From positions 1-46,088 of the forward strand of contig NYYQ01000007.1 in assembly GCA_002686855.1 (NCBI GenBank): a stretch of 46,088 nucleotides of DNA, read 5' to 3'. The position numbers were made by a program, and so were the translations under genes. The DNA comes from Candidatus Woesearchaeota archaeon (GTDB taxonomy: Archaea; Nanobdellota; Nanobdellia; Woesearchaeales; GW2011-AR4). The notes beneath the pieces are model-generated. The model was not told the DNA's origin. It saw only the letters and a list, made by a program, of their open reading frames with translations, and ran no database searches. Positions within the stretch are counted from its first letter, which is position 1. The number at the start of each line of letters is the position of its first letter. Below are positions 1-46,088 of this stretch, in pieces.

Positions 1-220
1 CAAATTGAAGGTATCTATGATTGAGGGTCTTATTTATAAATTTTATAAATGAATCCTGGCTTAGAAAGTGTCACATTATTTCGGAATTATACAATTAAAT
101 TTTAGGGTTTCAGAGCCTATAAGTTAAGAATTTTGGGATTTTAGAGAACTGAAGAATAGCACTAACAGCAGTTAAGAACAAAAACACATATCTATGACTG
201 ACTTACATCTTCATCATTTT

Positions 221-325
221 TCATTTATCCTTAAACTCATACATCTTATCTGTAAAGTCGTTCATGGCAAACCTTTCAAAAAAGTCATCAAAATTCAAAT
301 CTTCAGATGGTTCTTGCCTATACAT
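221..325 (-). CDS. small acidic protein, 34 aa (MYRQEPSEDLNFDDFFERFAMNDFTDKMYEFKDK); below ORF-track cutoff
   Basis: ATG at 325 with GAGGTGAT Shine-Dalgarno (rc of 330-337) and 4-nt spacer; TGA at 221-223; last ORF of a minus-strand mini-operon. Confidence 0.45.
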   Translation of the reverse strand: MYRQEPSEDLNFDDFFERFAMNDFTDKMYEFKDK

Positions 326-352
326 TTTAATCACCTCGGAGTTTTTTACGAA

Positions 353-383
353 GAGGTGCCCAGAATTATGATTTCTGAGCACC
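353..383 (-). other. GC-rich 12-bp hairpin between small ORFs
   Basis: aggtgcccagaa (353-364) pairs with ttctgagcacct (372-383), one G-U on the minus-strand RNA, 7-nt loop; stands out in AT-rich DNA. Confidence 0.4.
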
Positions 384-396
384 TTCTTGTTTTTAT

Positions 397-525
397 TTAC
401 ACATACATAGTTTCTTCATCAAGGCTCATTAATTCACAATCCCTGCAAATTTCAGGACTGCTGTCTGATTCTTCCTTAACAAAAAAACCACAACTTATGC
501 ATACATTTTTAATTTCCACCACCAC
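397..525 (-). CDS. mini zinc-ribbon protein, about 42 aa (VVVEIKNVCISCGFFVKEESDSSPEICRDCELMSLDEETMYV), GTG start uncertain
   Basis: CxxC...CxxC; paralog of the ORF at 535..678; same frame, 9 nt after its stop; only GTG starts available (517-525). Confidence 0.4.
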   Translation of the reverse strand: MVVEIKNVCISCGFFVKEESDSSPEICRDCELMSLDEETMYV

Positions 526-534
526 CCTAAATTT

Positions 535-678
535 TTATAATTGCACACTATCCAAGTAAGCATATCTTGCTTCTTCTCCTAAGCCTATCTTCTCACAATC
601 CCTGCATAGATAAGGATCATTACGGCCACTTTTGAATATTAGAAAACCACAGCTTATGCATCTTCTTCTTATTTTCAT
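535..678 (-). CDS. mini zinc-ribbon protein, 47 aa (MKIRRRCISCGFLIFKSGRNDPYLCRDCEKIGLGEEARYAYLDSVQL)
   Basis: ATG at 678, TAA at 535-537; CISCGF...CRDCE motif shared with the next ORF; purine-rich GGCGGCGG upstream. Confidence 0.5.
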   Translation of the reverse strand: MKIRRRCISCGFLIFKSGRNDPYLCRDCEKIGLGEEARYAYLDSVQL

Positions 679-702
679 CTTACCGCCGCCCAATTATTTT
701 TA

Positions 703-858
703 TTAAACATAGGCTTCATCATAGCCCTGCATAAAAGCCGCTTCTTGAGGACTTAGCTCATCATCTTCCAGAAGCTGCTCCCTTACATTTTCAGAATAGA
801 TGCTTTCATCATCTAGCATTTGCTCTGTCTCTTCATCAACAAAGAATTCCTTTTCCAT
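703..858 (-). CDS. small acidic protein, 51 aa (MEKEFFVDEETEQMLDDESIYSENVREQLLEDDELSPQEAAFMQGYDEAYV)
   Basis: ATG at 858 preceded by GAGGTGG (rc of 864-870) with 5-nt spacer and an upstream TATA-like ATTATAAAAG; TAA at 703-705. Confidence 0.5.
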   Translation of the reverse strand: MEKEFFVDEETEQMLDDESIYSENVREQLLEDDELSPQEAAFMQGYDEAYV

Positions 859-982
859 ATATACCACCTCACGCTTTTATAATATAGCAAAACAATTAAA
901 TATATATACTTATTCTCTATACCCTATATACGATATAGTAAGTATATATTTTTTAAAAATATATAAACTGGGGGTGGTAGAT

Positions 983-2002
983 ATGGATTATAGAAAATTA
1001 ATAGGATTTAGCAATGGTTCTTTTGTTGTGACTATACCAAAATATTGGGTAGAAAAAAATAAACTAAAAAAAGGAGATAATATCGGGGTTGAAGAGGGCA
1101 GTGATGAGATAATCTTTTATGCAGAAGGCAAAAGCGTAAAAAAAGAAGAAAAATCCATTACTATAAGTATGGATGGTAAAAAGCTGAGCAGGGTAAAAGC
1201 CGAAATAATCACCGCATACCTCAATAATTACCATACAATCGAGATTTTTTCTAAAACTTTGGAAGAGGACGCACCAGTACTTAAAGGCATTTTAAGGAAT
1301 CTTTCAGGAATGGAGATTATTGAGCAGACAAGACAGAGGATTGTGGCAAAAGACCTTATTGATATTAGCAGCATACCCATCAACAGCATCATCAGGAGGG
1401 TAGATTTAATAGCAAGGTCAATGATGGATGATAATTTGTTATGCATAGATAGAAAATGCAATCCAGATAGCATTATCCATAGGGATATGGACATAAATAG
1501 GCTATACTATCTTGGGTTTAGGGTTATAAAAAATATCATGGATAGCCCAAAAAATATGAAGACTCTAAATACTACATCCTGGAATCTTTTAGTTGATAAA
1601 ATAGTTTTAAGGAGGATTGAGGAGCTGGCAGACGCGCAGAAGAGAATGAGCAGTTTGATTGCGGAAGCAGGATTTCAGGGTGGGCTGAGAGAAGAATTTA
1701 AAAGCATAAATAAAGAATTAAAAGAGAGGTTTTGCAAGGTAATGAAGGCATACTATAGCAATGATAAACAAACAGCCCACGATATTCAAGTAACAGGCAA
1801 AGATATTATTGACAGGTGTAACAAATTTTTAGAAAATGCAAGCAAAGTTCCCTGTCATGATTGTAATGTGAAAAAAGGAGCAAAAAAGTCGATTCAGGAA
1901 AGCAATAAAATTGTTGTTTCAACAGCAATTATTGTTGAGCAAACAAAGGCAACCTCTAGCTTTATTAAGCATATTGCAAGAAATGTGTTGAATGTTGACT
2001 AA
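983..2002 (+). CDS. AbrB/SpoVT-domain plus PhoU-like regulator
   Basis: Start moved to ATG 983 (GGGGTGGT SD upstream). The N-terminus MDYRKLIGFSNGSFVVTIPKYWVEKNKLKKGD is an AbrB-type swapped hairpin. The remainder resembles archaeal PhoU-family regulators. The 800-982 extension in the ORF track is low-complexity. Confidence 0.65.
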   Translation: MDYRKLIGFSNGSFVVTIPKYWVEKNKLKKGDNIGVEEGSDEIIFYAEGKSVKKEEKSITISMDGKKLSRVKAEIITAYLNNYHTIEIFSKTLEEDAPVLKGILRNLSGMEIIEQTRQRIVAKDLIDISSIPINSIIRRVDLIARSMMDDNLLCIDRKCNPDSIIHRDMDINRLYYLGFRVIKNIMDSPKNMKTLNTTSWNLLVDKIVLRRIEELADAQKRMSSLIAEAGFQGGLREEFKSINKELKERFCKVMKAYYSNDKQTAHDIQVTGKDIIDRCNKFLENASKVPCHDCNVKKGAKKSIQESNKIVVSTAIIVEQTKATSSFIKHIARNVLNVD

Positions 2003-2093
2003 TATCCTTCAAAAATTATTTTTTCTTTGTTAAGTATTGTTTTTGATACTTCTTAATTTGTTATAAAAAGAAAAGCTTTAAACAATGAAAATC

Positions 2094-2131
2094 TGTGAGA
2101 TGCGAGTGAGCTCGTTGCGAACTCGCTCACA
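2094..2131 (+). ncRNA. candidate small structured RNA (GC-rich bulged hairpin) behind its own TATA box
   Basis: tgtgag(2094-99)/ctcaca(2126-31) and cgagt(2103-07)/actcg(2121-25) stems with 3-nt bulge; AAAGCTTTAAAC promoter-like box about 20-25 nt upstream; T-run follows. Confidence 0.3.
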
Positions 2132-2208
2132 ATTCACAATTTTCAAGCTTAAAGTTCTCGAAATTTCAAAAAATTCCGATAACTTTAAATATCATTTCAT
2201 ATTATCAC

Positions 2209-3492
2209 ATGATTATGTCAAAAAACGAAACAAATATCAACTTTTTATTTAAGAGCATATACTCCAAATTAATAGAGTTCTTCTTAGCCAACCCTGACAA
2301 TGAGTTTTATGTGAATGAGATACTGAAAGCTGTAAAAATTTCCCCAAAAGTCTTATGCGATGGCTTAAAAGAGCTTGAAAAAGCGGGAATTTTACTAAGC
2401 GAGAAAAGAGCAAACTCCATTTATTACAGGCTTAATAAGAAAAACGAGATTGTTGGCTCAATTAAAAAGATATTAAAGCCCGCAACATACAAAGATGCTG
2501 GTGTAGACATAGATGCTGCTAACCTCGCAGTAAAAAACATTAAAAAATATGTCAGAGAAACGTATAATCCAAATGTTCTATCAAAAGTCGGCTCTTTTGG
2601 CGGTTTATACCAGTTTGACAAAGAGAATGTTTTAGTTTCCTCAACAGATGGAGTTGGAACAAAACTAAAATTAGCGTTTAAAACAAATAAGCATGATACT
2701 ATTGGCCAGGATTTAGTTAATCATTGTGTTAATGATATATTGGTTACTGGAGCAAAACCCTTATTCTTTTTAGATTACATAGCTTGTGGAAAAGTTAATC
2801 CCAAAGTCATTGAGCAAATAGTGAAAGGCCTTTCCATTGCTTGTAAGGAAAATAATTGTGCATTAGTTGGAGGAGAAATTGCTGAAATGCCCGGATTGTA
2901 CAAAGAAAAGGAATATGACCTTGCAAGTTTTATTGTTGGAAAAGTAAATAAAAACAAAATGATTGACGGTTTAAAAATTAAAAAAGATGATGCGGTAATT
3001 GGATTATCTTCTAATGGGTTGCATACTAATGGTTACTCCTTAGTTTTCAAGGTACTGTTTGACCATGCAAAACTTAATTTAAACCAAAAACCAAAAGGAC
3101 TAAATTGCGCTTTAAAGGAAGAATTAATGAAAGTCCATTTAAGCTATTTTAAGCCTGTAAATGAATTACTAACTAAATTTGAGATTAAGGCAATGGCCCA
3201 CATTACAGGAGGAGGTTTAATTGAAAATATCCCAAGAGTACTTCCTGAAAACTGCTCAGTAGAGTTATATCAGGAAAAATGGAGAATACCCCCCATATTT
3301 GAATTAATCCAGAAACATGGAAACATCCCAAAAGATGAAATGTACAGGACATTTAATATGGGGATTGGCTTTGTATTGATAGTTAATAAAAAATATTCTG
3401 AAAAAATTCTAGCTCAATTAAAAAAATATGATTTTAAATCACAGGTTATTGGGAATGTTATTAGTGGCAATAAGAAAGTGGTGATAAGTTAG
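2209..3492 (+). CDS. purM: wHTH domain fused to phosphoribosylformylglycinamidine cyclo-ligase (AIR synthetase)
   Basis: The PurM core starts near aa 92 ([41 protein letters not shown]). The first ~90 aa are a winged helix ([37 protein letters not shown]). There is no internal start codon before the PurM core. Confidence 0.85.
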
Positions 3493-4787
3493 GTTATTTT
3501 TTCTTCTTTAATCTTATTTTTATCATTGCTTGTCTTAGAATAAAGTCTCATTGCGCAATACTCTGGACCGCACATGCTGCAGAAATCAGCATCAAGGTTT
3601 AAATCAGACCTTATTCTTCTTGCTTCTTCCGGGTCTAAAGCTAAACTAAACTGTTTTTCCCAGTCAAAATTAAATCTTGCTTTGCTTAATTCATCATCTC
3701 TGTCTCTGGCATTAGGAATTCCTTTTGCAATATCAGCAGAATGAGCAGCTATCTTATATGCAATAATTCCCTGTTTTACCATCTCAGGAGTTGGCAATCC
3801 TAAATGTTCTGCTGCAGTAACATAACAAAGAAAGTCAGCGCCATGCATTCCTGCTACTGCTGCGCCTATTGATGATGTTATATGGTCATAGCCTGGAGCA
3901 ATATCAGTAACCAAAGGACCTAAAACATAAAATGGAGCATTATGGCAATATTTTTTCTCTAACTCAACATTTAACTTTATTTCATTTAATGGAATATGAC
4001 CTGGGCCTTCTATCATAACTTGGCATTCTTTTTCCCATGCCTTTAATGTTAGCTGCCCAAGTATTTTCAATTCTGCAATCTGGGACTTATCTGTTGCATC
4101 ATGCAGGCAGCCAGGTCTTAGGCCATCTCCTAGAGAAAAAGCAACATCATATTTCCTAAAAATATCGCATATTTGCTCAAAATGAGTATACAATGGATTT
4201 TCTTTGTTATTGGCTTTCATCCATCTGATAAGTATAGCTCCTCCTCTGCTTACAACTCCTATAAGCCTTGTTTTTAATAAAGGCAAAGTTTTTTGCAAAA
4301 CACCAGCATGTATTGTCATGAAATCAACACCTTGCTTTGCCTGCAGTTCTATTATATCCAGCCAATCATCCGGTTTTAAATTTTCAATTGTATTGTTTTC
4401 CTCAACAACTTGGTAAGTGGGTACAATTCCAATAGGCATACTCGATTCATTAATTATTGCTTCCCTTATCTCATTTAGATTTCCTCCAGTACTTAGATCC
4501 ATAACAGTATCTACACCATATTTTTTGCATAACTTTACTTTTTCAAGCTCTTCTTTGATACATGCTCTTATTTTTGATGCTCCTACATTTGCATTTATCT
4601 TGGTTTTAAGACCTTTGCCTATTGCAACAGGCTTTAGATTCTTATGATTCAAATTAGCAGGTATTACAATAGAGCCTTGCGCTATTCTTTGCCTTAGAAG
4701 TTCAACATCAATATTCTCAACAGAAGAAACATATTTCATCTCTTTTGTTATTGTCCCTTGTCTTGCATAATGAAGTTGTGTTGCCAT
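3489..4787 (-). CDS. thiC: phosphomethylpyrimidine synthase
   Basis: [21 protein letters not shown]-terminus, C-terminal [11 protein letters not shown] Fe-S motif; start trimmed to ATG 4787. Confidence 0.9.
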
Positions 4788-4839
4788 AAGAAACAGGGTT
4801 TTCCCCTTATTTTTAAATTTGTTGTTTAATAAAAATAAC

Positions 4840-4863
4840 TTCAAACTCTTTCTTCCAGAACAT
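4840..4863 (-). pseudogene. short remnant of the purB 3' end (FWKKE...)
   Basis: rc reads TTCTGGAAGAAAGAGTTTGAAGTT versus the intact purB tail TTCTGGAAGAAGGAATTGGAAATA; 12-nt core ttcttccagaac (4850-4861) identical to 7019-7030 and 8732-8743. Confidence 0.4.
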
Positions 4864-4868
4864 AATAA

Positions 4869-5942
4869 TCAATCTAATAAACCTTTAGGCAGAAAATCAA
4901 ACTTATAGTCTTTTAATACCATCAAGGTCATATGTGATTCAATAATGTCATAAAATTTGTTTCTTATTTCTCTTAATAGAGTATTGAAATGTAAAGGGTC
5001 CTTGGCAAATATGTAAACTTCAAAGTCATATCTTCCTGTTGTTTCAAGAACAAAGGCAGTTTCTTCATGAAAATTAAAAAAGCTTTCAAACATTTTTCTT
5101 TTTTCAGCATCAACATGAGGCAAAAGCTGAAAGAATGATATATATCCATGGTAATGCAAATAAGATGCATTAATAATAGTTCTAAACGCCAATATAATTT
5201 TGTTTTCTGTTGATTTTTTTATTCTATGTTTTACAGTATCAACTGATAGTCGGGATTTTTTTGCAATGTCAACTATTTTAGCATTAGCATCATTTGATAA
5301 AATTTTTAATATTTTCAGAGCTTGTTCATCTAAATTAATATCTTGTTTACCAAGTCCAACCTTATTATTTCCAAAATTTTCTCCATATGCAAAATAGGTT
5401 TTTAAAGAATTTACATCAATTTTCAATTCTTTATAAAAGCTCTGAGGCAAAGTTTCATATTTGTTTAAGCTAATTATGGGCATAGTTTCATAATTCTTTA
5501 AATTACCTAAACATTTTGTTTTTATTTCTTTCATCAGCATATCAAAATGTTTTACATCTTTGGATAAAATATTAATTGCAAAATCCCACTCTCCGGAGCA
5601 TTGACCAAACCAAATTATAAATGGGTGATTAATAAAAAATTCAATTATTTTTTTCTCTTTTTCTTCATTTATATTTTCCAGCCTTAATAAGATAGTATAT
5701 GGTGTGAAGAAAATAAAAGGGTTAACTATAAGCAAATTTTTTCTAATTACATCTTTTTCTTTTAGTTTTTGAATCCTGTATCTTATTGCATCTTTGGATA
5801 ATCCAACAATTTTTGATAAATGAGTTGGAGAAATCCTTGAATTTTTAGCCAAAGCAGCTAAAATCTTCTTGTCTTTAACATCTATCTTTATATCCTTGCC
5901 ATAATCTAGTTCAAATATCACGCCTTTGTATTTTTCTTCCAT
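4869..5942 (-). CDS. tandem (duplicated) Lrp/AsnC-type transcriptional regulator
   Basis: Two AsnC-type HTH segments (KILAALAKNSRISPTHLSKIVGLSKDAIRYRIQKL and ALKILKILSNDANAKIVDIAKKSRLSVDTVKHRIKK), each followed by a RAM-like half. Confidence 0.6.
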   Translation of the reverse strand: MEEKYKGVIFELDYGKDIKIDVKDKKILAALAKNSRISPTHLSKIVGLSKDAIRYRIQKLKEKDVIRKNLLIVNPFIFFTPYTILLRLENINEEKEKKIIEFFINHPFIIWFGQCSGEWDFAINILSKDVKHFDMLMKEIKTKCLGNLKNYETMPIISLNKYETLPQSFYKELKIDVNSLKTYFAYGENFGNNKVGLGKQDINLDEQALKILKILSNDANAKIVDIAKKSRLSVDTVKHRIKKSTENKIILAFRTIINASYLHYHGYISFFQLLPHVDAEKRKMFESFFNFHEETAFVLETTGRYDFEVYIFAKDPLHFNTLLREIRNKFYDIIESHMTLMVLKDYKFDFLPKGLLD

Positions 5943-6041
5943 TTTTAATCAAAAACAGAGTTTAGTATATAAATTTTACTATTTTAGCGTAAAAATAGAG
6001 CATATTATTATATAAATAAGAGAGTATTATCTAGTGGTAAA

Positions 6042-6791
6042 ATGAAACTACCAGATTTACCTAATGTTCCAATAGATATGGATGAAGAGACTATTGCTTA
6101 TTTGAGTTCTCTTGAAGGTAGGTTAGACATTGAAGAAGGGTCGGGTACTATTGGGGTTGCAAGGGTTGAAGGGGACTATCTTACTGTTCTTGGAAAATAT
6201 ACTTCCAAAGGATTTCCTTCTTCTAAAACACACTTTTATGAATTGGTTAGAAACAGTAAAACTGGAGAAGAAACCATAGCTCATTTTCAAGAACCTCTAG
6301 ATGAAGTAACATCATCACTTTTTGGTTTGGCTTTAGCTGGAGCAACAGGTTTTGGTTTAAATCATATTTATCATTCATCAAGCGATATTTATGGATTCAT
6401 CTCAGCGCCTGTGGCTGGGGTAATTATTGGAGCAGTAGCTTTAATTCCGTTTGCTATAGGACTTTATTATGGACATTTGGCTCCTAGTGTTAAAAATCAG
6501 AGAAGGAAATTAGATAAGCATGGACAAAGCGTTAAACATTGTACTAACGCGAACCTTGCCGATATAAAAGAACAAGTTAAAGATATCGGTCTTTATCAAG
6601 GTGGTGTGACAGAGGTAGCAGATGCAGTGGGAAGACCATTAAAAATTGCCGAAACTGGTAATCCTGAAAAATTTGTTAGAGCACCTGATGAGTTCTGGTT
6701 AAGAGTTCAAATTCATTTAGCTGGTGGAAAACATGCCGCTAACTGTCTACCTGGGTCTAACGCTGGAACTCCTGTAACATACAGCGATTAA
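6042..6791 (+). CDS. hypothetical membrane protein (ORFan, G+C-richer than surroundings)
   Basis: Long ORF with two central hydrophobic segments (LFGLALAGATGFGL, FISAPVAGVIIGAVALIPFAIGLYYG); no motif recognised. Confidence 0.5.
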   Translation: MKLPDLPNVPIDMDEETIAYLSSLEGRLDIEEGSGTIGVARVEGDYLTVLGKYTSKGFPSSKTHFYELVRNSKTGEETIAHFQEPLDEVTSSLFGLALAGATGFGLNHIYHSSSDIYGFISAPVAGVIIGAVALIPFAIGLYYGHLAPSVKNQRRKLDKHGQSVKHCTNANLADIKEQVKDIGLYQGGVTEVADAVGRPLKIAETGNPEKFVRAPDEFWLRVQIHLAGGKHAANCLPGSNAGTPVTYSD

Positions 6792-7002
6792 AAAGTTTAG
6801 AGTAAAGACTAACTTTAGATTTCAAAGAGAATATGTTTATACAAAAAGATAAAGGTCTCACATGAATTTTTTTCTAAAGAGAAAAGGAATAAAGCAATCA
6901 AAAACAGAGTGTTCTTAATTCTGCAGACAGAGCCATAAAACTTTATTTTAAAGCATGGGAAACATCTGGTAGACAACCCTTTAATCCAGCAATCTATAAA
7001 AC

Positions 7003-7071
7003 CTAAACCCTTAACTCCTTCTTCCAGAACTTACAAATACTCTCAGTTTTCTTAGAAGCAATCACAATTTA
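7003..7071 (-). pseudogene. remnant of purB C-terminus (VIASKKTESICKFWKKELRV*)
   Basis: Aligns with intact PurB tail GIASKKAESACKFWKKELEI* (8716-8790); about 80 percent nt identity by eye; five of nine differing codons are synonymous; stop codon upstream. Confidence 0.65.
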
Positions 7072-7278
7072 TTTTTCGAACTTTTATTTATAGAAATTAA
7101 TCTATTCTTTACAGTATCTTTCATAAAATCTTAAGATTTCATCTGTTTTCTCCTGATTTAGTGAATAATGAATCTCTCCAGTTTTCTTTGCAGGTAAAAT
7201 CTAGTTGGGAGTCTTTGTGAAGGGATTTTCTAAAAAACCAAAAAGTATTTAAATAATAGTTACTATATACTAACTAAA

Positions 7279-7821
7279 ATGAGAAGCCAAGAAGATAAAG
7301 TGACAGGATTATTTTTTAATACACCTAAGCACTGGCACTTTGAAGAATTATTGAATAAATCTGGCTTAAGCAGGCCCAGGCTTGCAGTTTGGCTAAAGAA
7401 ATTCATTAAGCAAGGATTAATTAAAAGATTAAAGCCAAAAGGAAAGATGCCTTATTACATTGGAATATCTGAAAATCCTGAATTTCGGAACAGAAAAAGA
7501 TTATTCGCAATAAAAACACTGACCGAATCCGGCTTATTGGACCATTTATCCTCATTAAAGAAAGCAAAAGTTGTAATTATCTTTGGAAGCTTTTCCAGAG
7601 CAGATTGGTATGATGACAGCGATATTGATATTTTTATTTATGGTGATGAAAGCAATTTTGAATATTACAAATATAAGCAAAAATTAAAAAGAGAAATACA
7701 GATTCACAGTGCAAAAACAAAAAAAGATTTAAAAAAAATTGATAAAATGATGCCTTATATAATATCTGGAGATTTTATTAAAGGGTCTATTGAAGAATTA
7801 GGTGTTGAGGTAAATGTTTGA
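7279..7821 (+). CDS. wHTH fused to minimal nucleotidyltransferase (MNT-type)
   Basis: GSFSRADWYDDSDIDIFIYG matches the GSxxRG..SDxD pol-beta NTase motif; N-terminal wHTH (GLSRPRLAVWLKKFIKQGLIKRLKPKGKMPYY). Confidence 0.75.
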   Translation: MRSQEDKVTGLFFNTPKHWHFEELLNKSGLSRPRLAVWLKKFIKQGLIKRLKPKGKMPYYIGISENPEFRNRKRLFAIKTLTESGLLDHLSSLKKAKVVIIFGSFSRADWYDDSDIDIFIYGDESNFEYYKYKQKLKREIQIHSAKTKKDLKKIDKMMPYIISGDFIKGSIEELGVEVNV

Positions 7822-8284
7822 TTTTAAAAATTTGGATGAGGCTTACAACTCATGTGTTGCTGATGGCTTTATAAGAGAAAATCATGAGCATAATAAACAA
7901 AAGTTAAAAGATTTAATAAAAAATGCTGAAACAAACCTTAAAACAGCAAACATACTCATTAAAACATTAAAAAAAGATGATGATGAATGGCTCAATGTTT
8001 ACCTTAATCATTACGAAGCTTTAAGGTTTTATACAGAAGCATTTTTGCGTTATCATTCAGTAAAAATCAATAATCATCAATGCCTATTTGTATATTTATG
8101 TGCAAAATTCCCTGATTTAGAGCTTGACTGGAAATTTTTTGAAACCATAAGGAAGAAAAGAAATAATATTAATTATTATGGTGGCCATGTCAAGTTTGAT
8201 GAATGGAAATCAATAGATTTGCAGATAAAGTTATACATTTCTGCATTAAAGAAAGAGATTGAAACTAAGATTGGAATTTTCTAA
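7814..8284 (+). CDS. HEPN-domain protein (partner of the MNT)
   Basis: 8-nt overlap with the NTase gene; IRKKRNNINYYG resembles the R..RN...Y HEPN motif; helical composition. Confidence 0.6.
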   Translation: MFDFKNLDEAYNSCVADGFIRENHEHNKQKLKDLIKNAETNLKTANILIKTLKKDDDEWLNVYLNHYEALRFYTEAFLRYHSVKINNHQCLFVYLCAKFPDLELDWKFFETIRKKRNNINYYGGHVKFDEWKSIDLQIKLYISALKKEIETKIGIF

Positions 8285-8372
8285 TATAATTTTATCTCCT
8301 TTTAAGTGAGATGGTAACCCTTTAAGAATGAAATATTTAAATACTAGTTGATCAATACTATACTTGATTATT

Positions 8373-8702
8373 ATGGAAACAAAATCACTTTTTATTGAAT
8401 TCATGGGAGACTCGGCTATGATTAGAACATTAGACTACCTTTTAACAGAAAGGGAACTAGATTTTTCAATAACAGATATGGCAGAAAATGCAGGCATAGG
8501 AAGAGCTACCTTATATAGAATTTGGGACAATTTGATTGACAATGAAATCATAGCTCATACCAGAGATATAGGAAAAGCAAAATTATACAAATTAAACAAG
8601 GATAACATCAAAATTAAAAAACTTATGGAAATAGATGATGCATTAATTTTAGAAGAATTGAAGAAACGCTCTGAAAGTCAAAGGGCAAAAGTGATGGCAT
8701 AA
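8373..8702 (+). CDS. small wHTH DNA-binding protein
   Basis: ENAGIGRATLYRIWDNLIDNEIIAHTRDIGKAKLYKLNKDN: helix-turn-helix plus wing; ATG at 8373 preferred to TTG at 8364. Confidence 0.6.
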   Translation: METKSLFIEFMGDSAMIRTLDYLLTERELDFSITDMAENAGIGRATLYRIWDNLIDNEIIAHTRDIGKAKLYKLNKDNIKIKKLMEIDDALILEELKKRSESQRAKVMA

Positions 8703-8715
8703 TTATGTGAAAAAT

Positions 8716-10101
8716 CTATATTTCCAATTCCTTCTTCCAGAACTTACAAGCGCTTTCAGCTTTTTTAGAAGCAATACCCACATATTTCTCAGGATTACTT
8801 ATTATCTCTAATTGCTTTTTATTGAATTTTTTTAAATATGGTTGTAATGATTTTTCCTTTTTTATTATCTCTGTTAATGATTTTTTTGATGATTGAGCTT
8901 TTAATGTCAATTGCCTTACAATTTCATGAGCATCAGGATGCCCTTTTGCAGCTAACAGTATATACAACGGCTCAGCTACAATCAAGCCTTTATTCATATC
9001 AAAATTCTTCCTTAAATTTTCCTTATCAACAACTAAGTTTTTCATTGTTCTATTAAGTCTTGAAACAGATAGATAGAATGCAGTTAAAATTTCAGGAACA
9101 AATCTTAATGAAGCAGAATTAGTTAAATCTCTTTGATGCTCTGATATCTGGTCCATATACAAAGTAACAATGCGCGGCATAAAAGCTTTCCACATGCTCT
9201 TAACATTCTCAAAGTTTATGGGATTCCTCTTCTGGGGCATTGTTGAGCTTCCAACTTGTTTTGCTCCAAAAACTTCTGCAACCTCTAAAATTTCAGACCT
9301 TTGCAAATGCCTCATATCATCAGCTAAATTAGCAATAACTCCAAAACCTTCTACAATAGAATGGATATAGCTGGACATAAACTCTGCTTCTGGGATTTGT
9401 GTGGAAATAGGAGAAGCTTTTAGATTAAGCTCTGAAAGAACATCTCTCTCAAACTCAACAGGATTATTAAAGAACAGAGAGGAAGCATTATAGCTTCCCA
9501 CTGCTCCTGCTATCTTACCTCTTAAATTATTCCCTGTTTTCTTTATCTGAATTATTGACCTTCCAAACCTGGAAACATACTGTGCAAGAGCAAAACCAAA
9601 TGTTATTGGGACAGCATGCTGGCCATGTGTTCTTCCAACCTGCAAGGTATTTTTCTCCTTTAATGCCAACATTATCAATGTTTTTTCAAACTCAATTAAT
9701 TTTGGAATTAAAACATTCTCAGTAAATTTCTTATACCTTGCAGCATCTGCAGTGGCTATTATATCGTGGGATGTTGTGGTGAAATGCACAAAAGGCTTTG
9801 CTTCATCACTTACTTTCCTTTGTATGCAATTAACTAATGCCCTTATATTGTGCTTTAGTTTATCTTCTTCTTGATAAACTTCTTCAGCAGTTATTTTTTT
9901 AGTAGCTTTTTCAACCTCATCCGCAATCTTTTTGCTGCAAACGCCTTTTTTAGCCAAAGTTTTAGTTAAAGCTGCCTCAACCTTAGCCATATACTTAATC
10001 ATTGCATTCTCACTTAGATAAGGCTGCAATTTATGAAAAATGCGCTCATTCCTGCCATAATACCTAAAATCTAATGCGCTTATATTATCAAAAATATTCA
10101 T
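8716..10101 (-). CDS. purB: adenylosuccinate lyase
   Basis: SSTMPQKRNPINFENV signature, lyase-1 family layout, 461 aa. Confidence 0.9.
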   Translation of the reverse strand: MNIFDNISALDFRYYGRNERIFHKLQPYLSENAMIKYMAKVEAALTKTLAKKGVCSKKIADEVEKATKKITAEEVYQEEDKLKHNIRALVNCIQRKVSDEAKPFVHFTTTSHDIIATADAARYKKFTENVLIPKLIEFEKTLIMLALKEKNTLQVGRTHGQHAVPITFGFALAQYVSRFGRSIIQIKKTGNNLRGKIAGAVGSYNASSLFFNNPVEFERDVLSELNLKASPISTQIPEAEFMSSYIHSIVEGFGVIANLADDMRHLQRSEILEVAEVFGAKQVGSSTMPQKRNPINFENVKSMWKAFMPRIVTLYMDQISEHQRDLTNSASLRFVPEILTAFYLSVSRLNRTMKNLVVDKENLRKNFDMNKGLIVAEPLYILLAAKGHPDAHEIVRQLTLKAQSSKKSLTEIIKKEKSLQPYLKKFNKKQLEIISNPEKYVGIASKKAESACKFWKKELEI

Positions 10102-10190
10102 TTTTGGCTCAAAAGAAACATCTTTATTATCTGAATTAATTAAATTTTGAATTTCTTTTAATAAAGAACTTTCCTTGTTTAAGCTTATGA

Positions 10191-10373
10191 TTATCTTATT
10201 TTTTTCCTTGTTTTCCTTATAAGATTATTTTTCTTAAATAATTGGATTGTATTATGGACTTTAGCAGGAGAAATATCTAAATTGCCAGCAATATCCCTTA
10301 TATGCAAACTTTCCTTTGACAATAATTTCAATATTTCGATGTTTTTCTTGGTAAATATCTCTATTAACTCCAT
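10191..10373 (-). CDS. truncated wHTH ORF; probably the N-terminal part of a wHTH-PurB fusion
   Basis: HTH SLHIRDIAGNLDISPAKVHNTIQLFKKNNLI. The ORF stops just after an A7 run (10199-10205), before the wing. The -1 frame is open into the purB ATG. TATA TTTATAAATA lies about 21 nt upstream of the ATG, consistent with a leaderless mRNA. Confidence 0.6.
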   Translation of the reverse strand: MELIEIFTKKNIEILKLLSKESLHIRDIAGNLDISPAKVHNTIQLFKKNNLIRKTRKKIR

Positions 10374-10451
10374 ACTATATAGAAAACGTTCATTATTTAT
10401 AAACTTTTCTATACTTTAAACTATATATTGTTTGTTTTTAGAGAACACTAT

Positions 10452-11189
10452 TCAGACCTTAACCCTCATACAATCTTTAGCCAGAACAATCTTTCCATCA
10501 AATTCTTTGCTGCATTGTTTTTTTATATCAACCTTGTCGCATTCAGGATAGAAGTGTGTTAAAACAAGTTTCTTTACATTTGCCTTAGTCGCTATCTTGC
10601 CGCATAAAGACGGTATAAGATGGCCTTTTACCTTTTTATTATCAGGGTAGGAGCATTCCAGAACCAATAAATCAGCATTTTTCGATAATTGTATGATATC
10701 ATTAGAATAATCAGTATCTCCAGAATAAACAATTGATTTACCATCATACTCAATCCTGTATGAAACACCAATGATAGAATGCTTTACTTTTTTTGTTTTT
10801 ATTAAAATTTTATCAATTTTTGATATTGAATTATCATTCATTTCCCCAACATTAACATCGTAATTTAATTTTCCAATAGTAGCTTTTCTTATAAAATTAA
10901 AATATTTCTTAATACCTTTTGGCCCGTAAATATTTAATGGGCCTTTATATTTATTACAATGGTCTATGATAAGTATTCCTAGTAAATCATTTATATGATC
11001 TGGATGAAGATGAGTGTAAAATATATGATTAATATCCATAATCTTTGATTTTGTTTTTAAAATTTGTCTAATAATTCCAGGACCAGAATCAAAAAGTATT
11101 TTTTTATTGCCTGTTTCAACTAAATAACCAGACATATTCCTGTTTAATCTTGGCACTGCTGTCCCAGAGCCTAAAACAGTTAGTTTCAT
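10452..11189 (-). CDS. metallo-beta-lactamase fold hydrolase (RNase Z/ElaC-like)
   Basis: HTHLHPDHINDL (HxHxDH) motif, N-terminal LTVLGSGTAVP. Confidence 0.7.
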   Translation of the reverse strand: MKLTVLGSGTAVPRLNRNMSGYLVETGNKKILFDSGPGIIRQILKTKSKIMDINHIFYTHLHPDHINDLLGILIIDHCNKYKGPLNIYGPKGIKKYFNFIRKATIGKLNYDVNVGEMNDNSISKIDKILIKTKKVKHSIIGVSYRIEYDGKSIVYSGDTDYSNDIIQLSKNADLLVLECSYPDNKKVKGHLIPSLCGKIATKANVKKLVLTHFYPECDKVDIKKQCSKEFDGKIVLAKDCMRVKV

Positions 11190-11935
11190 TTTATTATTTT
11201 TAATAATTGATTATGGATCTTCCCATTACTGGCAACAAACTTCCTGTTGTCAGGATTCCATCTCTCCCCATCATGGCCAGTTACTTTTCCGCCAGCTTCT
11301 TCAACAATGAGCGCGCCAGCAGCTACATCCCAAGGACATGTATACGGCACTATATATGCATCTACAATACCGTTTGCAACCATTGTATAGCCACTAACAG
11401 CGCATCCTAAAAGCCGAATATCATATACCTTGCCTAATAATTTATCAAAAATTATCTTCCCATAAGGAGTATGGCGATAAACCAAATCAGTCAGCGCAAA
11501 CGATCTTTTTACATCTTTTTTGTTTGAAACCTTTAATCTTTTTCCATTCAACAAAGCGCCTTTTCCTTTCTCAGCAACATAGAATTCATTGAAGCAAGGC
11601 AAGTCAATGACTCCCAATTTCATCTCTCCTTTATATGCCAAACCAATAGAAACACCAAAATGGGGAAAATTATTGATGTAATTATGTGTCCCATCCAAAG
11701 GGTCTATATACCATATATAATCAGATTTCTTGCCTAAATTTCCGCTTTCCTCAGAAATAATATTATGCTTTGGAAACTTTTTCTTTATTAAAGAAATAAT
11801 GACTTTTTCGCTCTCTAAATCAACATTTGTAAAATAGCTTGTTTTGTTCTTTTCCCTGACAAACTTTATTTTGCCGTAATGTTTCATCAGAACTTTTCCT
11901 GCATCTTTTGCGGCTTTAATCATTAAAGATTTCAT
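11186..11935 (-). CDS. suhB: inositol monophosphatase / fructose-1,6-bisphosphatase family protein
   Basis: WYIDPLDGTHNY and WDVAAGALIVEEAGG motifs; 4-nt overlap with downstream gene. Confidence 0.8.
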   Translation of the reverse strand: MKSLMIKAAKDAGKVLMKHYGKIKFVREKNKTSYFTNVDLESEKVIISLIKKKFPKHNIISEESGNLGKKSDYIWYIDPLDGTHNYINNFPHFGVSIGLAYKGEMKLGVIDLPCFNEFYVAEKGKGALLNGKRLKVSNKKDVKRSFALTDLVYRHTPYGKIIFDKLLGKVYDIRLLGCAVSGYTMVANGIVDAYIVPYTCPWDVAAGALIVEEAGGKVTGHDGERWNPDNRKFVASNGKIHNQLLKIIK

Positions 11936-11987
11936 AGAATTCCTAATATTGTTATTGTTTTAATATCTTGTGTTTTTAAAACCTGTA

Positions 11988-12317
11988 TTAATTTTTTATT
12001 CTTTTCAAAATTTCTTTAATTTTTTCAATTGTTTTTTGTTGATTATGTTTTTTAGACATTTCTATAAATTTAATAAGCAATTCTTCCAGCTTATTCTTAT
12101 TAAAAAGATTTAATTTATGCCCATCAAGAATGAAATAAAACCTAAAGCTTTTATATTTTAATTCCCTGATGCTGATATTGCCAACATGACCTAAAACTTT
12201 CCCTTTATTAGGATTTTCTTTTAATTCTTCAATCAAATTATAGACTTTCAGAGAATCTTTTTTAAAAGTTTTAAATATTTCATATCTCAAATCATTGAGA
12301 ATTTCTATTTTTATCAT
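11988..12317 (-). CDS. RelE/ParE-superfamily-like toxin (tentative)
   Basis: About 100 aa, basic, IRELKYKSFRFYF core, ATGA overlap with the upstream small ORF. Confidence 0.45.
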   Translation of the reverse strand: MIKIEILNDLRYEIFKTFKKDSLKVYNLIEELKENPNKGKVLGHVGNISIRELKYKSFRFYFILDGHKLNLFNKNKLEELLIKFIEMSKKHNQQKTIEKIKEILKRIKN

Positions 12318-12526
12318 TGGTTCATAGATTTAATTTTAAGTTTAGTCCATTCTTTAGCTTCTTCTAGTGTAGAATATCCAGACTCATCAACAAATTCACT
12401 TATTTTTTCCTGCATTTTTATTTGATTGTACATTCTCTTAACTATATCATCATAATTTTCTGATTTTTTGCCAAAATCTTGCAATAAAGCTCTAGTTTCC
12501 TTCGATATTGAAATTGTTGTGTTCAT
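12314..12526 (-). CDS. putative antitoxin
   Basis: 70 aa, acidic C-terminus, overlaps the toxin start by 4 nt (ATGA). Confidence 0.4.
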   Translation of the reverse strand: MNTTISISKETRALLQDFGKKSENYDDIVKRMYNQIKMQEKISEFVDESGYSTLEEAKEWTKLKIKSMNQ

Positions 12527-12614
12527 ATAATCACCTATAATGGTTATATTTTATTATAATTAAATATAATATTTAAATGTTTCGATTTAAAAGGTTTAAT
12601 TAGCACTCAATTAA

Positions 12615-13586
12615 TTAAGAAATTAGTCCTTTACCCTTAAGATTATTTTCAATTCTTTCAGAAACATCCCCCACTTCTGCCTTGAATTCCTGACCGGTTA
12701 TCATTTCATAAAGCTGTATGTATCTTTTGCTTAGTTCCACAACCAGTTCTTCAGGCGCATCAGGAAGCACTTTATCTTTGTAAGGATCACAATTTTCCTT
12801 AAACCACAATCTTAGAAATTCTTTATCAATATTTTCAGGTTCTTCTCCCTTGGCAAATTTTTCTTCATGACTTTTCTTGATCCAAAATCTGGAGCTATCC
12901 GGAGTGTGTATCTCGTCTATAAGGTATATTTCTCCATTCTCATCATAGCCAAACTCATACTTTGTATCAACAAGAATTAAGCCATTTTTTGCTGCAATTT
13001 CTTCTCCTCTTTGAAATAGCTCCAATGCTTTTTCTGCCACAAAATCCCATTGCTCCTGAGTCATCCTCCCAGATTTTACAATCTCATCAGGACTTATCTT
13101 TTCATCATGCTCATCATCTTTTGTAGTTGGAGTTAGAATAGGCTCCTCAAATTTTTGGTTTTTCTTTAAGCCTTCAGGCAAGGTTATTCCGCAGAAATCT
13201 CTCTCCCCCTTTTCGTACGCAGTCCAGGCACTGGTGCTGGTTACTCCTGTTATATATCCTCTGACTACTACTTCAACAGGAAATACATTAAGTTTTTTGC
13301 ACTCAACAGTATTTGGGTCAGGAGAAGAAATTACATGATTTTTGACTATGTCTTTAGTATTTTCAAACCAGAATAAGCTTGTTTGTGTAAGAACCTGGCC
13401 TTTGAATGGAATGTTTGCTAAGTTCCTGTCAAATGCGCTTTGCCTGTCTGTTGCAATCAGAAATAGTTTATCATTCTTAACATATACATCCCTTACCTTG
13501 CCCTTTATTTTATTACCCAATCCTTGGATATCTGTCCCTTTAATTGCAAACTTTATTTGTTTTTTAATCTCTTCATCAGATACCAT
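12615..13586 (-). CDS. purC: SAICAR synthetase (long form)
   Basis: GKVRDVY, ATDRQSAFDR, LILVDTKYEFG motifs. Confidence 0.9.
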   Translation of the reverse strand: MVSDEEIKKQIKFAIKGTDIQGLGNKIKGKVRDVYVKNDKLFLIATDRQSAFDRNLANIPFKGQVLTQTSLFWFENTKDIVKNHVISSPDPNTVECKKLNVFPVEVVVRGYITGVTSTSAWTAYEKGERDFCGITLPEGLKKNQKFEEPILTPTTKDDEHDEKISPDEIVKSGRMTQEQWDFVAEKALELFQRGEEIAAKNGLILVDTKYEFGYDENGEIYLIDEIHTPDSSRFWIKKSHEEKFAKGEEPENIDKEFLRLWFKENCDPYKDKVLPDAPEELVVELSKRYIQLYEMITGQEFKAEVGDVSERIENNLKGKGLIS

Positions 13587-13621
13587 TTTTATCGCGCTTT
13601 TTATTTTTTTAATTCGCTAGA

Positions 13622-13663
13622 AAATCCTTTGGATTTCCTGTGTCCCGAAAATCTTTGATTTTC
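13622..13663. promoter_or_regulatory. two adjacent palindromes upstream of purC (candidate operator)
   Basis: AAATCC-TTT-GGATTT (13622-13636) and GAAAATC-TTT-GATTTTC (13647-13663), plus GGATTTTT half-site at 13672-13679. Confidence 0.4.
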
Positions 13664-13691
13664 AAGGATATTGGATTTTTCTTATTGTTAA

Positions 13692-14459
13692 CTATTTATT
13701 GTTTTTAATTATCTTATCCCTTTGCTCCCTCCTATAACTAACTAATTTCCCCTCATAACTATTATCAATATTCAATATCTCTATAGCAGCCAGAGCAGCA
13801 TTTACGCCATTATTCAAGCCAACCCATAAACCATGGTCAGAATGCTTTAATAAATTAAGGGATGCTTCTGCCCTGTCATCCTTATCAGGCAATAAAGGAC
13901 AATAAATAACCAGCTGTTTTTTCTTTTCTATAGGCTCATCAAATTTGGTAAAAAATATGTTCACACCATCATCAACAATTTGCTCAGCATGCGAATGATT
14001 TACCTTAAATTGTCTTAAGATTTCTTCTGCTTTCTTGAATGCCTTATTGTTTTTATCCCCTACTAAAACTACCTTTTCATGTTTTTTAAGCATATTAATT
14101 GCAGAATAAGCTGCTGCATCTCCTTTCTCAACTCCAACTCCTAAAACAGGAACACCAGGAGGCATCTGCATTATTGTAAGCAGAGCATCTAAGCCTTGGT
14201 AATTTCCAGAGCAGGGAACACCTATTACAGGCCTTAATGTTTTCGATGCGACAACTCCAGGCAAAGCTGCTGCAAGACCTGCACCAGATATAATAACTTT
14301 ATAATCCTGCCTTAAGATATCATCAACATCCTCTGGGCTTTTATGAGCACTGGATAACTTAAAATCATAGCTTACCTTTTCCTTGTCTAAAATCTTAAGA
14401 ATATTCTTATAGCTTTTTTCATCAGATTTTGAAGCAAACAAAACTAAAATATCTTTCAT
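13692..14459 (-). CDS. purE: PurE-like (N5-)CAIR mutase with extra degenerate C-terminal half
   Basis: SSAHKSPEDV and GAGLAAALPGVVASKTLRPVIGVPC motifs in the first ~150 aa; about 100 additional aa resembling a degraded second PurE repeat; start trimmed to ATG 14459. Confidence 0.8.
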   Translation of the reverse strand: MKDILVLFASKSDEKSYKNILKILDKEKVSYDFKLSSAHKSPEDVDDILRQDYKVIISGAGLAAALPGVVASKTLRPVIGVPCSGNYQGLDALLTIMQMPPGVPVLGVGVEKGDAAAYSAINMLKKHEKVVLVGDKNNKAFKKAEEILRQFKVNHSHAEQIVDDGVNIFFTKFDEPIEKKKQLVIYCPLLPDKDDRAEASLNLLKHSDHGLWVGLNNGVNAALAAIEILNIDNSYEGKLVSYRREQRDKIIKNNK

Positions 14460-14469
14460 AAAAACCAAC

Positions 14470-14925
14470 CTACAATATCTTATATCTTTGATAATTTTCA
14501 TTCATTAATAAGTCTTTTGCAATATTAATTGCTCTGCCTTCCTTATCAATCTCAGAATCAAAATACATTGTCCATATGATTCCCTTTTCCAATTTTTTAA
14601 TATTTTTAAAATTCAATCTTTCTTTCAACATGTTCAACAACTCATTATCCTTTTCCAAATTTTCTATTAAAATATTTATTTTATTTCCTTGTTCATTGTT
14701 CTCTAATAAAAATGAAAATTTATTTTTATTGGCATTAACCAGGACATCCACTTTACCTATTTTCTTCTCAAAGCTTTTTTTATCCCCTGAAAATCCAAAT
14801 TTATAGTAATCTTGCTTTTCCAGATTCTTTAGATGATGATAGCCCATCCTATGCAGTGTATGAAATGCTGTTATAGCTACATTATCCGGAACTTTCAAAC
14901 TGACAAATAATTCTGTTATTGGCAT
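14470..14925 (-). CDS. purS: double-length PurS-like protein
   Basis: Position in the purL-purQ cluster; VSLKVPDNVAITAFHTLHRMGY and C-terminal LLMNENYQRYKIL resemble PurS; about twice normal PurS length. Confidence 0.5.
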   Translation of the reverse strand: MPITELFVSLKVPDNVAITAFHTLHRMGYHHLKNLEKQDYYKFGFSGDKKSFEKKIGKVDVLVNANKNKFSFLLENNEQGNKINILIENLEKDNELLNMLKERLNFKNIKKLEKGIIWTMYFDSEIDKEGRAINIAKDLLMNENYQRYKIL

Positions 14926-14940
14926 TTTGATTTATCTTTT

Positions 14941-15134
14941 AATTATTTTTTTGGCATTTTTTATTTATTGATTTATCATTAAAATTTAGATTATTATCCA
15001 TTGTTTTTATTATTGGAAAATATTTATTGTTGTTTTCTTTTTTATTGATTATTTTTTATTTAATGATCTATTATCATAATTTTTAACTGGATTATTTTTA
15101 TTGATAAATTTTATTATTGGAACTTTTTTATTGC
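14941..15134. repeat. AT-rich degenerate TTATTGAT/TTATTGG repeat tract
   Basis: Many copies of ttattgat / ttattattgg; exact 15-mer ttattgataaatttt (15098-15112) also at 29511-29525. Confidence 0.6.
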
Positions 15135-15908
15135 CTATTTATTTTTAATAATATATCTTTTCATAGACTCAAAAATCCTGATATTATTTGTTTTTTGATC
15201 TGTTTTTTTGCTTCCAGGAATTTGCCTTTTCCAGATAGCACGTTCAGGATGTGGCATCATAGCCATAATATTCCCTTCTTTACTGCAAATAGCAGCTATA
15301 TTCAGCATAGAGCCATTTGGGTTTGTTGGAAACTTATCCTCAATTTTCCCTTCTTCATTGCAATACTGAAAAATAATTTGTTTATTTTTTATTAATTGCT
15401 TAACTAAAGCTTTATCCTTTGTTACAAATCTTCCCTCTCCATGCGCAATTGGCAATTTTAAAACTTCATTTTTATCTAAATCAGTAAAAGCAGCTCTTTT
15501 TTTATTCTGAATACTTTTAATATTGACCCAAACATTATAATAACCGGAAACAAAAGGATTTTTATTAGGAGCCAAAGCAAACTCAACCTTATCCTTTAAG
15601 CCAGGAACCATCCCCGTTTCCACTAAAACTTGGGCGCCATTGCATATTCCCAAAACTGGCTTTCCTTTTCTTGATTCTTCTTTAATTATATTCATGACAG
15701 GATCTTTTGCTGCTATAACTCCTGCCCTTATCCTGTCCTCATAAGCCCATCCACCCGGAATTACATAGCCATCAAAATCCGATAAATATTCTTTAGTATT
15801 CCACCTAAGGATTTTGCCATCCATTCCAGCAGCTTTTACAGCTTCTAAAGTTTCCACTTCGCAATTATTCCCGGGAAAGTATATGACTGCTATATTTGGT
15901 TTTGTCAT
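15135..15908 (-). CDS. purQ: FGAM synthase glutaminase subunit
   Basis: VLGICNGAQVL catalytic Cys, AHGEGRF, MPHPER motifs. Confidence 0.9.
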   Translation of the reverse strand: MTKPNIAVIYFPGNNCEVETLEAVKAAGMDGKILRWNTKEYLSDFDGYVIPGGWAYEDRIRAGVIAAKDPVMNIIKEESRKGKPVLGICNGAQVLVETGMVPGLKDKVEFALAPNKNPFVSGYYNVWVNIKSIQNKKRAAFTDLDKNEVLKLPIAHGEGRFVTKDKALVKQLIKNKQIIFQYCNEEGKIEDKFPTNPNGSMLNIAAICSKEGNIMAMMPHPERAIWKRQIPGSKKTDQKTNNIRIFESMKRYIIKNK

Positions 15909-15909
15909 T

Positions 15910-16737
15910 TTATACAGCCTCTAGCACTGGAATTACATGTGTAAGATCAGCAGAGTCTTCTTTTTTATCAATAAAAAACACTTTTCCTGTAATCTTTTCC
16001 TCTTCTAATTTCTTTTTTAAGTATACTTCTAATGCTTCATTGTAATTAAACGCTATTCCTATACCTCCTGCTTTTGCAACTCCAAGTATTCCTCCACTAT
16101 CCCCCATTGTGTCTCCAATATGGATCAATTGATTAGATTTTAATTCTGGAAAATGTTTTTTAGCATATGCTTGAAGTAAACTTGCTTTAGCTTCTTCATC
16201 AGGAATTCCCAAATCAATTACGCCTGTTGCTTGTATTTCATCATAAGATCTATCATCCACTGCTTCTGAATCAAAAAAATATGATTTGGCTTTTTTTTCT
16301 AACTCTTCCTCACTTATTGTTGCGTTAGGTTCACCATGATTTCCAAATCTTAATATATTTCCAATGAACCCACTTATTTTATTATTTCCTACTTGTTCTC
16401 TGATAGCATAAAAGGTAACAGAATAGCCAGTGCTATTGATTATTAATGGGAACTTATTGTCGTATAAGAAATCTATTAGCTTATTAAATCCTCTTAAATA
16501 TTTCATATGAGTTTTTGTGTACTCTATTGCTTGACGCAAAGTTAATCCTCTTGTTAAAGGACCAGAAACCTGGAAAGCTTTTTCCATAGTCGCAGTTCCG
16601 CTCGTTTGTTTTTCAAAAATAGCTTTAGCTTCCTTAAATGCATCTTCACCTTTATATATTCTAATCATATCACTCATTGTATGTTGATGCACTAATGTTC
16701 CATTCAAATCTGCTGATATTAATCTTGTTTCATACAT
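15910..16737 (-). CDS. HAD-superfamily-like protein embedded in the purL-purQ operon
   Basis: Motif I-like ADLNGTL (second Asp is Asn), INSTG, GDTMGD; abuts the purL stop and purQ start with gaps of 0-1 nt. Confidence 0.55.
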   Translation of the reverse strand: MYETRLISADLNGTLVHQHTMSDMIRIYKGEDAFKEAKAIFEKQTSGTATMEKAFQVSGPLTRGLTLRQAIEYTKTHMKYLRGFNKLIDFLYDNKFPLIINSTGYSVTFYAIREQVGNNKISGFIGNILRFGNHGEPNATISEEELEKKAKSYFFDSEAVDDRSYDEIQATGVIDLGIPDEEAKASLLQAYAKKHFPELKSNQLIHIGDTMGDSGGILGVAKAGGIGIAFNYNEALEVYLKKKLEEEKITGKVFFIDKKEDSADLTHVIPVLEAV

Positions 16738-19077
16738 TTAACTCAAAACCTCCGCAAAACCACTTGTCCAAGGCCTTTTTATTTCATTTATTTTCAAATC
16801 AATTATTTTATCATCATTTTTTTTAATTGTTAATGTTTTTTTATTGGTTGTTTTTCCCAATTGAATCATTTCAATATTATGTTTTTTGAAAATATTCTTT
16901 ACTTTATTCACATTCTTATTTTCAACTTCAAAAACAAAACCAGAGCTTTCTGAAAACAAAGCCTTGTCATTCCTTAAATTGCTAAAACCAATATCAATCT
17001 CAACTCCAATAGTGCCATCAGCATTTCCCCCTAAAATCATCTCAGAAACTGTTGCAACTAAACCACCATCGCTTATATCATGGCAGCTTAATAACAAGCC
17101 TTTATCAACAGAATCAATAACAGCATAAATCATATTTTTTTCTTTTTGAAAATCAATTTTTGGGACATTTTTTCCAACCTGTTTATTAATATCATAATAA
17201 ACACTTCCACCTAATTCGTCTTTTCTTTCTCCAACCAAGAATAAAGCGCTGTTTTCTTTTTTTAGCTTCATTGTTATAGCTTTGGAATAATCATCCATAA
17301 CTCCAACACAAGCTATTATCGGGCTTGGATCAATTGCCTTTCCCTTATTACTCTCATTATAAAAACTAACATTTCCTGAGACAATAGGAACTGGATTTTT
17401 TGTTTTGTAATAGTTAATTTTGCTGGCAGCATCTTTGATTCCCCTAACTGCTTCTTTAAAGTCATAGAACTCCTCTGGTTTTTCAGGATTTCCAAAGCAT
17501 AAGCAATCAGTTAAAGCAGAAGGTATAGCGCCAATAGCTGCTATATTACGCATAGATTCTGCAACAGCATTTACAGCTCCTAAGTAAGGGTCAATCCTCC
17601 CATATTTTGGATTGTTATCAACAGCTAAAGCAATTCCATACTTGCCTTTTGCTTTAATTAATCCAGCATCTGCTTGTCCAGGCTCTATAATGCCAGTGCC
17701 CATAACATTTTTATCATAATGATTAAAGCACTTTGCTTTTGAAGCAACAGCAGGGTTTGAAAGAACTTTCAACAAAACATCATTGTAATCTTTTTTTTCT
17801 TTTATAATTGGCTCCTTAAAATTCCTTTTTGGTTTTTTAGCTGCCCTGTCATAACTTATTCCAGAAGTTACAGCTTTAATTGGAGCATTACAAACAACCT
17901 GGCCTTTGTGCTTAACAACATAATTTTTTTCATCTGTCACTTGCCCAATTACAACGGCTCTTGCATTCTTTGCAATATTAGATAATTCAAAATCCTTATT
18001 GTATATTTTCAATATAGTTGGAGTAAATTCCTTTGGACTTATCCAGGTAAATCTTTCTTGTGTCTCAGAACATGCTATGATATATGACGGTAAATCTTTC
18101 ATAGAAACATGCACATTATCCAAATCAAGCTCGCAACCATAATCTGCCGCACTACACAACTCAGAACTAGCGCACATTATGCCACCAGCTCCCATATCCT
18201 TAAATCCTAACCCCACATTTTGTTTTTTAGCCTCATTAAAAACCTCATAAGTTGCTCTAATTAAAACATTTTTTAAAAAAGGATCTGGCACTTGCACTGC
18301 ACCTCTGTTGCTTTCTTCTGCTTCTTCATCTAAAATTAAGGATGCGAAAGCAGCCCCTCCAAAACCAGAATTATCTGTAGGTTTTCCGACAATTATGATG
18401 TCATAGCCATCAGCATTCTTTGGAGCATAACTATGGATAATATCTTTCTCTTTCAAAATACCTAAACAAACAACATTTACCAGACAATTATCATCAAAGC
18501 TTTCATTAAAATAAACATCTCCAGCTAGATTTGGTATACCGACAGCATTTCCATAGCCTGCTATGCCATCAATAACCTCATTTGCAATATACTTTACCTT
18601 GTTTTTATTCTTTCCATCAGGATTTCCAAATCTTAATGGGTCTGCAGTACCAATAATCTTCGCTCCCATGCACAGAACATCTCTAAGAATTCCTCCAATG
18701 CCGGTAGCAGCCCCTTCATACGGCACAACCTGGCTAGGGTGGTTATGGCTTTCGTGGCTCATAACTATACCGTACTTTTCTCCATCTATTGTTCCTAACT
18801 CAACAACACCAGAATCTTCTATTGGCCCTAAAATAACATTGGGTGCTTTAGTTGGCAAAGTTTTAAGCACTTTTCTAGAGCTTTTATATGAACTATGCTC
18901 TGACCATTGTATGTTAAAAATATTCAGCTCTGTTAAGGTTGGATTTCTGCCGATTAACTTTACTATCTTTTTTGCCTCATTTGTTTTCAGAGAAATAGCA
19001 TTTTTCTTCAGAAAATCCTGCAGCATTCTATTTGACATGCCTTTTACATCAACCAGCTCTGTATCAACCATCCCCAT
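16738..19077 (-). CDS. purL: FGAM synthase II (small PurL)
   Basis: QWSEHSSYKSS, ESHNHPS, 779 aa AIR-synthase-related duplicated architecture. Confidence 0.9.
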   Translation of the reverse strand: MGMVDTELVDVKGMSNRMLQDFLKKNAISLKTNEAKKIVKLIGRNPTLTELNIFNIQWSEHSSYKSSRKVLKTLPTKAPNVILGPIEDSGVVELGTIDGEKYGIVMSHESHNHPSQVVPYEGAATGIGGILRDVLCMGAKIIGTADPLRFGNPDGKNKNKVKYIANEVIDGIAGYGNAVGIPNLAGDVYFNESFDDNCLVNVVCLGILKEKDIIHSYAPKNADGYDIIIVGKPTDNSGFGGAAFASLILDEEAEESNRGAVQVPDPFLKNVLIRATYEVFNEAKKQNVGLGFKDMGAGGIMCASSELCSAADYGCELDLDNVHVSMKDLPSYIIACSETQERFTWISPKEFTPTILKIYNKDFELSNIAKNARAVVIGQVTDEKNYVVKHKGQVVCNAPIKAVTSGISYDRAAKKPKRNFKEPIIKEKKDYNDVLLKVLSNPAVASKAKCFNHYDKNVMGTGIIEPGQADAGLIKAKGKYGIALAVDNNPKYGRIDPYLGAVNAVAESMRNIAAIGAIPSALTDCLCFGNPEKPEEFYDFKEAVRGIKDAASKINYYKTKNPVPIVSGNVSFYNESNKGKAIDPSPIIACVGVMDDYSKAITMKLKKENSALFLVGERKDELGGSVYYDINKQVGKNVPKIDFQKEKNMIYAVIDSVDKGLLLSCHDISDGGLVATVSEMILGGNADGTIGVEIDIGFSNLRNDKALFSESSGFVFEVENKNVNKVKNIFKKHNIEMIQLGKTTNKKTLTIKKNDDKIIDLKINEIKRPWTSGFAEVLS

Positions 19078-19131
19078 TTTCCTACACTATAATTGAATTT
19101 GAGGGTAGTTTATATATATTTTGGTAAGAAT

Positions 19132-19518
19132 TTATCCCAAAAAAGAACTCAAATAATAAGCACCCAAAGCAGCAACCACTCCCAAAATAACACCTTTAAC
19201 AATAACTTCTTTCTTTTCCTTTATGTAAATTGCAGCTACAAGCATAAAAACAAAAAGCAAAACTGCGAATAAAGTAAATAAATTGTCTTTATAGAATAAG
19301 CTTGTAAATGCAACTAAAGGGACTGCTCGTGCAATATGATGGTTTGCATTCTTAATTATAAAGGATAGAATTATTAAAATTGAAATTGCTATTAATAATT
19401 GATAAACAAAAGGCATGTATTCTCCAATAATAGCCCTTATTATAACAATAAAATAGAAAAGAATAGAGCCAAAAGCTAAAGAATCTCTTGCTATCTCCTT
19501 TTTCCAGTTCTTGTTCAT
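19132..19518 (-). CDS. hypothetical membrane protein (about 4 TM)
   Basis: Hydrophobic segments throughout; no motif recognised. Confidence 0.5.
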   Translation of the reverse strand: MNKNWKKEIARDSLAFGSILFYFIVIIRAIIGEYMPFVYQLLIAISILIILSFIIKNANHHIARAVPLVAFTSLFYKDNLFTLFAVLLFVFMLVAAIYIKEKKEVIVKGVILGVVAALGAYYLSSFLG

Positions 19519-19635
19519 ATTTTTTTCTTATTTAGCTACTTATTTTAACTTTTTGGTTTTAAATTAATTACTACTTAAAAAATGTAACAAGTAGCAAGGT
19601 TTATAAGTTTAATATATATACCTAATATGATTTAA

Positions 19636-21336
19636 ATGTGTAGTATTTGCGGGGTGTATATTTTACATAAAGAAGGGTTGCCAGATATAGCCGCTGCTCT
19701 TGAGACTTTAGGTCTTGAAAGAGAAGTAGCAGAAAAAATTGTAGAGAATGGTTCAGTAGCAGCAAGTGTTTTAGATTTTCATCTTTGTAATTCAACAAAT
19801 AGGGGTTATGATAGTTCTGGTATTGTTACTTTTGATGGACAAAGTAATCAAACTCATAGAGATTTGGGTTCTGCTGAAGAAGTATATCACCATGATGATC
19901 CTGAGAAACATAGAAAAACATTAGAACAACTTGTTGGAAATATAGCCATAGGCCAGAATAGATACAGGACTTCTGGAATTATAGACACAGATAGTGTACA
20001 ACCTTTTGAACCAATAGATGGAATAACTATAGCGCATAATGGGAATATTGTGAATCAAATTGATTTAAGAAGATTTTTTAGCGACCCATTTGTACAAAAA
20101 AAAGTCCCTTTACTTTCAACATCTGATAGCGAATTAATCAGAAATAGCTTGGTAGCATCTTATGGTTCAAAAATTCCAATTGATGAACTTGTAAGAAAGG
20201 CAATGATCGAAGATAGAGAATTTATAGGAGCATATTCAGTTGTCGCACTTATAAGAGACCAATTAATAGCTTTTAGAGATCCAAGGGCCTATTGGCCTTT
20301 GCATATGGCAAGATTAGGAAATTTAATTATTTTTAATTCTGAAGTTACTCCAATTCAAGAATTTATTAGAGCAACTGATTATAAGTTACGTAGATCTGAT
20401 TTTTTAAGATCTGTTGAAAGAGGAGATATAGAAACTGTTTCTAACCGCACTATTACAACTTATACTAGAGCCCTGATGGAAGATGGAGTTGAAGTTAAGA
20501 AAAGGAGATGTACTATGGACTATATTTATCTTTTAATGCATAAAAACGAGCTTGTTATGCATTTTAGGAAAAGGTCTGGAGAGATTTTATGGGAACATTA
20601 TGGTTTAAGTGGAGATAAAGAAGAATTTGTTGTTTCTCCTGTACCTCAATCAGGGACTTTTTATGCACATGGCATAAGAGATGCTTCTGGTCTTCATTAT
20701 AAAAGAATAATAGAAAAAAGATCTAAAACCCATAAAGCATTTCTTGCAGCAACTCCTGAAGAAAGATTAGCAATGAAAGAAAAAAAATATAGGTTAAGGG
20801 AAACTTACAAGGGAATGAAAGTCATGCTTACTGATGATAGTGTTGTAAGGAATGATACATTATATTTTTTAATTAAGAAAATGAGGTTAAAAGAAGTTGA
20901 AGAATTACACCTCAGAATCGGATCTCCACCCATAAAGACTCCATGTTATAATGGTATGAGTACTCCAACTCGAAATGAATTACTTGCTCACCATCTAAAT
21001 AGGGGCCAGATTGAAATGTATTTTGAATCTATATTTTATGGGGCAGATTATGATAGAGACACTATAATTTCAAAAATAAAAAAAGGGAAAACTGTTGAAA
21101 ATATTGTCCAAGATAGTGTTATTGATAATCAAAACTATCTTAAAGACCCTAAAATGAGAGAAGTAGAAAAAGGAAAATTTAGCTTAAAATATAATACATT
21201 AAAGATGCTGAAAAGTGCGTTTAAAAGAGCAGACTTAAACCCAGATACAAGATGCTATGCTTGTATGATGCCAGGATGGAGCGGATATCCTAATAAATTT
21301 AAGCCTTATTTATCTGGGTTGAGTAAGGCTGCATAG
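19636..21336 (+). CDS. purF: divergent amidophosphoribosyltransferase
   Basis: N-terminal MC (Ntn Cys), NRYRTSG..QPF, IAHNGNIVN, SDSE, PRT loop VMLTDDSVVRNDT, LRIGSPPIKTPCYNGM, C-terminal CYACMMPGWSGYP; has insertions and is G+C-richer. Confidence 0.7.
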   Translation: MCSICGVYILHKEGLPDIAAALETLGLEREVAEKIVENGSVAASVLDFHLCNSTNRGYDSSGIVTFDGQSNQTHRDLGSAEEVYHHDDPEKHRKTLEQLVGNIAIGQNRYRTSGIIDTDSVQPFEPIDGITIAHNGNIVNQIDLRRFFSDPFVQKKVPLLSTSDSELIRNSLVASYGSKIPIDELVRKAMIEDREFIGAYSVVALIRDQLIAFRDPRAYWPLHMARLGNLIIFNSEVTPIQEFIRATDYKLRRSDFLRSVERGDIETVSNRTITTYTRALMEDGVEVKKRRCTMDYIYLLMHKNELVMHFRKRSGEILWEHYGLSGDKEEFVVSPVPQSGTFYAHGIRDASGLHYKRIIEKRSKTHKAFLAATPEERLAMKEKKYRLRETYKGMKVMLTDDSVVRNDTLYFLIKKMRLKEVEELHLRIGSPPIKTPCYNGMSTPTRNELLAHHLNRGQIEMYFESIFYGADYDRDTIISKIKKGKTVENIVQDSVIDNQNYLKDPKMREVEKGKFSLKYNTLKMLKSAFKRADLNPDTRCYACMMPGWSGYPNKFKPYLSGLSKAA

Positions 21337-21400
21337 TTTAACTACTTTCAAATAGTAAAACATAGAAAGGTTTATAAAGGCTGAATTCTTGATATTTGGT

Positions 21401-21919
21401 ATGGAAAGAGAAGCTATTACATTACCAAAATTAACTATAGATCAATTAGTAGAATTAGGAGCCGACCATGATAGTATGGTTACTCCCACTAGTAGTATCT
21501 ATGAAATTGATCCACTAGCAACACAACTAGGAACTAGAATTAAGGAAAAACTTAGTGATGGAACAATACAAGACAGAAAAAGACTCCTAAGAGTACTTCC
21601 AAGAATAGCTAATGAAGTGATTCAAAATGCAATTGAACATGGTAATGAGTTAGATCCTTCAAAACAAATTCATGCTTATTTTCTTTGGCAAGAGCATGGT
21701 TCTGGTAATGCATTGATGTATATTGCTGTACAAGATGAAGGCAAAGGCTTTGATGTAAATAGATATAGACTAAAAAATCCTAAACATGGTGGAGAAGCGC
21801 TGCCTTGGGCAAGAGAAATGTTTGATCATATTTATAATTTTGGAGATCCTGCAGTTTACATGGCTCAAGTCATAAGAAGAGATGGTGCAAAACCAATTGT
21901 AGTGGAAAAAGGTAGCTAA
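21401..21919 (+). CDS. stand-alone GHKL/HATPase_c-like protein (anti-sigma-factor-kinase-like)
   Basis: N-box EVIQNAIEHGN and G1-like VQDEGKGFD; TATA TTTATAAAGG about 25 nt before ATG 21401. Confidence 0.5.
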   Translation: MEREAITLPKLTIDQLVELGADHDSMVTPTSSIYEIDPLATQLGTRIKEKLSDGTIQDRKRLLRVLPRIANEVIQNAIEHGNELDPSKQIHAYFLWQEHGSGNALMYIAVQDEGKGFDVNRYRLKNPKHGGEALPWAREMFDHIYNFGDPAVYMAQVIRRDGAKPIVVEKGS

Positions 21920-23108
21920 ATAACCTCCCCAACCAGATAAATAGAGCCAGCAACAACAACTAAATCTCTTTTCCCTGCATTTTTTTTTGCATATTCTAAA
22001 GCTTTTTTTGAATTTTTAATAATAATTGAATTTTTAAAATATTTTTTTATATCTTTTATTTTGGCTGCTCTTTCATTATTTGCTTCTGTCAATATAATTT
22101 TATCCGCTTTTATTATCTTTGATATAGCTTTAACATCTTTATCTTTAGAAAAACCCAAAACCGCAATTAACTTATTGTATCTTAGATTTTTTAATTCATG
22201 AAATAAACCCCTAAATCCAGCTGGATTATGGGCAACATCAATCAACACATTCTTCCTCAATTCAAACCTTCCAGGCCATTTTACATTCTTTAATCCATTT
22301 TTTATATCCTTTTTATTAATTTTAATTCTTTTATTTTCATTTAGAATTTCCAATGCTTTTATTGCAATTGCTGCATTTATTAATTGAAAATTTCCTTTCA
22401 GGCCTGATTTTATATTTTCATCATTGTTTTTTTCATTTATTGATGTTTTTTCATTTTTTAATGGCGCCATTATTCTTGAATTTTTTTTAATGGCTATTTT
22501 TTTATTGTTTTCAAAGCAACACCTTTTGCTCCTGTTACAACCGGAACATTATTTTTTATTATTCCTGCTTTCTCATAGGCAATCTTTCTTAAACTATTGC
22601 CTAAAAACTTCTTATGCTCATGCGCAACATTGGTTATGATTGAAATCAACGGTCTAATAACATTAGTCGAGTCCAGTCTTCCACCCATTCCCGTCTCCAA
22701 AACAACAAAATCAACCTTTTTATCATAAAAATAAAGAAACATCATAGAGGTTGTTATCTCAAAAAAACTTTGGTTTGTAGCATGTTTTTTAACTTTAAGA
22801 TAATATTCAACTATCTCTTTGTCAGTAATTAATTTATCATTTATCCTGATCCTTTCATTGAATTTCTTTAAATGGGGGCTTGTATACATCCCAACATTAT
22901 ATCCAGCCTCTTGCAGTATAGAAGAGATCATAGCGCAAACAGAACCCTTTCCATTAGTCCCAGCAACATGAATGTACTTTAGCTTTTTTTCTGGATTGCC
23001 TAATTTCTTAAGAAGTAACTTCATATTTTTTAATCCTAATTTAAACTTCCATTCAGGCATACCATAAAGTTCTTCCAACACTTTGTTATAGTTCATAAGG
23101 AAAAGCAA
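21916..23108 (-). pseudogene. folC: folylpolyglutamate/dihydrofolate synthase interrupted by a frameshift at an A7 run
   Basis: N-part 22494..23108 (HVAGTNGKGSV P-loop), C-part 21916..22470 (NFQLINAAIAIKALEIL, PGRFE). One extra A in the run at 22497-22503 gives a continuous ...TIKKIAIKKNSRIMAPLK... Confidence 0.75.
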
Positions 23109-23192
23109 ACGTAAAGAAATTATAAATCTATTGATATTCTCAAATATTGAAAACCAAAAACCTTAAAAAACAAATTTATTTTCTTGATATTT

Positions 23193-23726
23193 ATGCCAAA
23201 ACCAGAAACATTAGAAGAACAACCATGTGCTTTTTGTCACAAGAAAACTTTGTCCCTAACAGAAGAGAATATAGAAATTCCTTATTTTGGAAAGGTAGCT
23301 TTATTCTCAATGACATGCTCTAACTGCAAATATCATAAATCTGATATAGAGGCTTTGGAAAAAAAAGAGCCATCTAAATACACTTTTGAGATTTCCTTAG
23401 AAAAGGATATGAAAGTCAGAATAGTAAAAAGCTCAGAAGCCACAGTTAAAATTCCCCATATAACAACTATTAGCCCGGGACCAGCTTCCCAGGGATTTAT
23501 AACAAACATAGAAGGAATATTAAACAGAGTTAAGCATCAGCTGGAAAGCGCAAGAGATGATTCTGAAGATAATTCAGATAAGAAAAAAGCAAAAAACTTG
23601 TTAAAGAAAATAACAAGAATAATGTGGGGCCAGGAAAAACAAAAGATAATTTTAGAGGATCCTTCCGGTAATAGCGCAATAATATCAGATAAAGCTGAGA
23701 AAACTAAATTAAAAGTAAAAAAATAA
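23193..23726 (+). CDS. ZPR1-type zinc-finger protein
   Basis: CAFCHKK...CSNCKYH C4 finger followed by GFITNIEGIL ZPR1 beta-domain motif. Confidence 0.75.
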   Translation: MPKPETLEEQPCAFCHKKTLSLTEENIEIPYFGKVALFSMTCSNCKYHKSDIEALEKKEPSKYTFEISLEKDMKVRIVKSSEATVKIPHITTISPGPASQGFITNIEGILNRVKHQLESARDDSEDNSDKKKAKNLLKKITRIMWGQEKQKIILEDPSGNSAIISDKAEKTKLKVKK

Positions 23727-23840
23727 TTATGATGTTGCAGCTTCAACAGTTTCTTTCTCAAGACCAGCTTCCTTTCTTAGAGTGTCTGCCATGTCAGTTT
23801 TCTCCCATGTAAACTCGGACTCTGCAGATTGACTCCTTCC
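23727..23840 (-). pseudogene. remnant of a metK C-terminus ([37 protein letters not shown])
   Basis: A 19-aa block, [19 protein letters not shown], is identical to intact MetK (27155..). At least 10 nt differences in it are all synonymous. An in-frame TAG lies upstream at 23841-23843. Confidence 0.7.
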
Positions 23841-24049
23841 CTATAACTTAATTAGTTAGCTAGTATACATACTTTATGGGAGAAAAAGTCAGATTGTGCA
23901 GGTTTCAAAATGATGAAGATTTATGGTAGATTGTTTCCCAATATTATCTGTGCAACAAAGCAATGAAAAAAGTCTTTTAAAATAATGTTAGCATTAATTA
24001 GTGATTACTATTGGAAAACCTTTTAAAACCAATATATATCCTAATAATT

Positions 24050-26953
24050 ATGGAGTTAGAAAGGATAGTGCATAACATTAACTGGGAAGAAATTCACTCA
24101 CATACTTCTGCAGATTTTGATTCAGATTCATTATTCGGAGAAGAACCCAAAGAATATAATGGATTTAAAAAATCTCTAAAAACTTTAGATGCTGGTTTGT
24201 TTAAAAGAAGCAAATTATATAGAATATTGAATGATGCCTTTGATGAAGACATAAATTTTTCTTTAGAAAGAGATGGGGTTTTTGAAGTTACATCCGGTTC
24301 AAATAAAATAGGAACACTTACTTTTAGTGATGTGGGTTATGAAGTGAATTACTTAGGACTGATTGGACCTGAACAAGAAGCAACTAGTTCTCATTGCGCT
24401 AAAGACGTTGATACTGATGAGACTCCTTTTGCTTTAAATGATATATATTCGATGGCTGTTCTGCATTTTAATCTAAAAAAACTTGGAAAAATTTCAGATT
24501 TTAAAACTCAAGAAAAAATCTTAGATGTTTTTGATAGTTCTCGGGAAATAAGTGCATTTTATGCTAATGACCTAGTAAATTTAGCTAAAATTGCAGAAAA
24601 CGTTGGTACTGAAACATTTAGCGAAATAGTTACCGGGTTAGGGGAATATATTGCTTCTGATTGGGCAGTTTATTCCCTATACCAGGTGACGAGTCCTGAA
24701 AATTATTTTGGTTCACATTTCGATCTTGAAAATTTAGACTGGGATTTACTAGTCAAAGTAGCTACATTGCCAGATAGGATTCAAGGAAGTCAAATGAATC
24801 TAAAAAATCCAGTTGAAGTAAACCATCCTGAATTAAATGAAGATGATTCACCTGCATTTACTCCTTTAGAAATAATTCTCAATTTGAATGATTTAAAGGA
24901 TATGCCATCTGAAATAAGAAACAGATCTATAGAAATTTTTAGAAATTTTTTAGAAAGAGATTTTTATAAACAGACTTTCTATCAAGGCTTTTCTTATTTT
25001 ATGAAACAAAGATTAAATCTAGATAATGAGGTAATATTGTCTGGCTATCTTGATTTTATAGAAGGATTAACTAAATATGAAAATTCCAAGATTGAGCCAA
25101 TACTCACTGCACTTTATAATAATCCAAGAACAATAAATATAATTAAGTCATTAAGTGAAGAATTTGAACCGGAAACACATCAGGAAAAAATTGATGAATG
25201 TCTTTCTTTATTGACAAGCCATGATTTCGCCAATAAACTTATCTTCTTAGATGAAAATTTATCTTTTAATTATGAATCTCCTACGGATAAATTAGATTAT
25301 ATTATTGCATGTATTCAAAGTGCGGTAAGAGATCCAGATATATCTGAAGATGATCCAATTAATTATCCTGACAAAATTTTAAGATTCATTGGTGAAGCTA
25401 AGAAATACGGGCCAAATGTTACTAGAACTTTATTATCCTGCCTTTATTCAGATAGAAGGACTATGGAGGCAAATGATTTTTTACAACAATATGTTACTAG
25501 CGAGGATGTCAATATTTCAATAAAAGCAACAGATTTATTTAAAGCACTTGGTGAAAAAAGTAAGAATAAAGATGAAAAATGGAATTTTGTTTTAGGTAAA
25601 TTGAGATCAACTGATAAAGGACTTTCTGAAGAAGATTTGGATTATCTTATAATTAAATGCAAATTTATTAATAAGGGTTTTGAGGGCTTAATTGGTAATG
25701 ATGGAGAAGGGATTAGTTCAATCAGACGCGTTTTATCTGAACAACTTGGAGCTAAGTATGCTGGAGGCAAATTGGTTGAATTGCCATATTACGATTTATT
25801 TGGATTGACAATCGCAACTGGACAAGTTATAAATGAATTTGATAAAAATGTAAATTATTTAATGGGGCAAGCAATAAAATACGGTTCAATACCTAACTTT
25901 TTAAGAAAAGATCCTAATGCATCAAGAGTTATTGGGATGTTAGAAGATCATGGGTATGATCCTTCTTTTTTTGTAAGCAGCGGAACATTAATTAATTTTA
26001 GCAAGAGGACAGATGGGCATGCAAGACGATGGGAAGATTCCCTCAAAAGCCTGGTGTCTCTTTATACAGGAGAAAATGGAGAAGATCCAAAAGTTTCTAT
26101 CCATAAATTTTCCCCAAAAACTGCCTTAAGGGCGATTTCAGAAAGTTATCCTGCTGCCTTGCGTGGAGATAAGGATGCTGCTAAAAAAGTAGTCAATTAC
26201 TTTTTAAGTGAAGTAAATAAAAGGATAGAAAAAATTGGAAGAACTCCAGCATTAGAAGAAGTTACCGATAGGTTTGATGGATTGCTTGGCCAGATCGATG
26301 GGATTAACTTAGAATTATCAGAACACATTGAAGCAAGAATTTGGGAACGAAATGTTCCTGAATGCTTTTATGATAATCACAGATTGAGTTGCTGTGTTTT
26401 TTTCCCAAAAGGTGCAGAAAAATATAGCATACCTCTTATGACTATGGATCCACAAACCAGCATAATAGAATATTGGGTAGGGGGAATGGATGAATTTGCA
26501 GGTGTTTCTACTCTATTTGCAGGAAAAAATAAAACATTGTTGATGGACACTTGGGAAGCTGGCGAAGCTGTCTATTCTGTTTTGAGCAGTAAACAAACCA
26601 GGAAATTTGCATTAGATTCAATAGTTCTTGCTACAGACAGGGCAATTGTGGGTCCTTCTGAAGATAAAACTTTAATAATTCATAATTGCACCTATGGAAG
26701 ACCATTAGAATTAGTTGCTTATGTTAGGGAACTTTCTTCAAGGTCAGATTCGATAAGGTTTGAAGAAAAAAGGCATTTTGAATTAGTAGATGGAAATGGA
26801 ATTGCATTAAAAAATTCCCAATCAGAAAGAGAAACTCATGGCTCAGGAGCTTTTAGGTCAAAAAAAATGATAGGCCACATTCCAGTATTTGCAGTAAATG
26901 TAGGAATGTACAAGCAAGAATTCTTGCCTAATGTCAGGAAAAAAGCTGCATAA
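24050..26953 (+). CDS. large hypothetical protein (about 967 aa ORFan)
   Basis: Uninterrupted long ORF, acidic, no TM or known motif recognised; ATG 24050 preferred to TTG 24011. Confidence 0.6.
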   Translation: MELERIVHNINWEEIHSHTSADFDSDSLFGEEPKEYNGFKKSLKTLDAGLFKRSKLYRILNDAFDEDINFSLERDGVFEVTSGSNKIGTLTFSDVGYEVNYLGLIGPEQEATSSHCAKDVDTDETPFALNDIYSMAVLHFNLKKLGKISDFKTQEKILDVFDSSREISAFYANDLVNLAKIAENVGTETFSEIVTGLGEYIASDWAVYSLYQVTSPENYFGSHFDLENLDWDLLVKVATLPDRIQGSQMNLKNPVEVNHPELNEDDSPAFTPLEIILNLNDLKDMPSEIRNRSIEIFRNFLERDFYKQTFYQGFSYFMKQRLNLDNEVILSGYLDFIEGLTKYENSKIEPILTALYNNPRTINIIKSLSEEFEPETHQEKIDECLSLLTSHDFANKLIFLDENLSFNYESPTDKLDYIIACIQSAVRDPDISEDDPINYPDKILRFIGEAKKYGPNVTRTLLSCLYSDRRTMEANDFLQQYVTSEDVNISIKATDLFKALGEKSKNKDEKWNFVLGKLRSTDKGLSEEDLDYLIIKCKFINKGFEGLIGNDGEGISSIRRVLSEQLGAKYAGGKLVELPYYDLFGLTIATGQVINEFDKNVNYLMGQAIKYGSIPNFLRKDPNASRVIGMLEDHGYDPSFFVSSGTLINFSKRTDGHARRWEDSLKSLVSLYTGENGEDPKVSIHKFSPKTALRAISESYPAALRGDKDAAKKVVNYFLSEVNKRIEKIGRTPALEEVTDRFDGLLGQIDGINLELSEHIEARIWERNVPECFYDNHRLSCCVFFPKGAEKYSIPLMTMDPQTSIIEYWVGGMDEFAGVSTLFAGKNKTLLMDTWEAGEAVYSVLSSKQTRKFALDSIVLATDRAIVGPSEDKTLIIHNCTYGRPLELVAYVRELSSRSDSIRFEEKRHFELVDGNGIALKNSQSERETHGSGAFRSKKMIGHIPVFAVNVGMYKQEFLPNVRKKAA

Positions 26954-27154
26954 TTAAATAAAATAAAAAAATTATTTGACAGCTTTCTTTAATTCATCAA
27001 CTTTGTCTACGGACTCTGCTCAATGAAATTTCAAAATTTTACTCAAAATTATCTTATTATACAAATAAGTAAACTTTGCTTAAAAATTTGGTATAACAAA
27101 CGTAATACAAAACTGCAAGAAGAAGTCAATTTTTCAAACGGAAAATAAAAAAAA

Positions 27155-28363
27155 TTAAGCCTTTACCTCGGACTCAATCTCTTTCTTGACGGCAGTTTGC
27201 TCAAGCCCTGCCTCTTTGCGCAGGGTGTCTGCCATATCTGTTTTCTCCCAGGTAAAGTCCTTATCTTCCCTGCCAAAATGCCCATAAGCTGCAGTCTTTT
27301 GGAAAATGGGTCTTTTAAGGTCCAGATTTTTTACAATAGCTTTTGGCCTTAGGTCAAATACTTTGTTAACAGCCTCAACAATTTTTTCTTCCTTGACTTT
27401 TGAGGTTCCGAAAGTGTCTACGTTAACGGAAGTTGGTTTTGAGATTCCAATAGAATAACTTAGCTGGACTTCACACTTTTCTGCGAGATCTGCTGCCACA
27501 ACATTTTTTGCTACATACCTTGCCATGTATGCGCCAGACCTGTCAACTTTTGATGAATCCTTTCCTGAGAAAGCCCCACCACCATGCCTTCCAAGGCCTC
27601 CGTAAGTATCTACAACAATTTTCCTTCCTGTAAGTCCAGAATCACCGTGCGGACCGCCAATAACAAATTTTCCGGTTGCATTTATGTAAATTTTTGTATT
27701 GTCATCAATCCAATCTCCGCAAACATCATCTATGACTTTTTCCCTTATTTCCTCTCTCAATTCTTCTTCAGAAACTGTCTCAAGGTGTTGTTGAGCTATA
27801 ACAATGGCAGTAATTTTTTTTGGCTTGCCATCCTCATACTTAACAGAAACTTGGGATTTTCCATCAGGACCAAGTTGCTTAATAGCTCCAGACCTTCTTA
27901 CTTCTGCAAGCTTTGCAGTTAATTTGTGAGCCATGATAATCGGGAATGGCATAAGCTCAGGAGTTTCCTTGCATGCAAAACCAAACATCATTCCCTGGTC
28001 ACCAGCTCCCTGATCAAGATCATCTCCAGAGCCTTCATCCACTCCCTGAGCAATATCAGCAGATTGTTCGTGCAAAGCGCTCCATACTCCACAGTCTTCA
28101 TGATGAATTCCAAACCTAGCATCAGTATAGCCAATTTTTTCCAAAGTTTTTCTTACTAATTTTTGTATGTCAACATAAGCTTTGGTTCTTGCTTCTCCTG
28201 CAACATGCACTGAGCCAGTAGTAGTTAAGCATTCAGCTGCGCATCTTGATTCTGGGTCTTGTCTTAACATTTCATCAAGAATAGCATCACTTATCTGGTC
28301 ACAAATCTTATCCGGATGACCTTCTGTCACACTTTCAGATGTAAAAAATTCAACTTTTACCAT
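27155..28363 (-). CDS. metK: S-adenosylmethionine synthetase, bacterial/eukaryotic type
   Basis: [35 protein letters not shown] motifs; GAGGTG SD before ATG 28363. Confidence 0.9.
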
Positions 28364-28507
28364 TTTACCGCACCTCAACTTATTTTTTTGTTAATCCTTT
28401 TTTATTATAAATTTCTATTTTTGAAAGTATAATCCCGCATATTATTAATAAGTTACTGTTAAAAATATTCCGAAAGGAATAAATACTATAGATTTATTCC
28501 GGTCATT

Positions 28508-29053
28508 ATGCCATACGAATTAAGTGAAATTAAGAAAATAAGGAAGAATTTAGGATTAACACAGTCACAACTATCAAAAAAAGCCAATGTTTCTCAAAGC
28601 CTAATAGCTAAAATAGAATCAGGAAAAATTGACCCAACATTTACAAAAACAAAGAAAATATTCCAGACTTTAAATGATATGGAAAAGAAAGAGGAAATAA
28701 AAGCAGAAGAAGCCATGAATAAAAAAATTATCAGTGTAGATCCAAATGAAGATATTAAAAATTCTATAAGCAAAATGAAGAAATTTAATATTTCCCAGAT
28801 GCCTGTTATTGACAACAATAAGGCAATCGGTTTAATATCCGAATCAACCTTGTTAGACTCATTAATGGATAAGAAAGGAAAGAAAGTAGAGGACATCATG
28901 GAAGAAGCCCCTCCAACAATCTCAAAAACAGCATCTATTCAAATAATCTCAAGCTTATTGCACCATTACCCAATGGTTTTAGTCTCAGAATCTGGCAAAT
29001 TAATTGGCTTGATAACAAAAGCTGATTTACTGGGGAAGTTGTATAGGAGTTAA
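28508..29053 (+). CDS. XRE-type HTH plus CBS-pair regulator
   Basis: LGLTQSQLSKKANVSQSLIAKIESGK HTH; two CBS repeats in the C-terminal part. Confidence 0.8.
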   Translation: MPYELSEIKKIRKNLGLTQSQLSKKANVSQSLIAKIESGKIDPTFTKTKKIFQTLNDMEKKEEIKAEEAMNKKIISVDPNEDIKNSISKMKKFNISQMPVIDNNKAIGLISESTLLDSLMDKKGKKVEDIMEEAPPTISKTASIQIISSLLHHYPMVLVSESGKLIGLITKADLLGKLYRS

Positions 29054-29988
29054 CTCAAATCTCCAACCTTCCCAAACCCATACAACTTATCACCAACAAC
29101 AACAGCTTTAAAATTCCTTAAATTATTCTTCAAAAAAGGACTTAAAACTTTCTCTTTCATGATATCACTGCCTTCTGTAACTAAATTAAAAGAAGGCAAT
29201 ACAATCAAATTCTTCCTTTTCCATTTCCCAATTAAAAAGGCTTTAAACAACTCTACCCTGGGACCTTCTTTAATAGAAACAGCAGGGTGCTCATGACCAA
29301 TTATAATCGTAGATACATCTTTCAAAAGATTTTTATCAGGGATTTTATCCCCATGAATTATCAGAATATTATTTTTTTCGTTTTTTAATAATTTTTTTCC
29401 AATTGTTTCTTTTTCCAATGTTAATTTTTCAATGATTTTCAATGATTTTAGGCTTAATTGTTTTTTTTGAAATTTTTTTATTGACTTATCTTTATTATTG
29501 GATTTACTGATTATTGATAAATTTTTTATTGATTTTCCTTTATTGGAATTTTTAATTATTGGCTCAATAACAAAGCCATCCACAACGTTAACATCCCTTT
29601 TCTTTGCTATAGGACCTAATATAGTATCATGATTGCCTTTAATCAATACAATTTCCTTACAATGCTGCCTCAAATAATCCAATAACCTCAAGGTATGCCT
29701 CCATTCCTGCTCAGAAATCCTGCCAAATTCGTGCTTTAAGTCTCCATTAATAATGATTTTTTCAATACTTATGGAGTTGGTGCCGGATTTAATCCGAGCA
29801 TTTTTTCCTTTTAATCTGGAAAATATACAATCTAGTCTTTTAATTACCTCAGGAAAATGGAATCTAGGGACCATAACACCTTGCTTATTCAACATTTCTT
29901 CATAACCAATATGGAAATCTGAAAAAATCAGGCAATTATTCACATATACTCCAAGATCTATAAGTTCAATATCATCAAAAAGCTTCAT
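29050..29988 (-). CDS. calcineurin-like metallophosphoesterase with K/S/N-rich insertion
   Basis: DFHIGYEE, NGDLKHEF, GNHD, HGD, GHEH motifs; insertion NSNKGKSIKNLSIISKSNNKDKSIKKFQKK encoded by AT-rich repeats (about 29400-29560). Confidence 0.75.
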   Translation of the reverse strand: MKLFDDIELIDLGVYVNNCLIFSDFHIGYEEMLNKQGVMVPRFHFPEVIKRLDCIFSRLKGKNARIKSGTNSISIEKIIINGDLKHEFGRISEQEWRHTLRLLDYLRQHCKEIVLIKGNHDTILGPIAKKRDVNVVDGFVIEPIIKNSNKGKSIKNLSIISKSNNKDKSIKKFQKKQLSLKSLKIIEKLTLEKETIGKKLLKNEKNNILIIHGDKIPDKNLLKDVSTIIIGHEHPAVSIKEGPRVELFKAFLIGKWKRKNLIVLPSFNLVTEGSDIMKEKVLSPFLKNNLRNFKAVVVGDKLYGFGKVGDLS

Positions 29989-30057
29989 AAGAAAAAGAAT
30001 TTTTTAGAGATATAAATATATTATTAATTAAAAAAGAAAAAAAAGAAAAAAATATCC

Positions 30058-30417
30058 TTATTCAGGATTTTGTCCCATTACCCAAATTTCCTTCAAAGCA
30101 ACAACTAGTGTTGCAGGGACAACAAAGGCCATTATTTGTCCTAAGACATTTTGTAGGTATACACCTACCTGACCAATTGTTAATCTTTCTAGGGCTCCAG
30201 GTGCCATTGAACTGACAATTACTAATACTGTAGCTACAAGTAGGAATTCTTTTGTCTCTTTACCAGTTACATTTAGGTATCCGACTACCAAACCTAACAA
30301 AACCAGTAAGGATACTAACCATACTGCATTAGCTCCTATAGCATCAGATGCCAGGCCAAGCACAATTGCAATTATTACTCCTCCAATGAAAGAGTAATGA
30401 CCTATTTTTTGTTCCAC
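30058..30417 (-). CDS. small membrane protein (about 4 TM)
   Basis: GTG start at 30417 with perfect GGAGGTGA SD 6 nt upstream; hydrophobic throughout. Confidence 0.6.
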   Translation of the reverse strand: MEQKIGHYSFIGGVIIAIVLGLASDAIGANAVWLVSLLVLLGLVVGYLNVTGKETKEFLLVATVLVIVSSMAPGALERLTIGQVGVYLQNVLGQIMAFVVPATLVVALKEIWVMGQNPE

Positions 30418-30590
30418 TTGGTTTCACCTCCAAAGTATTTTTTTATTATGTTGCCTATAATTGGCATTGATAATCAACTAATTGATTGCCAACTATATAA
30501 ATGTTTCGGTCATTGATTATCAATAATAGTAATCTTTATATATAACCAATGGTTGTGTACTCTCTATTGCCATATCAGGAGTATAATAAG

Positions 30591-31202
30591 ATGTTTAACC
30601 GGGAAACTCAGAATAAAATAATCGATTTCATTAAGACAAGCCCAATAGGAGTTACTTCTACTGAAATTGCAAAATCAATTGGTCTTAACCGCATGACCAT
30701 GACAAAATACCTTGCAATTATTAAAGAAAAGGCCCTAATTGACTTTAAACAGTTTGGAATGTCTAAATTGTGGTATATTCCAGTAAATCTCAGCAAAGAG
30801 AGCTTTTTAAGCAAAATAATGGATTATATGGCTAAAAATTTGCCTAAAGAACAGCTTAAAGGCATTTCAGAGAAGGTTGGAATAAGCCTTGGAGAAGAGA
30901 TTAATAAGATGTATCTGCAGTTTTATGGCGCTAAAAAATTAAGTTTTGACCAGATATGCAGTACATATGAAGAAATTGGAAAAAAGCTAGGCGGCAATTT
31001 TAAAATAACTTCACAACCAGAAAAGATCTCTGTAGAGATTACACAGTCACCATTTGAAGAGAAAAATATACTGATAATGAATAAAATACTATCTGCGGTT
31101 TTTACAAAGATAGCTTCCTTAAACTTAGGTTATGCTCGCGCTTTAGTTTCAGAGCCAGAAAAAGAAGAAAATGCCGTTATCGAAGTGTTTTTGAAGAAGT
31201 GA
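30591..31202 (+). CDS. wHTH transcriptional regulator with C-terminal sensor-like domain
   Basis: VTSTEIAKSIGLNRMTMTKYLAIIKEKALI HTH; ATG 30591 (AGGAG upstream) preferred, 30549 possible. Confidence 0.55.
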   Translation: MFNRETQNKIIDFIKTSPIGVTSTEIAKSIGLNRMTMTKYLAIIKEKALIDFKQFGMSKLWYIPVNLSKESFLSKIMDYMAKNLPKEQLKGISEKVGISLGEEINKMYLQFYGAKKLSFDQICSTYEEIGKKLGGNFKITSQPEKISVEITQSPFEEKNILIMNKILSAVFTKIASLNLGYARALVSEPEKEENAVIEVFLKK

Positions 31203-31250
31203 GATAAAGAATAATATAAGATTGTATTTTATGGTTGGATGATAATTAGG

Positions 31251-32099
31251 TCAACTCCTCAAGAGATCTTGGAATAAAAGCTCGTACAATTTCCTTTCTG
31301 CATTAGCTGCCCTCCGACTATCTAATAGGATCAGTGATTCATCTAATTCTTCTGCAACTTCTTCATCTAAATGTGAGTTCCAGTATAGAGCCCTATTTCC
31401 ATCTGTTCCAGGAGTAGTTGCAAACAAATGATCTGCTCCGCCAATAGGTAAAACTATGTGCCCGGGTAAGGTCACTGAATTTGGATAAGAGATAAGTGTT
31501 CCTGTCTTCTCTGAACTACCTACTCCATATATAATTCCAACTTGAGGTTCCCTCTCCTTTCCGGCAAATTTCCCTAAATACCGATTTCCAGTCCATAATG
31601 CAACTCCTAATGGAGTCTCAAGACCATAAATATTACCCTCGGCATTTAGTTCACTCTGGAACTCAGCATACTCCTTTCGACTAACACCCGCAAAAGCCAA
31701 GGCTTCTGACCCTTGATCAATATTACACCTCATACTTCTTACAGTTGCTTTTTTGATATCTGGCACCCCATTTTTGTCTCGAGCAACTAGAATCAAACCA
31801 GCACGATTCCTGGAAGGGTCATTATTAACAACAGATTCAACAGTATCTTCCAAATCATCCATTCTTACTTGACCGGTTATAGTAGCAGGAGCACTGTATA
31901 ATCCTTCTCTTAGAGATACGTCAAACTTATCACTACAATTACCTGGGTAAGTAGTTGTTACCATCGCCTGATGCCCATAAAAAATATGCTGCTGTGCATC
32001 AGAACCGGCTGCTAATACTACAACGTACGGGATAGATTGTCCCTTTACTATGCTAGACCTCTTGAATGCTATAGATACTGGATTGTTTGCTCCTACCAT
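31251..32099 (-). CDS. hypothetical protein (ORFan, G+C-richer)
   Basis: Long ORF; TATA TTTATAAAG about 30 nt upstream of ATG 32099; no motif recognised. Confidence 0.5.
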   Translation of the reverse strand: MVGANNPVSIAFKRSSIVKGQSIPYVVVLAAGSDAQQHIFYGHQAMVTTTYPGNCSDKFDVSLREGLYSAPATITGQVRMDDLEDTVESVVNNDPSRNRAGLILVARDKNGVPDIKKATVRSMRCNIDQGSEALAFAGVSRKEYAEFQSELNAEGNIYGLETPLGVALWTGNRYLGKFAGKEREPQVGIIYGVGSSEKTGTLISYPNSVTLPGHIVLPIGGADHLFATTPGTDGNRALYWNSHLDEEVAEELDESLILLDSRRAANAERKLYELLFQDLLRS

Positions 32100-32147
32100 T
32101 TTCAATATCTTGAAAGGTCAAAGGTTTTCTTTATAAACTTTTCTATC

Positions 32148-32203
32148 TTTATCTTCTAAAAAGTAGTGAAATATATGGCCTAATTTATCTTCTAAAAAGT
32201 AGT
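32148..32203. repeat. 20-nt perfect direct repeat, two copies
   Basis: tttatcttctaaaaagtagt at 32148-32167 and 32184-32203 in the divergent intergenic region. Confidence 0.8.
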
Positions 32204-32302
32204 AAAAAAATACTAAAATAACTAACCCAAAATAACCGAAAAACAATAGAAAAATTTAAAAACAAGGTTAAAATCTACTAGATACTCAGTCTAATAATTA
32301 AA

Positions 32303-32515
32303 ATGGAATACAATAAATTTGAACATGCAAGGATTGTAGGATCAAGAGCATTGCAAATTTCGCAAGGAGCTCCTTTACTAATCAAACTTTCTGAAAAAGA
32401 CCTTGAGCGGATAGGCTACAATACTTTAGAGATAGCAAAAATGGAATTCAAGGAAGGCCTTATTCCTATAACTATAAAAAGAAGGCAAAGTGAAGACAAA
32501 AAACAGGAAAAGTGA
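32303..32515 (+). CDS. rpoK: DNA-directed RNA polymerase subunit K (Rpo6)
   Basis: ARIVGSRALQISQGAP signature. Confidence 0.85.
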   Translation: MEYNKFEHARIVGSRALQISQGAPLLIKLSEKDLERIGYNTLEIAKMEFKEGLIPITIKRRQSEDKKQEK

Positions 32516-32520
32516 TTTCT

Positions 32521-32760
32521 ATGGGACGTATTAAAACAGTTTTGGTTAAAAGAGTTACAAAGCAGTTAGTAAAAGAACACGCAGATGAATTTAGCGAAGA
32601 TTTTACCAAGAACAAGGAAGTTCTAGCAAAATATGCTAAAATAGAATCTCCAAAATTAAGAAATGTTGTTGCTGGTTATGTTTCAAGACTTATTAAGCAA
32701 GCAAAAGAAGGCAAAGTAAGAAGAAGCATCCACAAAGAAGATATTTCTAGGTTTTATTAG
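32521..32760 (+). CDS. rps17e: 30S ribosomal protein eS17
   Basis: MGRIKTVLVKRVTKQL...DFTKNK...KLRNVVAGYVSRL. Confidence 0.85.
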   Translation: MGRIKTVLVKRVTKQLVKEHADEFSEDFTKNKEVLAKYAKIESPKLRNVVAGYVSRLIKQAKEGKVRRSIHKEDISRFY

Positions 32761-33232
32761 TGAATTTTTCTTCCAGTTTTTTCTCAACTATACCAGGAAC
32801 TAAACCATTTAATTTACTGCCAAACATTGCCATTTCCTTTACAATGCTTGAGTTTAAATAAACATAATGCTCTTTAGTCATGATGAAGATTGTTTCAATC
32901 TGGTCATCTACAACCCTGTTCATCAATGCTCTCTGGAATTCGAAATCAAAATCTGAAACAGCTCTTAGGCCTCTGATTATTATTTTTGAGTTTTTGCTTT
33001 TTACATAATCCAGCAATAAGCCAGAAAAAAAATCAATCTCTATATTTTTCGAGTCTTTCGTGCTTTCTTTTAACATCTCTAGCCTTTCTTCTGTTGTAAA
33101 AGTAGGCTCTTTTCCAGGATTGTCTCCTATTGCAACTACCACCTTATCAAATATCTTCAAAGCTCGTTTAATCACATCAATATGCCCATTAGTTACAGGG
33201 TCAAAGCTTCCTGGATAAACTGCGGTTTTCAT
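32747..33232 (-). CDS. coaD: phosphopantetheine adenylyltransferase, bacterial type
   Basis: AVYPGSFDPVTNGHIDVIKRA; 161 aa; 14-nt convergent overlap with rps17e. Confidence 0.85.
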   Translation of the reverse strand: MKTAVYPGSFDPVTNGHIDVIKRALKIFDKVVVAIGDNPGKEPTFTTEERLEMLKESTKDSKNIEIDFFSGLLLDYVKSKNSKIIIRGLRAVSDFDFEFQRALMNRVVDDQIETIFIMTKEHYVYLNSSIVKEMAMFGSKLNGLVPGIVEKKLEEKFTNKT

Positions 33233-33267
33233 AAGCTAAGGTATTAGTTATTGGTTTTTAAGGGTTT

Positions 33268-33897
33268 TTATCTTATACTGTTAAGAATTGAGATTATATC
33301 CTTAACTTGTTTCTTGGAATGATCTAAATCTTTGCTGTTATCAACAACAAAACCAGCCCTTTTTATTTTCCCTCTTAATGGCATCTGAGATTTAATTATC
33401 TGCTCAATCTCTTTTTTTGAATATTTTTTATTTTTTAATAATCGTTTTATTTGTTCTTTTTTACTGCATTTAACCACAATTATTTTATCAACCAGCTTTT
33501 GCGCTTTAGCTTCTATAAGCAATGGAGCATCAATTATTATTTTATTTTTATTTTTTATTTTTAATAAGTTTTTTTCATTAATTTTTTTATTCATTGTTTT
33601 TCTCTTATAATGTTTTTTTATTTTATTGATTTCTTTTTTTATTGATTTTATTATAATTGGGTGTGTTATTACATTTAATCTCTTTAATTTCTTATAATCC
33701 TTAAAAACAATTTTTTTAATTTTATCCCTGTTTAATGTTTTAAATTCTTCTAAAATTTTTTTCCTCAATGGTTTTTCATTTTCATACAAACCATGATATA
33801 ATTTATCTGCATTAATGACCCTAAAACCATGTTTCTTAAACATATTTGCAACAGTTGTTTTTCCTGATCCAAAGCTTCCTGTTATTCCGATTATCAT
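33268..33897 (-). CDS. coaE: dephospho-CoA kinase, bacterial type, with K-rich insertion
   Basis: IIGITGSFGSGKTTV P-loop, VINADKL, IIDAPLLIE; insertion encoded by the AT-rich repeat (about 33540-33660). Confidence 0.75.
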   Translation of the reverse strand: MIIGITGSFGSGKTTVANMFKKHGFRVINADKLYHGLYENEKPLRKKILEEFKTLNRDKIKKIVFKDYKKLKRLNVITHPIIIKSIKKEINKIKKHYKRKTMNKKINEKNLLKIKNKNKIIIDAPLLIEAKAQKLVDKIIVVKCSKKEQIKRLLKNKKYSKKEIEQIIKSQMPLRGKIKRAGFVVDNSKDLDHSKKQVKDIISILNSIR

Positions 33898-33921
33898 TTT
33901 TCCTCAATAATTAGATTTCTT

Positions 33922-34806
33922 TCATGCCAAATAGTTCTTATTTTTACTGATAAAAAGCTTAACAAAAAACCTCAAAAAGTGTTTTTCATTTTCCCATAAT
34001 TGGGATGTTTCTAGGCTCCTGTAATAAGCTTTTCTGGTTTTGTAAGGTATATTTAACATAGGGTAGTTTCCATGAAATAAAACAAAATTTACCAATAATC
34101 TGCTTATTCTTCCATTTCCATCTGTAAAAGCATGGATAGTTACAAATTTTAAATGCACTAAGGCAGCAAATTCAACAGGATTATAATTATCTTTATTTTT
34201 ATTATACCATTTAATAAAATCCCTTAACAGTTCATCTAAATTTTCTGGATGGGGAAAGCTTACTCTGCTTCCAGTTACCATGATTTTATGCAGCCTTATT
34301 TTTCCTGCTATATCCGATTGTGATTGCTTAAAAATTAATGAATGCAGGTTGCAAATATTTCTGAGAGTGAGATTTTTTAAGTTCATCATTTCCCTGAAAG
34401 CCAGTTCATAACCTTCAGTTTCCCTTACATCGTTAATTGGCTTGTTTTTAGGAGTAATTCCGTACAAAAATAAATCTGCAGTATCCCTATAAGAAAGAGA
34501 GCTTCCTTCTATTTTGTTGGAATCATAAATAAATTCTATTTTAAAAGAATCAAGAAATTGTTTTTTTGTTTTTTTAGGCAGGTTTTTTAGCTCTTTTGCA
34601 TAATTTTTCTTGATTTTAATTAATTGGGATTTCCATTTATCCTGCATGACTTTAATTTCTATATCCTTGATTAGCTTGTCTATGTTATCAGGCTTAGTTC
34701 TGCCTAAATACTTGCTTATTCCCTTTACTTTATTGCCTACTTTGTATCTATGTTCTAAGTAATAATAATGCTTATTATTGATTTTTCTTCTTTTTATAAC
34801 TGCCAT
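33922..34806 (-). CDS. Fic-domain protein
   Basis: HAFTDGNGRISRLL equals the HxFx(D/E)GNGRxxR Fic motif. Confidence 0.8.
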   Translation of the reverse strand: MAVIKRRKINNKHYYYLEHRYKVGNKVKGISKYLGRTKPDNIDKLIKDIEIKVMQDKWKSQLIKIKKNYAKELKNLPKKTKKQFLDSFKIEFIYDSNKIEGSSLSYRDTADLFLYGITPKNKPINDVRETEGYELAFREMMNLKNLTLRNICNLHSLIFKQSQSDIAGKIRLHKIMVTGSRVSFPHPENLDELLRDFIKWYNKNKDNYNPVEFAALVHLKFVTIHAFTDGNGRISRLLVNFVLFHGNYPMLNIPYKTRKAYYRSLETSQLWENEKHFLRFFVKLFISKNKNYLA

Positions 34807-34881
34807 ATTGTATAGTTACCCTTACTTTTTTATAAATTTTACTGTTTTTTGCAGAAAGTAGGGGTAAGTTTTTGATATTAT

Positions 34882-37470
34882 TCATTTCTTTAAACTAATC
34901 TTAGCCAAAACATTCTTATGCATCCTTCTCAAAAACTCTACACGATCTTCTATTTTCAAAATATCTGTTATTCCCTGAGCAACTAAGTTAAATGCAAAAG
35001 GGCTTGGTATTGTTGTATTTATTTCTTTGATTATAATATTCTTTTTTTCTATGCCATCAATAACTTTTTGCGCGTTTTCTATGTCCATCAAATCCTCCAA
35101 AACCTCTCTTCTTGCTTCCTTTAAGATTGAAAAATCCGGGCTTATTCTTTTAACAGCATTTATTAAGATTTGTGATGAAACTTGCTGCCTTCCAACTCTT
35201 TTAGTTCTTCCTTTATAGGTTCTTAAGATCATCAAAGCTCTCATGGCGCAATGCCTAAACCTTCTTTTCAGGACTTCTGATTTGTCCAATGCCAGGTCTA
35301 ACACTTTCTTGAAATCTTTTGATTTGATAAGCTTAAAAGCATGCATCACGTTTACCTGCTTCTCGGAAGCGATATAAAATCCATTATCGCTTATTCCTAT
35401 CTCGACATCTCTATGTTGGGTTCTTGATATAGCAAAACCAACTGCTCTGGATAAGCAGTCATTTACTCTTCTGCCATATAAGGTATGGAAAATTGTATGC
35501 TTAATGCCTTTGTCATTTGTGTAATGCTCTATTATAATCCTGCTATGGCTTGGAATTTCAGCATAATTAAACTGCTCAAAAAAATAATTATAGATTGATT
35601 CAGCAGCATTTTTATCAACATAAACATAGCTGTTAATAAAATCAATAATTTCCTTTTTGCTTTTTCCAGCGCAAAACTTTTCATTCAATAGCTTTCTAAA
35701 CCTTCCAATTTCTGAAGCCAAATCAAAGCTTAATGGCAGCATCTCTGAGAACCATGATGGAACCGTAGGAGGCCTATTAACAGAAGCGTTTACTTGCGCT
35801 GTCATTCCTCTGGCAAACTTAAACTGGTAAGTATTGCCTCCTAAGACAAAAACGTCTCCAGGCCTTAATCTTTCCAGGAAAGCTTCTTCTATTGTGCCTA
35901 CAACTTGGTCACGTATCTTTACCAAAACAGATGTTTCGTCCGGTATGGTGCCAATATTAGTCATGTAAAGAACTCTTGCTAATTTTCCTCTTTTTCCGAT
36001 CATATCCGTTTCTTCATCATGCCATATCTTCGCGTAGATATGCCTGTCTTCTAAAGAACTATATTTTCCGGTTAAATAATCTATAACATCATTAAAATCT
36101 TTTTTTGTTAGATTGTGATAGCAATATGAATTTTTTATTAATGTAAACAGGTCTTTTTTAAGGATTCTATCTTGGATTGCTATGCCATAAATTTGTTGGG
36201 CCAAAACATCTAAAGCATTTGTTGGAATATGGATTTTGTCAATTTTCTTTTCTATAGCGCTCTTTAGTAAAACAGCGCATTCTACTAGGTCATCCCTGTC
36301 TAAAACAATGATCCTTCCCTTTGTTGTATCATGCAGTTTATGTCCGGATCTTCCAATCCTTTGTAAGGCTCTGGCAACCGATTTTGGACTTCCTAAACAA
36401 ATTACCAGGTCAATGAAGCCTATGTCTATGCCCAATTCTAAGGAAGTTGAGCAAACAACAACTTTTATTTTTCCTTCTCTTAGGCTGTTTTCTAAGGTTT
36501 GCCTATGAGTTTTAGATAAAGAGCCGTGATGAGCGCCTATGTTGCTTTCATTGTACAATTTTGGAAAGTTGTCTTTCAAATTGTGGACTACTCTTTCTGT
36601 AGCAGATCTGGTGTTTGTGAAAACCAAAGTCGTTTTGTGGCTTTGAATTAAGTGATGCATCAACTCGTACAGGGCATCGTGCATATTTTTATGTTCGGTG
36701 TCTATTAGATCAGATACAGGACTTAGAACTTTAAGATCCAATTTCTTTATGAATTGAACGTCAACAATTTTGCAAGGTCTTAGGGCTTTTTTTTCATAGC
36801 CCACTAAATATTTTGCGATATCTTCCAAGGGCGCTATAGTAGCTGATAAACCAACCCGCGTCATTCCTTGAGAAAGCATTTGCAACCTTTCTAAGCTTAA
36901 AGACAGGTAAGTACCTCTTTTATTCTCAGCTAAGGCATGAATTTCATCAACAATGCACCATTGAACATCTTTTAAATTATCAACAAATTTTATTGAAGAT
37001 AAAACTATAGCCAAACTTTCAGGTGTTGTGATTAAGATGTGTGGAGGCTTTTTCAGCATCTTTGCTTTTTCAGAAGTGTTGGTGTCTCCTGTTCGTACCG
37101 CTACCCTAATGCCTGTTTCTTTTTTTATCAGATCTTCCATTTGTTTTAGAGGTTCCAGCAGATTAACTCGAATATCTGAACTTAACGCTCTTAATGGAGA
37201 GATGTATACGCAATAGATCTTATCTTCCAGAATTCCTTTTTGGGAGGAATCTATTAATTCATTTAAAATTGATAAGAACGCTGTTAGGGTTTTTCCAGAA
37301 CCAGTTGGGGAAGAAATCAAAATATTTTCTCTGGAATGGATGGGCATTACTCCGTATTGTTGTGGAACTGAGAAATCCTTGAAAGTATTAAAGAACCATT
37401 TCCTAACCGTTGGATTTAGTATTTTGGTTATCTGTTCTGTTTTGTAGGGCTTTTCCATTCGTGTTATCAT
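34882..37470 (-). CDS. lhr: Lhr-like DEAD/DEAH-box helicase
   Basis: SPTGSGKT, VDEIH, SATI, QRIGRSGH motifs plus long Lhr-type C-terminal domain. Confidence 0.85.
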   Translation of the reverse strand: MITRMEKPYKTEQITKILNPTVRKWFFNTFKDFSVPQQYGVMPIHSRENILISSPTGSGKTLTAFLSILNELIDSSQKGILEDKIYCVYISPLRALSSDIRVNLLEPLKQMEDLIKKETGIRVAVRTGDTNTSEKAKMLKKPPHILITTPESLAIVLSSIKFVDNLKDVQWCIVDEIHALAENKRGTYLSLSLERLQMLSQGMTRVGLSATIAPLEDIAKYLVGYEKKALRPCKIVDVQFIKKLDLKVLSPVSDLIDTEHKNMHDALYELMHHLIQSHKTTLVFTNTRSATERVVHNLKDNFPKLYNESNIGAHHGSLSKTHRQTLENSLREGKIKVVVCSTSLELGIDIGFIDLVICLGSPKSVARALQRIGRSGHKLHDTTKGRIIVLDRDDLVECAVLLKSAIEKKIDKIHIPTNALDVLAQQIYGIAIQDRILKKDLFTLIKNSYCYHNLTKKDFNDVIDYLTGKYSSLEDRHIYAKIWHDEETDMIGKRGKLARVLYMTNIGTIPDETSVLVKIRDQVVGTIEEAFLERLRPGDVFVLGGNTYQFKFARGMTAQVNASVNRPPTVPSWFSEMLPLSFDLASEIGRFRKLLNEKFCAGKSKKEIIDFINSYVYVDKNAAESIYNYFFEQFNYAEIPSHSRIIIEHYTNDKGIKHTIFHTLYGRRVNDCLSRAVGFAISRTQHRDVEIGISDNGFYIASEKQVNVMHAFKLIKSKDFKKVLDLALDKSEVLKRRFRHCAMRALMILRTYKGRTKRVGRQQVSSQILINAVKRISPDFSILKEARREVLEDLMDIENAQKVIDGIEKKNIIIKEINTTIPSPFAFNLVAQGITDILKIEDRVEFLRRMHKNVLAKISLKK

Positions 37471-37763
37471 TTTAATTACTCATATTTTTCAAATGCGGGG
37501 TATTTATTTTCTATATTGTAAAGATATATTCGTAGCTAAATTGTTTACTATGTGAAATAGAATTGGTATATAAATCTTATTCGAGAATGTCCAGTGCTTC
37601 TTTTTTTATGTTTAGGTCGTCTTTAGTATCAAGACTGGATTTCCTGGAATTTTTCATGACAGAAAGAAATTTCCGAAGGAAGGTTTTATTCTATTTTTGG
37701 AGAGAGAAAACAACATCTTTATAAACAAAAACTTATTTCTTGTTACTGCGCTAACAAAGTTAG

Positions 37764-37820
37764 CCATTCTATTGCCGCAAGGCAAGAAAAAACTCAATTT
37801 AAAAATTTTCAATAGAATGG
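37764..37820. promoter_or_regulatory. 11-bp perfect inverted repeat bracketing an AT-rich box upstream of rps19e
   Basis: ccattctattg (37764-74) / caatagaatgg (37810-20); inner ttgcc-GCAA-ggcaa hairpin (37772-37785). Confidence 0.4.
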
Positions 37821-37884
37821 ATTCAATTAAAAAATAAATCAATAAAATTTTTCAATAATAAAATATAATTAAAAAAACAATAAA

Positions 37885-38499
37885 ATGGGAACAATTTATG
37901 ACTGCGATCCAGCTGAACTTATAGAAAAAGCATCTGGAGAATTGAAAAAGGTTGAGGCAGTAAAAGCGCCAACATGGGCAGTTTTTGTAAAAACTGGTGT
38001 CCATAAGGAAAGGCCGCCTTTTAGGAATGACTGGTGGCACACAAGAACAGCTTCTGTTTTAAGGCAGGTTTACATTAAAGGTCCAATTGGAGTTTCAAAA
38101 TTAAGAAATAAATACGGCGGAAAGAAAAACAGAGGGGTGAAAAAATCACATTTCTATAAAGGTTCTGGAAGTATTATAAGAAAAATCCTGCAGCAGCTGG
38201 AAAAAGCAGGTTTTGTTAAAAAAGAAGATTCTGGAGTGCATAAGGGAAAAGTAATAACAAAAGAAGGAAAACAATTTTTAGATAGTATTGCATCAACAAT
38301 ATCAATTCAAATTCAAACACCAAAAAAGGAAGCAAAACCAGCTAAAGAGAAAGCGGCTAAGGAAGAAACAAAGCCAATTAAAGAAAAACAAGAAAAGAAA
38401 AAAGAAATAAGCCAAAAAACAAAAATCGAAATAAAAGAAAAAACAATAAAAGAAACCAAAGAAGAAGAAGCAAAAACTGAGCCTGAGAAAAAACAATAA
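37885..38499 (+). CDS. rps19e: 30S ribosomal protein eS19 with K/E-rich C-terminal extension
   Basis: APTWAVFVKTGVHKERPP..DWWHTRTASVLRQVY..GVSKLRNKYGG; about 55 extra K/E-rich residues. Confidence 0.85.
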   Translation: MGTIYDCDPAELIEKASGELKKVEAVKAPTWAVFVKTGVHKERPPFRNDWWHTRTASVLRQVYIKGPIGVSKLRNKYGGKKNRGVKKSHFYKGSGSIIRKILQQLEKAGFVKKEDSGVHKGKVITKEGKQFLDSIASTISIQIQTPKKEAKPAKEKAAKEETKPIKEKQEKKKEISQKTKIEIKEKTIKETKEEEAKTEPEKKQ

Positions 38500-38500
38500 A

Positions 38501-38833
38501 ATGAATGAATTAGAAGAAATAAAAAGAAAAAAATTGGAAATGCTAAAGCAACAGCAAGCAGAAAGTATGCAGCAACAGGCACAAGAACAGCAGCAATTGC
38601 AGCAACAAATCCAGCAATTAGAAGCAATTGTAAAACAGGCTTTGACAAAAGAAGCACTAGAAAGATATGGAAATCTAAAATCGGCTTTTCCTGAGAAAGC
38701 TGTTCAGCTTTTGGTTATTTTAGTGCAAGCATTGCAGTCAGGACAAATAAAAAACATTGATGATAATGCATTGAAGGAAATCTTAAAAAAATTAACTCCG
38801 GAAAAAAAGGATTTTAAGATAAAAAGAGTATAA
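38501..38833 (+). CDS. PDCD5/TFAR19-like DNA-binding protein
   Basis: Conserved position after rps19e; Q-rich coiled N-terminus, LTKEALERYGNLK...AVQLLV core. Confidence 0.7.
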   Translation: MNELEEIKRKKLEMLKQQQAESMQQQAQEQQQLQQQIQQLEAIVKQALTKEALERYGNLKSAFPEKAVQLLVILVQALQSGQIKNIDDNALKEILKKLTPEKKDFKIKRV

Positions 38834-38875
38834 AACCAACGGAGTTGGTGCCAAAAATATGGGGTATTTTTCAGT

Positions 38876-39049
38876 ATGTCACGGTATAAACATCCAAGCA
38901 GAAAGAAAAGATTGAACAAGCATAGATTGCAAACTAGATGGGCTCCTTTCTGGACAGTTCCCAAGATTTACGGAAAATCAAGAAAAGTCCATCCAGGAAG
39001 ACATACAAAGAAAAAGAGAAGCTGGAGAAGGACAAGAACTAAGGCTTAA
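38876..39049 (+). CDS. rpl39e: 50S ribosomal protein eL39 (57 aa, below ORF-track cutoff)
   Basis: MSRYKHPSRKKRLNKHRLQTRWAPFWTVPKIYGKSRKVHPGRHTKKKRSWRRTRTKA; position between PDCD5-like gene and rpl31e. Confidence 0.8.
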   Translation: MSRYKHPSRKKRLNKHRLQTRWAPFWTVPKIYGKSRKVHPGRHTKKKRSWRRTRTKA

Positions 39050-39117
39050 AGCCAATAAAAAATAATTATTTTTGACAATTAAAATCTTTAAATTGTAAAT
39101 AAAATTAATGATTGAAA

Positions 39118-39693
39118 ATGGCAAAGAAAGAAGCAGCACCAAAAACTGTACTAGAAAGAATTTATAATGTTCCTTTAAGAAGAGAGTACCTTAAGGCTCC
39201 TAACTGGAAAAGAACTCCTAAAGCAGTCAAAGCTCTAAGGCAGTTTATCTCTAAACATATGAAATCAGATAATGTTATTATTGGAAGATATGCTAATCTG
39301 CATCTTTGGAAGCACGGAATAAAAAATCCCCCCCATCACATTAAAGTTAATGCAGTTAAAGACGAGAAGGGAAAGGTTACTGCAGAGCTTGTTGACCTTT
39401 CTGGAAAAGCAAAGAGAGAGCTGGAAAAGCAAAAAGAAGTTGATAAGAAAAAAGAAGAGATAGAAAAGCAGAAAGAGGCAGAAGAAAAAGCTAAAAAAGA
39501 AGCAGAGAAAAAGAAATCTGAAGAAGAAAAGAAAGCAGAAGAAGCAAAAAAAGAGAAAGAAGGGAAAGCTAAAGAAATACAAAAAGAAGAAATCAAAGAA
39601 TTGAAAAAAGAACAGCCAAAACTACAGCCACTAAAACAAGCACCGCAACCAAAACAAGTTCAAAGACAGCCAACTGCTCCCAAGAGTCAGTGA
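39118..39693 (+). CDS. rpl31e: 50S ribosomal protein eL31 with long K/E-rich C-terminal extension
   Basis: ERIYNVPLRREY..KRTPKAVKALRQFISKHMK..NLHLWKHGIKNPP core; about 100 extra residues. Confidence 0.85.
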   Translation: MAKKEAAPKTVLERIYNVPLRREYLKAPNWKRTPKAVKALRQFISKHMKSDNVIIGRYANLHLWKHGIKNPPHHIKVNAVKDEKGKVTAELVDLSGKAKRELEKQKEVDKKKEEIEKQKEAEEKAKKEAEKKKSEEEKKAEEAKKEKEGKAKEIQKEEIKELKKEQPKLQPLKQAPQPKQVQRQPTAPKSQ

Positions 39694-39712
39694 TTTTATT
39701 TCTTAATTATGA

Positions 39713-41170
39713 TCAATTTATTTTCAATTTTTCTAACTGGACAACCAATTTCAAAAAAATCTTTCCTTCTTTAGTTATAGAGATAATAAACGGATTTTTA
39801 TTTACCCCTTTACCCTCAATTTTAACAAAATTTCCATATTGTTTTTTCCTTAAAGTGTCTAATATTGAATCTCTCCTTATTTCTAATAACTTAGCTAACT
39901 CATTAGCAGTGGAATTATTATTTTTATTAAGAACAGCTAGATGCTTAACCATAGTTTTTGTGAAACTATGATTCAAAAATCCATCAAAAGCTTTCTTCCT
40001 TCTTTCACTATGGACTCTAAATGGAATTATGTTATTGGATAATAAAATTTTGAAGAATGAATATAGATTATTCCAGCCTCCAATCACGAAAGTTTTATTT
40101 TGTTCTTCTTTAGCTAGTTTTGATATACTAGCCTTACGCAGTATTTTTTCAAAAAGTTCCTTTTCCTGTTTATTAAAACTTAAGGTAATTTTGTGTAGTC
40201 CTGATTTATTTAATTGTGCACCTCCTTCTGCATATAATAAGCCATTCAAGGCATGGAAAGAGTTTTTTTCATCTAATCCATTTATAATTTTGTCAAAAAC
40301 AAATCTGAATAACAGAGATAAGATTGTTTTGTCAATTATTATCCTTAAATTCCCTCTAGAATTAGTTTTTAAAGCCGATTTTGATGTTGTATAAAATTGC
40401 GGATTTTTCAAGTCCAATGTATCCTTCCAATATCTCTTCGAATAATCTTTTTTGTCTAGGTCAAATAATAATATCCTAGCTCTCCACAACTCTTTGGGTA
40501 TATTAAAAATATTCTCAAATCCATCAAAGACAAATTTATGTAGCTCTGGATTCTTATTAACGAAATATAATTTAGATTTATAATGACCATCTCCATGGAT
40601 TAAGAATAACAATTCTATCAATTTCGAAGAAGATTCAATAAATCTGGGTATGGTGATTGGAATTTTCTTTTTATAGTAAATTATAATAAAATCTTTCTGT
40701 CTTGGAATAATTTTAACATTTTTATCGTAATTTATTATTTGAGCTAAATCTATTCCCTTATTACAGCTAACTAAAGCTGTATTTTTGCCAACTATCTTTA
40801 TTAAAACCTTTTCATTATTTTTTATATCTAGAATATCCACAAAATTTTTGGGTATACGTAAAAGACCCCATTCATAAACTTGAGTTACAAACTCAAGTTC
40901 TTGCTTTTCTTTACAAATCCTTATTAAAACTATATCCTTTTCATTGATGTTTATTGATTTTCTAATTTTTAATGGAATCCTAATAAAAGGACGAAGTGTC
41001 TGAGTATTAATCTTAGCAAGAAATTCACATATCGATTTTTCTTTTTTGTAAAGGTTAACAAAATTAAATGAATTTATGATTTCTTTATAATAAATTCTTT
41101 TATCTTTTATTTCTAAGCAAGGTATATTTTTCTCTTCTTTTGTTAAATTTTTATTAAATATTGTTTTCAT
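39713..41170 (-). CDS. free-standing LAGLIDADG-like protein with AbrB-like N-terminal and wHTH C-terminal regions
   Basis: Two motifs about 118 aa apart: LLFLIHGDGHY and LNGLLYAEGGAQ; LLRIPKNFVDILDIKNNEKVLIKIVG (AbrB-like); STANELAKLLEIRRDSILDTLRKK (HTH). Confidence 0.55.
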   Translation of the reverse strand: MKTIFNKNLTKEEKNIPCLEIKDKRIYYKEIINSFNFVNLYKKEKSICEFLAKINTQTLRPFIRIPLKIRKSININEKDIVLIRICKEKQELEFVTQVYEWGLLRIPKNFVDILDIKNNEKVLIKIVGKNTALVSCNKGIDLAQIINYDKNVKIIPRQKDFIIIYYKKKIPITIPRFIESSSKLIELLFLIHGDGHYKSKLYFVNKNPELHKFVFDGFENIFNIPKELWRARILLFDLDKKDYSKRYWKDTLDLKNPQFYTTSKSALKTNSRGNLRIIIDKTILSLLFRFVFDKIINGLDEKNSFHALNGLLYAEGGAQLNKSGLHKITLSFNKQEKELFEKILRKASISKLAKEEQNKTFVIGGWNNLYSFFKILLSNNIIPFRVHSERRKKAFDGFLNHSFTKTMVKHLAVLNKNNNSTANELAKLLEIRRDSILDTLRKKQYGNFVKIEGKGVNKNPFIISITKEGKIFLKLVVQLEKLKIN

Positions 41171-41385
41171 TTGAAATCACAATTTTACTAAATGAAACGA
41201 TAGTAAATGGTTTTAGTTTTTAAACGAAAATCATAATTTAATTGTTGAATACGGCTGACGATTTTAAATGTAAAAAATAATTTAAAAATTTTTAGGGAGA
41301 AGTCATATAAATACCTTACGCACGAATGTCCAGTGGACGAAACATTATTAAAGTCACTATTAATCTTAAAAAAGGAGGTGGGCTA

Positions 41386-41617
41386 ATGAATAAAAATTTA
41401 TTACCTTTTGAAACAGTTAAAAGAAAAATCCTTGTAAAAAAAGAAGCAGAAACTGATGATAAATTAGGATGCAGACCAAAAGAAAGAAAAACAGAAGAGA
41501 TAATTAATTATGGTGTTGTTAATATAAACAAATGCCAAGGTCCTACTAGTCATCAGATAAGCGATTATGTTCAAAAAATTCTTGGAATAACAAAAAGTGG
41601 GCATTCGGGGACTCTAG
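41386..41617 (+). CDS. cbf5: tRNA/rRNA pseudouridine synthase Cbf5, exon 1
   Basis: GGAGGTG SD before ATG 41386; ...CQGPTSHQISDYVQKILGITKSGHSGTL then the first nt of the Asp codon. Confidence 0.8.
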
Positions 41618-41633
41618 AGTAAAAATCAGAGAA
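41618..41633 (+). other. candidate 16-nt bulge-helix-bulge intron in cbf5 mRNA
   Basis: Outer helix 41607-11/41635-39, central 4-bp helix 41612-15/41628-31, 3-nt bulges 41616-18 and 41632-34; cleavage after the second bulge nt restores GAT (Asp) and the frame. Confidence 0.6.
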
Positions 41634-42376
41634 ATCCCCATGTCCATGGTGTTTTGCCAACAGCATTAGGCCGTGCAACAAGAATTGTGCAAACTTTGCT
41701 TACTTCTGGAAAAGAATATGTTGGAATTATGCACTTGCATAAAGATATTGATGAAAAAAAGCTAAAAGAAACAATAAAAAAGCATTTTGTAGGAAAGATA
41801 AAACAATTACCCCCCATAAAAAGCGCAGTAAGAAGACTATTAAGAACAAGAGAAATTTATTATTTTGATATTCTTGAAAAAGAAGGACAGGATGTTTTGT
41901 TTGTTGTTGGATGCCAAGCGGGAACTTACATAAGAAAATTAATTCATGATTTAGGACAGAAATTAAAAGTTGGAGCGCATATGCAGGAGCTTAGAAGAAC
42001 AAAAGCAGGACCATTCAACGAAGAAACAATTTTTTCATTGCAGGATTTAACTGATGCATTTTATTATTATAAAAAAGAATCAAATGACAAATTCTTAAGA
42101 AAAATTATACAGCCAGTAGAAAATGCTATAACACATTTACCCAAAATATGGGTTTTTGATAATGCTATTGATACAATTTGCCATGGAGCTTCTTTAAATA
42201 TTCCAGGAATTTCAAAATTAAATGATAAAATAGAGCCAGAGCAAACAGTTGCAATCATGACACTAAAAGATGAATTAATAGCATTAGGAACCTCAAAACT
42301 GAATTCTGAGAAAATATTAAAACAGGAAAAAGGCTTAGCAGTCAAAACAGATAAGGTTTTTATGGAGATAAATTAA
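41634..42376 (+). CDS. cbf5: Cbf5, exon 2 (TruB core and PUA domain)
   Basis: (D)PHVHGVLPTALGRATRIVQTLLTSGKEYVGIMHLH..., GTYIRKLIHDLG, ELRRTKAGPF; PUA-like C-terminus. Confidence 0.8.
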
Positions 42377-42424
42377 TAATCACTTCTTGCTCAAATCAGG
42401 TAACCGTATTGCATCTGGTTTAAC

Positions 42425-43006
42425 CTACCCAGTTCTAAGACGATGGCCATTAGATATATAAGTTCTAATCTTATCCGTAGGAATTTCATAATCTTTTTGC
42501 ATCCTGTCAACTACACCTATGGCCCAATTAAAGAAATCTTGAGGTATTTTTTCCGCACCAAATTGTCTATCTAACCAGTGTTTAAACACTCTTCTGTTTA
42601 TAGTAAATCCTTCCTTCCGGCTGTCTGATTTTGGAAATAATTCTTCTACTTTGAGTTTACCAAATGGCCTTTTTATCTCTGCAGTTTTTTCTGATCCATC
42701 TTGTGATTCCAGATACGCTCTACCCAAATCTGCAAGCTTTCCATAAAGTTCATTTTCAACAGACAAATCTGAACCCTCTTCTATATTGCCTGCAACATAG
42801 CTGTTGGCCACTTTCGCGGTTAAATATCTTCCATCGTCTATAGCTCTTCTTTGCATTTCAACAGTATCTTCAGTAGATAAAGTAGCTAAGCCCTGGAATC
42901 TTTTCTCAAGCAATTCATACGAAATAGCTAACCCATCAACTCTTCCAACATCTTTTTCTGGAATTACTGCTAAAGCTTCTAAAATAAAGTCTATTGAGTC
43001 CATCAC
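42425..43006 (-). CDS. hypothetical protein (ORFan, G+C-richer)
   Basis: 193-aa ORF between cbf5 and ftsZ; no motif recognised. Confidence 0.45.
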   Translation of the reverse strand: MMDSIDFILEALAVIPEKDVGRVDGLAISYELLEKRFQGLATLSTEDTVEMQRRAIDDGRYLTAKVANSYVAGNIEEGSDLSVENELYGKLADLGRAYLESQDGSEKTAEIKRPFGKLKVEELFPKSDSRKEGFTINRRVFKHWLDRQFGAEKIPQDFFNWAIGVVDRMQKDYEIPTDKIRTYISNGHRLRTG

Positions 43007-43160
43007 CTAATGTAATAGTTATTCCTTTATAAATACACCCAACCCCAACCTATATATTCTACTACAACCGTAAACTAGTATACAAAATAGTAACATTTAT
43101 ATACTAGCACCCCGATTAATATTATTCACTTATTTACGGAAATAAAGGGAAAAAGAGGCA

Positions 43161-43265
43161 GCAGGAAACAAAAATAGTTTTCTTGGTGTAAAAATAAAAA
43201 ACAAATTTTGAGGTAGCGGGAAAACAAGTTTTCCGAACATCAAAATAAAAAACAAATTTTGAGGT
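43161..43265 (+). repeat. tandem duplication (54 + 51 nt) of the ftsZ leader
   Basis: Each unit has a hairpin (ggaaac...gttttc / gggaaaac..gttttcc) plus an identical 24-mer aaaataaaaaacaaattttgaggt (43190-43213, 43241-43264). The second copy supplies the GAGGTGA SD of ftsZ. Confidence 0.75.
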
Positions 43266-43271
43266 GAAAAA

Positions 43272-44342
43272 ATGGATTTTATAGTAAAAGAAGCGGTAAA
43301 AAATACTCAACAAGTAGATTATGGCAATGTGGTAGGACAGGCAAATATAAAGGTATTTGGAGTTGGCGGCGGAGGAAGCAATATGGTTTCCTGGCTGTAT
43401 AAAAAAGGCATTAAAGGCGCTGAAATTATATCGGCTAATACTGATCAACAGCATTTAGATATAACAAATTCTGACAAAAAGATTTTGATAGGAAAAGATC
43501 TAACCCGTGGTTTAGGCTGTGGAGGATTTCCAAATAAAGGGGCAGAAGCAGCGCAAGAAAGCATCCAGGAAATTAAAGAATCACTAAAAGGAACTGATAT
43601 GATTTTTGTTTGCGCAGGCATGGGCGGAGGAACAGGAACAGGAGCAGCTCCAGTAATTGCGCAAGTTGCAAAAGAGCTAGGTTGCATAGTTATTGGAACA
43701 GTAACAATGCCTTTTAATATTGAACGTACTAGAATTGATAAAGCAGAATTTGGATTGCAGCAATTAAGACAGGTTTCTGATACTGTTATTGTAATAGATA
43801 ATAACCGCTTAGTTAATATTGCAGGAAACTTACCAGTGCAACAGGCATTTGCAGTTGCTAATGAACTAATCTCAACAATGATAAGAGGCATTGTAGAGAC
43901 AATTGCAGTTCCAAGCTTAGTTAATCTGGATTATGCAGACGTTAAAGCAATAATGACTAATGGCGGTGTAGCAGCTATTGGTGTTGGCGCATCAGATACT
44001 ACCAATCGGGTGGATGAGGCTGTTAAAGGAGCCTTAAGCAACCCTTTATTGGAGATAAGCTACAAAGGCGCAACAGGAGCTTTAATTCATATAGAAGGTG
44101 GTCCGGATATGACTCTTGATGAGGTAAGCAAAGCAGGTGAGCTAGTAACAGAAACCCTTGATGCTGATGCTAATGTCATCTGGGGAGCTCGTGTTAGCGA
44201 TGAAATGAAAGGAAAACTAACAATAATGACAATCATAACTGGAGTTAAGAGTCCATGGATTATTGGTAAAGTAGATCAAAAAACCAAGGCAGCAGAAACT
44301 GTGCATATGAGCAATGAACTCGGAATTGATTTCGCGAATTAA
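43272..44342 (+). CDS. ftsZ: cell division protein FtsZ
   Basis: GVGGGGSNMV and GMGGGTGTGAAPVIA tubulin signature. Confidence 0.9.
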   Translation: MDFIVKEAVKNTQQVDYGNVVGQANIKVFGVGGGGSNMVSWLYKKGIKGAEIISANTDQQHLDITNSDKKILIGKDLTRGLGCGGFPNKGAEAAQESIQEIKESLKGTDMIFVCAGMGGGTGTGAAPVIAQVAKELGCIVIGTVTMPFNIERTRIDKAEFGLQQLRQVSDTVIVIDNNRLVNIAGNLPVQQAFAVANELISTMIRGIVETIAVPSLVNLDYADVKAIMTNGGVAAIGVGASDTTNRVDEAVKGALSNPLLEISYKGATGALIHIEGGPDMTLDEVSKAGELVTETLDADANVIWGARVSDEMKGKLTIMTIITGVKSPWIIGKVDQKTKAAETVHMSNELGIDFAN

Positions 44343-44486
44343 TTTTTTTTATCTGAATTATTTTAGAATTAGTTTTTACTATCTTTTTTTATATTCTTTT
44401 TTCTTTGTTGTGGTCACACTCTTGGATAGGTTATCAATTGTTAAATAAAGAAAAGCTTTAAATTACAATTTAATATCTATAGTACT

Positions 44487-45797
44487 ATGACCAAAATATA
44501 CCTCCAGACCCATGGCTGCTCTGCAAACTTTTCAGAATCAGAAGTAATGACAGGCATATTAAAAAAATCAGGTTTCGAGATAGTTCATAGTCCGGAAAAT
44601 TCAGATACCAATATTATCAATATCTGCACTGTAAAAGGGAATGCAGTGTCATTAAAGGAAATAAAGAATTTTACCGAGCAATATCCGGATAAAAAATTAA
44701 TCATTGCAGGATGCATTACAAAAGGCATAATAAACAAAATAAGGGAAATAAACCAGGAAGCTAGTTTAATCAACACCCATAACATAAACAAAATTGTTGA
44801 AGCAGTTGAAGAAACTTTACAGGGAAATGTTCTTGAGGCAATGACATATGAGAGACTCAATAAAATAGAGCTTCCTAAGGTATCATCTAAAAAAGTAATT
44901 GATATTGTGCCAATAGCATCTGGATGCGCAGACCACTGCGCTTATTGTTCTGTCAAATTAATCAAAGGACATATCTTTTCTTATCCAGAAGAATCTATAA
45001 TCAACAGAATAAAATACAGTGTAGACAAAGGCTATAAGGAAATTTGGCTGACCAGTCAAGATAATGGCGCTTATGGTCTTGATGCAGAAAAAAGAAAACT
45101 ACCAGATTTATTAAATCAAATCCTGGATAAAGTACCGGGAAGCTATAAGATAAGGCTGGGTATGATTAATCCAAGGCACGTCATGAGCATGATAGATGAC
45201 CTTTTGCAGATTTACCAGGACGATAGGATCTTTAAATTCCTGCATATTCCAATCGAATCTGGCAACAACGAAATTCTTGGAAAGATGAACAGAAAATACA
45301 ATGTTCATAATTTTAGGGATATGGTTGAGAAGTTTAGGACATATGTAAAAGGCATAACCATAGCAACTGACATCATAGTTGGATTTCCCACAGAAACAGA
45401 ATTGCAATTTCAGGACTCTTTGCATTTAATCCAGGATGTAAAGCCAGACATCATTAACATTGCAAGGTATTCTGCAAGGCCAAGAACCCCAGCAGCAAGA
45501 ATGAAACAGATACCATCAAATATAAAAAAGGAAAGAAGCAAAGCCATGACAGAACTGCACCAAAGAATTTCCCTCTTGCAAAACAGGAAATGGGTAGGAT
45601 GGCGTGGAAAAATTATAATAGATGAAAAAGGAAAAGACAACACTTGGGTAGGAAGGAATTTTGCATACAAGCCAGTAATACTCCAAGGAAACTTTAATCC
45701 TGGAGATGTAGTTGATGTCAAGATAGTCTATGTAGGTGTTTATGACTTAAAGGGAAAGGTTTTGGAAGAAGAAATAAATCAAATTGAAAAACAATAA
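44487..45797 (+). CDS. MiaB/MtaB-family radical-SAM tRNA methylthiotransferase
   Basis: UPF0004 N-domain (YLQTHGCSANFSESE), CADHCAYC radical-SAM cluster, C-terminal TRAM-like region; TATA GCTTTAAAT about 25 nt before ATG. Confidence 0.85.
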   Translation: MTKIYLQTHGCSANFSESEVMTGILKKSGFEIVHSPENSDTNIINICTVKGNAVSLKEIKNFTEQYPDKKLIIAGCITKGIINKIREINQEASLINTHNINKIVEAVEETLQGNVLEAMTYERLNKIELPKVSSKKVIDIVPIASGCADHCAYCSVKLIKGHIFSYPEESIINRIKYSVDKGYKEIWLTSQDNGAYGLDAEKRKLPDLLNQILDKVPGSYKIRLGMINPRHVMSMIDDLLQIYQDDRIFKFLHIPIESGNNEILGKMNRKYNVHNFRDMVEKFRTYVKGITIATDIIVGFPTETELQFQDSLHLIQDVKPDIINIARYSARPRTPAARMKQIPSNIKKERSKAMTELHQRISLLQNRKWVGWRGKIIIDEKGKDNTWVGRNFAYKPVILQGNFNPGDVVDVKIVYVGVYDLKGKVLEEEINQIEKQ

Positions 45798-45939
45798 AAA
45801 TTTAATGAAAAAGATAACACTGATAAAAATAAATGCCAATAATTAATAAAAAACATCAATAACTGAAAAAACAAAGCCAATTAAAAAACAATTCAATTTA
45901 AAAATCAAAAAATTATATTCAATAAAAACCTTGAAACAA

Positions 45940-46052
45940 CAAAATTCCACTTATCGTGATAAGTGGTCTGAAAGTAAACGTACGATGCGCATGGAATTTT
46001 GTGTGCTCAAAAACCATCCATAATAAGTGGAATTTTGAGCGTCAAAAACCAC
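45940..46052. repeat. cluster of three related hairpins plus a 15-bp long-range inverted repeat (candidate structured RNA or palindromic element; window ends at 46088)
   Basis: ccacttatcgtgataagtgg (45947-66); atggaatttt..caaaaaccat (45991-46017); gtggaattttga..tcaaaaaccac (46027-52); caaaattccacttat (45940-54) is the rc of ataagtggaattttg (46023-37). Confidence 0.35.
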
Positions 46053-46088
46053 TTAATGTGAGGCTAATGAAATCATGCCACCCATCTC

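Follow-up and report, generated by a model that had tools for sequence, protein, structure and literature searches.

A winged helix-turn-helix domain fused to PurM in Woesearchaeota: a candidate trigger enzyme of purine synthesis

Introduction

Why should an enzyme of de novo purine synthesis carry a domain of a DNA-binding type at its N terminus? The question is raised by the purM gene of a Candidatus Woesearchaeota archaeon, which lies in a stretch of 46,088 nucleotides (contig NYYQ01000007.1, hereafter the window). A preliminary description, made from the letters of this DNA, proposed that the beginning of the purM ORF encodes a winged helix-turn-helix (wHTH), that this is a genuine fusion and that, together with a probable wHTH-PurB, it makes the purine enzymes of this lineage DNA-binding proteins in the style of trigger enzymes. 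As far as we know, the control of purine synthesis in archaea is little understood; for DPANN archaea, a group that cannot be grown on its own, hardly anything is known of gene regulation. Nor do we know of earlier trigger enzymes for de novo purine synthesis, or of any experimentally approachable pathway regulator described in DPANN archaea. The literature searched for this fusion, or for pur regulation in these archaea, contains no description of wHTH-PurM or wHTH-PurB, in keeping with the impression of the preliminary description that the PurM fusion had not been reported.

Domain architecture of the fused PurM

The ORF at 2209-3492 (+) encodes 427 aa, of which the N-terminal ~90-92 residues, including the peptide quoted in the preliminary description, form the wHTH. 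A linker of four residues separates this ArsR/SmtB-type domain from a full-length PurM. The two parts are:

2215-2484, + strand: ArsR/SmtB-like wHTH of 90 aa, with the order alpha1-alpha2-alpha3-alpha4-wing-alpha5 (from sequence, fold and dN/dS)
2485-3492, + strand: complete, bacterial-like PurM (FGAM cyclo-ligase) core with stop codon (from TIGR00878, Foldseek and phmmer)

TIGR00878 matches residues 93-419 over positions 2-331 of its 332 (E=1e-119; 399.7 bits, above the equivalog cut-off of 236.35), and the Pfam families AIRS (E=1e-25) and AIRS_C (E=1e-29) are found in the C-terminal part, while a Pfam search of the fused PurM detects no Pribosyltran domain. In Foldseek, the core aligns with the solved PurMs of E. 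coli, Geobacillus and B. anthracis among the structures 1cli, 2z01, 2btu and 5vk4 (E ~1e-43, TM(target) 0.94, rmsd 1.5-1.9 A, 42-50% identity), and phmmer scores it at 350 bits against the B. anthracis enzyme and ~200 bits against that of Pyrococcus. The core is presumably active and would convert FGAM and ATP to AIR, judging from its score against the equivalog model, from residues that it has invariantly in common with unfused PurMs and from the pur-gene context.

The N-terminal domain is a wHTH of the ArsR/SmtB type, as the preliminary description had recognised in more general terms. Domain searches with the N-terminus return ArsR/SmtB-type matches, all of them below the family thresholds (NF033788, E=9e-8, 31.8 bits against a cut-off of 55; PF01022, E=0.017, 15.4 bits against a cut-off of 22), and a profile built from 10 orthologous N-termini retrieves HlyU from the PDB (E=3.8e-4). 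The AlphaFold2 model of the full-length protein (pLDDT 92; ~88-91 for residues 21-80) gives the N-terminus a winged-helix topology, H5-14, H16-27, E32-34, H35-42, H46-58, E62-67, E70-75 and H80-89. Modelled in isolation, the domain matches HlyU, AF1382, AntR, a NolR-DNA complex, SmtB, CzrA and BigR over its whole ~90 residues (84-95 columns; TM 0.65-0.73; Foldseek probability 1.0). Together, topology and matches provide the helices, the alpha4 recognition helix, the beta hairpin wing and the alpha5 of the ArsR/SmtB fold.

The topology alpha1-alpha2-alpha3-alpha4-beta-beta-alpha5 is common to this domain and to HlyU, SmtB, CzrA, BigR and NolR, and its recognition-helix motif, S-P-x-x-L-x-x-x-L-K-x-L-x-x-x-G-(I/L)-L, resembles that of ArsR. 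Conserved residues include P44, L47, C48, L51, K52, K64, A66, N67, Y70 and Y71, and the wing tip has an invariant basic K-(R/K)-A-N. Unlike the ArsR/SmtB proteins, which are free-standing dimers of ~100 aa, this domain is attached to an enzyme; it falls below the family cut-offs and lacks the metal or Cys-pair sites. Since its 90 residues include no His and one Cys only (C48, in the recognition helix), neither alpha3N/alpha5 metal sites nor a Cys pair can be formed. Outside the fusion, its nearest sequence relatives are wHTH-MNT proteins (E from 1e-20 to 1e-8), the wHTH of archaeal HEPN-MNT modules, in which the wHTH accompanies a Pol-beta-type nucleotidyltransferase instead of a metabolic enzyme. 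Free-standing homologues of 88-94 aa (41-48% identical) also exist. DNA binding is a putative function of the domain. Its basic pI (9.0-9.5) was dropped as evidence for this function, as the PurM core is equally basic.

Start codon, promoter and continuity of the fusion

The ORF begins at 2209, as the preliminary description had it, but the conserved start is its second ATG, at 2215 (MSKNE), since the ATG at 2209 is replaced by ATT or ATA in several relatives. Upstream of it lie the following elements:

2184-2191, + strand: TATA box TTTAAATA in the promoter of wHTH-purM, with an A-rich BRE-like stretch before it; TTTAWATA is invariant at -31 to -24 from ATG 2215 in 14 distinct loci
2192-2214, + strand: TATA-to-ATG spacer of 23 bp, TCATTTCATATTATCACATGATT, a candidate operator by its conservation across related loci
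2149-2188, + strand: 18-nt inverted repeat TTAAAGTTCTCGAAATTT / AAATTCCGATAACTTTAA, which overlaps the BRE and the TATA box and is specific to the window

The distance from the TATA box to ATG 2215 corresponds to the geometry of a leaderless mRNA, from which it follows that the wHTH must be translated; it is probably the 5' end of a leaderless purM message. The same layout (TATA, 22-23 nt, ATG) is present at the Lrp-like, wHTH-MNT and purB-wHTH genes of the window.

That wHTH and PurM form one polypeptide, and that the fusion is real, is borne out by the ORF itself, which is unbroken in 17 independently assembled loci and in 50 protein clusters, from assemblies drawn from NCBI, ENA, JGI, Logan and Tara. 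It might still be argued that the fusion is an artefact of annotation or assembly, with two separate proteins or a translation start further downstream. NCBI annotates a PurM of 338 aa in one relative (P0047), a Met stands four residues ahead of the core in some relatives (KKVMKPITYKD), and the contig contains at least one frameshifted gene (purB). Against this, the locus of P0047 (L007) holds a continuous fused ORF of 424 aa, the promoter is placed for the ATG of the wHTH, and the window sequence offers neither a Shine-Dalgarno sequence before the core nor a canonical start codon between the core and a GTG at 2311 (codon 35). This GTG was overlooked in the preliminary description, which had stated that no in-frame GTG precedes the core, but it is not conserved (GTC, GTT or GTA in 7 of 13 loci) and does not affect the conclusion that the fusion is genuine. 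With loci, codons and promoter all opposing it, an artefact is hardly credible. For every fused PurM among the matches listed, precomputed Pfam annotation reports only AIRS and AIRS_C and misses the wHTH. Such fusions are likely under-counted, because routine annotation misses the domain and NCBI shortens some genes to the core.

A conserved block in the purM promoter

The spacer is more conserved than the DNA upstream of it: its mean pairwise identity is 0.73, compared with 0.32 at -70 to -40 and 0.50 at third codon positions, with the consensus.CATT.CataTT.t.ACATgAT. across loci. A relaxed 18-nt form of this consensus has its sole exact match in the window at the 2192-2214 spacer itself; matches with two mismatches are at chance level, as are those upstream of the other pur genes of the window. 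Within the window the element is confined to the promoter of purM, so that at most autoregulation is supported, and not a pur regulon. Its dyad symmetry is weak and limited to ATCAT-N13-ATGAT in some loci.

The first eight nucleotides of the spacer (TCAkTTCA) recur in free-standing wHTH homologues (L059, L060), directly behind their TATA box, and the TCAGTTCA element stands immediately 3' of TATA in two of three such homologues. Its position there suggests that the fusion inherited the promoter of a self-regulated wHTH gene. Two further candidates around this promoter were rejected. The 18-nt inverted repeat is not the conserved element: the closest relative (L025) and most loci have no palindrome there, and L006 alone has one at an equal position. 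Co-variation of recognition-helix residue K/Q45 with CATTTC/CATTAC follows the phylogeny and is uninformative.

Nucleotide conservation does not stop at the start codon but extends into the first ~12 coding nucleotides (ATGTCAaAAAaT). Regulators related to enzymes can act on RNA, as those of the PyrR type do, and the domain could likewise bind RNA, notably at the 5' end of the leaderless mRNA that encodes it, so as to autoregulate translation. The conserved coding nucleotides would fit such a role, as would the MSKNE/SQSE residues, which the model leaves disordered although they are conserved in the free-standing homologues too, where the codons at this place make TTCAC-AAA-GTGAA palindromes that repeat a promoter element. 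However, transcription is predicted to start downstream of most of the conserved block, which would be absent from the RNA to that extent, and all structural neighbours of the domain bind dsDNA, which makes RNA binding an improbable explanation.

Distribution and selection

A survey of PurM architectures found the wHTH-PurM fusion in 50 of the best 120 PurM homologues (Woesearchaeota/Nanoarchaeota); eight GTDB species representatives carry it. By its dN/dS (0.03-0.12, compared with 0.06-0.14 for the PurM core), the wHTH is under strong purifying selection, at a level as low as that of the catalytic core. This, together with the presence of the domain in so many homologues, excludes a chance extension of the ORF, and with the unbroken ORFs and the leaderless promoter it upholds the earlier claim of a genuine translational fusion. 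In two loci (L005, L028), the wHTH (65-67% identical) and its promoter are kept, but on a different PurM core with no more than ~30% identity. Among unfused PurMs, the closest (68-69% identical) are encoded in tight pur operons, purQ-purN-purM-purEC and purLQ-purM-purE-purC-purB, and the PurB encoded there (460 aa) is also unfused.

These data bear on the view that the domain is a non-specific DNA or nucleoid tether, or a near-neutral leftover of a fusion event with no regulatory role. The domain is basic and shows a weak similarity to Sul12a, a chromatin-organising wHTH in NCBIfam (E=0.028), and the window revealed no regulon. Against this view stand a dN/dS no higher than that of the enzyme core, the retention of the domain while the core was replaced and the conservation of a specific promoter block; it is considered improbable.

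A second fusion: wHTH-PurB

The probable wHTH-PurB of the preliminary description is confirmed for the lineage, and in the window it is split by a deletion of one nucleotide. The features concerned are:

10191-10373, - strand: wHTH ORF ahead of purB, truncated to 60 aa; it corresponds to the N-terminal domain of wHTH-PurB in the lineage and is broken by a 1-nt deletion at 10215-10223
8716-10101, - strand: PurB (adenylosuccinate lyase) core, annotated as 461 aa (Pfam Lyase_1, ASL_C, ADSL_C), in frame with the wHTH after one base is added
10396-10403, - strand: TATA box TTTATAAA of wHTH-purB, 22 nt before ATG 10373, in a conserved block

Adding one base upstream of purB yields a repaired protein of 552 aa, and 119 of its best 120 homologues have a wHTH of their own; nearly all of them measure 549-556 aa, with 70-82% identity and 100% coverage for nearly all. 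The repaired wHTH reaches 27.9 bits with Pfam PF25212 HVO_A0114, just above the cut-off of 27.6, and hhalign relates it to the wHTH of PurM (E=2.7e-5 over 75 columns). Its promoter, also of the leaderless kind, has a different block, aaaaGTTTATAAATAAtrAAC, conserved in this window and in L025, L053, L055 and L062. The Met at the start of the PurB core was considered as a compensation for the frameshift and rejected, as many intact fused relatives also have it. A folC-like gene of the window is split as well, at 22470-22494.

Two enzymes of the same pathway with distantly related domains of equal topology invite another reading, namely that the wHTH is a protein-protein or oligomerisation module by which the N-terminal domains of PurM and PurB pair through alpha1/alpha5 into a purine metabolon, or by which the quaternary state is altered. 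Both ArsR dimerisation helices, alpha1 and alpha5, are complete, the recognition helix (LCDGLKEL) contains an invariant Cys and an acidic residue, Cys-Asp, at positions that in many ArsR proteins are taken by Ser, Gln or His, and a dyad-symmetric operator was not found at the purM promoter. On the other hand, the nearest relatives in sequence and structure are DNA-binding regulators and wHTH-MNT modules, the basic wing tip is invariant, the free-standing homologues adjoin unrelated genes, and the conserved non-coding spacer is left unexplained. The counts of fused homologues, 119 for PurB and 50 for PurM among the best 120 of each, hint that the PurB fusions are more widespread than the PurM fusions, and thus at unpaired cases. 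A pairing module is accordingly regarded as rather unlikely, if somewhat less so than the alternatives above.

Proposed mechanism and comparison with known systems

Given a conserved domain of a DNA-binding type at their front ends, PurM and PurB probably regulate their own genes. The reading that we favour, to which we give about an even chance, is that wHTH-PurM combines enzyme and regulator in the manner of trigger enzymes and binds the block in its own promoter in a ligand-coupled way. Dimerisation of PurM would present two wHTH domains, and the pair would bind the conserved block over the transcription start of its own gene; a block overlapping the transcription start is the usual position for archaeal repressors. 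Occupancy of the active site by ATP, FGAM or AIR would alter the affinity for DNA by way of the rigid, short connection to PurM's N-terminal segment. The monocistronic purM would thereby gain feedback control of its own, and wHTH-PurB would do likewise at its own, different promoter block.

Several known regulators join a wHTH to a domain with an enzyme fold. In Bacillus subtilis, PurR combines a wHTH with a PRT-like domain, senses PRPP and controls the pur genes. Haloferax GfcR likewise has a wHTH and a phosphoribosyltransferase-like domain (PMC10838023). Both resemble wHTH-PurM in this union, and in PurR the enzyme-fold domain senses a purine-pathway metabolite; their effector part is, however, a catalytically inactive PRT fold, whereas the partner in wHTH-PurM is a full PurM above the equivalog cut-off.

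Closer in design is RbkR, an archaeal protein with an N-terminal wHTH and a riboflavin kinase, for which DNA binding and a regulon have been demonstrated (PMC5397151). RbkR and wHTH-PurM both place an archaeal N-terminal wHTH on a complete biosynthetic enzyme of the pathway thought to be controlled, both have enzyme-only versions in other lineages, and in both the operators vary by lineage. They differ in the enzyme, a PurM with the ATP-grasp-unrelated AIRS fold instead of a CTP-dependent riboflavin kinase, in the wHTH family and in reach, since wHTH-PurM has just a conserved block in its own promoter where RbkR has a regulon. BirA, NadR and PutA are trigger enzymes (Commichau and Stulke 2008, as cited in PMC5397151). 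They combine, in one chain, a domain that binds DNA with an active enzyme, and the ligand state of the enzyme couples metabolism to transcription, which for wHTH-PurM is a proposal; they belong to the biotin, NAD and proline pathways, have other DNA-binding domains and were characterised in bacteria. A single polypeptide that unites a DNA-binding-type domain with a complete enzyme gives wHTH-PurM the architecture that marks a trigger enzyme, and it would add a further case, not described for PurM or PurB.

How the architecture arose can be outlined tentatively. It is possible that a pur operon was broken up and that PurM and PurB each gained a wHTH with its self-regulated leaderless promoter, becoming metabolite-sensing transcription factors. 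Co-regulation may in this way survive the fragmentation of an operon, when an orphaned gene captures a small, possibly self-regulated wHTH gene along with its promoter. If the reading is true, the wHTH architecture was important enough to outlast the replacement of the PurM catalytic core, and PurM and PurB would be two directly testable regulators, small enough for expression in E. coli, with candidate operators within 23 bp.

Other wHTH genes and the pur palindromes of the window

With phmmer, no other copy of the PurM N-terminal domain is found among the ORFs of the window; a family HMM, in contrast, reveals the wHTH upstream of purB, a free-standing one at 8364-8702 and a copy in a wHTH-MNT gene at 7279-7821. 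The free-standing gene was rejected as a conserved neighbour of purB, for no homologue of it was found in the other pur loci. Rfam and tRNA scans of the window gave no matches.

Palindromes upstream of purC had been put forward in the preliminary description (13622-13663) as possible operators shared by pur genes:

13620-13663, no strand assigned: two palindromes, GAAAATCC-ttt-GGATTTCC and GAAAATC-ttt-GATTTTC, upstream of purC, a candidate 'pur box' of the lineage

The proposal holds in part: the motif recurs near pur genes in related genomes, but the purM promoter has no good copy, and one copy occurs in a genome whose fetched pur operon has an unfused purM and purB. For these two reasons, the palindromes cannot be assigned to the fused wHTH domains. 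Perfect GGAAATC/GATTTCC palindromes stand upstream of purM (L006), purB (L061) and purP (L061), and GGAAATC-N2-5-GATTTCC has 34 matches in 331 kb (window and related loci), whereas 50 shuffles averaged 8.1 matches and never exceeded 14.

A winged helix domain at the N-terminus of PurM

[quoted passage not shown] Its sequence places the protein in the PurM family, since the equivalog model TIGR00878 matches residues 93-419 with 399.7 bits (cut-off 236), and the corresponding NCBI entry (100% identity) is named simply phosphoribosylformylglycinamidine cyclo-ligase. When modelled, the core resembles solved bacterial PurMs with a TM of 0.94 at 42-50% identity.

Domain searches with the first ~92 residues returned winged-helix regulators only, although every match was sub-threshold: NF033788 ArsR/SmtB (E=9e-8), followed by HTH_5, PaaX, HxlR and Rrf2. 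The domain is missed altogether by precomputed Pfam annotation, and a profile of ten orthologous N-termini matches HlyU in the PDB (E=3.8e-4). An AlphaFold2 model built from a 78-sequence alignment (overall pLDDT 92) gives the topology α1 5-14, α2 16-27, β 32-34, α3 35-42, α4 46-58, β-hairpin wing 62-75 and α5 80-89. Modelled alone, the domain has full-length structural matches in HlyU, AF1382, AntR, a NolR-DNA complex, SmtB, CzrA and BigR (TM 0.65-0.73). The model topology and these matches to regulators bear out the preliminary description, which had read a wHTH in the first ~90 aa; according to the model, the domain is a real winged helix and, more exactly, an ArsR/SmtB-type fold. It shares this fold with the ArsR/SmtB family but fails the family sequence cut-offs and, with zero His and one Cys, lacks the metal and thiol sensor sites.

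Evidence that the fusion is genuine

The fusion is genuine according to five lines of evidence, namely ORF continuity, homologues, selection, the shortened annotation of a relative and promoter position, and an annotation or assembly artefact is extremely improbable. Neither a stop codon nor a canonical start occurs from codon 36 to the PurM core. The preliminary description had also considered the fusion genuine, as the ORF, its conservation and the promoter confirm, but its statement that no in-frame ATG, GTG or TTG precedes the core overlooked a GTG at codon 35, where 7 of 13 relatives have GTC, GTT or GTA. Of the best 120 PurM homologues, 50 carry the wHTH. Complete fused homologues measure 410-446 aa, with identity down to 52%, and come from assemblies held at NCBI, ENA, JGI, Logan and Tara; at the DNA level, the fusion is present in eight species representatives of GTDB and in nine more metagenome loci. 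The dN/dS ratio is 0.03-0.12 for the wHTH, compared with 0.06-0.14 for the catalytic core, and it is very unlikely that the domain is a non-specific tether or a neutral relic.

In the related locus L007 (5995-7269), NCBI annotates protein P0047 as a 338-aa PurM starting at an internal Met, whereas the ORF really has 424 aa and includes the wHTH. As this case illustrates, homology-guided start calling conceals the fusion in public records. In full-text literature searches for the fusion, neither wHTH-PurM nor wHTH-PurB was found described, in line with the earlier impression that the PurM fusion was new; the fusion is real, conserved and apparently undescribed.

Origin and spread of the domain

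Searched exhaustively with a profile, the PurM wHTH has 524 relatives at E<=1e-3. Ten were sampled for Pfam domains: four, of ~190 aa, combine a wHTH with a minimal nucleotidyltransferase (MNT), and two carry fused PEP-utilising enzyme domains. Among the closest matches are free-standing proteins of 88-94 aa (41-48% identity), whose genes lie beside unrelated neighbours, so the domain is an autonomous, mobile module.

Two independently assembled related loci, L005 (6001-7350) and L028 (992-2383), carry the same wHTH (65-67% identity), linker and promoter on a PurM core with just ~30% identity, so the architecture was kept while the catalytic core was replaced. This other core scores 203 bits with TIGR00878, below the cut-off, and is about as far from one solved PurM as from any other, whereas that of the window is clearly bacterial-like (350 bits with the enzyme of B. 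anthracis).

The closest unfused PurMs (core identity 68-69%) are encoded in compact operons (purQ-purN-purM-purEC...purB; purSL-purQ-purM-purE-HAD-purC-purB) with an ordinary 460-aa PurB. In contrast, the purine genes are scattered in the window, which is a complete contig of 46,088 bp (32% G+C) from a Candidatus Woesearchaeota / Nanoarchaeota metagenome-assembled genome and includes archaeal housekeeping genes (S19e, L31e, FtsZ, Lhr helicase).

Purine genes in the window
2215-3492, + strand, purM
8716-10101, - strand, purB
12615-13586, - strand, purC
13692-14501, - strand, purE (269 aa)
14470-14925, - strand, purS (151 aa)
15135-15908, - strand, purQ
16738-19077, - strand, purL
19636-21336, + strand, purF

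PurE has a C-terminal extension of ~125 aa and PurS is about twice its usual length; both resemble an internal duplication or an extra domain.

Other genes of the window encode similar domains. A wHTH-MNT gene (7279-7821, +), whose wHTH and that of PurM fall within one broad family (local HMM E=2e-5), overlaps a gene at 7814-8284 (+) for a 156-aa product with no Pfam match, and together they resemble a toxin-antitoxin pair of the HEPN-MNT type. The PurM-domain family also has a free-standing wHTH member of 112 aa (8364-8702, +; local HMM E=2.5e-7), which is arranged tail-to-tail with purB, a position in which no homologue was found in the other loci. Finally, a 217-aa protein (30549-31202, +) represents a further wHTH fusion, in which residues 14-81 weakly match the family (local HMM E=0.007) and MetOD1, a 'methanogen output domain', comes next.

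The purM promoter and a possible regulatory role

A TATA box (TTTAWATA) invariably occupies positions -31 to -24 relative to ATG 2215 (MSKNE) in 14 distinct loci, and the ATG further upstream, at 2209, lacks conservation; the promoter is hence directed at the start codon of the wHTH. Archaeal TATA boxes are centred ~26-27 nt from the transcription start, which would place the start at or beside ATG 2215 and implies a leaderless mRNA. The layout of TATA box, 22-23 nt and ATG is also found at other genes of the window. Binding of the wHTH to the leaderless mRNA of its own gene has a low probability, similar to that of a tether or relic.

The 23-bp spacer between TATA box and ATG (consensus.CATT.CataTT.t.ACATgAT.) has a mean identity of 73%, compared with 32% for the -70 to -40 region and 50% for third codon positions. 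The block shows little dyad symmetry and is absent elsewhere in the window. Its first 8 nt (TCAkTTCA) also directly follow the TATA box in two of three free-standing wHTH homologues examined. As a 15-nt pattern, TATA box and element match at the promoter position in 14 purM loci and at the free-standing gene of related locus L059, and also in four unrelated bacterial loci. This common element is consistent with a self-regulated wHTH gene having passed on its promoter and operator to the fusion.

A block overlapping the transcription start is a typical archaeal repressor site. The PurM dimer could present two wHTH domains to this block, and a ligand in the active site might signal to them via the 4-residue link into the N-terminal segment of PurM. 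The chances that wHTH-PurM is such a bifunctional enzyme-regulator are about even, while a protein-protein or metabolon role of the wHTH is rather unlikely. By analogy, wHTH-PurM, with its predicted function, would join a known kind of enzyme-regulator: RbkR, BirA, NadR and PutA likewise combine an enzyme with a DNA-binding domain (PMC5397151). A looser likeness, a wHTH joined to an enzyme-fold sensor, exists with Haloferax GfcR (PMC10838023). Bacillus PurR has the same arrangement. As it has no PRT domain, wHTH-PurM is not a PurR/GfcR member.

Upstream of purM, a gene at 983-2002 (+) encodes an AbrB/MazE-like N-terminal domain and a long helical domain that is PhoU-like by eye; Pfam matches only the MazE_antitoxin part. 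By tblastn, a homologue adjoins purM in eight other loci (L004, L008, L009, L025, L026, L030, L031, L032) and lies ~3.8 kb upstream in L027. Between this gene and the purM promoter, a 60-nt G+C-rich hairpin (2086-2145, +; dG -26.8 kcal/mol, z = -4.5), the only one of its kind in the window and lacking an Rfam match, is possibly a terminator or a small RNA.

A second fusion, wHTH-PurB

A family HMM of the PurM domain detected a 60-codon wHTH ORF (10373-10191, -) directly upstream of purB. If one base is added, this ORF continues in frame into PurB, and the repaired 552-aa protein matches 119 of 120 listed homologues at 70-82% identity, with 100% coverage for nearly all; these are single wHTH-PurB proteins, nearly all of 549-556 aa. 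The probable wHTH-PurB of the preliminary description is therefore correct for the lineage, but in the window the gene is broken by a 1-nt deletion, which alignment with the closest relative locates at 10215-10223 (CTTA-TAAGG). There is no long homopolymer at the site, and either a genuine mutation or faulty assembly may account for the split. The repaired wHTH passes Pfam PF25212 and is related to that of PurM (hhalign E=2.7e-5, 17% identity), with a common topology and different recognition helices. The purB promoter is conserved and leaderless (TTTATAAA, then 22 nt, then ATG).

A candidate pur box

The palindromes at 13620-13663, upstream of purC, belong to the motif GGAAATC-N2-5-GATTTCC, which is enriched in the window and related loci: it matches 34 times, whereas 50 shuffles gave 8.1 matches on average and never more than 14. 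The copies upstream of purM (L006), purB and purP (both L061) are perfect, as is one at the junction of purE and purC in L057, whose fetched pur operon has unfused purM and purB.

Palindrome copies in related loci
L006, 5948-5963
L061, 395-436, 5953-5969 and 10291-10340
L057, 3410-3428

The motif is a good candidate for a pur box, the operator of a purine regulon. The preliminary description had pointed to the palindromes as an example of operators that pur genes might share; the motif does recur at pur genes of relatives, but the purM promoter of the window has only a degenerate copy (2157-2180). A one-mismatch copy (8205-8222) lies ~145 nt upstream of the free-standing wHTH gene at 8364-8702.

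The palindrome also recurs beside a folC/Mur-ligase-like gene. In the window, this gene is split, with separate ORFs for its M domain and its C domain (21916-22470 and 22494-23108, - strand), and is the second broken gene of the contig besides purB. Its L061 counterpart is a single ORF, 404 aa or longer, and two perfect copies in L061 lie at the junction that matches the split.

Follow-up and report, generated by a model that had tools for sequence, protein, structure and literature searches.

Orphaned purB 3' ends and probable decayed, CIME-like integrated elements downstream of purB in a marine Woesearchaeon

Organization of the purB locus

The DNA analyzed here (the window, 46 kb in full) comes from a marine member of the Woesearchaeota, a DPANN archaeon. 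It carries, in order, purB, a group of three genes (segment 1), an orphaned purB 3' end (remnant A), a second inserted stretch (segment 2), a shorter purB end (remnant B), and thiC (Table 1). In this record, purB is split into 8716 to 10101 and 10191 to 10373 by a 1-nt deletion at position 10220; every other assembly of the same population has it as one gene of 552 aa. The distance from purB to thiC is 1.2 to 2.6 kb in relatives L028, L038, L050, and L068, and what follows purB is different in each of the relatives examined. A duplicated purB tail is present in none of 129 other purB loci.

Table 1. Features of the purB-thiC region, with positions in the window
Feature	Position	Strand	Evidence
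thiC, chromosomal gene after the array	3489-4787	-	Pfam ThiC_Rad_SAM, E 2e-190
Remnant B, other segment 2 junction	4821-4861	-	L115 comparison
Remnant B, native downstream flank	4821-4840	-	L115 comparison
Remnant B, old stop codon TCA	4841-4843	-	L115 comparison
Remnant B, AACTCT then core	4844-4849, 4850-4861	-	L115 comparison
Segment 2, integrase-less inserted element	4862-7002	.	Bounded by remnants A and B, which jointly rebuild the L115 contiguous sequence
Tandem Lrp/AsnC regulator	4869-5942	-	Pfam
249-aa two-TM protein, higher G+C	6042-6791	+	Composition
Remnant A, orphan purB 3' end, IASKKTESICKFWKKELRV*	7003-7062	-	Translation, alignment, blastn, L115 comparison
Segment 1	7063-8715	.	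Pfam, neighborhood comparison
wHTH-MNT nucleotidyltransferase	7279-7821	+	Pfam PF18765 and PF01909, E 1e-9
Conserved 156-aa MNT partner	7814-8284	+	Conserved pairing
112-aa HTH protein (HTH112)	8364-8702	+	Pfam; homologues near purB/thiC
Present purB tail, ..IASKKAESACKFWKKELEI*, including core copy 8732-8743	8716-8790	-	Translation, 12-mer search
wHTH::purB (adenylosuccinate lyase)	8716-10373	-	Pfam Lyase_1, ASL_C, ADSL_C; 552-aa homologues
MBL-fold hydrolase, upstream flank, L115-like side of incongruence	10452-11189	-	Nucleotide and amino acid comparison

Cargo of the two segments

An earlier note, made from the sequence alone, had named a wHTH-MNT protein in segment 1 and a tandem-Lrp regulator in segment 2, and Pfam agrees on both. 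The HEPN assignment that it gave to the MNT partner found no support in Pfam, NCBIfam, PHROGs, a PDB sequence search, or a fold search, the last of which returned no match at an E value of ≤0.001 for a low-confidence AF2 model (pLDDT, 61). The MNT protein itself matches MntA weakly, below the cutoff. The MNT gene and its partner recur as a pair in unrelated contexts in other Woesearchaeota, and homologues of HTH112 adjoin purB or thiC in L017 and L028. The membrane protein of segment 2, previously described as an ORFan, shares its C-terminal domain with 84 homologous cluster representatives.

As the earlier note had observed, neither segment has a visible recombinase. No recombinase domain was found in window open reading frames of at least 90 aa or in the stop-free stretches of 6780 to 7290, and no integrase, resolvase, transposase, or Cas1 was found in the 46-kb window, including both segments and the noncoding stretches. 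The segment 2 junctions hold no split integrase of the SSV type; what adjoins them is the Lrp open reading frame, whose stop codon lies 7 nt from the core described below, and noncoding DNA without a Pfam match. Inverted repeats are likewise absent from the segment 2 ends, where the best inverted arm match is at chance level (P = 0.94 to 0.99), while the arms carry a direct repeat matching at 13 of 15 positions (CAATCTA..AAACCT, at 4870 to 4884 and 6990 to 7004; shuffle P of about 0.01). Searches of viral contigs, phages, plasmids, and metagenome contigs found neither segment as a free or an otherwise integrated copy, and those of viral contigs, phages, and plasmids gave no attP-like purB tail. 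No related integrase-bearing element was found for segment 2.

Three purB 3' ends share a core

The whole window contains three exact copies of the 12-mer TTCTTCCAGAAC (4850 to 4861, 7019 to 7030, and 8732 to 8743), precisely where the earlier note had placed it and nowhere else. With one mismatch allowed, the number of matches is 6, whereas shuffles predict 0.34. The first two copies form a direct repeat at both ends of the inserted DNA, as expected of an att core. Extension by AACTCY gives 18 nt, of which 17 match between the two ends of segment 2. Together, (AACTCY)TTCTTCCAGAAC, 12 to 18 bp, encodes the conserved FWKKE motif. Alignment to purB tails and to contig L115 identifies all three copies as real purB 3' ends.

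Over 80 nt, remnant A aligns with the present purB tail at 75% (E 2e-13), rising to 87% over a 47-nt core (E 8e-8), and the two have 21 nt in common. By blastn, it also matches the purB 3' ends of 24 other Woesearchaeota, the best at 81.5% over 65 nt (E 1e-11). Within its 60 nt, 13 nt differ from the present tail; five of the nine differing codons carry synonymous changes only and four are nonsynonymous, a count that reproduces the earlier one. The probability of this codon pattern under random substitution is 1.4e-4, in keeping with the proposal that the copies diverged while coding.

A relative with a contiguous site

The remnants were formerly taken as diverged copies of the present purB tail; both instead derive from a different, L115-type allele. 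Remnant A agrees with L115 at 56 of 58 positions versus 51 of 69 for the window's own purB tail. L115 is a 3-kb metagenome contig of a single type, recovered in three assemblies that all stop about 130 nt past purB, and the empty-site argument rests on this one contig type. The core of remnant A and the 32 nt proximal to it are identical to L115 (44/44). Its distal 16 nt (7003 to 7018) have four differences, all synonymous, so that the reading frame and stop codon of the target are restored and ELRV* is preserved. That all four lie distal to the core is unlikely by chance (Fisher P = 0.0037). Remnant A is a hybrid, in which 7003 to 7018 is read, from sequence comparison, as an element-supplied replacement end. 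The near-identity to L115 falls sharply at 7062, with weaker similarity (9/15) continuing to 7077.

When the window's own purB is the sole reference, remnant B gives a marginal match of 25 nt at 84% (E 0.015), equaled by a chance match. Against L115, remnant B and its flank reach an E value of 1e-8, with 22 of 23 nt matching in the flank and stop codon and 18 of 18 in AACTCT and the core (40/41 in total), besides a 7-nt deletion between the old stop codon and AACTCT. The homology ends exactly at the core edge, 4861; beyond it, only 7 of 20 positions agree. The earlier note had translated this remnant as FWKKEFEV (4840 to 4863). Comparison with L115 bears it out as a genuine purB end, but FEV is not homologous to LEI, because past the 7-nt deletion the frame runs on through what was the stop codon and flank.

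L115 thus holds contiguously what the window has split apart, namely, the proximal part of A, the core, the distal part of B, the stop codon, and the flank, and it is therefore an empty site for segment 2, with left junction, core, and right junction all matched (A, 44/44; B, 18/18 and 22/23). It is the one empty site that the suggested check in relatives yielded; within the same population, all contigs inspected are occupied. The stop of B homology at the core edge, taken with the distal synonymous differences of A, is, at the level of sequence, the signature of site-specific integration with a replacement end, and segment 2 has the exact anatomy that the earlier note proposed for integration into a gene's 3' end. 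Both attL and attR (junctions A and B) are kept without a recombinase, as in a cis-mobilizable element (CIME), which retains its att sites and lacks integration and transfer genes.

A purB body at odds with its flanks

Among relatives, L111 is the closest to the present purB body (79.8% nucleotide and 87% amino acid identity); identity to L115 is 76% and 77.7%, respectively. The upstream MBL gene, by contrast with purB, is closest to L115 (87.5% nucleotide and 81% amino acid identity; next best relative, 72% nucleotide), with a patchy identity of 77 to 100% along the gene. In 19 other relatives, MBL is 13 to 30 points less conserved than purB, the opposite of what the window shows against L115. 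Judged by this mismatch, the body of the present purB is out of keeping with its flanks, and most likely a foreign purB allele came in along with segment 1 and took the place of the native gene body. Relative to L111, the present tail has 3 differences in 45 nt proximal to the core and 9 in 18 distal to it (Fisher P = 3e-4). Remnants A and B together agree with L115 at 84 of 85 nt, closer than the MBL gene does. Simple vertical descent does not predict such closeness, and the tail block itself may have been exchanged between lineages.

Proposed history of the locus

On the reading favored here, the last codons of purB were a docking site where foreign DNA went in, leaving two orphaned copies of the gene's end, and the locus consists of decayed, CIME-like integrated elements. 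We propose that in this Woesearchaeota lineage these codons would have served as an attachment site for mobile DNA, centered on (AACTCY)TTCTTCCAGAAC, and we hold with about even confidence that the locus arose in two steps, site-specific integration of segment 2 and then arrival of a foreign purB allele with segment 1. In the well-supported first step, an ancestor with an L115-type purB tail would have received a small element, now segment 2, by conservative site-specific crossover inside the core. The core would thereby have been duplicated. Scar B would be what remained of the old tail distal to the core, with its stop codon and the flank downstream, and purB would have gained an element-supplied distal end encoding the same amino acids (ELRV*), which now forms the left part of remnant A. 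Presumably the recombinase was encoded on a since-lost part of the element or acted in trans. In the second, less certain step, an L111-like purB allele would have arrived with the MNT toxin-antitoxin-like pair and the HTH gene, displacing the native purB body, of which only the last 60 nt would survive as orphan A. The proximal part of the present tail is L111-like, and the A-L115 near-identity ends abruptly at 7062. The outcome would be a small island that lacks an integrase, holds regulators and an addiction-type module, is anchored at purB, and is fixed in the sampled population.

A possible but distinctly less probable history retains the native purB body and has two successive elements enter at the same core, each with its own replacement end; remnant A would then be a hybrid junction between two elements, both of whose integrases were lost. 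It would account for the exact 12-mer in all three copies, the 21 nt common to the present tail and A, the similarity past 7062, and the distal clustering of differences from L111, as would follow from the joining of a foreign end at the core; moreover, arrays at reused att sites are well known (PMC6563490, PMC5704250). However, the arm of the first element would need 32/32 identity to L115 purB by coincidence of origin, the rebuilding of the L115 contiguous site from A-proximal and B-distal parts would be left unexplained, and the MBL/purB incongruence would require an extra event. Of the two tandem integrations that the earlier note envisaged, that of segment 2 stands, while a second behind native purB is less likely than allele replacement, given that incongruence.

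It is unlikely that the duplications arose with no dedicated recombinase, through repeated recombination among co-occurring Woesearchaeota, both homologous and of the homology-facilitated illegitimate kind, in which the conserved FWKKE-coding stretch served as anchor or microhomology. Mosaicism between lineages is clear (MBL versus purB, and the patchy MBL identity), no integrase was found in the window, and all relatives are hypervariable downstream of purB, there without tail duplicates. Yet one short core has a segment 2 junction exactly at each of its two edges, the replacement end supplied is synonymous, and the reciprocal geometry is that of conservative site-specific recombination rather than of illegitimate joins.

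We think it somewhat less probable still that the FWKKE-coding core is the dedicated docking site of a trans-acting recombination system in marine Woesearchaeota, one that shuttles very small integrase-free cassettes and whole purB alleles between lineages. If so, it would amount, in logic, to an integron-like cassette hotspot in reduced-genome DPANN archaea, with regulators and toxin-antitoxin pairs as cargo, and would have left as its footprint a different set of genes after purB in each relative.

It is very improbable that segment 2 was inserted in the manner of a transposon or casposon, with a target-site duplication of about 28 nt. A and B do overlap by approximately 28 nt of L115 sequence, and casposons target protein-gene 3' ends and insert in tandem (PMC6563490), but terminal inverted repeats are absent, the window has neither Cas1 nor a transposase, and four clustered synonymous differences between the copies are unlike a fresh duplication. 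Finally, although the source is a metagenome-assembled contig and the match of B alone to the window's own tail is marginal, a chimeric assembly or a chance resemblance within AT-rich DNA is effectively refuted: window positions 3400 to 11300 are identical save the indel at 10220 in full-span contigs from two samples and different assemblers, shorter contigs of further samples match their parts equally well, the 100% identity of the architecture in independently assembled contigs from at least three samples means that it is not an assembly artifact, and both A (to foreign purB tails) and B with its flank (to L115) have the low E values given above.

Relation to known systems

To our knowledge, the mobile elements of DPANN archaea are poorly documented, and a literature search on Woesearchaeota and integrases returned nothing relevant by title or abstract. 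The purB locus is a sequence-level example of a protein-gene attachment site in Woesearchaeota. On the history that we favor, it would show the buildup of small islands of regulators and an addiction-type module followed by recombinase loss, and the exchange, at the same spot, of a housekeeping purine gene for one of foreign origin. A searchable signature emerges as well: orphan gene ends with coding-type conservation may reveal decayed elements where integrase-based searches fail.

The scar type is already known; what is new is the DPANN host, purB as the target gene, and the absence of a recombinase gene. Published examples exist of integration into the 3'-distal portion of protein genes, of tandem arrays, and of CIMEs that lack an integrase (PMC6563490, PMC5704250). 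For instance, integrated mobile genetic elements (iMGEs) of Thaumarchaeota target the 3'-distal region of protein genes, among them a purine gene, that for phosphoribosylamine-glycine ligase (PMC6563490). They have in common with the purB locus insertion in the last codons of a housekeeping gene, a short att duplication, a stop codon and gene end that come from the element, confirmation through a relative's empty site, and reuse of one site to build arrays. Unlike them, the purB locus has a Woesearchaeon host, a purB target, a two-gene element without an integrase gene, and one displaced end from a different allele than the gene now in place. No new mechanism is revealed by the locus.

A classic case of accretion arrays is that of ICESt1 and ICESt3 at the fda 3' end in Streptococcus thermophilus. 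CIMEs and the accretion model were described for ICE/IME families in bacteria (PMC5704250), and these arrays, like the purB locus, keep attL and attR flanks after loss of integration and transfer genes and are stacked beside a gene 3' end with repeated end copies. The purB locus differs in being archaeal, in that nothing hints at conjugation and no related functional mobilizer is known, and in that its second step may be allele replacement rather than accretion.

Dehalococcoides islands at ssrA are said to follow one another in tandem, with short direct repeats of the ssrA 3' end as the bounds of each, and reportedly carry site-specific integrases. One study describes these islands as horizontally acquired and inserted at ssrA, a single-copy tmRNA gene (PMC3146451); on that account they resemble the purB locus in insertion at one single-copy gene, whereas their target is an RNA gene and purB is a protein gene.

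As for the cargo, segment 1 resembles MNT-HEPN (type VII, MntA/HepT-like) toxin-antitoxin modules in that the nucleotidyltransferase gene overlaps that of a small helical partner and the pair moves between contexts as a unit. It departs from them in the N-terminal wHTH of its MNT protein and in a partner with no HEPN signature detectable by sequence or by the low-confidence model. An RNNINY stretch can be read in the sequence of the 156-aa partner.

Layout and reality of the purB 3′-end copies

The contig comes from a marine Candidatus Woesearchaeota archaeon. On its minus strand, the locus runs from an MBL-fold hydrolase gene (MBL) through wHTH|purB, segment 1, remnant A, segment 2, and remnant B to thiC. 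The two remnants are orphan purB 3′ ends, and together with the end of the intact gene they form a real, well-defined integration scar array. The NCBI collection contains a Woesearchaeota protein with 100% identity to the product of the window purB, and an Rfam search of the window returned no match.

Features of the purB-thiC interval (window coordinates)
Feature	Position	Strand	Pfam
MBL-fold hydrolase	10452-11189	-	
wHTH|purB	10373-8716	-	purB matched
Present purB tail	8716-8790		
Segment 1	7063-8715		
ORF, partner of the nucleotidyltransferase	7814-8284		no match
wHTH-nucleotidyltransferase (MNT; segment 1)	7279-7821		matched
Remnant A	7003-7062		
Segment 2	4862-7002		
ORF, 249-aa protein (segment 2)	6042-6791		no match
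Tandem Lrp/AsnC regulator (Lrp2; segment 2)	4869-5942		matched
Remnant B	4821-4861		
thiC	4787-3489	-	matched

The earlier note pointed to a 12-mer, TTCTTCCAGAAC (the core), common to the three ends. An exact search of the window recovered it at precisely three sites (4850-4861, 7019-7030, and 8732-8743), and allowing one mismatch gave 6 sites against 0.34 expected. Remnant A, which reads IASKKTESICKFWKKELRV* from stop codon to stop codon, is the strongest direct repeat of the region (80 nt, 75%, E 2e-13). Independent matches to remnant A came from 24 other Woesearchaeota, in each at the 3′ end of purB (81.5% over 65 nt and E 1e-11 for the best), and the window's own tail is no nearer to it (51/69) than is the foreign tail of the relative L018 (54/69). 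Remnant A and the present tail differ at 13 of 60 nt; the reported five synonymous codons among nine that differ were counted again, the other 4 being non-synonymous, and random substitution reproduces this pattern with p = 1.4e-4 (100,000 simulations).

Remnant B is marginal when compared with the window's own tail alone (25 nt, E 0.015), and its standing as a purB end comes from alignment to the related contig L115, described below. That part of the original claim holds; the equation of its terminal "FEV" with "LEI" does not, because the reading frame crosses a 7-nt deletion and goes on into what used to be the stop codon and its flank. A 24/25 match of remnant B to the KKEF-type tail of another relative, L035, was withdrawn as support, since the L115 alignment reveals "EFEV" as an artefact of the same deletion.

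L115 as an unoccupied site

Metagenome contigs were scanned with a degenerate purB-tail pattern, which yielded 41 further purB ends. One of them, the contig L115 (2993 nt, present in three assemblies), holds contiguously what the window carries in two pieces. Remnant A equals L115 over the core and 32 nt proximal to it (44/44), while distal to the core 4/16 nt differ, a clustering with a Fisher p of 0.0037. All four differences are synonymous, ELRV* is retained with a different stop codon, and the near-identity breaks off abruptly at 7062. In remnant B, AACTCT plus the core equals L115 (18/18), and beyond the 7-nt deletion a further match of 22/23 covers the former stop codon together with 20 nt of the non-coding flank downstream of it; the similarity stops precisely at the core edge (7/20 beyond it). 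L115 thus joins the proximal part of A, the core, the distal part of B, and the flank, and therefore represents an unoccupied site of the kind for which the earlier note had proposed looking in related genomes. The same alignments overturn the view that the remnants are diverged copies of the present tail, as both belong to the L115-type allele.

Chimeric assembly as the origin of the array is ruled out by the occurrence of the same stretch in independent samples and assemblers. Contigs that cover the whole of 3400-11300, obtained from two samples with different assemblers, differ from the window solely by a 1-nt indel, and shorter contigs of additional samples (ERR599167, ERR599172, JGI 3300020361, and CEPS01187545) agree equally well over their parts of this interval. 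About 18-19 contigs were read in total for same-population comparison, and none represents a strain that lacks one of the segments. Also, three independent same-population assemblies start or stop contigs at one position inside purB (9191-9201), and all three L115-type contigs (L115/L152) stop about 130 nt downstream of purB; the recurrence of breaks at the same places suggests strain-level branching in assembly graphs at this locus.

Origin of the present purB and segment 1

The present purB appears not to share the history of its upstream neighbor. Nucleotide identity between the window and L115 is 87.5% for MBL (next best relative, 72%) and only 76% for purB, with amino acid identities of 81.4% and 77.7%, respectively. 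In 19/19 other relatives with both genes, MBL is less conserved than purB, by 13-30 points; this relation is reversed here, which sets the body of purB at odds with its flank. Nearest to the present purB is that of L111 (87% amino acid identity), with which it has the proximal tail KKAESACKFWKK in common. Lineage consensus was uninformative as an arbiter of the native tail.

The simplest reading, to which we give an even chance, is integration of segment 2 followed by replacement of the native purB body. The ancestor would have carried an L115-type purB, into the end of which segment 2 would have integrated; later, an L111-like allele and segment 1 would have arrived jointly, displacing the native body, and the last 60 nt of the native gene would persist as orphan A. 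The main rival, two integrations in succession behind the native purB, strikes us as rather improbable: it would fit the sharp departure from L111 that the present tail shows immediately past the core (9/18 nt differ, versus 3/45 proximally; p = 3e-4), but the second element's arm must then equal the L115 gene at 32/32, and the MBL/purB incongruence demands one more event. A caveat applies to the allele replacement and to its rival alike. Remnants A and B match L115 more closely (84/85 nt) than MBL does, and so the tail block may itself have been exchanged recently between the L115 and window lineages.

All other assemblies of the population have one A at 10220 (CCTTA[A]TAAG) that is missing from the window, probably because of faulty sequencing or assembly or of a private mutation. 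Its loss divides the wHTH::purB fusion of 552 aa into two parts, a wHTH ORF of 60 aa and a purB of 461 aa; purB homologues are mostly 552 aa long. N-terminal extensions occur on two purine-pathway enzymes, purM (2209-3492) and purB (8716-10373). The 60-aa ORF has winged-helix Pfam matches, and the purM extension (~90 aa) has no Pfam match, "wHTH-like" being a reading of its sequence only. If real, these extensions would be enzyme-regulator fusions of this lineage. The nucleotide sequence of the ~80 nt upstream of wHTH::purB (10374-10460) is kept across some 80 relatives, with identity reaching 92% over 66 nt, which exceeds the conservation of the coding sequence. No Rfam family matched this region, in which AAAGTTTATAAATA (BRE/TATA-like) is invariant and a GTTC..AAACAAACAATATAT block is conserved; in the window, an inverted repeat recognized by eye, TATAGAAAA..TTTTCTATA, surrounds the TATA box. 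It may be an operator at which the wHTH domain fused to this enzyme acts.

Integration of segment 2

The geometry of L115 and the two remnants is that of conservative site-specific recombination in a short core, with the incoming element bringing its own version of the gene end. The proposed layout, integration into a gene's 3′ end with a replacement end supplied, thus holds for segment 2. Insertion with target-site duplication is unlikely, because the two copies would begin identical; inverted repeats are also absent from the segment 2 ends, and neither a transposase nor Cas1 was found in the window. Not far from the core, the arms of segment 2 have a direct repeat in common (13/15, at 4870-4884 and at 6990-7004; p about 0.01 against shuffles), and we conjecture that its copies may be arm-type binding sites. 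The lack of a recombinase, noted for both segments, extends to the whole window, in which no recombinase domain was found.

Of 68 integrated elements in Thaumarchaeota, 14 lie in 3′-distal regions of protein genes, one target being a purine gene; these elements supply new stop codons, empty sites verify them, and re-used sites carry arrays (PMC6563490). Bacterial CIMEs are elements that keep attL and attR, have lost the integrase, and accrete beside a gene's 3′ end (PMC5704250). Like them, segment 2 has the structure of a decayed element and no integrase. The purB array is of a known kind, and what is new is the host group, the target, and the allele-replacement twist.

Within segment 2, an exact 15-mer direct repeat, AATCAAAAACAGAGT, at 5947-5961 and 6896-6910 flanks the gene for the 249-aa protein, the G+C content of which is 0.34-0.40 versus 0.25-0.30 in its surroundings. 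By a rough estimate, about 0.08 exact 15-mer pairs are expected by chance in 4.2 kb, and the gene may be a nested insertion.

Cargo and related loci

Pfam confirmed the wHTH-MNT and tandem Lrp assignments. MNT genes paired with a partner of 153-158 aa are found again in neighborhoods unrelated to this one; Pfam, a PDB sequence search, AF2, and Foldseek gave no confirmation of the partner's proposed HEPN identity. Lrp2 homologues (53-71% identity) occupy other contexts, and the neighborhoods of Lrp2 and MNT homologues are unrelated, with neither purB tails nor integrases. The 249-aa protein, previously called an ORFan, has a C-terminal domain common to 84 cluster representatives.

The exact 21-nt core common to the present tail and remnant A had no match in viral or metagenome contigs. 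Viral contigs also held no purB relatives, no match to the degenerate tail pattern, no L115-type tail, and no 249-aa cargo protein, and neither segment 1, segment 2, nor an attP-like tail had a copy in viral, phage, or plasmid collections. Among 88 + 41 related purB loci, none has a duplicated tail. Gene order upstream of purB is kept across relatives, and downstream order differs in every one; in the closest, kae1 lies 0.3-2.5 kb downstream, with differing intervening ORFs and no tail duplicate.

Another gene remnant sits at the same boundary in the relative L026, where a 54-aa fragment (11383-11544) corresponding to thiC residues 30-83 (56% identity, E 6e-13) starts right at the purB stop codon. 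L005 and L006 are contigs from a single relative population; their sequences are the same as far as about 3.1 kb past the end of purB and differ from there on. At 14800-20900, L006 has a tyrosine integrase (14924-16105), numerous small ORFs, and a Fic protein, which shows that elements with an integrase are in circulation among these archaea. The break adjoins a G+C-rich stretch, tRNA-like by eye, rather than purB, and this element was dropped as a model for the array.

Other observations in the window

Two further genes are divided: a FolC-like Mur ligase (21916-23108), with M and C domains on separate ORFs, and a Cbf5/TruB pseudouridine synthase (41326-42376), with DKCLD and TruB-PUA in one ORF each. 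Both cases could reflect additional frameshifts of the record or genes that are truly split. At 397-867, tandem ORFs of 42 and 52 aa with paired CxxC motifs (CISCGF...CRDCE) look like paralogous zinc-ribbon proteins and adjoin a small acidic ORF (54 aa, 703-867); none of the three has a Pfam match. Finally, a pair of genes of 70 aa (DUF7557) and 109 aa, overlapping by 4 nt, lies between an inositol monophosphatase gene and purC (11988-12526), and in L005 a ParE-type pair directly precedes purC; both pairs resemble toxin-antitoxin modules dispersed through the purine gene cluster.

Follow-up and report, generated by a model that had tools for sequence, protein, structure and literature searches.

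The window, by which we mean the whole 46,088-nt stretch of Woesearchaeota DNA that was analysed, contains purC, purE, purS, purQ, purL and purM as well as purB, the only purB seen in it. In this assembly the purB locus, on the minus strand, is broken into two open reading frames. By direct reading of the sequence, a winged helix-turn-helix (wHTH) ORF of 60 aa runs from 10373 to 10191 and ends in KKIR*, its stop codon lying just 3′ of an A7 run at 10199-10205, and a purB of 461 aa runs from 10101 to 8716. This agrees with the preliminary description of the locus, in which the wHTH ORF stops after the A7 run and the other frame is open into purB: when one A is added to the run, a 552-aa ORF results that is continuous through the purB ATG at 10101. 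Given how often stops occur in the window as a whole, an open stretch of 39 codons would arise by chance with a probability of ~0.07 and is by itself weak evidence; it is homology that carries the case. The locus comprises the following features:

8716..10373, minus strand: probable wHTH-PurB fusion gene, 552 aa with one T restored; as assembled, a 60-aa ORF and a 461-aa purB
10218..10219, minus strand: deletion of 1 nt, private to this assembly; CTTAT-AAGG in the window, CTT ATT AAG G (Ile52-Lys53) in other assemblies
10199..10205, minus strand: A7 run at native length, in frame as GAA AAA AAT (Glu57-Lys58-Asn59) in the intact gene

Among the matches listed, more than 100 relatives from Woesearchaeota and Nanoarchaeota, 70-82% identical at ~100% coverage, have a contiguous gene of ~552 aa that is annotated as adenylosuccinate lyase in its source. 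Nearly all of the 119 other matches listed are 549-559 aa long, the exceptions being two proteins of 577 aa and three that are truncated or partial; none of the 119 is a split gene, and among the matches listed the length of 461 aa was found only for the window's own protein. A comparison of the orthologous locus for a contiguous fusion had been proposed in the preliminary description, and nearly all relatives listed bear the fusion out.

The same population was reached through the neighbouring MBL protein, an exact-match search for which returned 18 contigs (ENA Tara scaffolds, two MEGAHIT assemblies, two Logan runs and JGI), and we read the gene in six of them (L021-L026). All three of the examined contigs that span the whole downstream gene encode 552 aa, and the other three end within an unbroken 391-aa ORF. 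Over 281 nt the six are 100% identical to the window, the missing T being the sole exception. In a blastn alignment spanning 8738 nt, the window and L021 differ by this T alone, and the T-corrected translation has 0 differences from the L021 protein in 552 residues. The fusion is thus contiguous, at the level of sequence, in the same population as well as in relatives. Some of the other assemblies share overlapping Tara Oceans sequencing runs, and they represent independent assemblies, not all of them independent samples. The same-population 552-aa protein was absent from the 120 matches listed and was reached only through the neighbour look-up; we attribute this absence to candidate pre-selection in the protein search. 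Among the contigs on record, an exact search for the 461-aa PurB found none that encodes it. Its single source is the NCBI entry MAE42232.1, in which PGAP took Met92 as the purB start, giving the 461-aa annotation.

Alignments with relatives and with the same-population contigs place the gap 13-14 nt 5′ of the A7 run, and the run has its native length in the other assemblies, which removes it as the site of the frame change that it had been taken for. The base lost is one T of a TT dinucleotide between window positions 10219 and 10218: the window has the single-T form CTTATAAGG where the intact form is CTTATTAAGG, and the DNA of relatives reads through the lesion site as ATH AAR GAR. Loss of this T puts codons 53-60 out of frame, and the last eight residues of the 60-aa ORF are the out-of-frame translation of conserved codons. 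Correcting A7 to A8 also gave full-length matches, yet this correction was dropped because the DNA alignments set the gap elsewhere.

The position of the A7 run just before the stop, where a -1 shift reopens the frame, had suggested a programmed -1 shift of the ribosome or slippage in transcription, by which the wHTH would be made both as a short protein and in fusion with PurB. Poly-A frameshift and slippage sites are known, for example in dnaX and in the transposases of IS elements, and there, as here, a homopolymer adjoins the frame change. Unlike at those sites, the frame change here lies off the homopolymer and probably does not exist in the organism's actual genome. Intact genes from the population read this A7 run in frame, with an identical run in L021-L026, and so do those of the relatives L004 and L007/L008; no frame change occurs in the other assemblies, and the 119 other matches listed include no split gene. 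Furthermore, the product of slippage, like the A8 reading, would carry RKTRK at residues 53-57 in place of the conserved KENKE of the intact protein, and would lose Glu54, which is invariant in the relatives compared. We consider the chance that slippage operates at this locus to be close to nil.

The N-terminal part of the protein comprises the following:

10123..10373, minus strand: ArsR/SmtB-like winged helix domain, residues 1-84; the probably artefactual stop falls at the start of the wing
10102..10122, minus strand: linker, residues 85-91, with pLDDT 52-61 and a length that varies among relatives; Met92 follows

The PurB part matches Lyase_1 (PF00206, 137 bits) and PF08328 (62.9 bits), with PF10397 slightly below its cutoff (31.9 versus 32.7 bits), and both Lyase_1 and ASL_C are full-length. 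The purine-gene context is consistent with the predicted activity of PurB on SAICAR and adenylosuccinate. The winged helix domain comprises helices a1 (9-20) and a2 (25-32), a recognition helix (36-48), the wing strands (52-57/60-65) and a C-terminal helix (70-84). Its AF2 model (pLDDT 88.6) includes the beta-hairpin wing and the C-terminal helix, and Foldseek matched it to CadC, CzrA, HlyU, NolR and SmtB at TM 0.72-0.78. A profile search with the wHTH matched AdcR/ZitR, SmtB, CzrA and AF_1382. The match of the corrected N-terminus to PF25212 (HVO_A0114) is marginal, at 27.9 bits versus a cutoff of 27.6; the truncated or A8 version scores 25.2 bits, under the cutoff, and 42/45 family members match PF25212, with a best E of 7.7e-10.

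In the NCBI record the locus stands as two genes, a stand-alone small HTH regulator and a purB starting at 10101. The PGAP call of a 461-aa purB supports such an arrangement, as does the existence of stand-alone members of this wHTH family. Every family member, however, has the wing and the C-terminal helix, both of which the 60-aa ORF lacks, and the last eight residues of this ORF are conserved codons read out of frame. At position 92 the relatives have M, I or L, the last two in many of them, which leaves no conserved start codon, and the two parts are fused in the other same-population assemblies and in nearly all relatives listed. We regard the separation into two genes as having almost no likelihood.

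It could also be that the single-T form exists in the natural population as a rare allele, where the gene would be starting to decay into a pseudogene or to split, and that this metagenome-assembled genome captured it; indels do accumulate in AT-rich genomes. This allele is absent from every same-population contig covering the site, and outside the lesion the gene does not differ from the intact one. Moreover, folC, which lies on this contig too, is split by another private 1-nt deletion (A8 to A7), likewise absent elsewhere; once corrected, the FolC protein matches P0353 of other assemblies at 100% identity, and in a folC scan of metagenome contigs the sole match was a distant locus (38% identity). 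Two private 1-nt deletions on one contig favour assembly error over two linked rare alleles, and we judge a rare allele to be very improbable. Recent decay of the gene, which the preliminary description had also considered, is not supported: the lesion is private to this assembly, and the codons downstream of it are identical to those of the intact gene.

Because the gene is intact in the other same-population assemblies and in relatives, and because the T-restored protein is identical to theirs in the population, we conclude with a probability of roughly 0.93 that the locus is one 552-aa wHTH-PurB gene and that the frameshift is a consensus or assembly error of this assembly, not biology. The earlier suggestion of a homopolymer error hiding a wHTH-PurB fusion therefore holds as to the fusion and the assembly error, but the base lost is a T of TT and not an A of the A7 run. 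The case is a caution in that a one-base assembly error would hide an N-terminal domain in an NCBI record while a slippery-looking run beside the stop serves as a red herring. Compared among relatives, purifying selection acts on the wHTH as it does on the enzyme (dN 0.09-0.12 for the wHTH versus 0.09-0.15 for PurB; dS saturated).

A second purine enzyme in the window carries a homologous domain:

2209..3492, plus strand: wHTH-PurM (AIR synthase) fusion, a paralogous architecture with a wHTH of ~90 aa

As had been proposed, homology between the two wHTH domains extends through the wing, and on to the following helix, in sequence comparison (BLASTP E 4e-4); hhalign of the PurM-wHTH against the PurB-wHTH family profile gave a probability of 93.5% (E 2.3e-7). 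L013 matches residues 1-425 of the PurM fusion at 73%. Among the profile matches, the architecture seen most often is a wHTH-nucleotidyltransferase (MNT-like) of ~175-188 aa, found in DPANN and other archaea, which has the same N-terminal wHTH family joined to a minimal nucleotidyltransferase instead of PurB. Several short database proteins (P0122, P0123 and P0129) in which unrelated sequence follows this wHTH resemble chimeric or frameshifted contigs and were excluded as fusions.

The domain has the fold and topology of the ArsR/SmtB repressors (CzrA, CadC, SmtB, HlyU and NolR; PF25212), including the recognition helix, wing and C-terminal helix, but it forms the N-terminal part of a metabolic enzyme and is not a free dimeric repressor, and its DNA binding is predicted. 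Fusions of an enzyme with a repressor include E. coli BirA (wHTH and biotin ligase), PutA, NadR and archaeal RbkR (wHTH and riboflavin kinase). In these, too, the DNA-binding domain is N-terminal on a pathway enzyme, whose substrate or product could co-regulate; PurB differs in being an unrelated enzyme, a lyase of the fumarase/aspartase superfamily, and in being a putative regulator. Bacillus subtilis PurR, the repressor of the purine regulon, consists of a wHTH and a phosphoribosyltransferase-like domain that is a catalytically inactive sensor. It resembles the present protein in joining a winged helix to a purine-pathway enzyme fold, whereas PurB here keeps full-length Lyase_1 and ASL_C.

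Upstream of the wHTH ATG we found the following elements:

10394..10403, minus strand: TATA box TTTATAAATA, 20 nt 5′ of the ATG with leaderless-type spacing; invariant in all relatives compared
10405..10413, minus strand: distal inverted-repeat arm, kept in L001 and L004, not in L007 and L009 (five lineages compared)
10375..10390, minus strand: conserved block AACGTTTTCTATATAG in the TATA-to-ATG interval, containing the proximal inverted-repeat arm
10424..10439, minus strand: conserved upstream block AAAAACAAACAATATA, ~20 nt 5′ of the TATA box; candidate regulator-binding site

The leaderless-type TATA box expected ~21 nt from the ATG was confirmed, with TTTATAAATA at 10403..10394 and 20 nt between. 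The inverted repeat described around it is real and longer than had been claimed, its arms TATAGAAAA and TTTTCTATA (10378-10386 / 10405-10413) being 9 nt each and 100% complementary; the distal arm is not kept in L007 and L009. The AACGTTTTCTATATAG block is kept in five lineages with saturated synonymous sites, and a second copy was not found in the window; AAAAACAAACAATATA is present in the window, where this is its sole exact copy, and in L001, L004, L007 and L009. A search of the window upstream of purM, purC, purS/E, purL and purF gave no convincing second copy of the purB promoter blocks, and purM promoters have a different palindrome. No operator common to purB and purM or other pur promoters was found in the window, and no regulon can be inferred. 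Scanning the window for Rfam families and tRNAs gave no hits.

From this arrangement, transcription from the conserved TATA promoter would yield a leaderless-type mRNA for wHTH-PurB. The wHTH may bind DNA, the conserved blocks upstream of its own gene being plausible sites, and such binding would make the tetrameric PurB a metabolite-linked autoregulator. Two results speak against this function: the pur promoters of the window yielded no common operator, and some lineages do not keep the inverted repeat. More broadly, it is conceivable, although we hold it to be doubtful, that the wHTH modules on PurB and PurM make these enzymes metabolite-sensing transcription factors for purine biosynthesis that bind conserved blocks of their own promoters in this marine Woesearchaeota/Nanoarchaeota clade. 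We know of no described purine regulator in archaea, and a literature search on wHTH-PurB or Woesearchaeota purine regulation returned nothing relevant; if the proposal were true, enzymes acting as purine transcription factors would represent a way of controlling purine synthesis not yet described in archaea. Throughout a large clade of marine DPANN archaea, a DNA-binding-type domain is stably fused to both PurB and PurM, two enzymes of the purine pathway, and these fusions are concrete, testable candidates for regulation of the archaeal purine pathway; the biology is real but modest.

Elsewhere in the window, cbf5 is split by a 16-nt insertion at 41618-41633. A third assembly error was ruled out in this case, as the insertion is identical in 20 same-population contigs; it is real. 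The insertion lies within the catalytic Asp codon, at the position of crenarchaeal cbf5 introns, and removing 41618-41633 restores the frame and the catalytic motif GHSGTLDPHVHGVLP of a 344-aa Cbf5, with ...GGGACTCTAG|ATCCCCATGTCC... as the predicted junction. The RNA can be folded with an outer helix GGGGA/UCCCC (plus 8 further pairs), a 3′ bulge AAA, a 4-bp helix CUCU/AGAG, a possible 5′ bulge AGA and an inner helix of only ~1-2 bp. This motif resembles a relaxed bulge-helix-bulge (BHB) of the hBH/BHL type, as described in PMC5829648. A literature search for cbf5 introns together with DPANN found nothing. With this insertion, a BHB intron in a pre-mRNA would occur outside Crenarchaeota, at the crenarchaeal nucleotide position, and this by-product may matter more than the purB finding.

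Direct reading of the minus strand from the ATG at 10373 (...AAT AAT CTT ATA AGG AAA ACA AGG AAA AAA ATA AGA TAA) confirmed a 60-aa winged-helix (wHTH) ORF ending in KKIR* at 10191, as well as the run of seven adenines (A7 run, 10199-10205) at which a frame change into purB had been proposed. Adding one A to this run (the A8 reading) indeed opens an ORF of 552 aa extending to 8716, with the purB ATG (10101) inside it. Its C-terminal 460 residues match the Pfam families Lyase_1, ASL_C and ADSL_C, and the first 60 residues give weak matches to the wHTH families HVO_A0114, HTH_5 and HTH_24. The window (G+C 32%; NCBI source name Candidatus Woesearchaeota archaeon) also contains purM, purC, purE, purS, purQ, purL and a purF-like gene. 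PurS is of double length (151 aa, 14470-14925, -), and the longest purE ORF (269 aa, 13692-14501, -) overlaps purS; the purE call of other assemblies has 255 aa.

When the A8-corrected 552-aa protein was searched against 5.8 billion proteins, nearly all of the 119 other matches listed, originating from Woesearchaeota/Nanoarchaeota MAGs, JGI, ENA and Tara, proved to be 549-559 aa long, with ~100% query coverage and 70-82% identity. The exceptions are two proteins of 577 aa and three that are truncated or partial; beside these, the only short protein among the matches listed is the window's own (P0001, 461 aa, MAE42232.1). Since the listed matches are almost uniformly full-length, a contiguous wHTH-PurB fusion is the rule in this clade. 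The fusion behind the anomaly is real and conserved. In the databases such sequences go under the plain labels adenylosuccinate lyase or lyase family protein, and a literature search found no papers on wHTH-PurB or wHTH-PurM.

The DNA of the loci of seven relatives was fetched and aligned with the window (alignments A1 and A2). The frame change does not lie at the A7 run, as the preliminary description had it; the single-base gap is elsewhere. The relatives read AAT TTA ATH AAR GAA AAY AAR GAA AAA AAY AAG ATA at the site (L-I-K-E-N-K-E-K-N-K-I), and the window reads CTT AT- AAG GAA AAC AAG GAA AAA AAT AAG. The identical A7 run is present in the relatives' loci L004 and L007/L008, in frame as GAA AAA AAY. 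The A8 reading, LIRKTRKKNK, loses Glu54, a residue invariant among relatives (protein alignments A3 and A4). Closing the gap further upstream instead yields LIKENKEKNK, as in the database proteins P0002, P0007 and P0014. Programmed slippage at the run, one of the explanations first offered, is refuted, and we give it practically no weight: the frame change is not located at the run, the run is in frame within intact genes, and no split relative occurs among the matches listed. The same data refute a reading as two separate genes, wHTH and purB, which is just as improbable.

The neighbouring metallo-beta-lactamase-fold protein (10452..11189) served as an exact query for contigs of the same population, and 18 contigs of other assemblies carry it (Tara scaffolds, ERZ2773072; MEGAHIT, ERZ908509 and ERZ908553; Logan, ERR599037 and ERR599167; JGI, 3300020361). 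Three of the six contigs shown span the whole gene downstream, which is called at 552 aa in each, and the other three end within the unbroken ORF. Over 281 nt the window and these six contigs are 100% identical but for one column (alignment A5), which reads CTT ATT AAG in 6/6 contigs versus CTT AT- AAG in the window; the A7 run is the same in all seven sequences. By blastn, this gap is the sole difference over 8738 nt between the window and L021, a same-population contig with the intact gene. With a T inserted between window positions 10219 and 10218, the protein matches that of L021 with 0 differences, and the A8 version departs from the L021 protein at residues 53-57. The 461-aa product is encoded by no contig on record (exact look-up). 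Since the other assemblies are intact, the frameshift is private to this one assembly. The sequencing-error option thus stands as regards the fusion and the private error, but not as regards an A lost from the A7 run, since A5 shows a missing T instead. We put the probability at roughly 0.93 that this is a single wHTH-PurB gene, which would have been broken in silico by the loss of one T; neither the frameshift nor the slippage first flagged is a genuine feature.

That the missing T is a genuine rare allele is unlikely, given that no other assembly has it and that a second private deletion occurs in folC (folylpolyglutamate synthase), which is split in the window:
23108..22494, minus strand: first part of folC, with Mur_ligase_M
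22470..21916, minus strand: second part of folC, with Mur_ligase_C
The first part stops just past another run of seven adenines (22497-22503). Over 393 aa, the A8-corrected FolC shows 100% identity to P0353 (ENA, Logan assemblies), and same-population contigs from other assemblies have eight adenines at this site (the folC alignment, A7). Over 11.8 kb, the window differs from the fetched contig L019 by one mismatch and the folC gap. The folC split adds another assembly error to this contig, and two private single-base deletions within ~17 kb (purB and folC) point to consensus errors in this MAG. We take the MAE-prefixed proteins to come from Tara Oceans MAGs made by assembly merging.

Searching 1.84 billion representative proteins with a profile of residues 1-91 gave 112 matches. 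Among them are further wHTH-PurB fusions (P0124, P0126, P0128, P0139), many ~175-188 aa proteins with a minimal nucleotidyltransferase at the C-terminus, wHTH proteins of 80-110 aa that stand alone, and P0135, in which the partner is NAD(P)H-hydrate dehydratase. With the T restored, the domain scores 27.9 bits against PF25212 (HVO_A0114; gathering score 27.6), which is matched by 42/45 family members. The family alignment yielded an AF2 model (pLDDT 88.6) with the following elements:
residues 9-20: a1
residues 25-32: a2
residues 36-48: recognition helix
residues 52-57 and 60-65: wing strands
residues 70-84: helix, with a low-confidence linker after it
The artefactual stop cuts the modelled domain exactly at the wing start. 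Foldseek against the PDB retrieved the ArsR/SmtB-family repressors CadC, CzrA, HlyU, NolR and SmtB (TM 0.72-0.78), in agreement with a PDB sequence profile search; the PurB N-terminal domain is an ArsR/SmtB-like, HVO_A0114-type wHTH. Between lineages with saturated synonymous sites, dN is 0.09-0.12 in the wHTH versus 0.09-0.15 in PurB, and this equality indicates that the wHTH is maintained by selection. The architecture resembles enzyme-repressor fusions such as BirA, PutA, NadR and RbkR of archaea, and shares its theme with B. subtilis PurR.

As an N-terminal module the HVO_A0114-type wHTH is mobile (P0133, P0145-P0180, P0135), its commonest partner being the minimal nucleotidyltransferase (~180 aa). 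P0122, P0123 and P0129, in which the first 60-85 residues of a PurB-type wHTH are followed by unrelated sequence (RecR_C, PEP-utilizers), were rejected as genuine fusions and are likely chimeric or frameshifted metagenome contigs. In the window (7279-8284, +), a gene for a wHTH-nucleotidyltransferase of 180 aa overlaps with the first part of a 156-aa ORF that has no Pfam match, and the two could be an MNT/HEPN-like pair; the wHTH of this nucleotidyltransferase gives a weak match to the PurB-wHTH family (hhalign 20.7%). A 112-aa HTH protein (8364-8702, +) is convergent with purB.

The TATA box first described, TTTATAAATA (10403..10394), lies 20 nt upstream of the ATG of the fusion gene (10373), a leaderless-type spacing; it is invariant across the five lineages compared. 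The inverted repeat said to bracket it is real, with arms of 9 nt (TATAGAAAA/TTTTCTATA), the distal one not conserved in the relatives' loci L007 or L009. Two non-coding blocks flanking the box are kept despite saturated synonymous divergence:
10375-10390, minus strand: conserved block AACGTTTTCTATATAG
10424-10439, minus strand: conserved block AAAAACAAACAATATA
These are candidate regulator sites, and autoregulation by wHTH-PurB can reasonably be inferred. No copies of either block were found upstream of other pur genes within the window.

The homology drawn earlier between the wHTHs of PurB and PurM was borne out by the family profile (hhalign probability 93.5%, E 2.3e-7), the match spanning helix 2, the recognition helix, the wing and the following helix. 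The PurM fusion (AIR synthase; 2209..3492, +) has an N-terminal wHTH of ~90 aa, and bacterial and Methanosarcinales PurM begin to match at residue 88-93. The fusion is kept in a related Nanoarchaeota MAG (L013, 1501-2775; 73% identity over residues 1-425). The palindrome at the purM promoters is a different one: GGAAATCGCGATTTCC (L013) and GAAATTTC (window).

Unlike the purB and folC lesions, an insertion that splits cbf5 is real, because the same split ORFs and an identical junction occur in other same-population contigs. The gene lies in two pieces:
41326..41622, plus strand: first piece, DKCLD domain, ending GHSGTLE*
41654..42376, plus strand: second piece, TruB_N, TruB_C_2 and PUA
Without the 16 nt at 41618-41633 (AGTAAAAATCAGAGAA), which interrupt the codon for the catalytic Asp (G|AT), the gene again reads GHSGTLDPHVHGVLP and encodes a 344-aa Cbf5. 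An exact look-up of the neighbouring FtsZ retrieved 20 same-population contigs; the same 98-aa and 240-aa ORFs are present in 8/8 contigs shown (SPAdes, MEGAHIT, JGI and Tara scaffolds), with 100% identity at the junction among these eight (alignment A6), and both pieces are on record from 12-17 contigs. Cbf5 is contiguous (313-358 aa, mostly ~329 aa; 71-82% identity) in all 120 relatives among the matches listed, one of which, L035, reads GGC ACC TTA GAT CCT CAT at the site. The predicted fold around the insertion (MFE -23.7 kcal/mol, z -3.3) has the following elements:
exon-exon helix GUGGGCAU/AUGUCCAU plus GGGGA/UCCCC
3-nt bulge AAA, 41632-41634
4-bp helix CUCU/AGAG
possible 5' bulge AGA, 41616-41618
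weak inner helix
As modelled, this is a relaxed bulge-helix-bulge (BHB) motif, a class of substrates for splicing endonucleases of the (alpha-beta)2 and epsilon2 types (PMC5829648). On the predicted fold, symmetric cleavage past the second (or third) bulge nucleotide would give exactly G|AT, the position of the introns in crenarchaeal cbf5 pre-mRNA (Yokobori et al., PMC2738675). The cbf5 intron has been described solely in Desulfurococcales and Sulfolobales, Nanoarchaeum cbf5 being intron-less (PMC2738675), and our literature search found no report of one in DPANN. In this Woesearchaeote, the insertion probably represents a BHB intron of the cbf5 mRNA.

Elsewhere in the window, ribosomal protein L31e (39112-39693, +) carries a Lys/Glu-rich tail of ~110 aa.

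What the first reader, a model, noticed from the sequence alone, without database searches (positions are those of the whole stretch)
23727..27175. Displaced metK C-terminal remnant with purely synonymous divergence, separated from intact metK by a ~970-aa ORFan
At 23727-23840 (minus) is an open 37-codon fragment, [37 protein letters not shown], preceded by a TAG. Its 19-aa core is identical to intact MetK (27155..), yet at least 10 nt differ and all are synonymous. Examples are aca/acc, act/aca, gac/gat, cta/ctg, aga/cgc and gct/gca. The remnant uses AT-rich codons like the host, while the intact gene uses G+C-richer codons like the rest of this bacterial-type metK. This suggests the resident metK end was displaced when a foreign segment (ORFan alone, or ORFan plus a new metK) recombined in. 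A 10-mer, cggactctgc, occurs at 23816-25 and 27010-19, and ctcggactc occurs at 23814-22 and inside the metK tail at 27167-75. These are possible recombination cores, but the evidence is weak.
Basis: partly seen in the sequence, partly recalled or inferred. Interest (0 to 1): 0.8.

Follow-up and report, generated by a model that had tools for sequence, protein, structure and literature searches.

The report
Stacked insertions replacing the metK tail
In this marine Woesearchaeota genome, mobile DNA has inserted at least twice into the last 30 codons of the essential metK gene, each time supplying a new gene end and leaving the old end behind, as prophage e14 does at icd in E. coli.

Summary
At 23813-23757 (-) a 19-codon stretch encodes the same peptide as intact MetK (27256-27200). 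The two differ at 11 bases, all synonymous; 0 of 200,000 random-substitution trials kept the peptide.

The metK body is native: it has host-like GC3 (0.28), clade-I Woesearchaeota relatives and conserved synteny. Only its last 33 codons ("tail A", GC3 0.58) are foreign.

It matches the functional tail of the closest syntenic relative.

Relatives L089, L091 and L095 have metK and ZPR1 tail to tail, 5-32 nt apart, which is the empty site. In L093, a metK 96.6% identical to an unoccupied allele switches tail within the FTWEKTD codons. It is followed by DNA homologous to the window's 27154-27023 spacer and by a tyrosine integrase gene.

Best reading: serial site-specific integration at a conserved metK core. 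This is a known kind of event (e14/icd-icdC; thaumarchaeal elements in gene 3' ends), here in DPANN archaea. The 967-aa protein is cargo with a GNAT-like C-terminal fold. No integrase lies in the window.

The parts
23193..23726 (+). ZPR1 gene (177 aa), the ancestral convergent neighbour of metK
   Evidence: Pfam jr-ZPR1 4.9e-22 and Zn_ribbon_ZPR1. It is adjacent to metK, tail to tail, in L089, L091, L095 and L162.
23727..23813 (-). Displaced metK tail C: [28 protein letters not shown] plus stop. It abuts the ZPR1 stop codon with no gap.
   Evidence: The 19 aa are identical to intact MetK, with 11 synonymous differences. The same peptide is the native tail of clade-II MetK proteins P0030, P0119 and P0133.
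23814..23834 (-).
   Evidence: Related arms precede the remnants in L001 (AGTCAATCCGCTGAATCCGAG) and L162 (AGTCTATCCGAAAAGTCAGAG). No MetK homologue has a SQSAESE-like loop.
23835..24049 (+). Upstream region of the cargo gene. The part from about 23953 travels with the gene in another genomic context (L002).
   Evidence: L002 homology to the window runs 23953-26956; L001 homology runs 23532-26953.
24050..26953 (+). Cargo gene, 967 aa (the 'ORFan'). The N-terminal 580 aa have no relatives beyond two proteins; the C-terminal ~380 aa form a conserved domain with a GNAT-like fold.
   Evidence: Only P0002 (76%) and P0003 (73%) match full length. No Pfam or PADLOC hit, and only weak PHROGs hits of unknown function (E 0.0036 and 0.27). 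The profile search found 41 representative proteins over residues ~600-960. The AF2 model has pLDDT 82. The Foldseek top 50 PDB hits are all GNAT acetyltransferases, E 3e-3 to 0.14.
26954..26971 (.). 18 nt between the cargo stop and the tail B stop. Possibly a vestige of a ZPR1 3' end (TTA TTTTATTTAA on the minus strand, 5 nt after the tail B stop, as in L091). Too short and A+T-rich to prove.
   Evidence: In L001 a clear 14-codon ZPR1 tail remnant (TDKAEKAKLKVKAQ*) follows the cargo stop directly.
26972..27007 (-). Displaced metK tail B: DKVDELKKAVK plus stop. This is a second remnant, lacking the FTWEKT codons.
   Evidence: 96.7% identity over 30 nt to the L091 metK tail (E 5e-7) and 86% over 43 nt to L162, including the stop and the T-run. 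It has 6 differences from the functional L162 tail, all at third positions and synonymous.
27008..27022 (-). Arm 2, TGAGCAGAGTCCGTA: the second copy of the 10-mer, abutting tail B.
27023..27154 (-). Spacer after the working metK stop, homologous to the DNA that follows metK in L093 (the integrase-bearing contig).
   Evidence: The blastn alignment L093 16-1316 = window 28366-27067 runs past the stop. A spacer-only local alignment scores 86, against a maximum of 54 in 2000 shuffles and 45 in 2210 control segments. Pairwise alignment.
27155..27256 (-). Tail A: the working last 33 codons of metK ([33 protein letters not shown] plus stop), supplied by the insert.
   Evidence: GC3 is 0.58 against 0.28 in the body. 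It is a clade-II type tail on a clade-I body. It is homologous along its length to the L093 tail.
27257..28363 (-). Native metK body (clade-I Woesearchaeota, bacterial-type MAT)
   Evidence: Pfam S-AdoMet_synt N, M and C domains. Identity is 86-88% to P0005, P0010 and P0008. GC3 is host-like.

Best explanation
The 3' end of metK, at the conserved codons for FTWEKTD (TTTACNTGGGARAARACNGAY), is an attachment site for a family of integrating elements in marine Woesearchaeota. Each element carries its own copy of the metK tail. Recombination at the core joins that tail in frame to the host gene, so MetK stays intact. The previous tail is pushed to the far end of the insert, behind an element-derived arm (consensus AGTCWATCYG..RARTCMGAG). 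The window shows two such events stacked. The older insert (about 27007-23814) carries tail B, a possible ZPR1-end vestige, the 967-aa cargo gene and arm 1; it displaced tail C, which still abuts ZPR1. The younger insert (27256-27008, 249 nt) carries only tail A, a 132-nt spacer and arm 2; it displaced tail B. Neither insert encodes a recombinase, so both are decayed or depend on an integrase supplied in trans. The related unit in L093 lies next to a tyrosine integrase gene. What is shown: the three tails and their positions, the chimeric gene, the empty sites, the shared arms, the occupied/empty pair L093/L161, and the integrase in L093. What is inferred: that the integrase catalyses these events, the exact crossover point, the order of the two events, and that the cargo gene arrived with tail B.
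For: (1) The synonymous-only divergence of C from A and of B from the working L162 tail shows that each tail evolved as part of a working gene in a separate lineage. (2) The working gene is chimeric exactly at the core. GC3 jumps from 0.28 to 0.58. The nearest bodies all carry DKVDELKK-type tails, whereas tail A is the type found on 70-74%-identical clade-II bodies. (3) Empty sites exist: metK and ZPR1 are 5-32 nt apart in L089/L090, L091 and L095. (4) There is an independent occupied/empty pair. The L093 and L161 metK bodies are 96.6% identical in DNA (99% in protein) up to ...TTTACYTGGGARAAGACRGATA and unrelated after it. L093 then has a PF00589 tyrosine integrase (E 3e-28) and two NikA-like genes. 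(5) Tail A plus the spacer is homologous to the L093 tail plus its following ~125-170 nt. In L093 this ends in an arm-like GAAAAAGTCTGGAAG|TTTAC. (6) The same 10-mer abuts both remnants in the window and occurs nowhere else in it. Related arms abut the remnant in L001 and a decayed arm + core + C-type tail in the 152-nt metK-ZPR1 gap of L162 (score 40.5, against maxima of 35.5 in shuffles and 36.5 in controls). (7) The L001 remnant is a decayed tail of a different natural type (P0138-like) from the window's C. Related cargo elements therefore entered different hosts. (8) The cargo gene is mobile: it has three different right-hand contexts that diverge right after its stop codon.
Against: There is no integrase in the 46-kb window, and no complete element with both ends and an integrase was recovered, because L093 ends at 4.3 kb. 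Tail B lacks the core codons, so a further ~20-nt deletion must be assumed. The younger insert is only 249 nt, which is odd for an integrating element unless it is a miniature or a scar. In L001 no metK tail is seen within 60 nt after the ZPR1 remnant, which fits an insertion through ZPR1-end homology better. In L002 the cargo gene sits with no metK or ZPR1 remnant. No variant of the window MetK with tail B or C is in the protein collection: the P0004 cluster has a single member sequence, so ongoing excision is not documented. A ZPR1-anchored scan of 66 metagenome loci found no further occupied site.
Confidence: 0.65

Rival explanations
1. Acquisition by homologous recombination without a site-specific recombinase. 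DNA from related Woesearchaeota, linear or a circle carrying a captured ZPR1-end/metK-end junction, recombined through the conserved metK and ZPR1 3' ends. The arms are simply conserved parts of the transferred segment.
For: In L001 a 14-codon ZPR1 tail remnant follows the cargo stop. The cargo is thus flanked by direct repeats of the ZPR1 end as well, as a Campbell-type crossover in a captured junction would give. The FTWEKTD codons are the most conserved DNA in the region and would favour homologous exchange. There is no integrase in the window. L008, if real, shows exchange of the whole metK body at the same point.
Against: The break falls within the same few bases in independent cases: window C, L001, L093/L161 and L162. 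The non-metK arm sequence abutting the core recurs with different tails and different cargo. An integrase gene sits beside the same kind of junction in L093. Homologous exchange alone would replace a tail, not stack three of them.
Confidence: 0.2
2. The tails are functional cassettes. The cell, or its elements, switches the MetK C-terminus among stored alternatives by recombination at the core, so the silent tails are kept by selection as spares.
For: Tail C is a perfect open copy of the clade-II consensus despite being silent, while the equivalent remnants in L001 and L162 have decayed. Tail B is also intact at the protein level. MetK tails are strikingly variable among close relatives.
Against: No alternative junctions are seen in at least six assemblies of this population; the exception, L008, changes the body and not the tail. 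Tail B has lost the core needed for switching. There is no recombinase nearby. A recent insertion explains the intact state equally well.
Confidence: 0.06
3. Local duplication of the metK end followed by divergence, or an assembly or binning chimera.
For: Direct repeats flanking an insert could in principle arise by duplication. L008 shows that chimeric joins at this repeat may occur in low-coverage assemblies.
Against: All 11 differences are synonymous and nearly every degenerate codon has changed, which a silent duplicate cannot produce. Composition differs between the copies. The three tails are of different natural types. The arrangement recurs in at least five independent assemblies.
Confidence: 0.03

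Closest known systems
Prophage e14 (and phage 21) in the E. coli icd gene, with the icdC pseudogene
   Same: The element integrates inside the 3' end of an essential metabolic gene and carries a replacement 3' end that differs mostly by synonymous changes. [quoted passage not shown]
   Different: e14 is a 15-kb prophage remnant with its own integrase. Here the host is a DPANN archaeon and the target is metK. The inserts are 0.25 and 3.2 kb without a recombinase, and two events are stacked, so three tails coexist.
[quoted passage not shown]
   Same: These are archaeal elements with tyrosine recombinases. Fourteen of 68 insertions lie in 3' ends of protein genes, with a new stop codon supplied by the element, and they were verified by empty-site comparison (PMC6563490).
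   Different: The phylum differs, metK is not among the reported targets (no occurrence of the term in the paper's main text), and att sites there are short. Here the element-borne segment is a full 28-33-codon tail.
ICESt1/ICESt3 and cis-mobilizable elements (CIMEs) at the 3' end of fda in Streptococcus thermophilus
   Same: Site-specific integration into the 3' end of a housekeeping gene. Elements accrete in tandem at one att site, including att-flanked units that lack recombination genes and depend on a partner element.
   Different: Those are bacterial conjugative elements. No conjugation module or second complete element is seen here, and trans-mobilization is only inferred.
Genomic islands in the 5' end of dusA
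   Same: An integrase family dedicated to one conserved protein-coding gene, with the element restoring the interrupted end (PMC4482086).
   Different: The 5' end rather than the 3' end is targeted, the hosts are bacteria, and an integrase is always present beside the junction.

Membership tests
Site-specific integrating element that replaces the 3' end of its target gene (e14/icd type) | The target gene stays intact because the insert supplies an in-frame 3' end of foreign origin | tested here: met
   The metK ORF is intact with all three Pfam domains. Tail A has GC3 0.58 against 0.28 and is of the clade-II type on a clade-I body.
Site-specific integrating element that replaces the 3' end of its target gene (e14/icd type) | The displaced 3' fragment lies at the far end of the insert, in direct orientation | tested here: met
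   Tail C lies at 23813-23727 and tail B at 27007-26972, both on the metK strand.
Site-specific integrating element that replaces the 3' end of its target gene (e14/icd type) | Unoccupied site in close relatives | tested here: met
   L089/L090, L091 and L095 have metK next to ZPR1. L161 is the empty allele of L093.
Site-specific integrating element that replaces the 3' end of its target gene (e14/icd type) | Integrase gene inside the insert | tested here: not met
   No PF00589 hit and no tblastn hit to the L093 integrase in the window. The feature is met only in the related locus L093. The window inserts are therefore filed as decayed or non-autonomous relatives, not as complete elements.
Site-specific integrating element that replaces the 3' end of its target gene (e14/icd type) | Precise, recurrent junction at one core sequence | tested here: met
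   Homology to metK starts at TTTAC in the window C remnant and in L001, and a decayed arm + core precedes the L162 remnant. L093 and L161 diverge within or just after the FTWEKTD codons. Tail B is an exception, since its core is deleted.
Site-specific integrating element that replaces the 3' end of its target gene (e14/icd type) | Excision and circular form | not testable with these tools
   This needs raw reads of the source samples.
SSV-type archaeal integrase elements (integrase gene split by integration) | The att site lies inside the integrase gene, which is split on integration | tested here: not met
   The L093 integrase is one intact 242-aa ORF covering PF00589 positions 7-169 of 172. 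The att core lies in metK.
Bacterial-type S-adenosylmethionine synthetase (MetK) | N, central and C-terminal MAT domains | tested here: met
   PF00438 5e-41, PF02772 3e-45 and PF02773 2e-70.
GNAT acyltransferases (for the cargo protein) | Sequence match to a GNAT profile | tested here: not met
   No Pfam family for the protein or for 7 of 8 homologues. One homologue carries a separate canonical GNAT domain after the shared domain.
GNAT acyltransferases (for the cargo protein) | GNAT fold | tested here: inconclusive
   The AF2 model has pLDDT 82. All 50 best PDB matches are GNAT enzymes, but E is 3e-3 to 0.14 and TM (target-normalised) is 0.24-0.63, mostly 0.4-0.55. The acetyl-CoA site was not examined.

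The most novel reading that the evidence does not exclude
The 249-nt unit tail A + spacer + arm (27256-27008) is a miniature mobile element that carries nothing but a replacement gene end and recombinase-binding arms. A homologous 276-nt unit in L093 is bounded by the same core at both ends. Such tail cassettes, and the single-gene cargo cassette next to one, would be moved in trans by integrases of larger elements. This would make the MetK C-terminus of Woesearchaeota a hot spot where tails are swapped between lineages, and silent tails would be kept usable by repeated excision.
Probability: 0.2. Interest if true: 0.65.

Novelty: new member of a known kind. Interest (0 to 1): 0.45.

Why it matters
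Very little is known about mobile elements of DPANN archaea, which have tiny genomes and depend on hosts. This locus gives a defined attachment site (the FTWEKTD codons of metK), a candidate integrase (L093) and recognisable arm sequences. Integrated elements and their cargo can therefore be searched for systematically in Woesearchaeota genomes. It also explains why MetK C-termini disagree with the phylogeny of the rest of the protein in this group, and it warns against reading such chimeric ends, or the leftover fragments, as whole-gene transfer or as new small genes. The phenomenon itself, 3'-end replacement by an integrating element, is well established elsewhere.

Tried and rejected
(1) The genome-contig scan with MetK was wasted. 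The conserved peptide DQGMMFGF hit bacteria of all kinds, and the 80 loci kept were mostly bacterial (Firmicutes and others), with a few unclassified archaeal MAGs at no more than 65% identity.

(2) Viral-contig scans gave nothing relevant. The one with the L093 integrase found nothing. The one with an arm + core pattern gave one chance hit in a phage ORF (KESEFTCD).

(3) The ZPR1-anchored metagenome scan returned 66 loci. metK is adjacent only in a small subclade, and no further occupied site was found. L116, with metK 9.6 kb from ZPR1, holds ordinary genes and no integrase.

(4) The full-length AF2 model of the cargo protein was useless (pLDDT 34). Only the C-terminal domain, modelled with a 13-sequence alignment, folded. 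A profile search of PDB sequences gave nothing.

(5) A search with the L008 MetK fragment found only short partial proteins and no full gene with tail A, so L008 stays unresolved.

(6) Rfam and the promoter/terminator scans of 23.0-28.6 kb found nothing above background.

(7) Rejected: the idea that SQSAESE before the remnant is part of an old MetK loop. None of about 240 MetK C-termini has it, and the same DNA precedes tails of different types.

(8) Rejected: tail B as simple vertical inheritance in place. L162 carries a decayed arm + C-type tail between its B-type working tail and ZPR1, which fits B being element-borne there too. This point remains the least certain.


Full report
**What the window is.** The 967/980-aa ORF is identical to a protein annotated in a Candidatus Woesearchaeota MAG from marine metagenomes. 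The same locus occurs, at 99.99-100% identity over shared lengths of 6.4-22.9 kb, in at least five further assemblies from ENA, JGI and Logan. The arrangement is therefore real and belongs to one marine population. The genome is A+T-rich (32% G+C).

**Checking the observation.**
- The minus strand 23840->23727 reads [37 protein letters not shown] after an in-frame TAG.
- Its 19-aa core (23813-23757) is identical to residues of the intact MetK encoded at 27256-27200.
- The two DNA stretches differ at 11 positions, all synonymous. Ten of the 17 degenerate codons differ, so synonymous divergence is large.
- None of 200,000 simulations with 11 random substitutions kept the peptide. Both copies therefore evolved as parts of working genes in separate lineages.

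The intact metK is not G+C-rich as a whole.
- Its body (370 codons) has GC3 0.28, within the range of neighbouring genes (0.19-0.32).
- Its last 33 codons, from the F of FTWEK to the stop, have GC3 0.58 (Fisher p = 6e-4). No 33-codon window in the body exceeds 0.42.
- The working gene is therefore a chimera that changes character exactly where the repeat begins. I call these 33 codons tail A.

**Phylogenetic discordance.**
- Among 120 MetK homologues, all from Woesearchaeota or Nanoarchaeota at 70-86% identity, the closest bodies are P0005, P0010 and P0008 at 86-88%. All of these end in ...FTWE..DKVDELKKAV....
- The peptide [19 protein letters not shown], and extensions like [14 protein letters not shown], belong to a more distant group (70-74% bodies; P0030, P0119, P0128, P0133).
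- The bacterial-type metK is therefore the ordinary metK of this archaeal group. The body is native, and only the tail is out of place.

**A second remnant.**
- On the minus strand, 27007-26972 reads DKVDELKKAVK*. This is the tail type expected for this body.
- It lies between the working gene and the large ORF.
- It matches the metK tail DNA of L091 at 96.7% over 30 nt (E 5e-7), and that of L162 at 86% over 43 nt, including the stop and the following T-run.
- It differs from the functional tail of L162 at six positions, all synonymous. I call it tail B.
- It lacks the FTWEKT codons.
These are the only two copies in 46 kb.

**The empty site.**
- In L089/L090 (MetK 86%), L091 (84%) and L095 (84%), metK and ZPR1 are convergent neighbours, with 10, 5 and 32 nt between the called genes or tblastn matches. 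The genes on the other side of metK (HTH-CBS, metallophosphoesterase, Rpb6, S17e) are those of the window.
- In the window tail C abuts the ZPR1 stop codon with no gap. Everything from 23814 to 27256 has therefore been inserted into the end of metK.

**An independent case with a recombinase.**
- The metK of L093 is 96.6% identical in DNA (99% in protein) to that of L161 up to ...TTTACYTGGGARAAGACRGATA. After that point the two are unrelated.
- L161 ends FTWEKTDKVDELKKLCS*. L093 ends [29 protein letters not shown].
- Downstream in L093 lie a 131-aa ORF, a tyrosine integrase (PF00589, E 3e-28), two NikA-like genes and an AsnC-type regulator, before the contig ends.
- The L093 tail and the ~125-170 nt after its stop are homologous to the window's tail A and its spacer 27154-27023. 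blastn runs through the stop. The spacer alone scores 86, against maxima of 54 in shuffles and 45 in controls.
- In L093 this stretch ends in GAAAAAGTCTGGAAG|TTTAC, which resembles the arms. The unit tail + spacer + arm (249 nt in the window, 276 nt in L093) is therefore shared by two hosts at the same site.

**More arms and remnants.**
- L001 carries a 76%-identical cargo protein. There the remnant next to ZPR1 reads FTCEKTDKAEVLRKEAGL*KSSAKKAVEREIEI*. This is a decayed copy of a different natural tail type (compare P0138), preceded by AGTCAATCCGCTGAATCCGAG.
- L162 is the relative with the most similar synteny (metK, ZPR1, FolC). Its working tail is of type B. The 152-nt gap before ZPR1 contains a decayed arm + core + C-type tail (score 40.5; no shuffle or control segment reaches it).
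- The same insert-side sequence therefore abuts displaced tails of different types in different hosts. A site-specific system would give this pattern.

**The cargo.**
- The large ORF most likely starts at ATG 24050 (967 aa).
- Its only full-length relatives are in L001 and L002. In L002 it has other neighbours and no remnants. In all three contigs similarity ends right after the stop codon.
- It has no Pfam or PADLOC match, and only weak PHROGs hits of unknown function.
- A profile search found 41 representative proteins sharing its C-terminal ~380 aa in varied architectures.
- That domain folds with pLDDT 82, and its 50 best PDB matches are all GNAT acetyltransferases, though with weak scores.
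- I regard it as cargo with a possible acyltransferase-like domain. Nothing suggests a recombinase.

**Most likely history.** The positions and junctions below are shown; the order and mechanism are inferred.
- An ancestor had metK ending in tail C next to ZPR1.
- An element carrying tail B, possibly a captured ZPR1-end vestige, the cargo gene and arm 1 integrated at the core.
- Later a small unit carrying tail A, the spacer and arm 2 integrated at the same core and displaced tail B, which then lost about 20 nt.
- Tail C is still a perfect copy, whereas the L001 and L162 remnants have decayed. The window's events are therefore recent, or the silent tails are reused through excision.
- No integrase is in the window, so the inserts are decayed or rely on a recombinase elsewhere.

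**Open points.**
- In L001 a 14-codon ZPR1 tail remnant follows the cargo stop, and no metK tail follows within 60 nt. This leaves room for integration through ZPR1-end homology.
- L008 joins window-identical DNA (22167-27256) to a clade-II metK body exactly at the core. It may be a recombinant or a low-coverage chimera.
- The exact crossover point and the role of the arm are not established.

**Comparison with what is known.**
- The closest match is e14/phage 21 at E. coli icd, where a replacement 3' end differs by synonymous changes and the icdC fragment remains (PMC13626634).
- In archaea, elements in the 3'-distal parts of protein genes are documented for Thaumarchaeota (PMC6563490).
- The window is a new instance of this kind, with a new host group and a new target. 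It also has an unusual stack of very small, recombinase-less inserts.

Noticed in passing
window 21916-23108 (-): The FolC/Mur-ligase-type gene is split into two ORFs (184 and 204 aa) in the window. In five other assemblies of the same population it is one 393-aa gene. The window differs from them by a single 1-bp indel, so this is a sequencing or assembly error or a strain-level frameshift.
   Followed up: partly
L008 5092-5240 (corresponds to window 27257 onward): One low-coverage contig is identical to the window over 22167-27256 and then continues with a clade-II metK body (58 of 148 bases differ). The break is exactly at the 5' edge of the FTWEK core. It is either a real recombinant or an assembly chimera through a shared k-mer.
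   Followed up: partly
window 24050-26953; proteins P0244-P0283: The C-terminal ~380 aa of the 'ORFan' define an uncharacterised family without a Pfam model, with about 40 representative clusters and lengths of 107-3319 aa. Conserved motifs include RL.CC.F.P.G and HHYTDAF. The predicted fold is GNAT-like, and one member (P0261) has an additional canonical GNAT domain.
   Followed up: partly
MetK homologues P0018-P0022, P0025, P0034, P0044, P0061, P0091, P0149: A subgroup of Woesearchaeota and Nanoarchaeota MetK proteins carries a Cys-rich, acidic C-terminal extension (...CGCTPxKCKxExxTEED...) after the FTWE helix. MetK C-termini in this group are generally far more variable than the enzyme body.
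   Followed up: no
window 14925-15156, and scattered sites 16788-16853, 22406-22507, 33534-33649, 37823-37885, 38380-38454, 45825-45874: Two overlapping ~115-nt direct copies offset by ~95 nt (72% identical) lie near 15.0 kb. There is also weak dispersed A+T-rich similarity among several sites of the window. This could be low-complexity coding sequence or a small repeat family.
   Followed up: no
L162 2066-2920: In the closest syntenic relative, a gene with an SLFN/AlbA_2 domain sits between ZPR1 and FolC, which are direct neighbours in the window. This is another small insertion or deletion difference at this locus.
   Followed up: no
L093 1107-1390: In the integrase-bearing contig, an arm-like sequence followed by TTTAC recurs about 150 nt after the metK stop, before the first element gene. 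The replacement tail + spacer + arm may therefore be a separate unit inserted in front of the integrase element, rather than that element's own end.
   Followed up: partly

What the first reader, a model, noticed from the sequence alone, without database searches (positions are those of the whole stretch)
41607..41639. cbf5 is split inside the catalytic GTLDP codon by 16 nt with bulge-helix-bulge geometry: candidate protein-gene intron
ORFs 41326..41622 and 41654..42376 are the N and C parts of Cbf5 in different frames. The first ends SGHSGTLE*, and the second frame reads NPHVHGVLPTALGRAT. As RNA, GGGGA (41607-11) pairs with UCCCC (41635-39) and CUCU (41612-15) pairs with AGAG (41628-31). That leaves AGA (41616-18) and AAA (41632-34) as 3-nt bulges on opposite strands, 4 bp apart, which is the substrate geometry of the archaeal tRNA splicing endonuclease. 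The distal helix is weak (relaxed form). Cutting after the second nt of each bulge removes 41618..41633 and joins CUA G|AU CCC. This gives GTL-D-PHVHGVLP, restoring both the frame and the catalytic Asp and matching Cbf5 consensus GTLDPKVSGVLP. BHB introns in cbf5 pre-mRNA are documented in Crenarchaeota (Watanabe et al., FEBS Lett 2002). This genome looks very different (AT-rich, DPANN-like) and the element is minimal in size.
Basis: partly seen in the sequence, partly recalled or inferred. Interest (0 to 1): 0.85.

Follow-up and report, generated by a model that had tools for sequence, protein, structure and literature searches.

The report
Spliced mini-intron in archaeal cbf5 gene
A 16-base intron of the type cut out by the archaeal tRNA-splicing enzyme splits the catalytic aspartate codon of the pseudouridine synthase gene cbf5 in a marine DPANN (Woesearchaeota-like) archaeon, at exactly the nucleotide where the only well-known archaeal protein-gene intron sits in distantly related Crenarchaeota.

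Summary
cbf5 is split at 41617/41634. Removing 41618-41633 restores the frame and the GTLDP motif, and the product aligns without a gap to Pyrococcus Cbf5 (E 8e-110).

The RNA can form a long exon-exon helix, a 4-bp central helix (CUCU:AGAG) and two 3-nt bulges (AGA, AAA). The inner helix is only 1-2 bp, so this is the relaxed bulge-helix-loop form.

It is not an artefact. Six contigs from six separate assemblies were read and carry the identical intron; 16 contigs encode the identical C-terminal ORF.

It is not a pseudogene. Twelve further distinct DPANN cbf5 genes carry 14-22-nt insertions at the same nucleotide, with intact exons. The central helix is paired in 13/13 sequences, and all four Watson-Crick pair types occur at the Thr-wobble position. 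Synonymous exon sites are biased towards pairing (Gly GGG 12/13 vs 7/78, p = 2e-9).

Crenarchaeal cbf5 introns lie between letters 1 and 2 of the same Asp codon. Two that I fetched show the same register.

Closest relatives (about 80% identity) lack the intron, and its distribution is patchy.

Splicing itself and the EndA type could not be tested.

Verdict: a real BHB-type pre-mRNA intron. It is a new member of a known kind in a new superphylum, with no report found in the searched literature.

The parts
41374..41379 (+). Shine-Dalgarno-like GGAGGT 6 nt upstream of the probable cbf5 start codon
   Evidence: Read directly from the sequence. The alignment to solved Cbf5 structures begins within a few residues of the N-termini of both proteins (query residue 5, chain residue 9).
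41386..41617 (+). cbf5 exon 1: Met1 to Leu77 plus the first letter (G) of the catalytic Asp78 codon. The ORF is also open from an upstream ATG at 41326.
   Evidence: Pfam DKCLD and the start of TruB_N. Colinear alignment to 2aus_C.
41618..41633 (+). 16-nt intron AGUAAAAAUCAGAGAA. It contains an in-frame UAA at 41620-22. Removing 41619-41634 gives the same mRNA.
   Evidence: Removal restores the frame and GTLDP. The same site is interrupted in 12 other distinct DPANN cbf5 genes. The intron is identical in the 76%-identical L073. It is single-copy in the window.
41634..42376 (+). cbf5 exon 2: letters 2-3 (AU) of Asp78 through to the stop codon. Covers the rest of TruB_N, TruB_C_2 and PUA.
41597..41611 (+). 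5' strand of the exon-exon outer helix. 41597-41604 pairs with 41640-41647. UC at 41605-06 is bulged. GGGGA 41607-11 pairs with UCCCC 41635-39.
   Evidence: MFE folds. The four pairs next to the central helix are 96% paired in 13 sequences. Gly GGG codon bias.
41612..41615 (+). Central 4-bp helix, exon strand: CUCU (Thr76 positions 2-3 and Leu77 positions 1-2). Pairs with AGAG 41628-31.
   Evidence: 100% paired in 13 distinct sequences. Pair types at the Thr wobble are CG:6, UA:3, AU:2, GC:2.
41616..41618 (+). 5' bulge AGA. Predicted cut after G41617.
   Evidence: Register fixed by relatives with bulges AGC/AUA, where only a cut after nt 2 gives GAU. The rule that the cut falls between bulge nt 2 and 3 is from PMC2738675.
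41619..41627 (+). Inner element: closing pair G41619:C41627 around a 7-nt loop UAAAAAU. This is a vestigial inner helix (relaxed, bulge-helix-loop form).
   Evidence: The closing pair in this register is a standard pair in 13/13 sequences, with three types. Energies.
41628..41631 (+). Central 4-bp helix, intron strand: AGAG.
41632..41634 (+). 3' bulge AAA. Predicted cut after A41633.
   Evidence: Present in the MFE fold. Bulge is A[AUG]A in all 13 sequences.
41635..41647 (+). 3' strand of the exon-exon outer helix (UCCCC + AUGUCCAU).

Best explanation
Bases 41618-41633 are a 16-nt archaeal bulge-helix-bulge (BHB) type intron, in its relaxed bulge-helix-loop form. [quoted passage not shown]

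Proposed mechanism:
1. After transcription, the end of exon 1 (codons Gly-His-Ser-Gly-Thr) pairs with the start of exon 2 (Asp3-Pro-His-Val-His).
2. The Thr/Leu codon bases CUCU pair with AGAG near the 3' end of the intron.
3. That leaves AGA and AAA as 3-nt bulges on opposite strands, 4 bp apart.
4. The tRNA-splicing endonuclease EndA cuts after the second nucleotide of each bulge.
5. An RtcB-type ligase joins ...CUA G to AU CCC..., creating the GAU codon and a 324-aa active Cbf5.
6. Unspliced RNA terminates at the UAA inside the intron and lacks the catalytic Asp, so Cbf5 production depends on EndA.

Shown: the sequence, the structural potential, family-wide covariation, exon synonymous-site constraint, and presence in independent assemblies.
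Inferred: the cleavage and ligation themselves, and the enzymes that do them.
For: 1. Removal restores the frame and GTLDP. The product aligns without a gap to solved Cbf5 structures (E 8e-110) and carries DKCLD, TruB_N, TruB_C_2 and PUA.
2. Local folds are more stable than shuffles (z = -3.3).
3. Six contigs from six separate assemblies were read (L028-L033). All carry the identical intron and differ from the window at only one synonymous site in the gene. One search counts 16 contigs encoding the identical 240-aa C-terminal ORF.
4. Twelve further distinct DPANN cbf5 genes carry 14-22-nt insertions at the same nucleotide, and all four whose full spliced ORF was checked are full length.
5. On the fixed-register alignment A2, 96.9% of cells are paired, against 32-57% when partners are slid. 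The central helix is 100% paired, with four Watson-Crick types at one pair and two at another. None of 500 shuffles reaches the observed score.
6. Intron-bearing genes have Gly GGG in 12/13 vs 7/78 (p = 2e-9), Leu NNA in 13/13 vs 40/78, and Asp GAU in 13/13. Their exon-exon duplexes are stronger (-17.3 vs -10.4 kcal/mol, p = 3e-6).
7. Window and L073 are 74.6% identical in DNA across the gene, but 94% across the BHB region and 16/16 in the intron.
8. Crenarchaeal cbf5 introns, which are experimentally spliced by EndA, lie at the same codon position and follow the same cut rule (PMC2738675). L114 and L115 fold into canonical BHBs in the same register.
9. Without RNA splicing the window has no GAU next to CCC (it reads AAU CCC). 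Frameshifting or bypassing therefore cannot restore the catalytic Asp.
Against: - There are no transcript data. No spliced-form protein at 90% identity or more appears in the 5.8-billion-protein collection (the best hit is 82% identical), although that collection would rarely contain such a product.
- The window's inner helix is only 1-2 bp. The MFE structure shows a 1-nt rather than a 3-nt 5' bulge, so a strict-specificity EndA might not cut it.
- No EndA or RtcB gene lies in the window. The enzyme type is unknown.
- The statistical tests treat related sequences as independent.
Confidence: 0.9

Rival explanations
1. Pseudogene: cbf5 was inactivated by a 16-nt insertion and is decaying.
For: The catalytic codon is destroyed and the frame is shifted. 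The closest relatives have an uninterrupted gene.
Against: - Both halves are intact.
- Thirteen divergent lineages keep an insertion at the same nucleotide, with compensatory pairing and biased synonymous sites.
- The intron is 100% conserved at 25% gene divergence.
- By established knowledge, Cbf5 is near-universal in archaea.
Confidence: 0.03
2. Sequencing or assembly artefact: the 16 nt are not in the real genome.
For: None beyond the a priori possibility in metagenome assemblies.
Against: - Six contigs from six separate assemblies, with SPAdes-style and MEGAHIT-style contig names, were read and carry the identical insertion. One search counts 16 contigs with the identical C-terminal ORF.
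- These contigs represent a strain slightly different from the window (7 mismatches per 6.7 kb).
- The same intron occurs in L073, a different species.
Confidence: 0.01
3. Translational recoding: ribosomal frameshifting or bypassing across the 16 nt, or two separate polypeptides that assemble without RNA splicing.
For: The two ORFs are adjacent and in different frames. The stable hairpin could in principle stimulate recoding.
Against: - No contiguous GAU precedes CCC in the window (AAU CCC) or in L020 and L022 (UAU CC), so any recoded or split product lacks the catalytic Asp.
- Insertion lengths of 14, 15, 16, 19, 20 and 22 nt give all three frame relations.
- Every intron carries an in-frame stop codon.
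- The covariation matches BHB geometry exactly.
Confidence: 0.03
4. The element is removed at the RNA level by something other than EndA, for example self-cleavage or an unknown nuclease.
For: EndA was not found in the window. The 5' site sits in a loop rather than a clean bulge.
Against: - 14-22 nt is too short for any known ribozyme intron.
- The geometry, the cut register and the host gene are those of the EndA-spliced crenarchaeal intron.
- DPANN EndAs carrying the L3 loop are associated in the literature with more disrupted tRNA genes and a proposed broader specificity (PMC5829648).
Confidence: 0.03

Closest known systems
cbf5 pre-mRNA BHB intron of Crenarchaeota (Desulfurococcales and Sulfolobales; Watanabe et al. 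2002; Yokobori et al. 2009, PMC2738675)
   Same: - Same host gene.
- Same insertion point and phase (between letters 1 and 2 of the catalytic Asp codon).
- Same topology: the Thr/Leu codon bases form the exon strand of the 4-bp helix, followed by the 5' bulge, with the 3' bulge just before the Asp3-Pro helix.
- Same cut rule (after bulge nt 2).
- Overlapping size range (16-44 bp there, 14-22 nt here).
- Often relaxed BHB, and patchy distribution with inferred losses.
- Direct comparison with L114 (27 nt) and L115 (23 nt): GGGA CCCU AGA/UGA ... GGGG AAA, against GGGA CUCU AGA ... AGAG AAA in the window.
   Different: - The host is a mesophilic, marine, AT-rich DPANN (Woesearchaeota-like) archaeon, not a hyperthermophilic crenarchaeon.
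- The inner helix is vestigial in the window.
- The expected EndA is a DPANN type rather than the crenarchaeal (alpha-beta)2 type with the L1 loop.
- Splicing has not been demonstrated here.
- Common ancestry with the crenarchaeal intron is not established.
Archaeal tRNA and rRNA BHB introns processed by EndA and RtcB
   Same: Two 3-nt bulges separated by 4 bp. Cleavage after the second bulge nucleotide. Size within the tRNA-intron range (11-175 nt, PMC2738675). Relaxed hBH/BHL variants are known.
   Different: This one lies in a protein-coding mRNA. Both exon strands are also constrained by codons, and there is no tRNA body to assist recognition.
Haloferax volcanii HVO_1309 mRNA, cleaved by EndA (PMC7714728, as summarised in PMC10485636)
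   Same: An EndA-dependent BHB in an archaeal mRNA outside the Crenarchaeota.
   Different: A different gene and position, with no relation to a catalytic codon. It is a euryarchaeon with an alpha'2 enzyme.

Membership tests
Archaeal BHB (EndA-substrate) intron | Two 3-nt bulges on opposite strands separated by a 4-bp helix | tested here: met
   CUCU:AGAG lies between AGA and AAA. The helix is 100% paired, with compensatory changes, in 13 distinct sequences.
Archaeal BHB (EndA-substrate) intron | Flanking outer and inner helices (strict hBHBh') | tested here: inconclusive
   The outer helix is strong (5 + 8 bp). The inner helix in the window is only G:C, or GA:UC in the MFE, so this is the relaxed BHL/hBH form. 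Relatives L022 and L020 have 4-5-bp inner helices, and L022 gives a canonical MFE BHB.
Archaeal BHB (EndA-substrate) intron | Cutting after nt 2 of each bulge gives a functional joined product | tested here: met
   It restores GAU and the frame in the window and in all 12 other distinct sequences.
Archaeal BHB (EndA-substrate) intron | The genome encodes EndA (of a type that accepts relaxed motifs) and RtcB | not testable with these tools
   Neither is among the window ORFs of 120 aa or more. The rest of the genome is not available.
Archaeal BHB (EndA-substrate) intron | The intron is actually excised and the exons ligated in vivo | not testable with these tools
   No transcript data. No spliced-form protein at 90% identity or more in the protein collection.
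cbf5 pre-mRNA intron (as defined in Crenarchaeota) | Located in cbf5 between letters 1 and 2 of the catalytic Asp codon | tested here: met
   The window junction is G|AU. L114 and L115 were checked directly.
cbf5 pre-mRNA intron (as defined in Crenarchaeota) | Length 16-44 bp | tested here: met
   16 nt in the window. DPANN relatives extend the range down to 14 nt.
cbf5 pre-mRNA intron (as defined in Crenarchaeota) | Host in Desulfurococcales or Sulfolobales | tested here: not met
   Best hits and related loci are Woesearchaeota/Nanoarchaeota MAGs. The window has 32% GC.
cbf5 pre-mRNA intron (as defined in Crenarchaeota) | Common descent of the intron sequence | tested here: inconclusive
   The bulges (AGA/AAA) and the register are the same. 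The shared positions are all structurally or coding constrained, and the introns are too short for a homology test.

The most novel reading that the evidence does not exclude
The Asp-codon intron of cbf5 is not a crenarchaeal oddity. One possibility is that it is an ancient archaeal feature, older than the DPANN/TACK split and lost many times. The other is that this site is a recurrent, site-specific target for gain of BHB introns, because the Gly-Thr ... Asp-Pro codons supply a ready-made outer helix.

In either case it may be retained because it makes Cbf5 synthesis depend on EndA, coupling pseudouridylation capacity to tRNA and rRNA processing. The in-frame stop codon present in every intron would then prevent synthesis of a catalytically dead, dominant-negative Cbf5.
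Probability: 0.3. Interest if true: 0.8.

Novelty: new member of a known kind. Interest (0 to 1): 0.62.

Why it matters
- **Known range.** For more than 20 years the cbf5 intron has been the textbook example of pre-mRNA splicing in Archaea. [quoted passage not shown]
- **Wider range.** Finding the same intron, at the same nucleotide, in mesophilic DPANN archaea widens that range to a second superphylum.
- **Structural evidence.** This set supplies sequence-only covariation support for an archaeal mRNA BHB.
- **Origin question.** The patchy distribution (Fitch minimum of 11 gain or loss events among 88 sequences) makes ancient inheritance versus recurrent site-specific gain testable.
- **Annotation.** These genes are currently annotated as two fragments or as 'partial', and 14-15-nt in-frame versions are invisible to frame-based checks. 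DPANN annotations therefore undercount intact Cbf5.
- **Enzyme prediction.** These lineages should have an EndA able to cut bulge-helix-loop substrates outside a tRNA context.

Tried and rejected
- **RNA genes in the window.** ARAGORN and Rfam (gathering threshold) found none.
- **EndA and RtcB.** Pfam scans of the window ORFs of 120 aa or more, leaving out three overlapping ORFs, found neither.
- **tRNA introns in relatives.** A scan of 16 intron-bearing loci found one intronless tRNA-Met only.
- **Literature.** Searches for a cbf5 intron in DPANN, Woesearchaeota, Pacearchaeota or Nanoarchaeota returned no paper reporting one.
- **Spliced-form protein.** The best hit in the protein collection is 82% identical, so no cDNA-derived product is evident.
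- **Neighbouring 485-aa ORF (39713-41170, minus strand).** I suspected a LAGLIDADG homing endonuclease related to the cbf5 intein of L026. There is no significant similarity (E 2.2) and no paralogy with ORF 800-2002 (E 0.22).
- **Second split gene (Mur-ligase family, 21916-23108, minus strand).** I considered it as another intron. The break sits in an A7 run and looks like a 1-nt frameshift. A look-up of the ORF found nothing on record.
- **Short Cbf5 fragments on long contigs (L117-L120).** They are broken at other positions, and L116 has a 1-nt deletion. None is relevant to this site.
- **Repeated mobile element.** The 26-nt core is unique in the window. The intron sequence occurs only in cbf5 loci.

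Full report
**1. Observation**

- ORF 41326..41622 ends ...KSGHSGTLE*.
- ORF 41654..42376 lies in another frame. That frame is open from 41618 and reads SKNQRNPHVHGVLPTALGRAT.
- Pfam puts DKCLD on the first ORF and the rest of TruB_N, TruB_C_2 and PUA on the second.
- Deleting 41618-41633 gives one ORF. From the ATG at 41386, which is preceded by GGAGGT, it encodes 324 aa with GHSGTLDPHVHGVLP. Deleting 41619-41634 gives the same mRNA, because A41618 = A41634.
- The product aligns without a gap to Pyrococcus Cbf5 structures (2aus_C, E 7.8e-110...GHGGTLDPKVSGVLP...).
- The window has 32% G+C. It encodes ribosomal proteins S19e and L31e, FtsZ, an Lhr helicase and purine-synthesis genes.
- The best Cbf5 hits are marine 'Candidatus Woesearchaeota' proteins at about 80% identity.

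**2. Structure in the window**

RNAfold on 41600-41646 and 41570-41680 gives these elements:
- GGGGA 41607-11 paired with UCCCC 41635-39.
- CUCU 41612-15 paired with AGAG 41628-31.
- The 3-nt bulge AAA 41632-34.
- An outer extension 41597-41604:41640-47.

z is about -3.3, and 0-2 of 200 shuffles fold as well.

On the 5' side the MFE has a 1-nt bulge plus two pairs. The BHB reading has AGA bulged and G41619:C41627 closing a 7-nt loop. Energies are MFE -21.3, open bulge-helix-loop -19.0 and strict BHB -17.3 kcal/mol.

**3. Not an artefact**

One search counts 16 contigs that encode the identical 240-aa C-terminal ORF. I read six of them (L028-L033), from six separate assemblies including Tara Oceans data. 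All six show the 98-aa ORF, or its end where the contig is cut, upstream of the 240-aa ORF, and all carry the identical intron. They differ from the window at one synonymous site in the gene, and L028 differs at 7 sites in 6.7 kb, so they are a slightly different strain. The 26-nt core is unique in the window.

**4. A family of introns at the same nucleotide**

The genome scan returned 27 loci and the metagenome scan 80. Together with L028-L033 and the window, 89 had GHxGTL followed directly by DP, and these include the window's closest relatives. The following carried an insertion after the G of the Asp codon.

| Locus | Length (nt) | Intron sequence |
|---|---|---|
| window, L028-33, L073 | 16 | AGTAAAAATCAGAGAA |
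| L103 | 15 | AGTAAAAACAGAGAA |
| L113 | 14 | ACTAAAAGAAGGAA |
| L070 | 15 | TGTTCTAACAAGGAA |
| L106 | 15 | TGTTTTAACAAGGAA |
| L095, L096 | 15 | TAAATTTTTGAGGAA |
| L109 | 19 | CGGTTTAGAGCCCAATGAA |
| L110 | 19 | CGGTTTAGAACCCAATGAA |
| L020 | 19 | CGAAATAATTTTCGAGGAT |
| L112 | 19 | AGAATTAATCTTCAACGAG |
| L024 | 20 | TGGAATAAAAACCCAACGAG |
| L022, L111 | 22 | CGGTTAAAAAATAACCAAGGAT |

- The spliced ORFs checked (window, L020, L022, L024) are full length.
- L022 gives a textbook hBHBh' as its MFE structure.
- In L020 and L022 the bulges are AGC and AUA. Only a cut after the second nucleotide of each gives GAU, which fixes the cut register for the whole family. It matches the rule stated for Crenarchaeota.

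**5. Covariation**

I joined fixed-length flanks around each intron with a constant AAAA linker in place of the variable inner loop.
- Left flank: 13 nt, then 4 nt of outer helix, 4 nt of central helix, the 3-nt bulge and 2 nt of inner helix.
- Right flank: the mirror image.
- The register was set only by the coding-frame boundaries. The alignment is gapless (A2).

Results of the pair count:
- 96.9% of cells are paired, against 32-57% when partners are slid by 1-3 columns.
- None of 500 shuffles reaches the observed percentage paired or covariation score.
- The central helix is paired in 13/13 sequences.
- The pair formed by the Thr wobble base shows CG:6, UA:3, AU:2, GC:2. The Leu first base shows UA:10, CG:3.
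- The pair that closes the 5' bulge is standard in 13/13, with three types. This supports the 3-nt-bulge reading for the window as well.

Caveat: the sequences are related, so the shuffle counts are not probabilities.

**6. Exon constraint**

Comparison of 13 intron-bearing and 78 intron-free non-redundant genes:

| Feature | Intron-bearing | Intron-free | Test |
|---|---|---|---|
| Gly codon GGG | 12/13 | 7/78 | Fisher p = 1.9e-9 |
| Leu codon ending in A (first bulge base) | 13/13 | 40/78 | p = 5e-4 |
| Asp codon GAU | 13/13 | 55/78 | not tested |
| Pro codon CCC | 8/13 | 7/78 | not tested |
| Mean exon-exon duplex energy (kcal/mol) | -17.3 | -10.4 | Mann-Whitney p = 2.7e-6 |

Window and L073 are 74.6% identical in DNA across the gene. 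Across 41597-41647 they are 94% identical, which is the highest stretch of the gene, and the intron is 16/16 identical.

**7. Comparison with the known cbf5 intron**

From Yokobori et al. 2009 (PMC2738675):
- Cleavage falls between the second and third bulge residues, and most motifs are unconventional BHBs.
- Sizes are 16-44 bp.
- The distribution is Desulfurococcales plus Sulfolobales, with secondary losses. Nanoarchaeum is intron-less.

I fetched two crenarchaeal loci:
- L114, 27 nt: GGGA CCCU AGA GC...GC GGGG AAA CCCC.
- L115, 23 nt: GGGA CCCU UGA AG...CU GGGG AAA UCCC.
- Window: GGGA CUCU AGA G...C AGAG AAA UCCC.

All three have the same register and topology, and both crenarchaeal loci give canonical MFE BHBs.

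**8. Distribution**

On a rough NJ tree of 88 distinct Cbf5 proteins, the 12 intron-bearing tips are scattered, usually with intron-free sisters.
- Fitch parsimony needs at least 11 changes. A single gain would need 27 losses.
- Intron sequences resemble each other within subclades (L109/L110, L020/L022, L024/L112, window/L073/L103). This fits vertical inheritance with frequent loss.
- Recurrent gain or lateral spread is not excluded.

**9. Mechanism and rivals**

The best explanation is EndA cleavage at the two bulges followed by RtcB ligation. This creates the GAU codon (confidence about 0.9).
- Recoding cannot restore Asp. The window reads AAU CCC, and L020 and L022 read UAU CC. Insertion lengths cover all three frame relations.
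- A pseudogene is contradicted by points 4-6 above.
- An artefact is contradicted by point 3.
- Every intron type has an in-frame stop codon. The product of shuffle probabilities is 2.5e-6 (the types are not independent). Unspliced RNA therefore yields only the N-terminal fragment.
- EndA type: the literature reports alpha4-type DPANN EndAs carrying an L3 insertion and associates them with more disrupted tRNA genes (PMC5829648). This genome's enzyme could not be examined.

**10. Novelty**

No paper in the searchable library links a cbf5 intron with DPANN lineages. A 2023 review still restricts it to a small group of related archaea. I therefore rate this a new member of a known kind in a new superphylum. 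Its interest lies in the identical insertion point, the patchy distribution and the unusually clean covariation.

Noticed in passing
L026:3529-4992 and L027:~3523-4950 (Nanoarchaeota MAGs): cbf5 in these two genomes carries an in-frame intein of about 488 aa. It starts C[LV]HPNTEI, has LAGLIDADG blocks LIASDGN and FDGDGT, and ends HNFLIETG[FY][IV]SSN|C. It lies between GTYIRKL and (C)HDIG, near residue 181 of the window protein. cbf5 is therefore a target of two different kinds of intervening element in DPANN.
   Followed up: partly
window 21916-23108 (- strand), break near 22494-22505: A Mur-ligase-family gene is split into a Mur_ligase_M ORF (22494-23108) and a Mur_ligase_C ORF (21916-22470) in frames one base apart. 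The break sits in an A7 run (ataaaaaaatagcc). It looks like a homopolymer frameshift (sequencing error, slippage or pseudogene) rather than a BHB intron. A look-up of the downstream ORF found nothing on record.
   Followed up: partly
All 12 distinct DPANN intron types (window 41620-41622 = UAA), plus L114 and L115: Every cbf5 intron contains a stop codon in the exon-1 reading frame, including the in-frame 15-nt introns. Shuffling the inner part gives per-intron probabilities of 0.16-0.66, with a product of 2.5e-6. This may be selection against read-through of unspliced mRNA into a catalytically dead Cbf5.
   Followed up: partly
window 41597-41647 vs L073:1712-1762: Two species whose cbf5 genes are 74.6% identical in DNA share a 16/16 identical intron and a 94% identical BHB region. 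On the NJ tree they are not sisters, and each groups with intron-free genes. The cause is either strong constraint or recent lateral transfer or gene conversion of the patch.
   Followed up: partly
window 39713-41170 (- strand), immediately upstream of cbf5: A 485-aa ORF with no Pfam family above threshold (a weak MazE/AbrB-like N-terminal hit only). It contains LAGLIDADG-like strings (LIHGDGHY, LLYAEGG) and is conserved next to cbf5 in the contigs that reach that far upstream (L028, L029, L031). It has no significant similarity to the L026 intein or to ORF 800-2002, which shows the same weak MazE hit.
   Followed up: partly
L116:1420-1450; L117, L118, L119: Other fragmented cbf5-like genes on long contigs. 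L116 (crenarchaeal, long-read-style contig) has a 1-nt deletion in the Pro codon after GTLD. L117 is broken near residue 66/70, and L118 and L119 near residue 223-231. None involves the Asp codon, and the causes are unknown.
   Followed up: no
window 24011-26953 (+) and 31251-32105 (-): A 980-aa ORF and a 284-aa ORF have no Pfam match at E <= 0.01.
   Followed up: no
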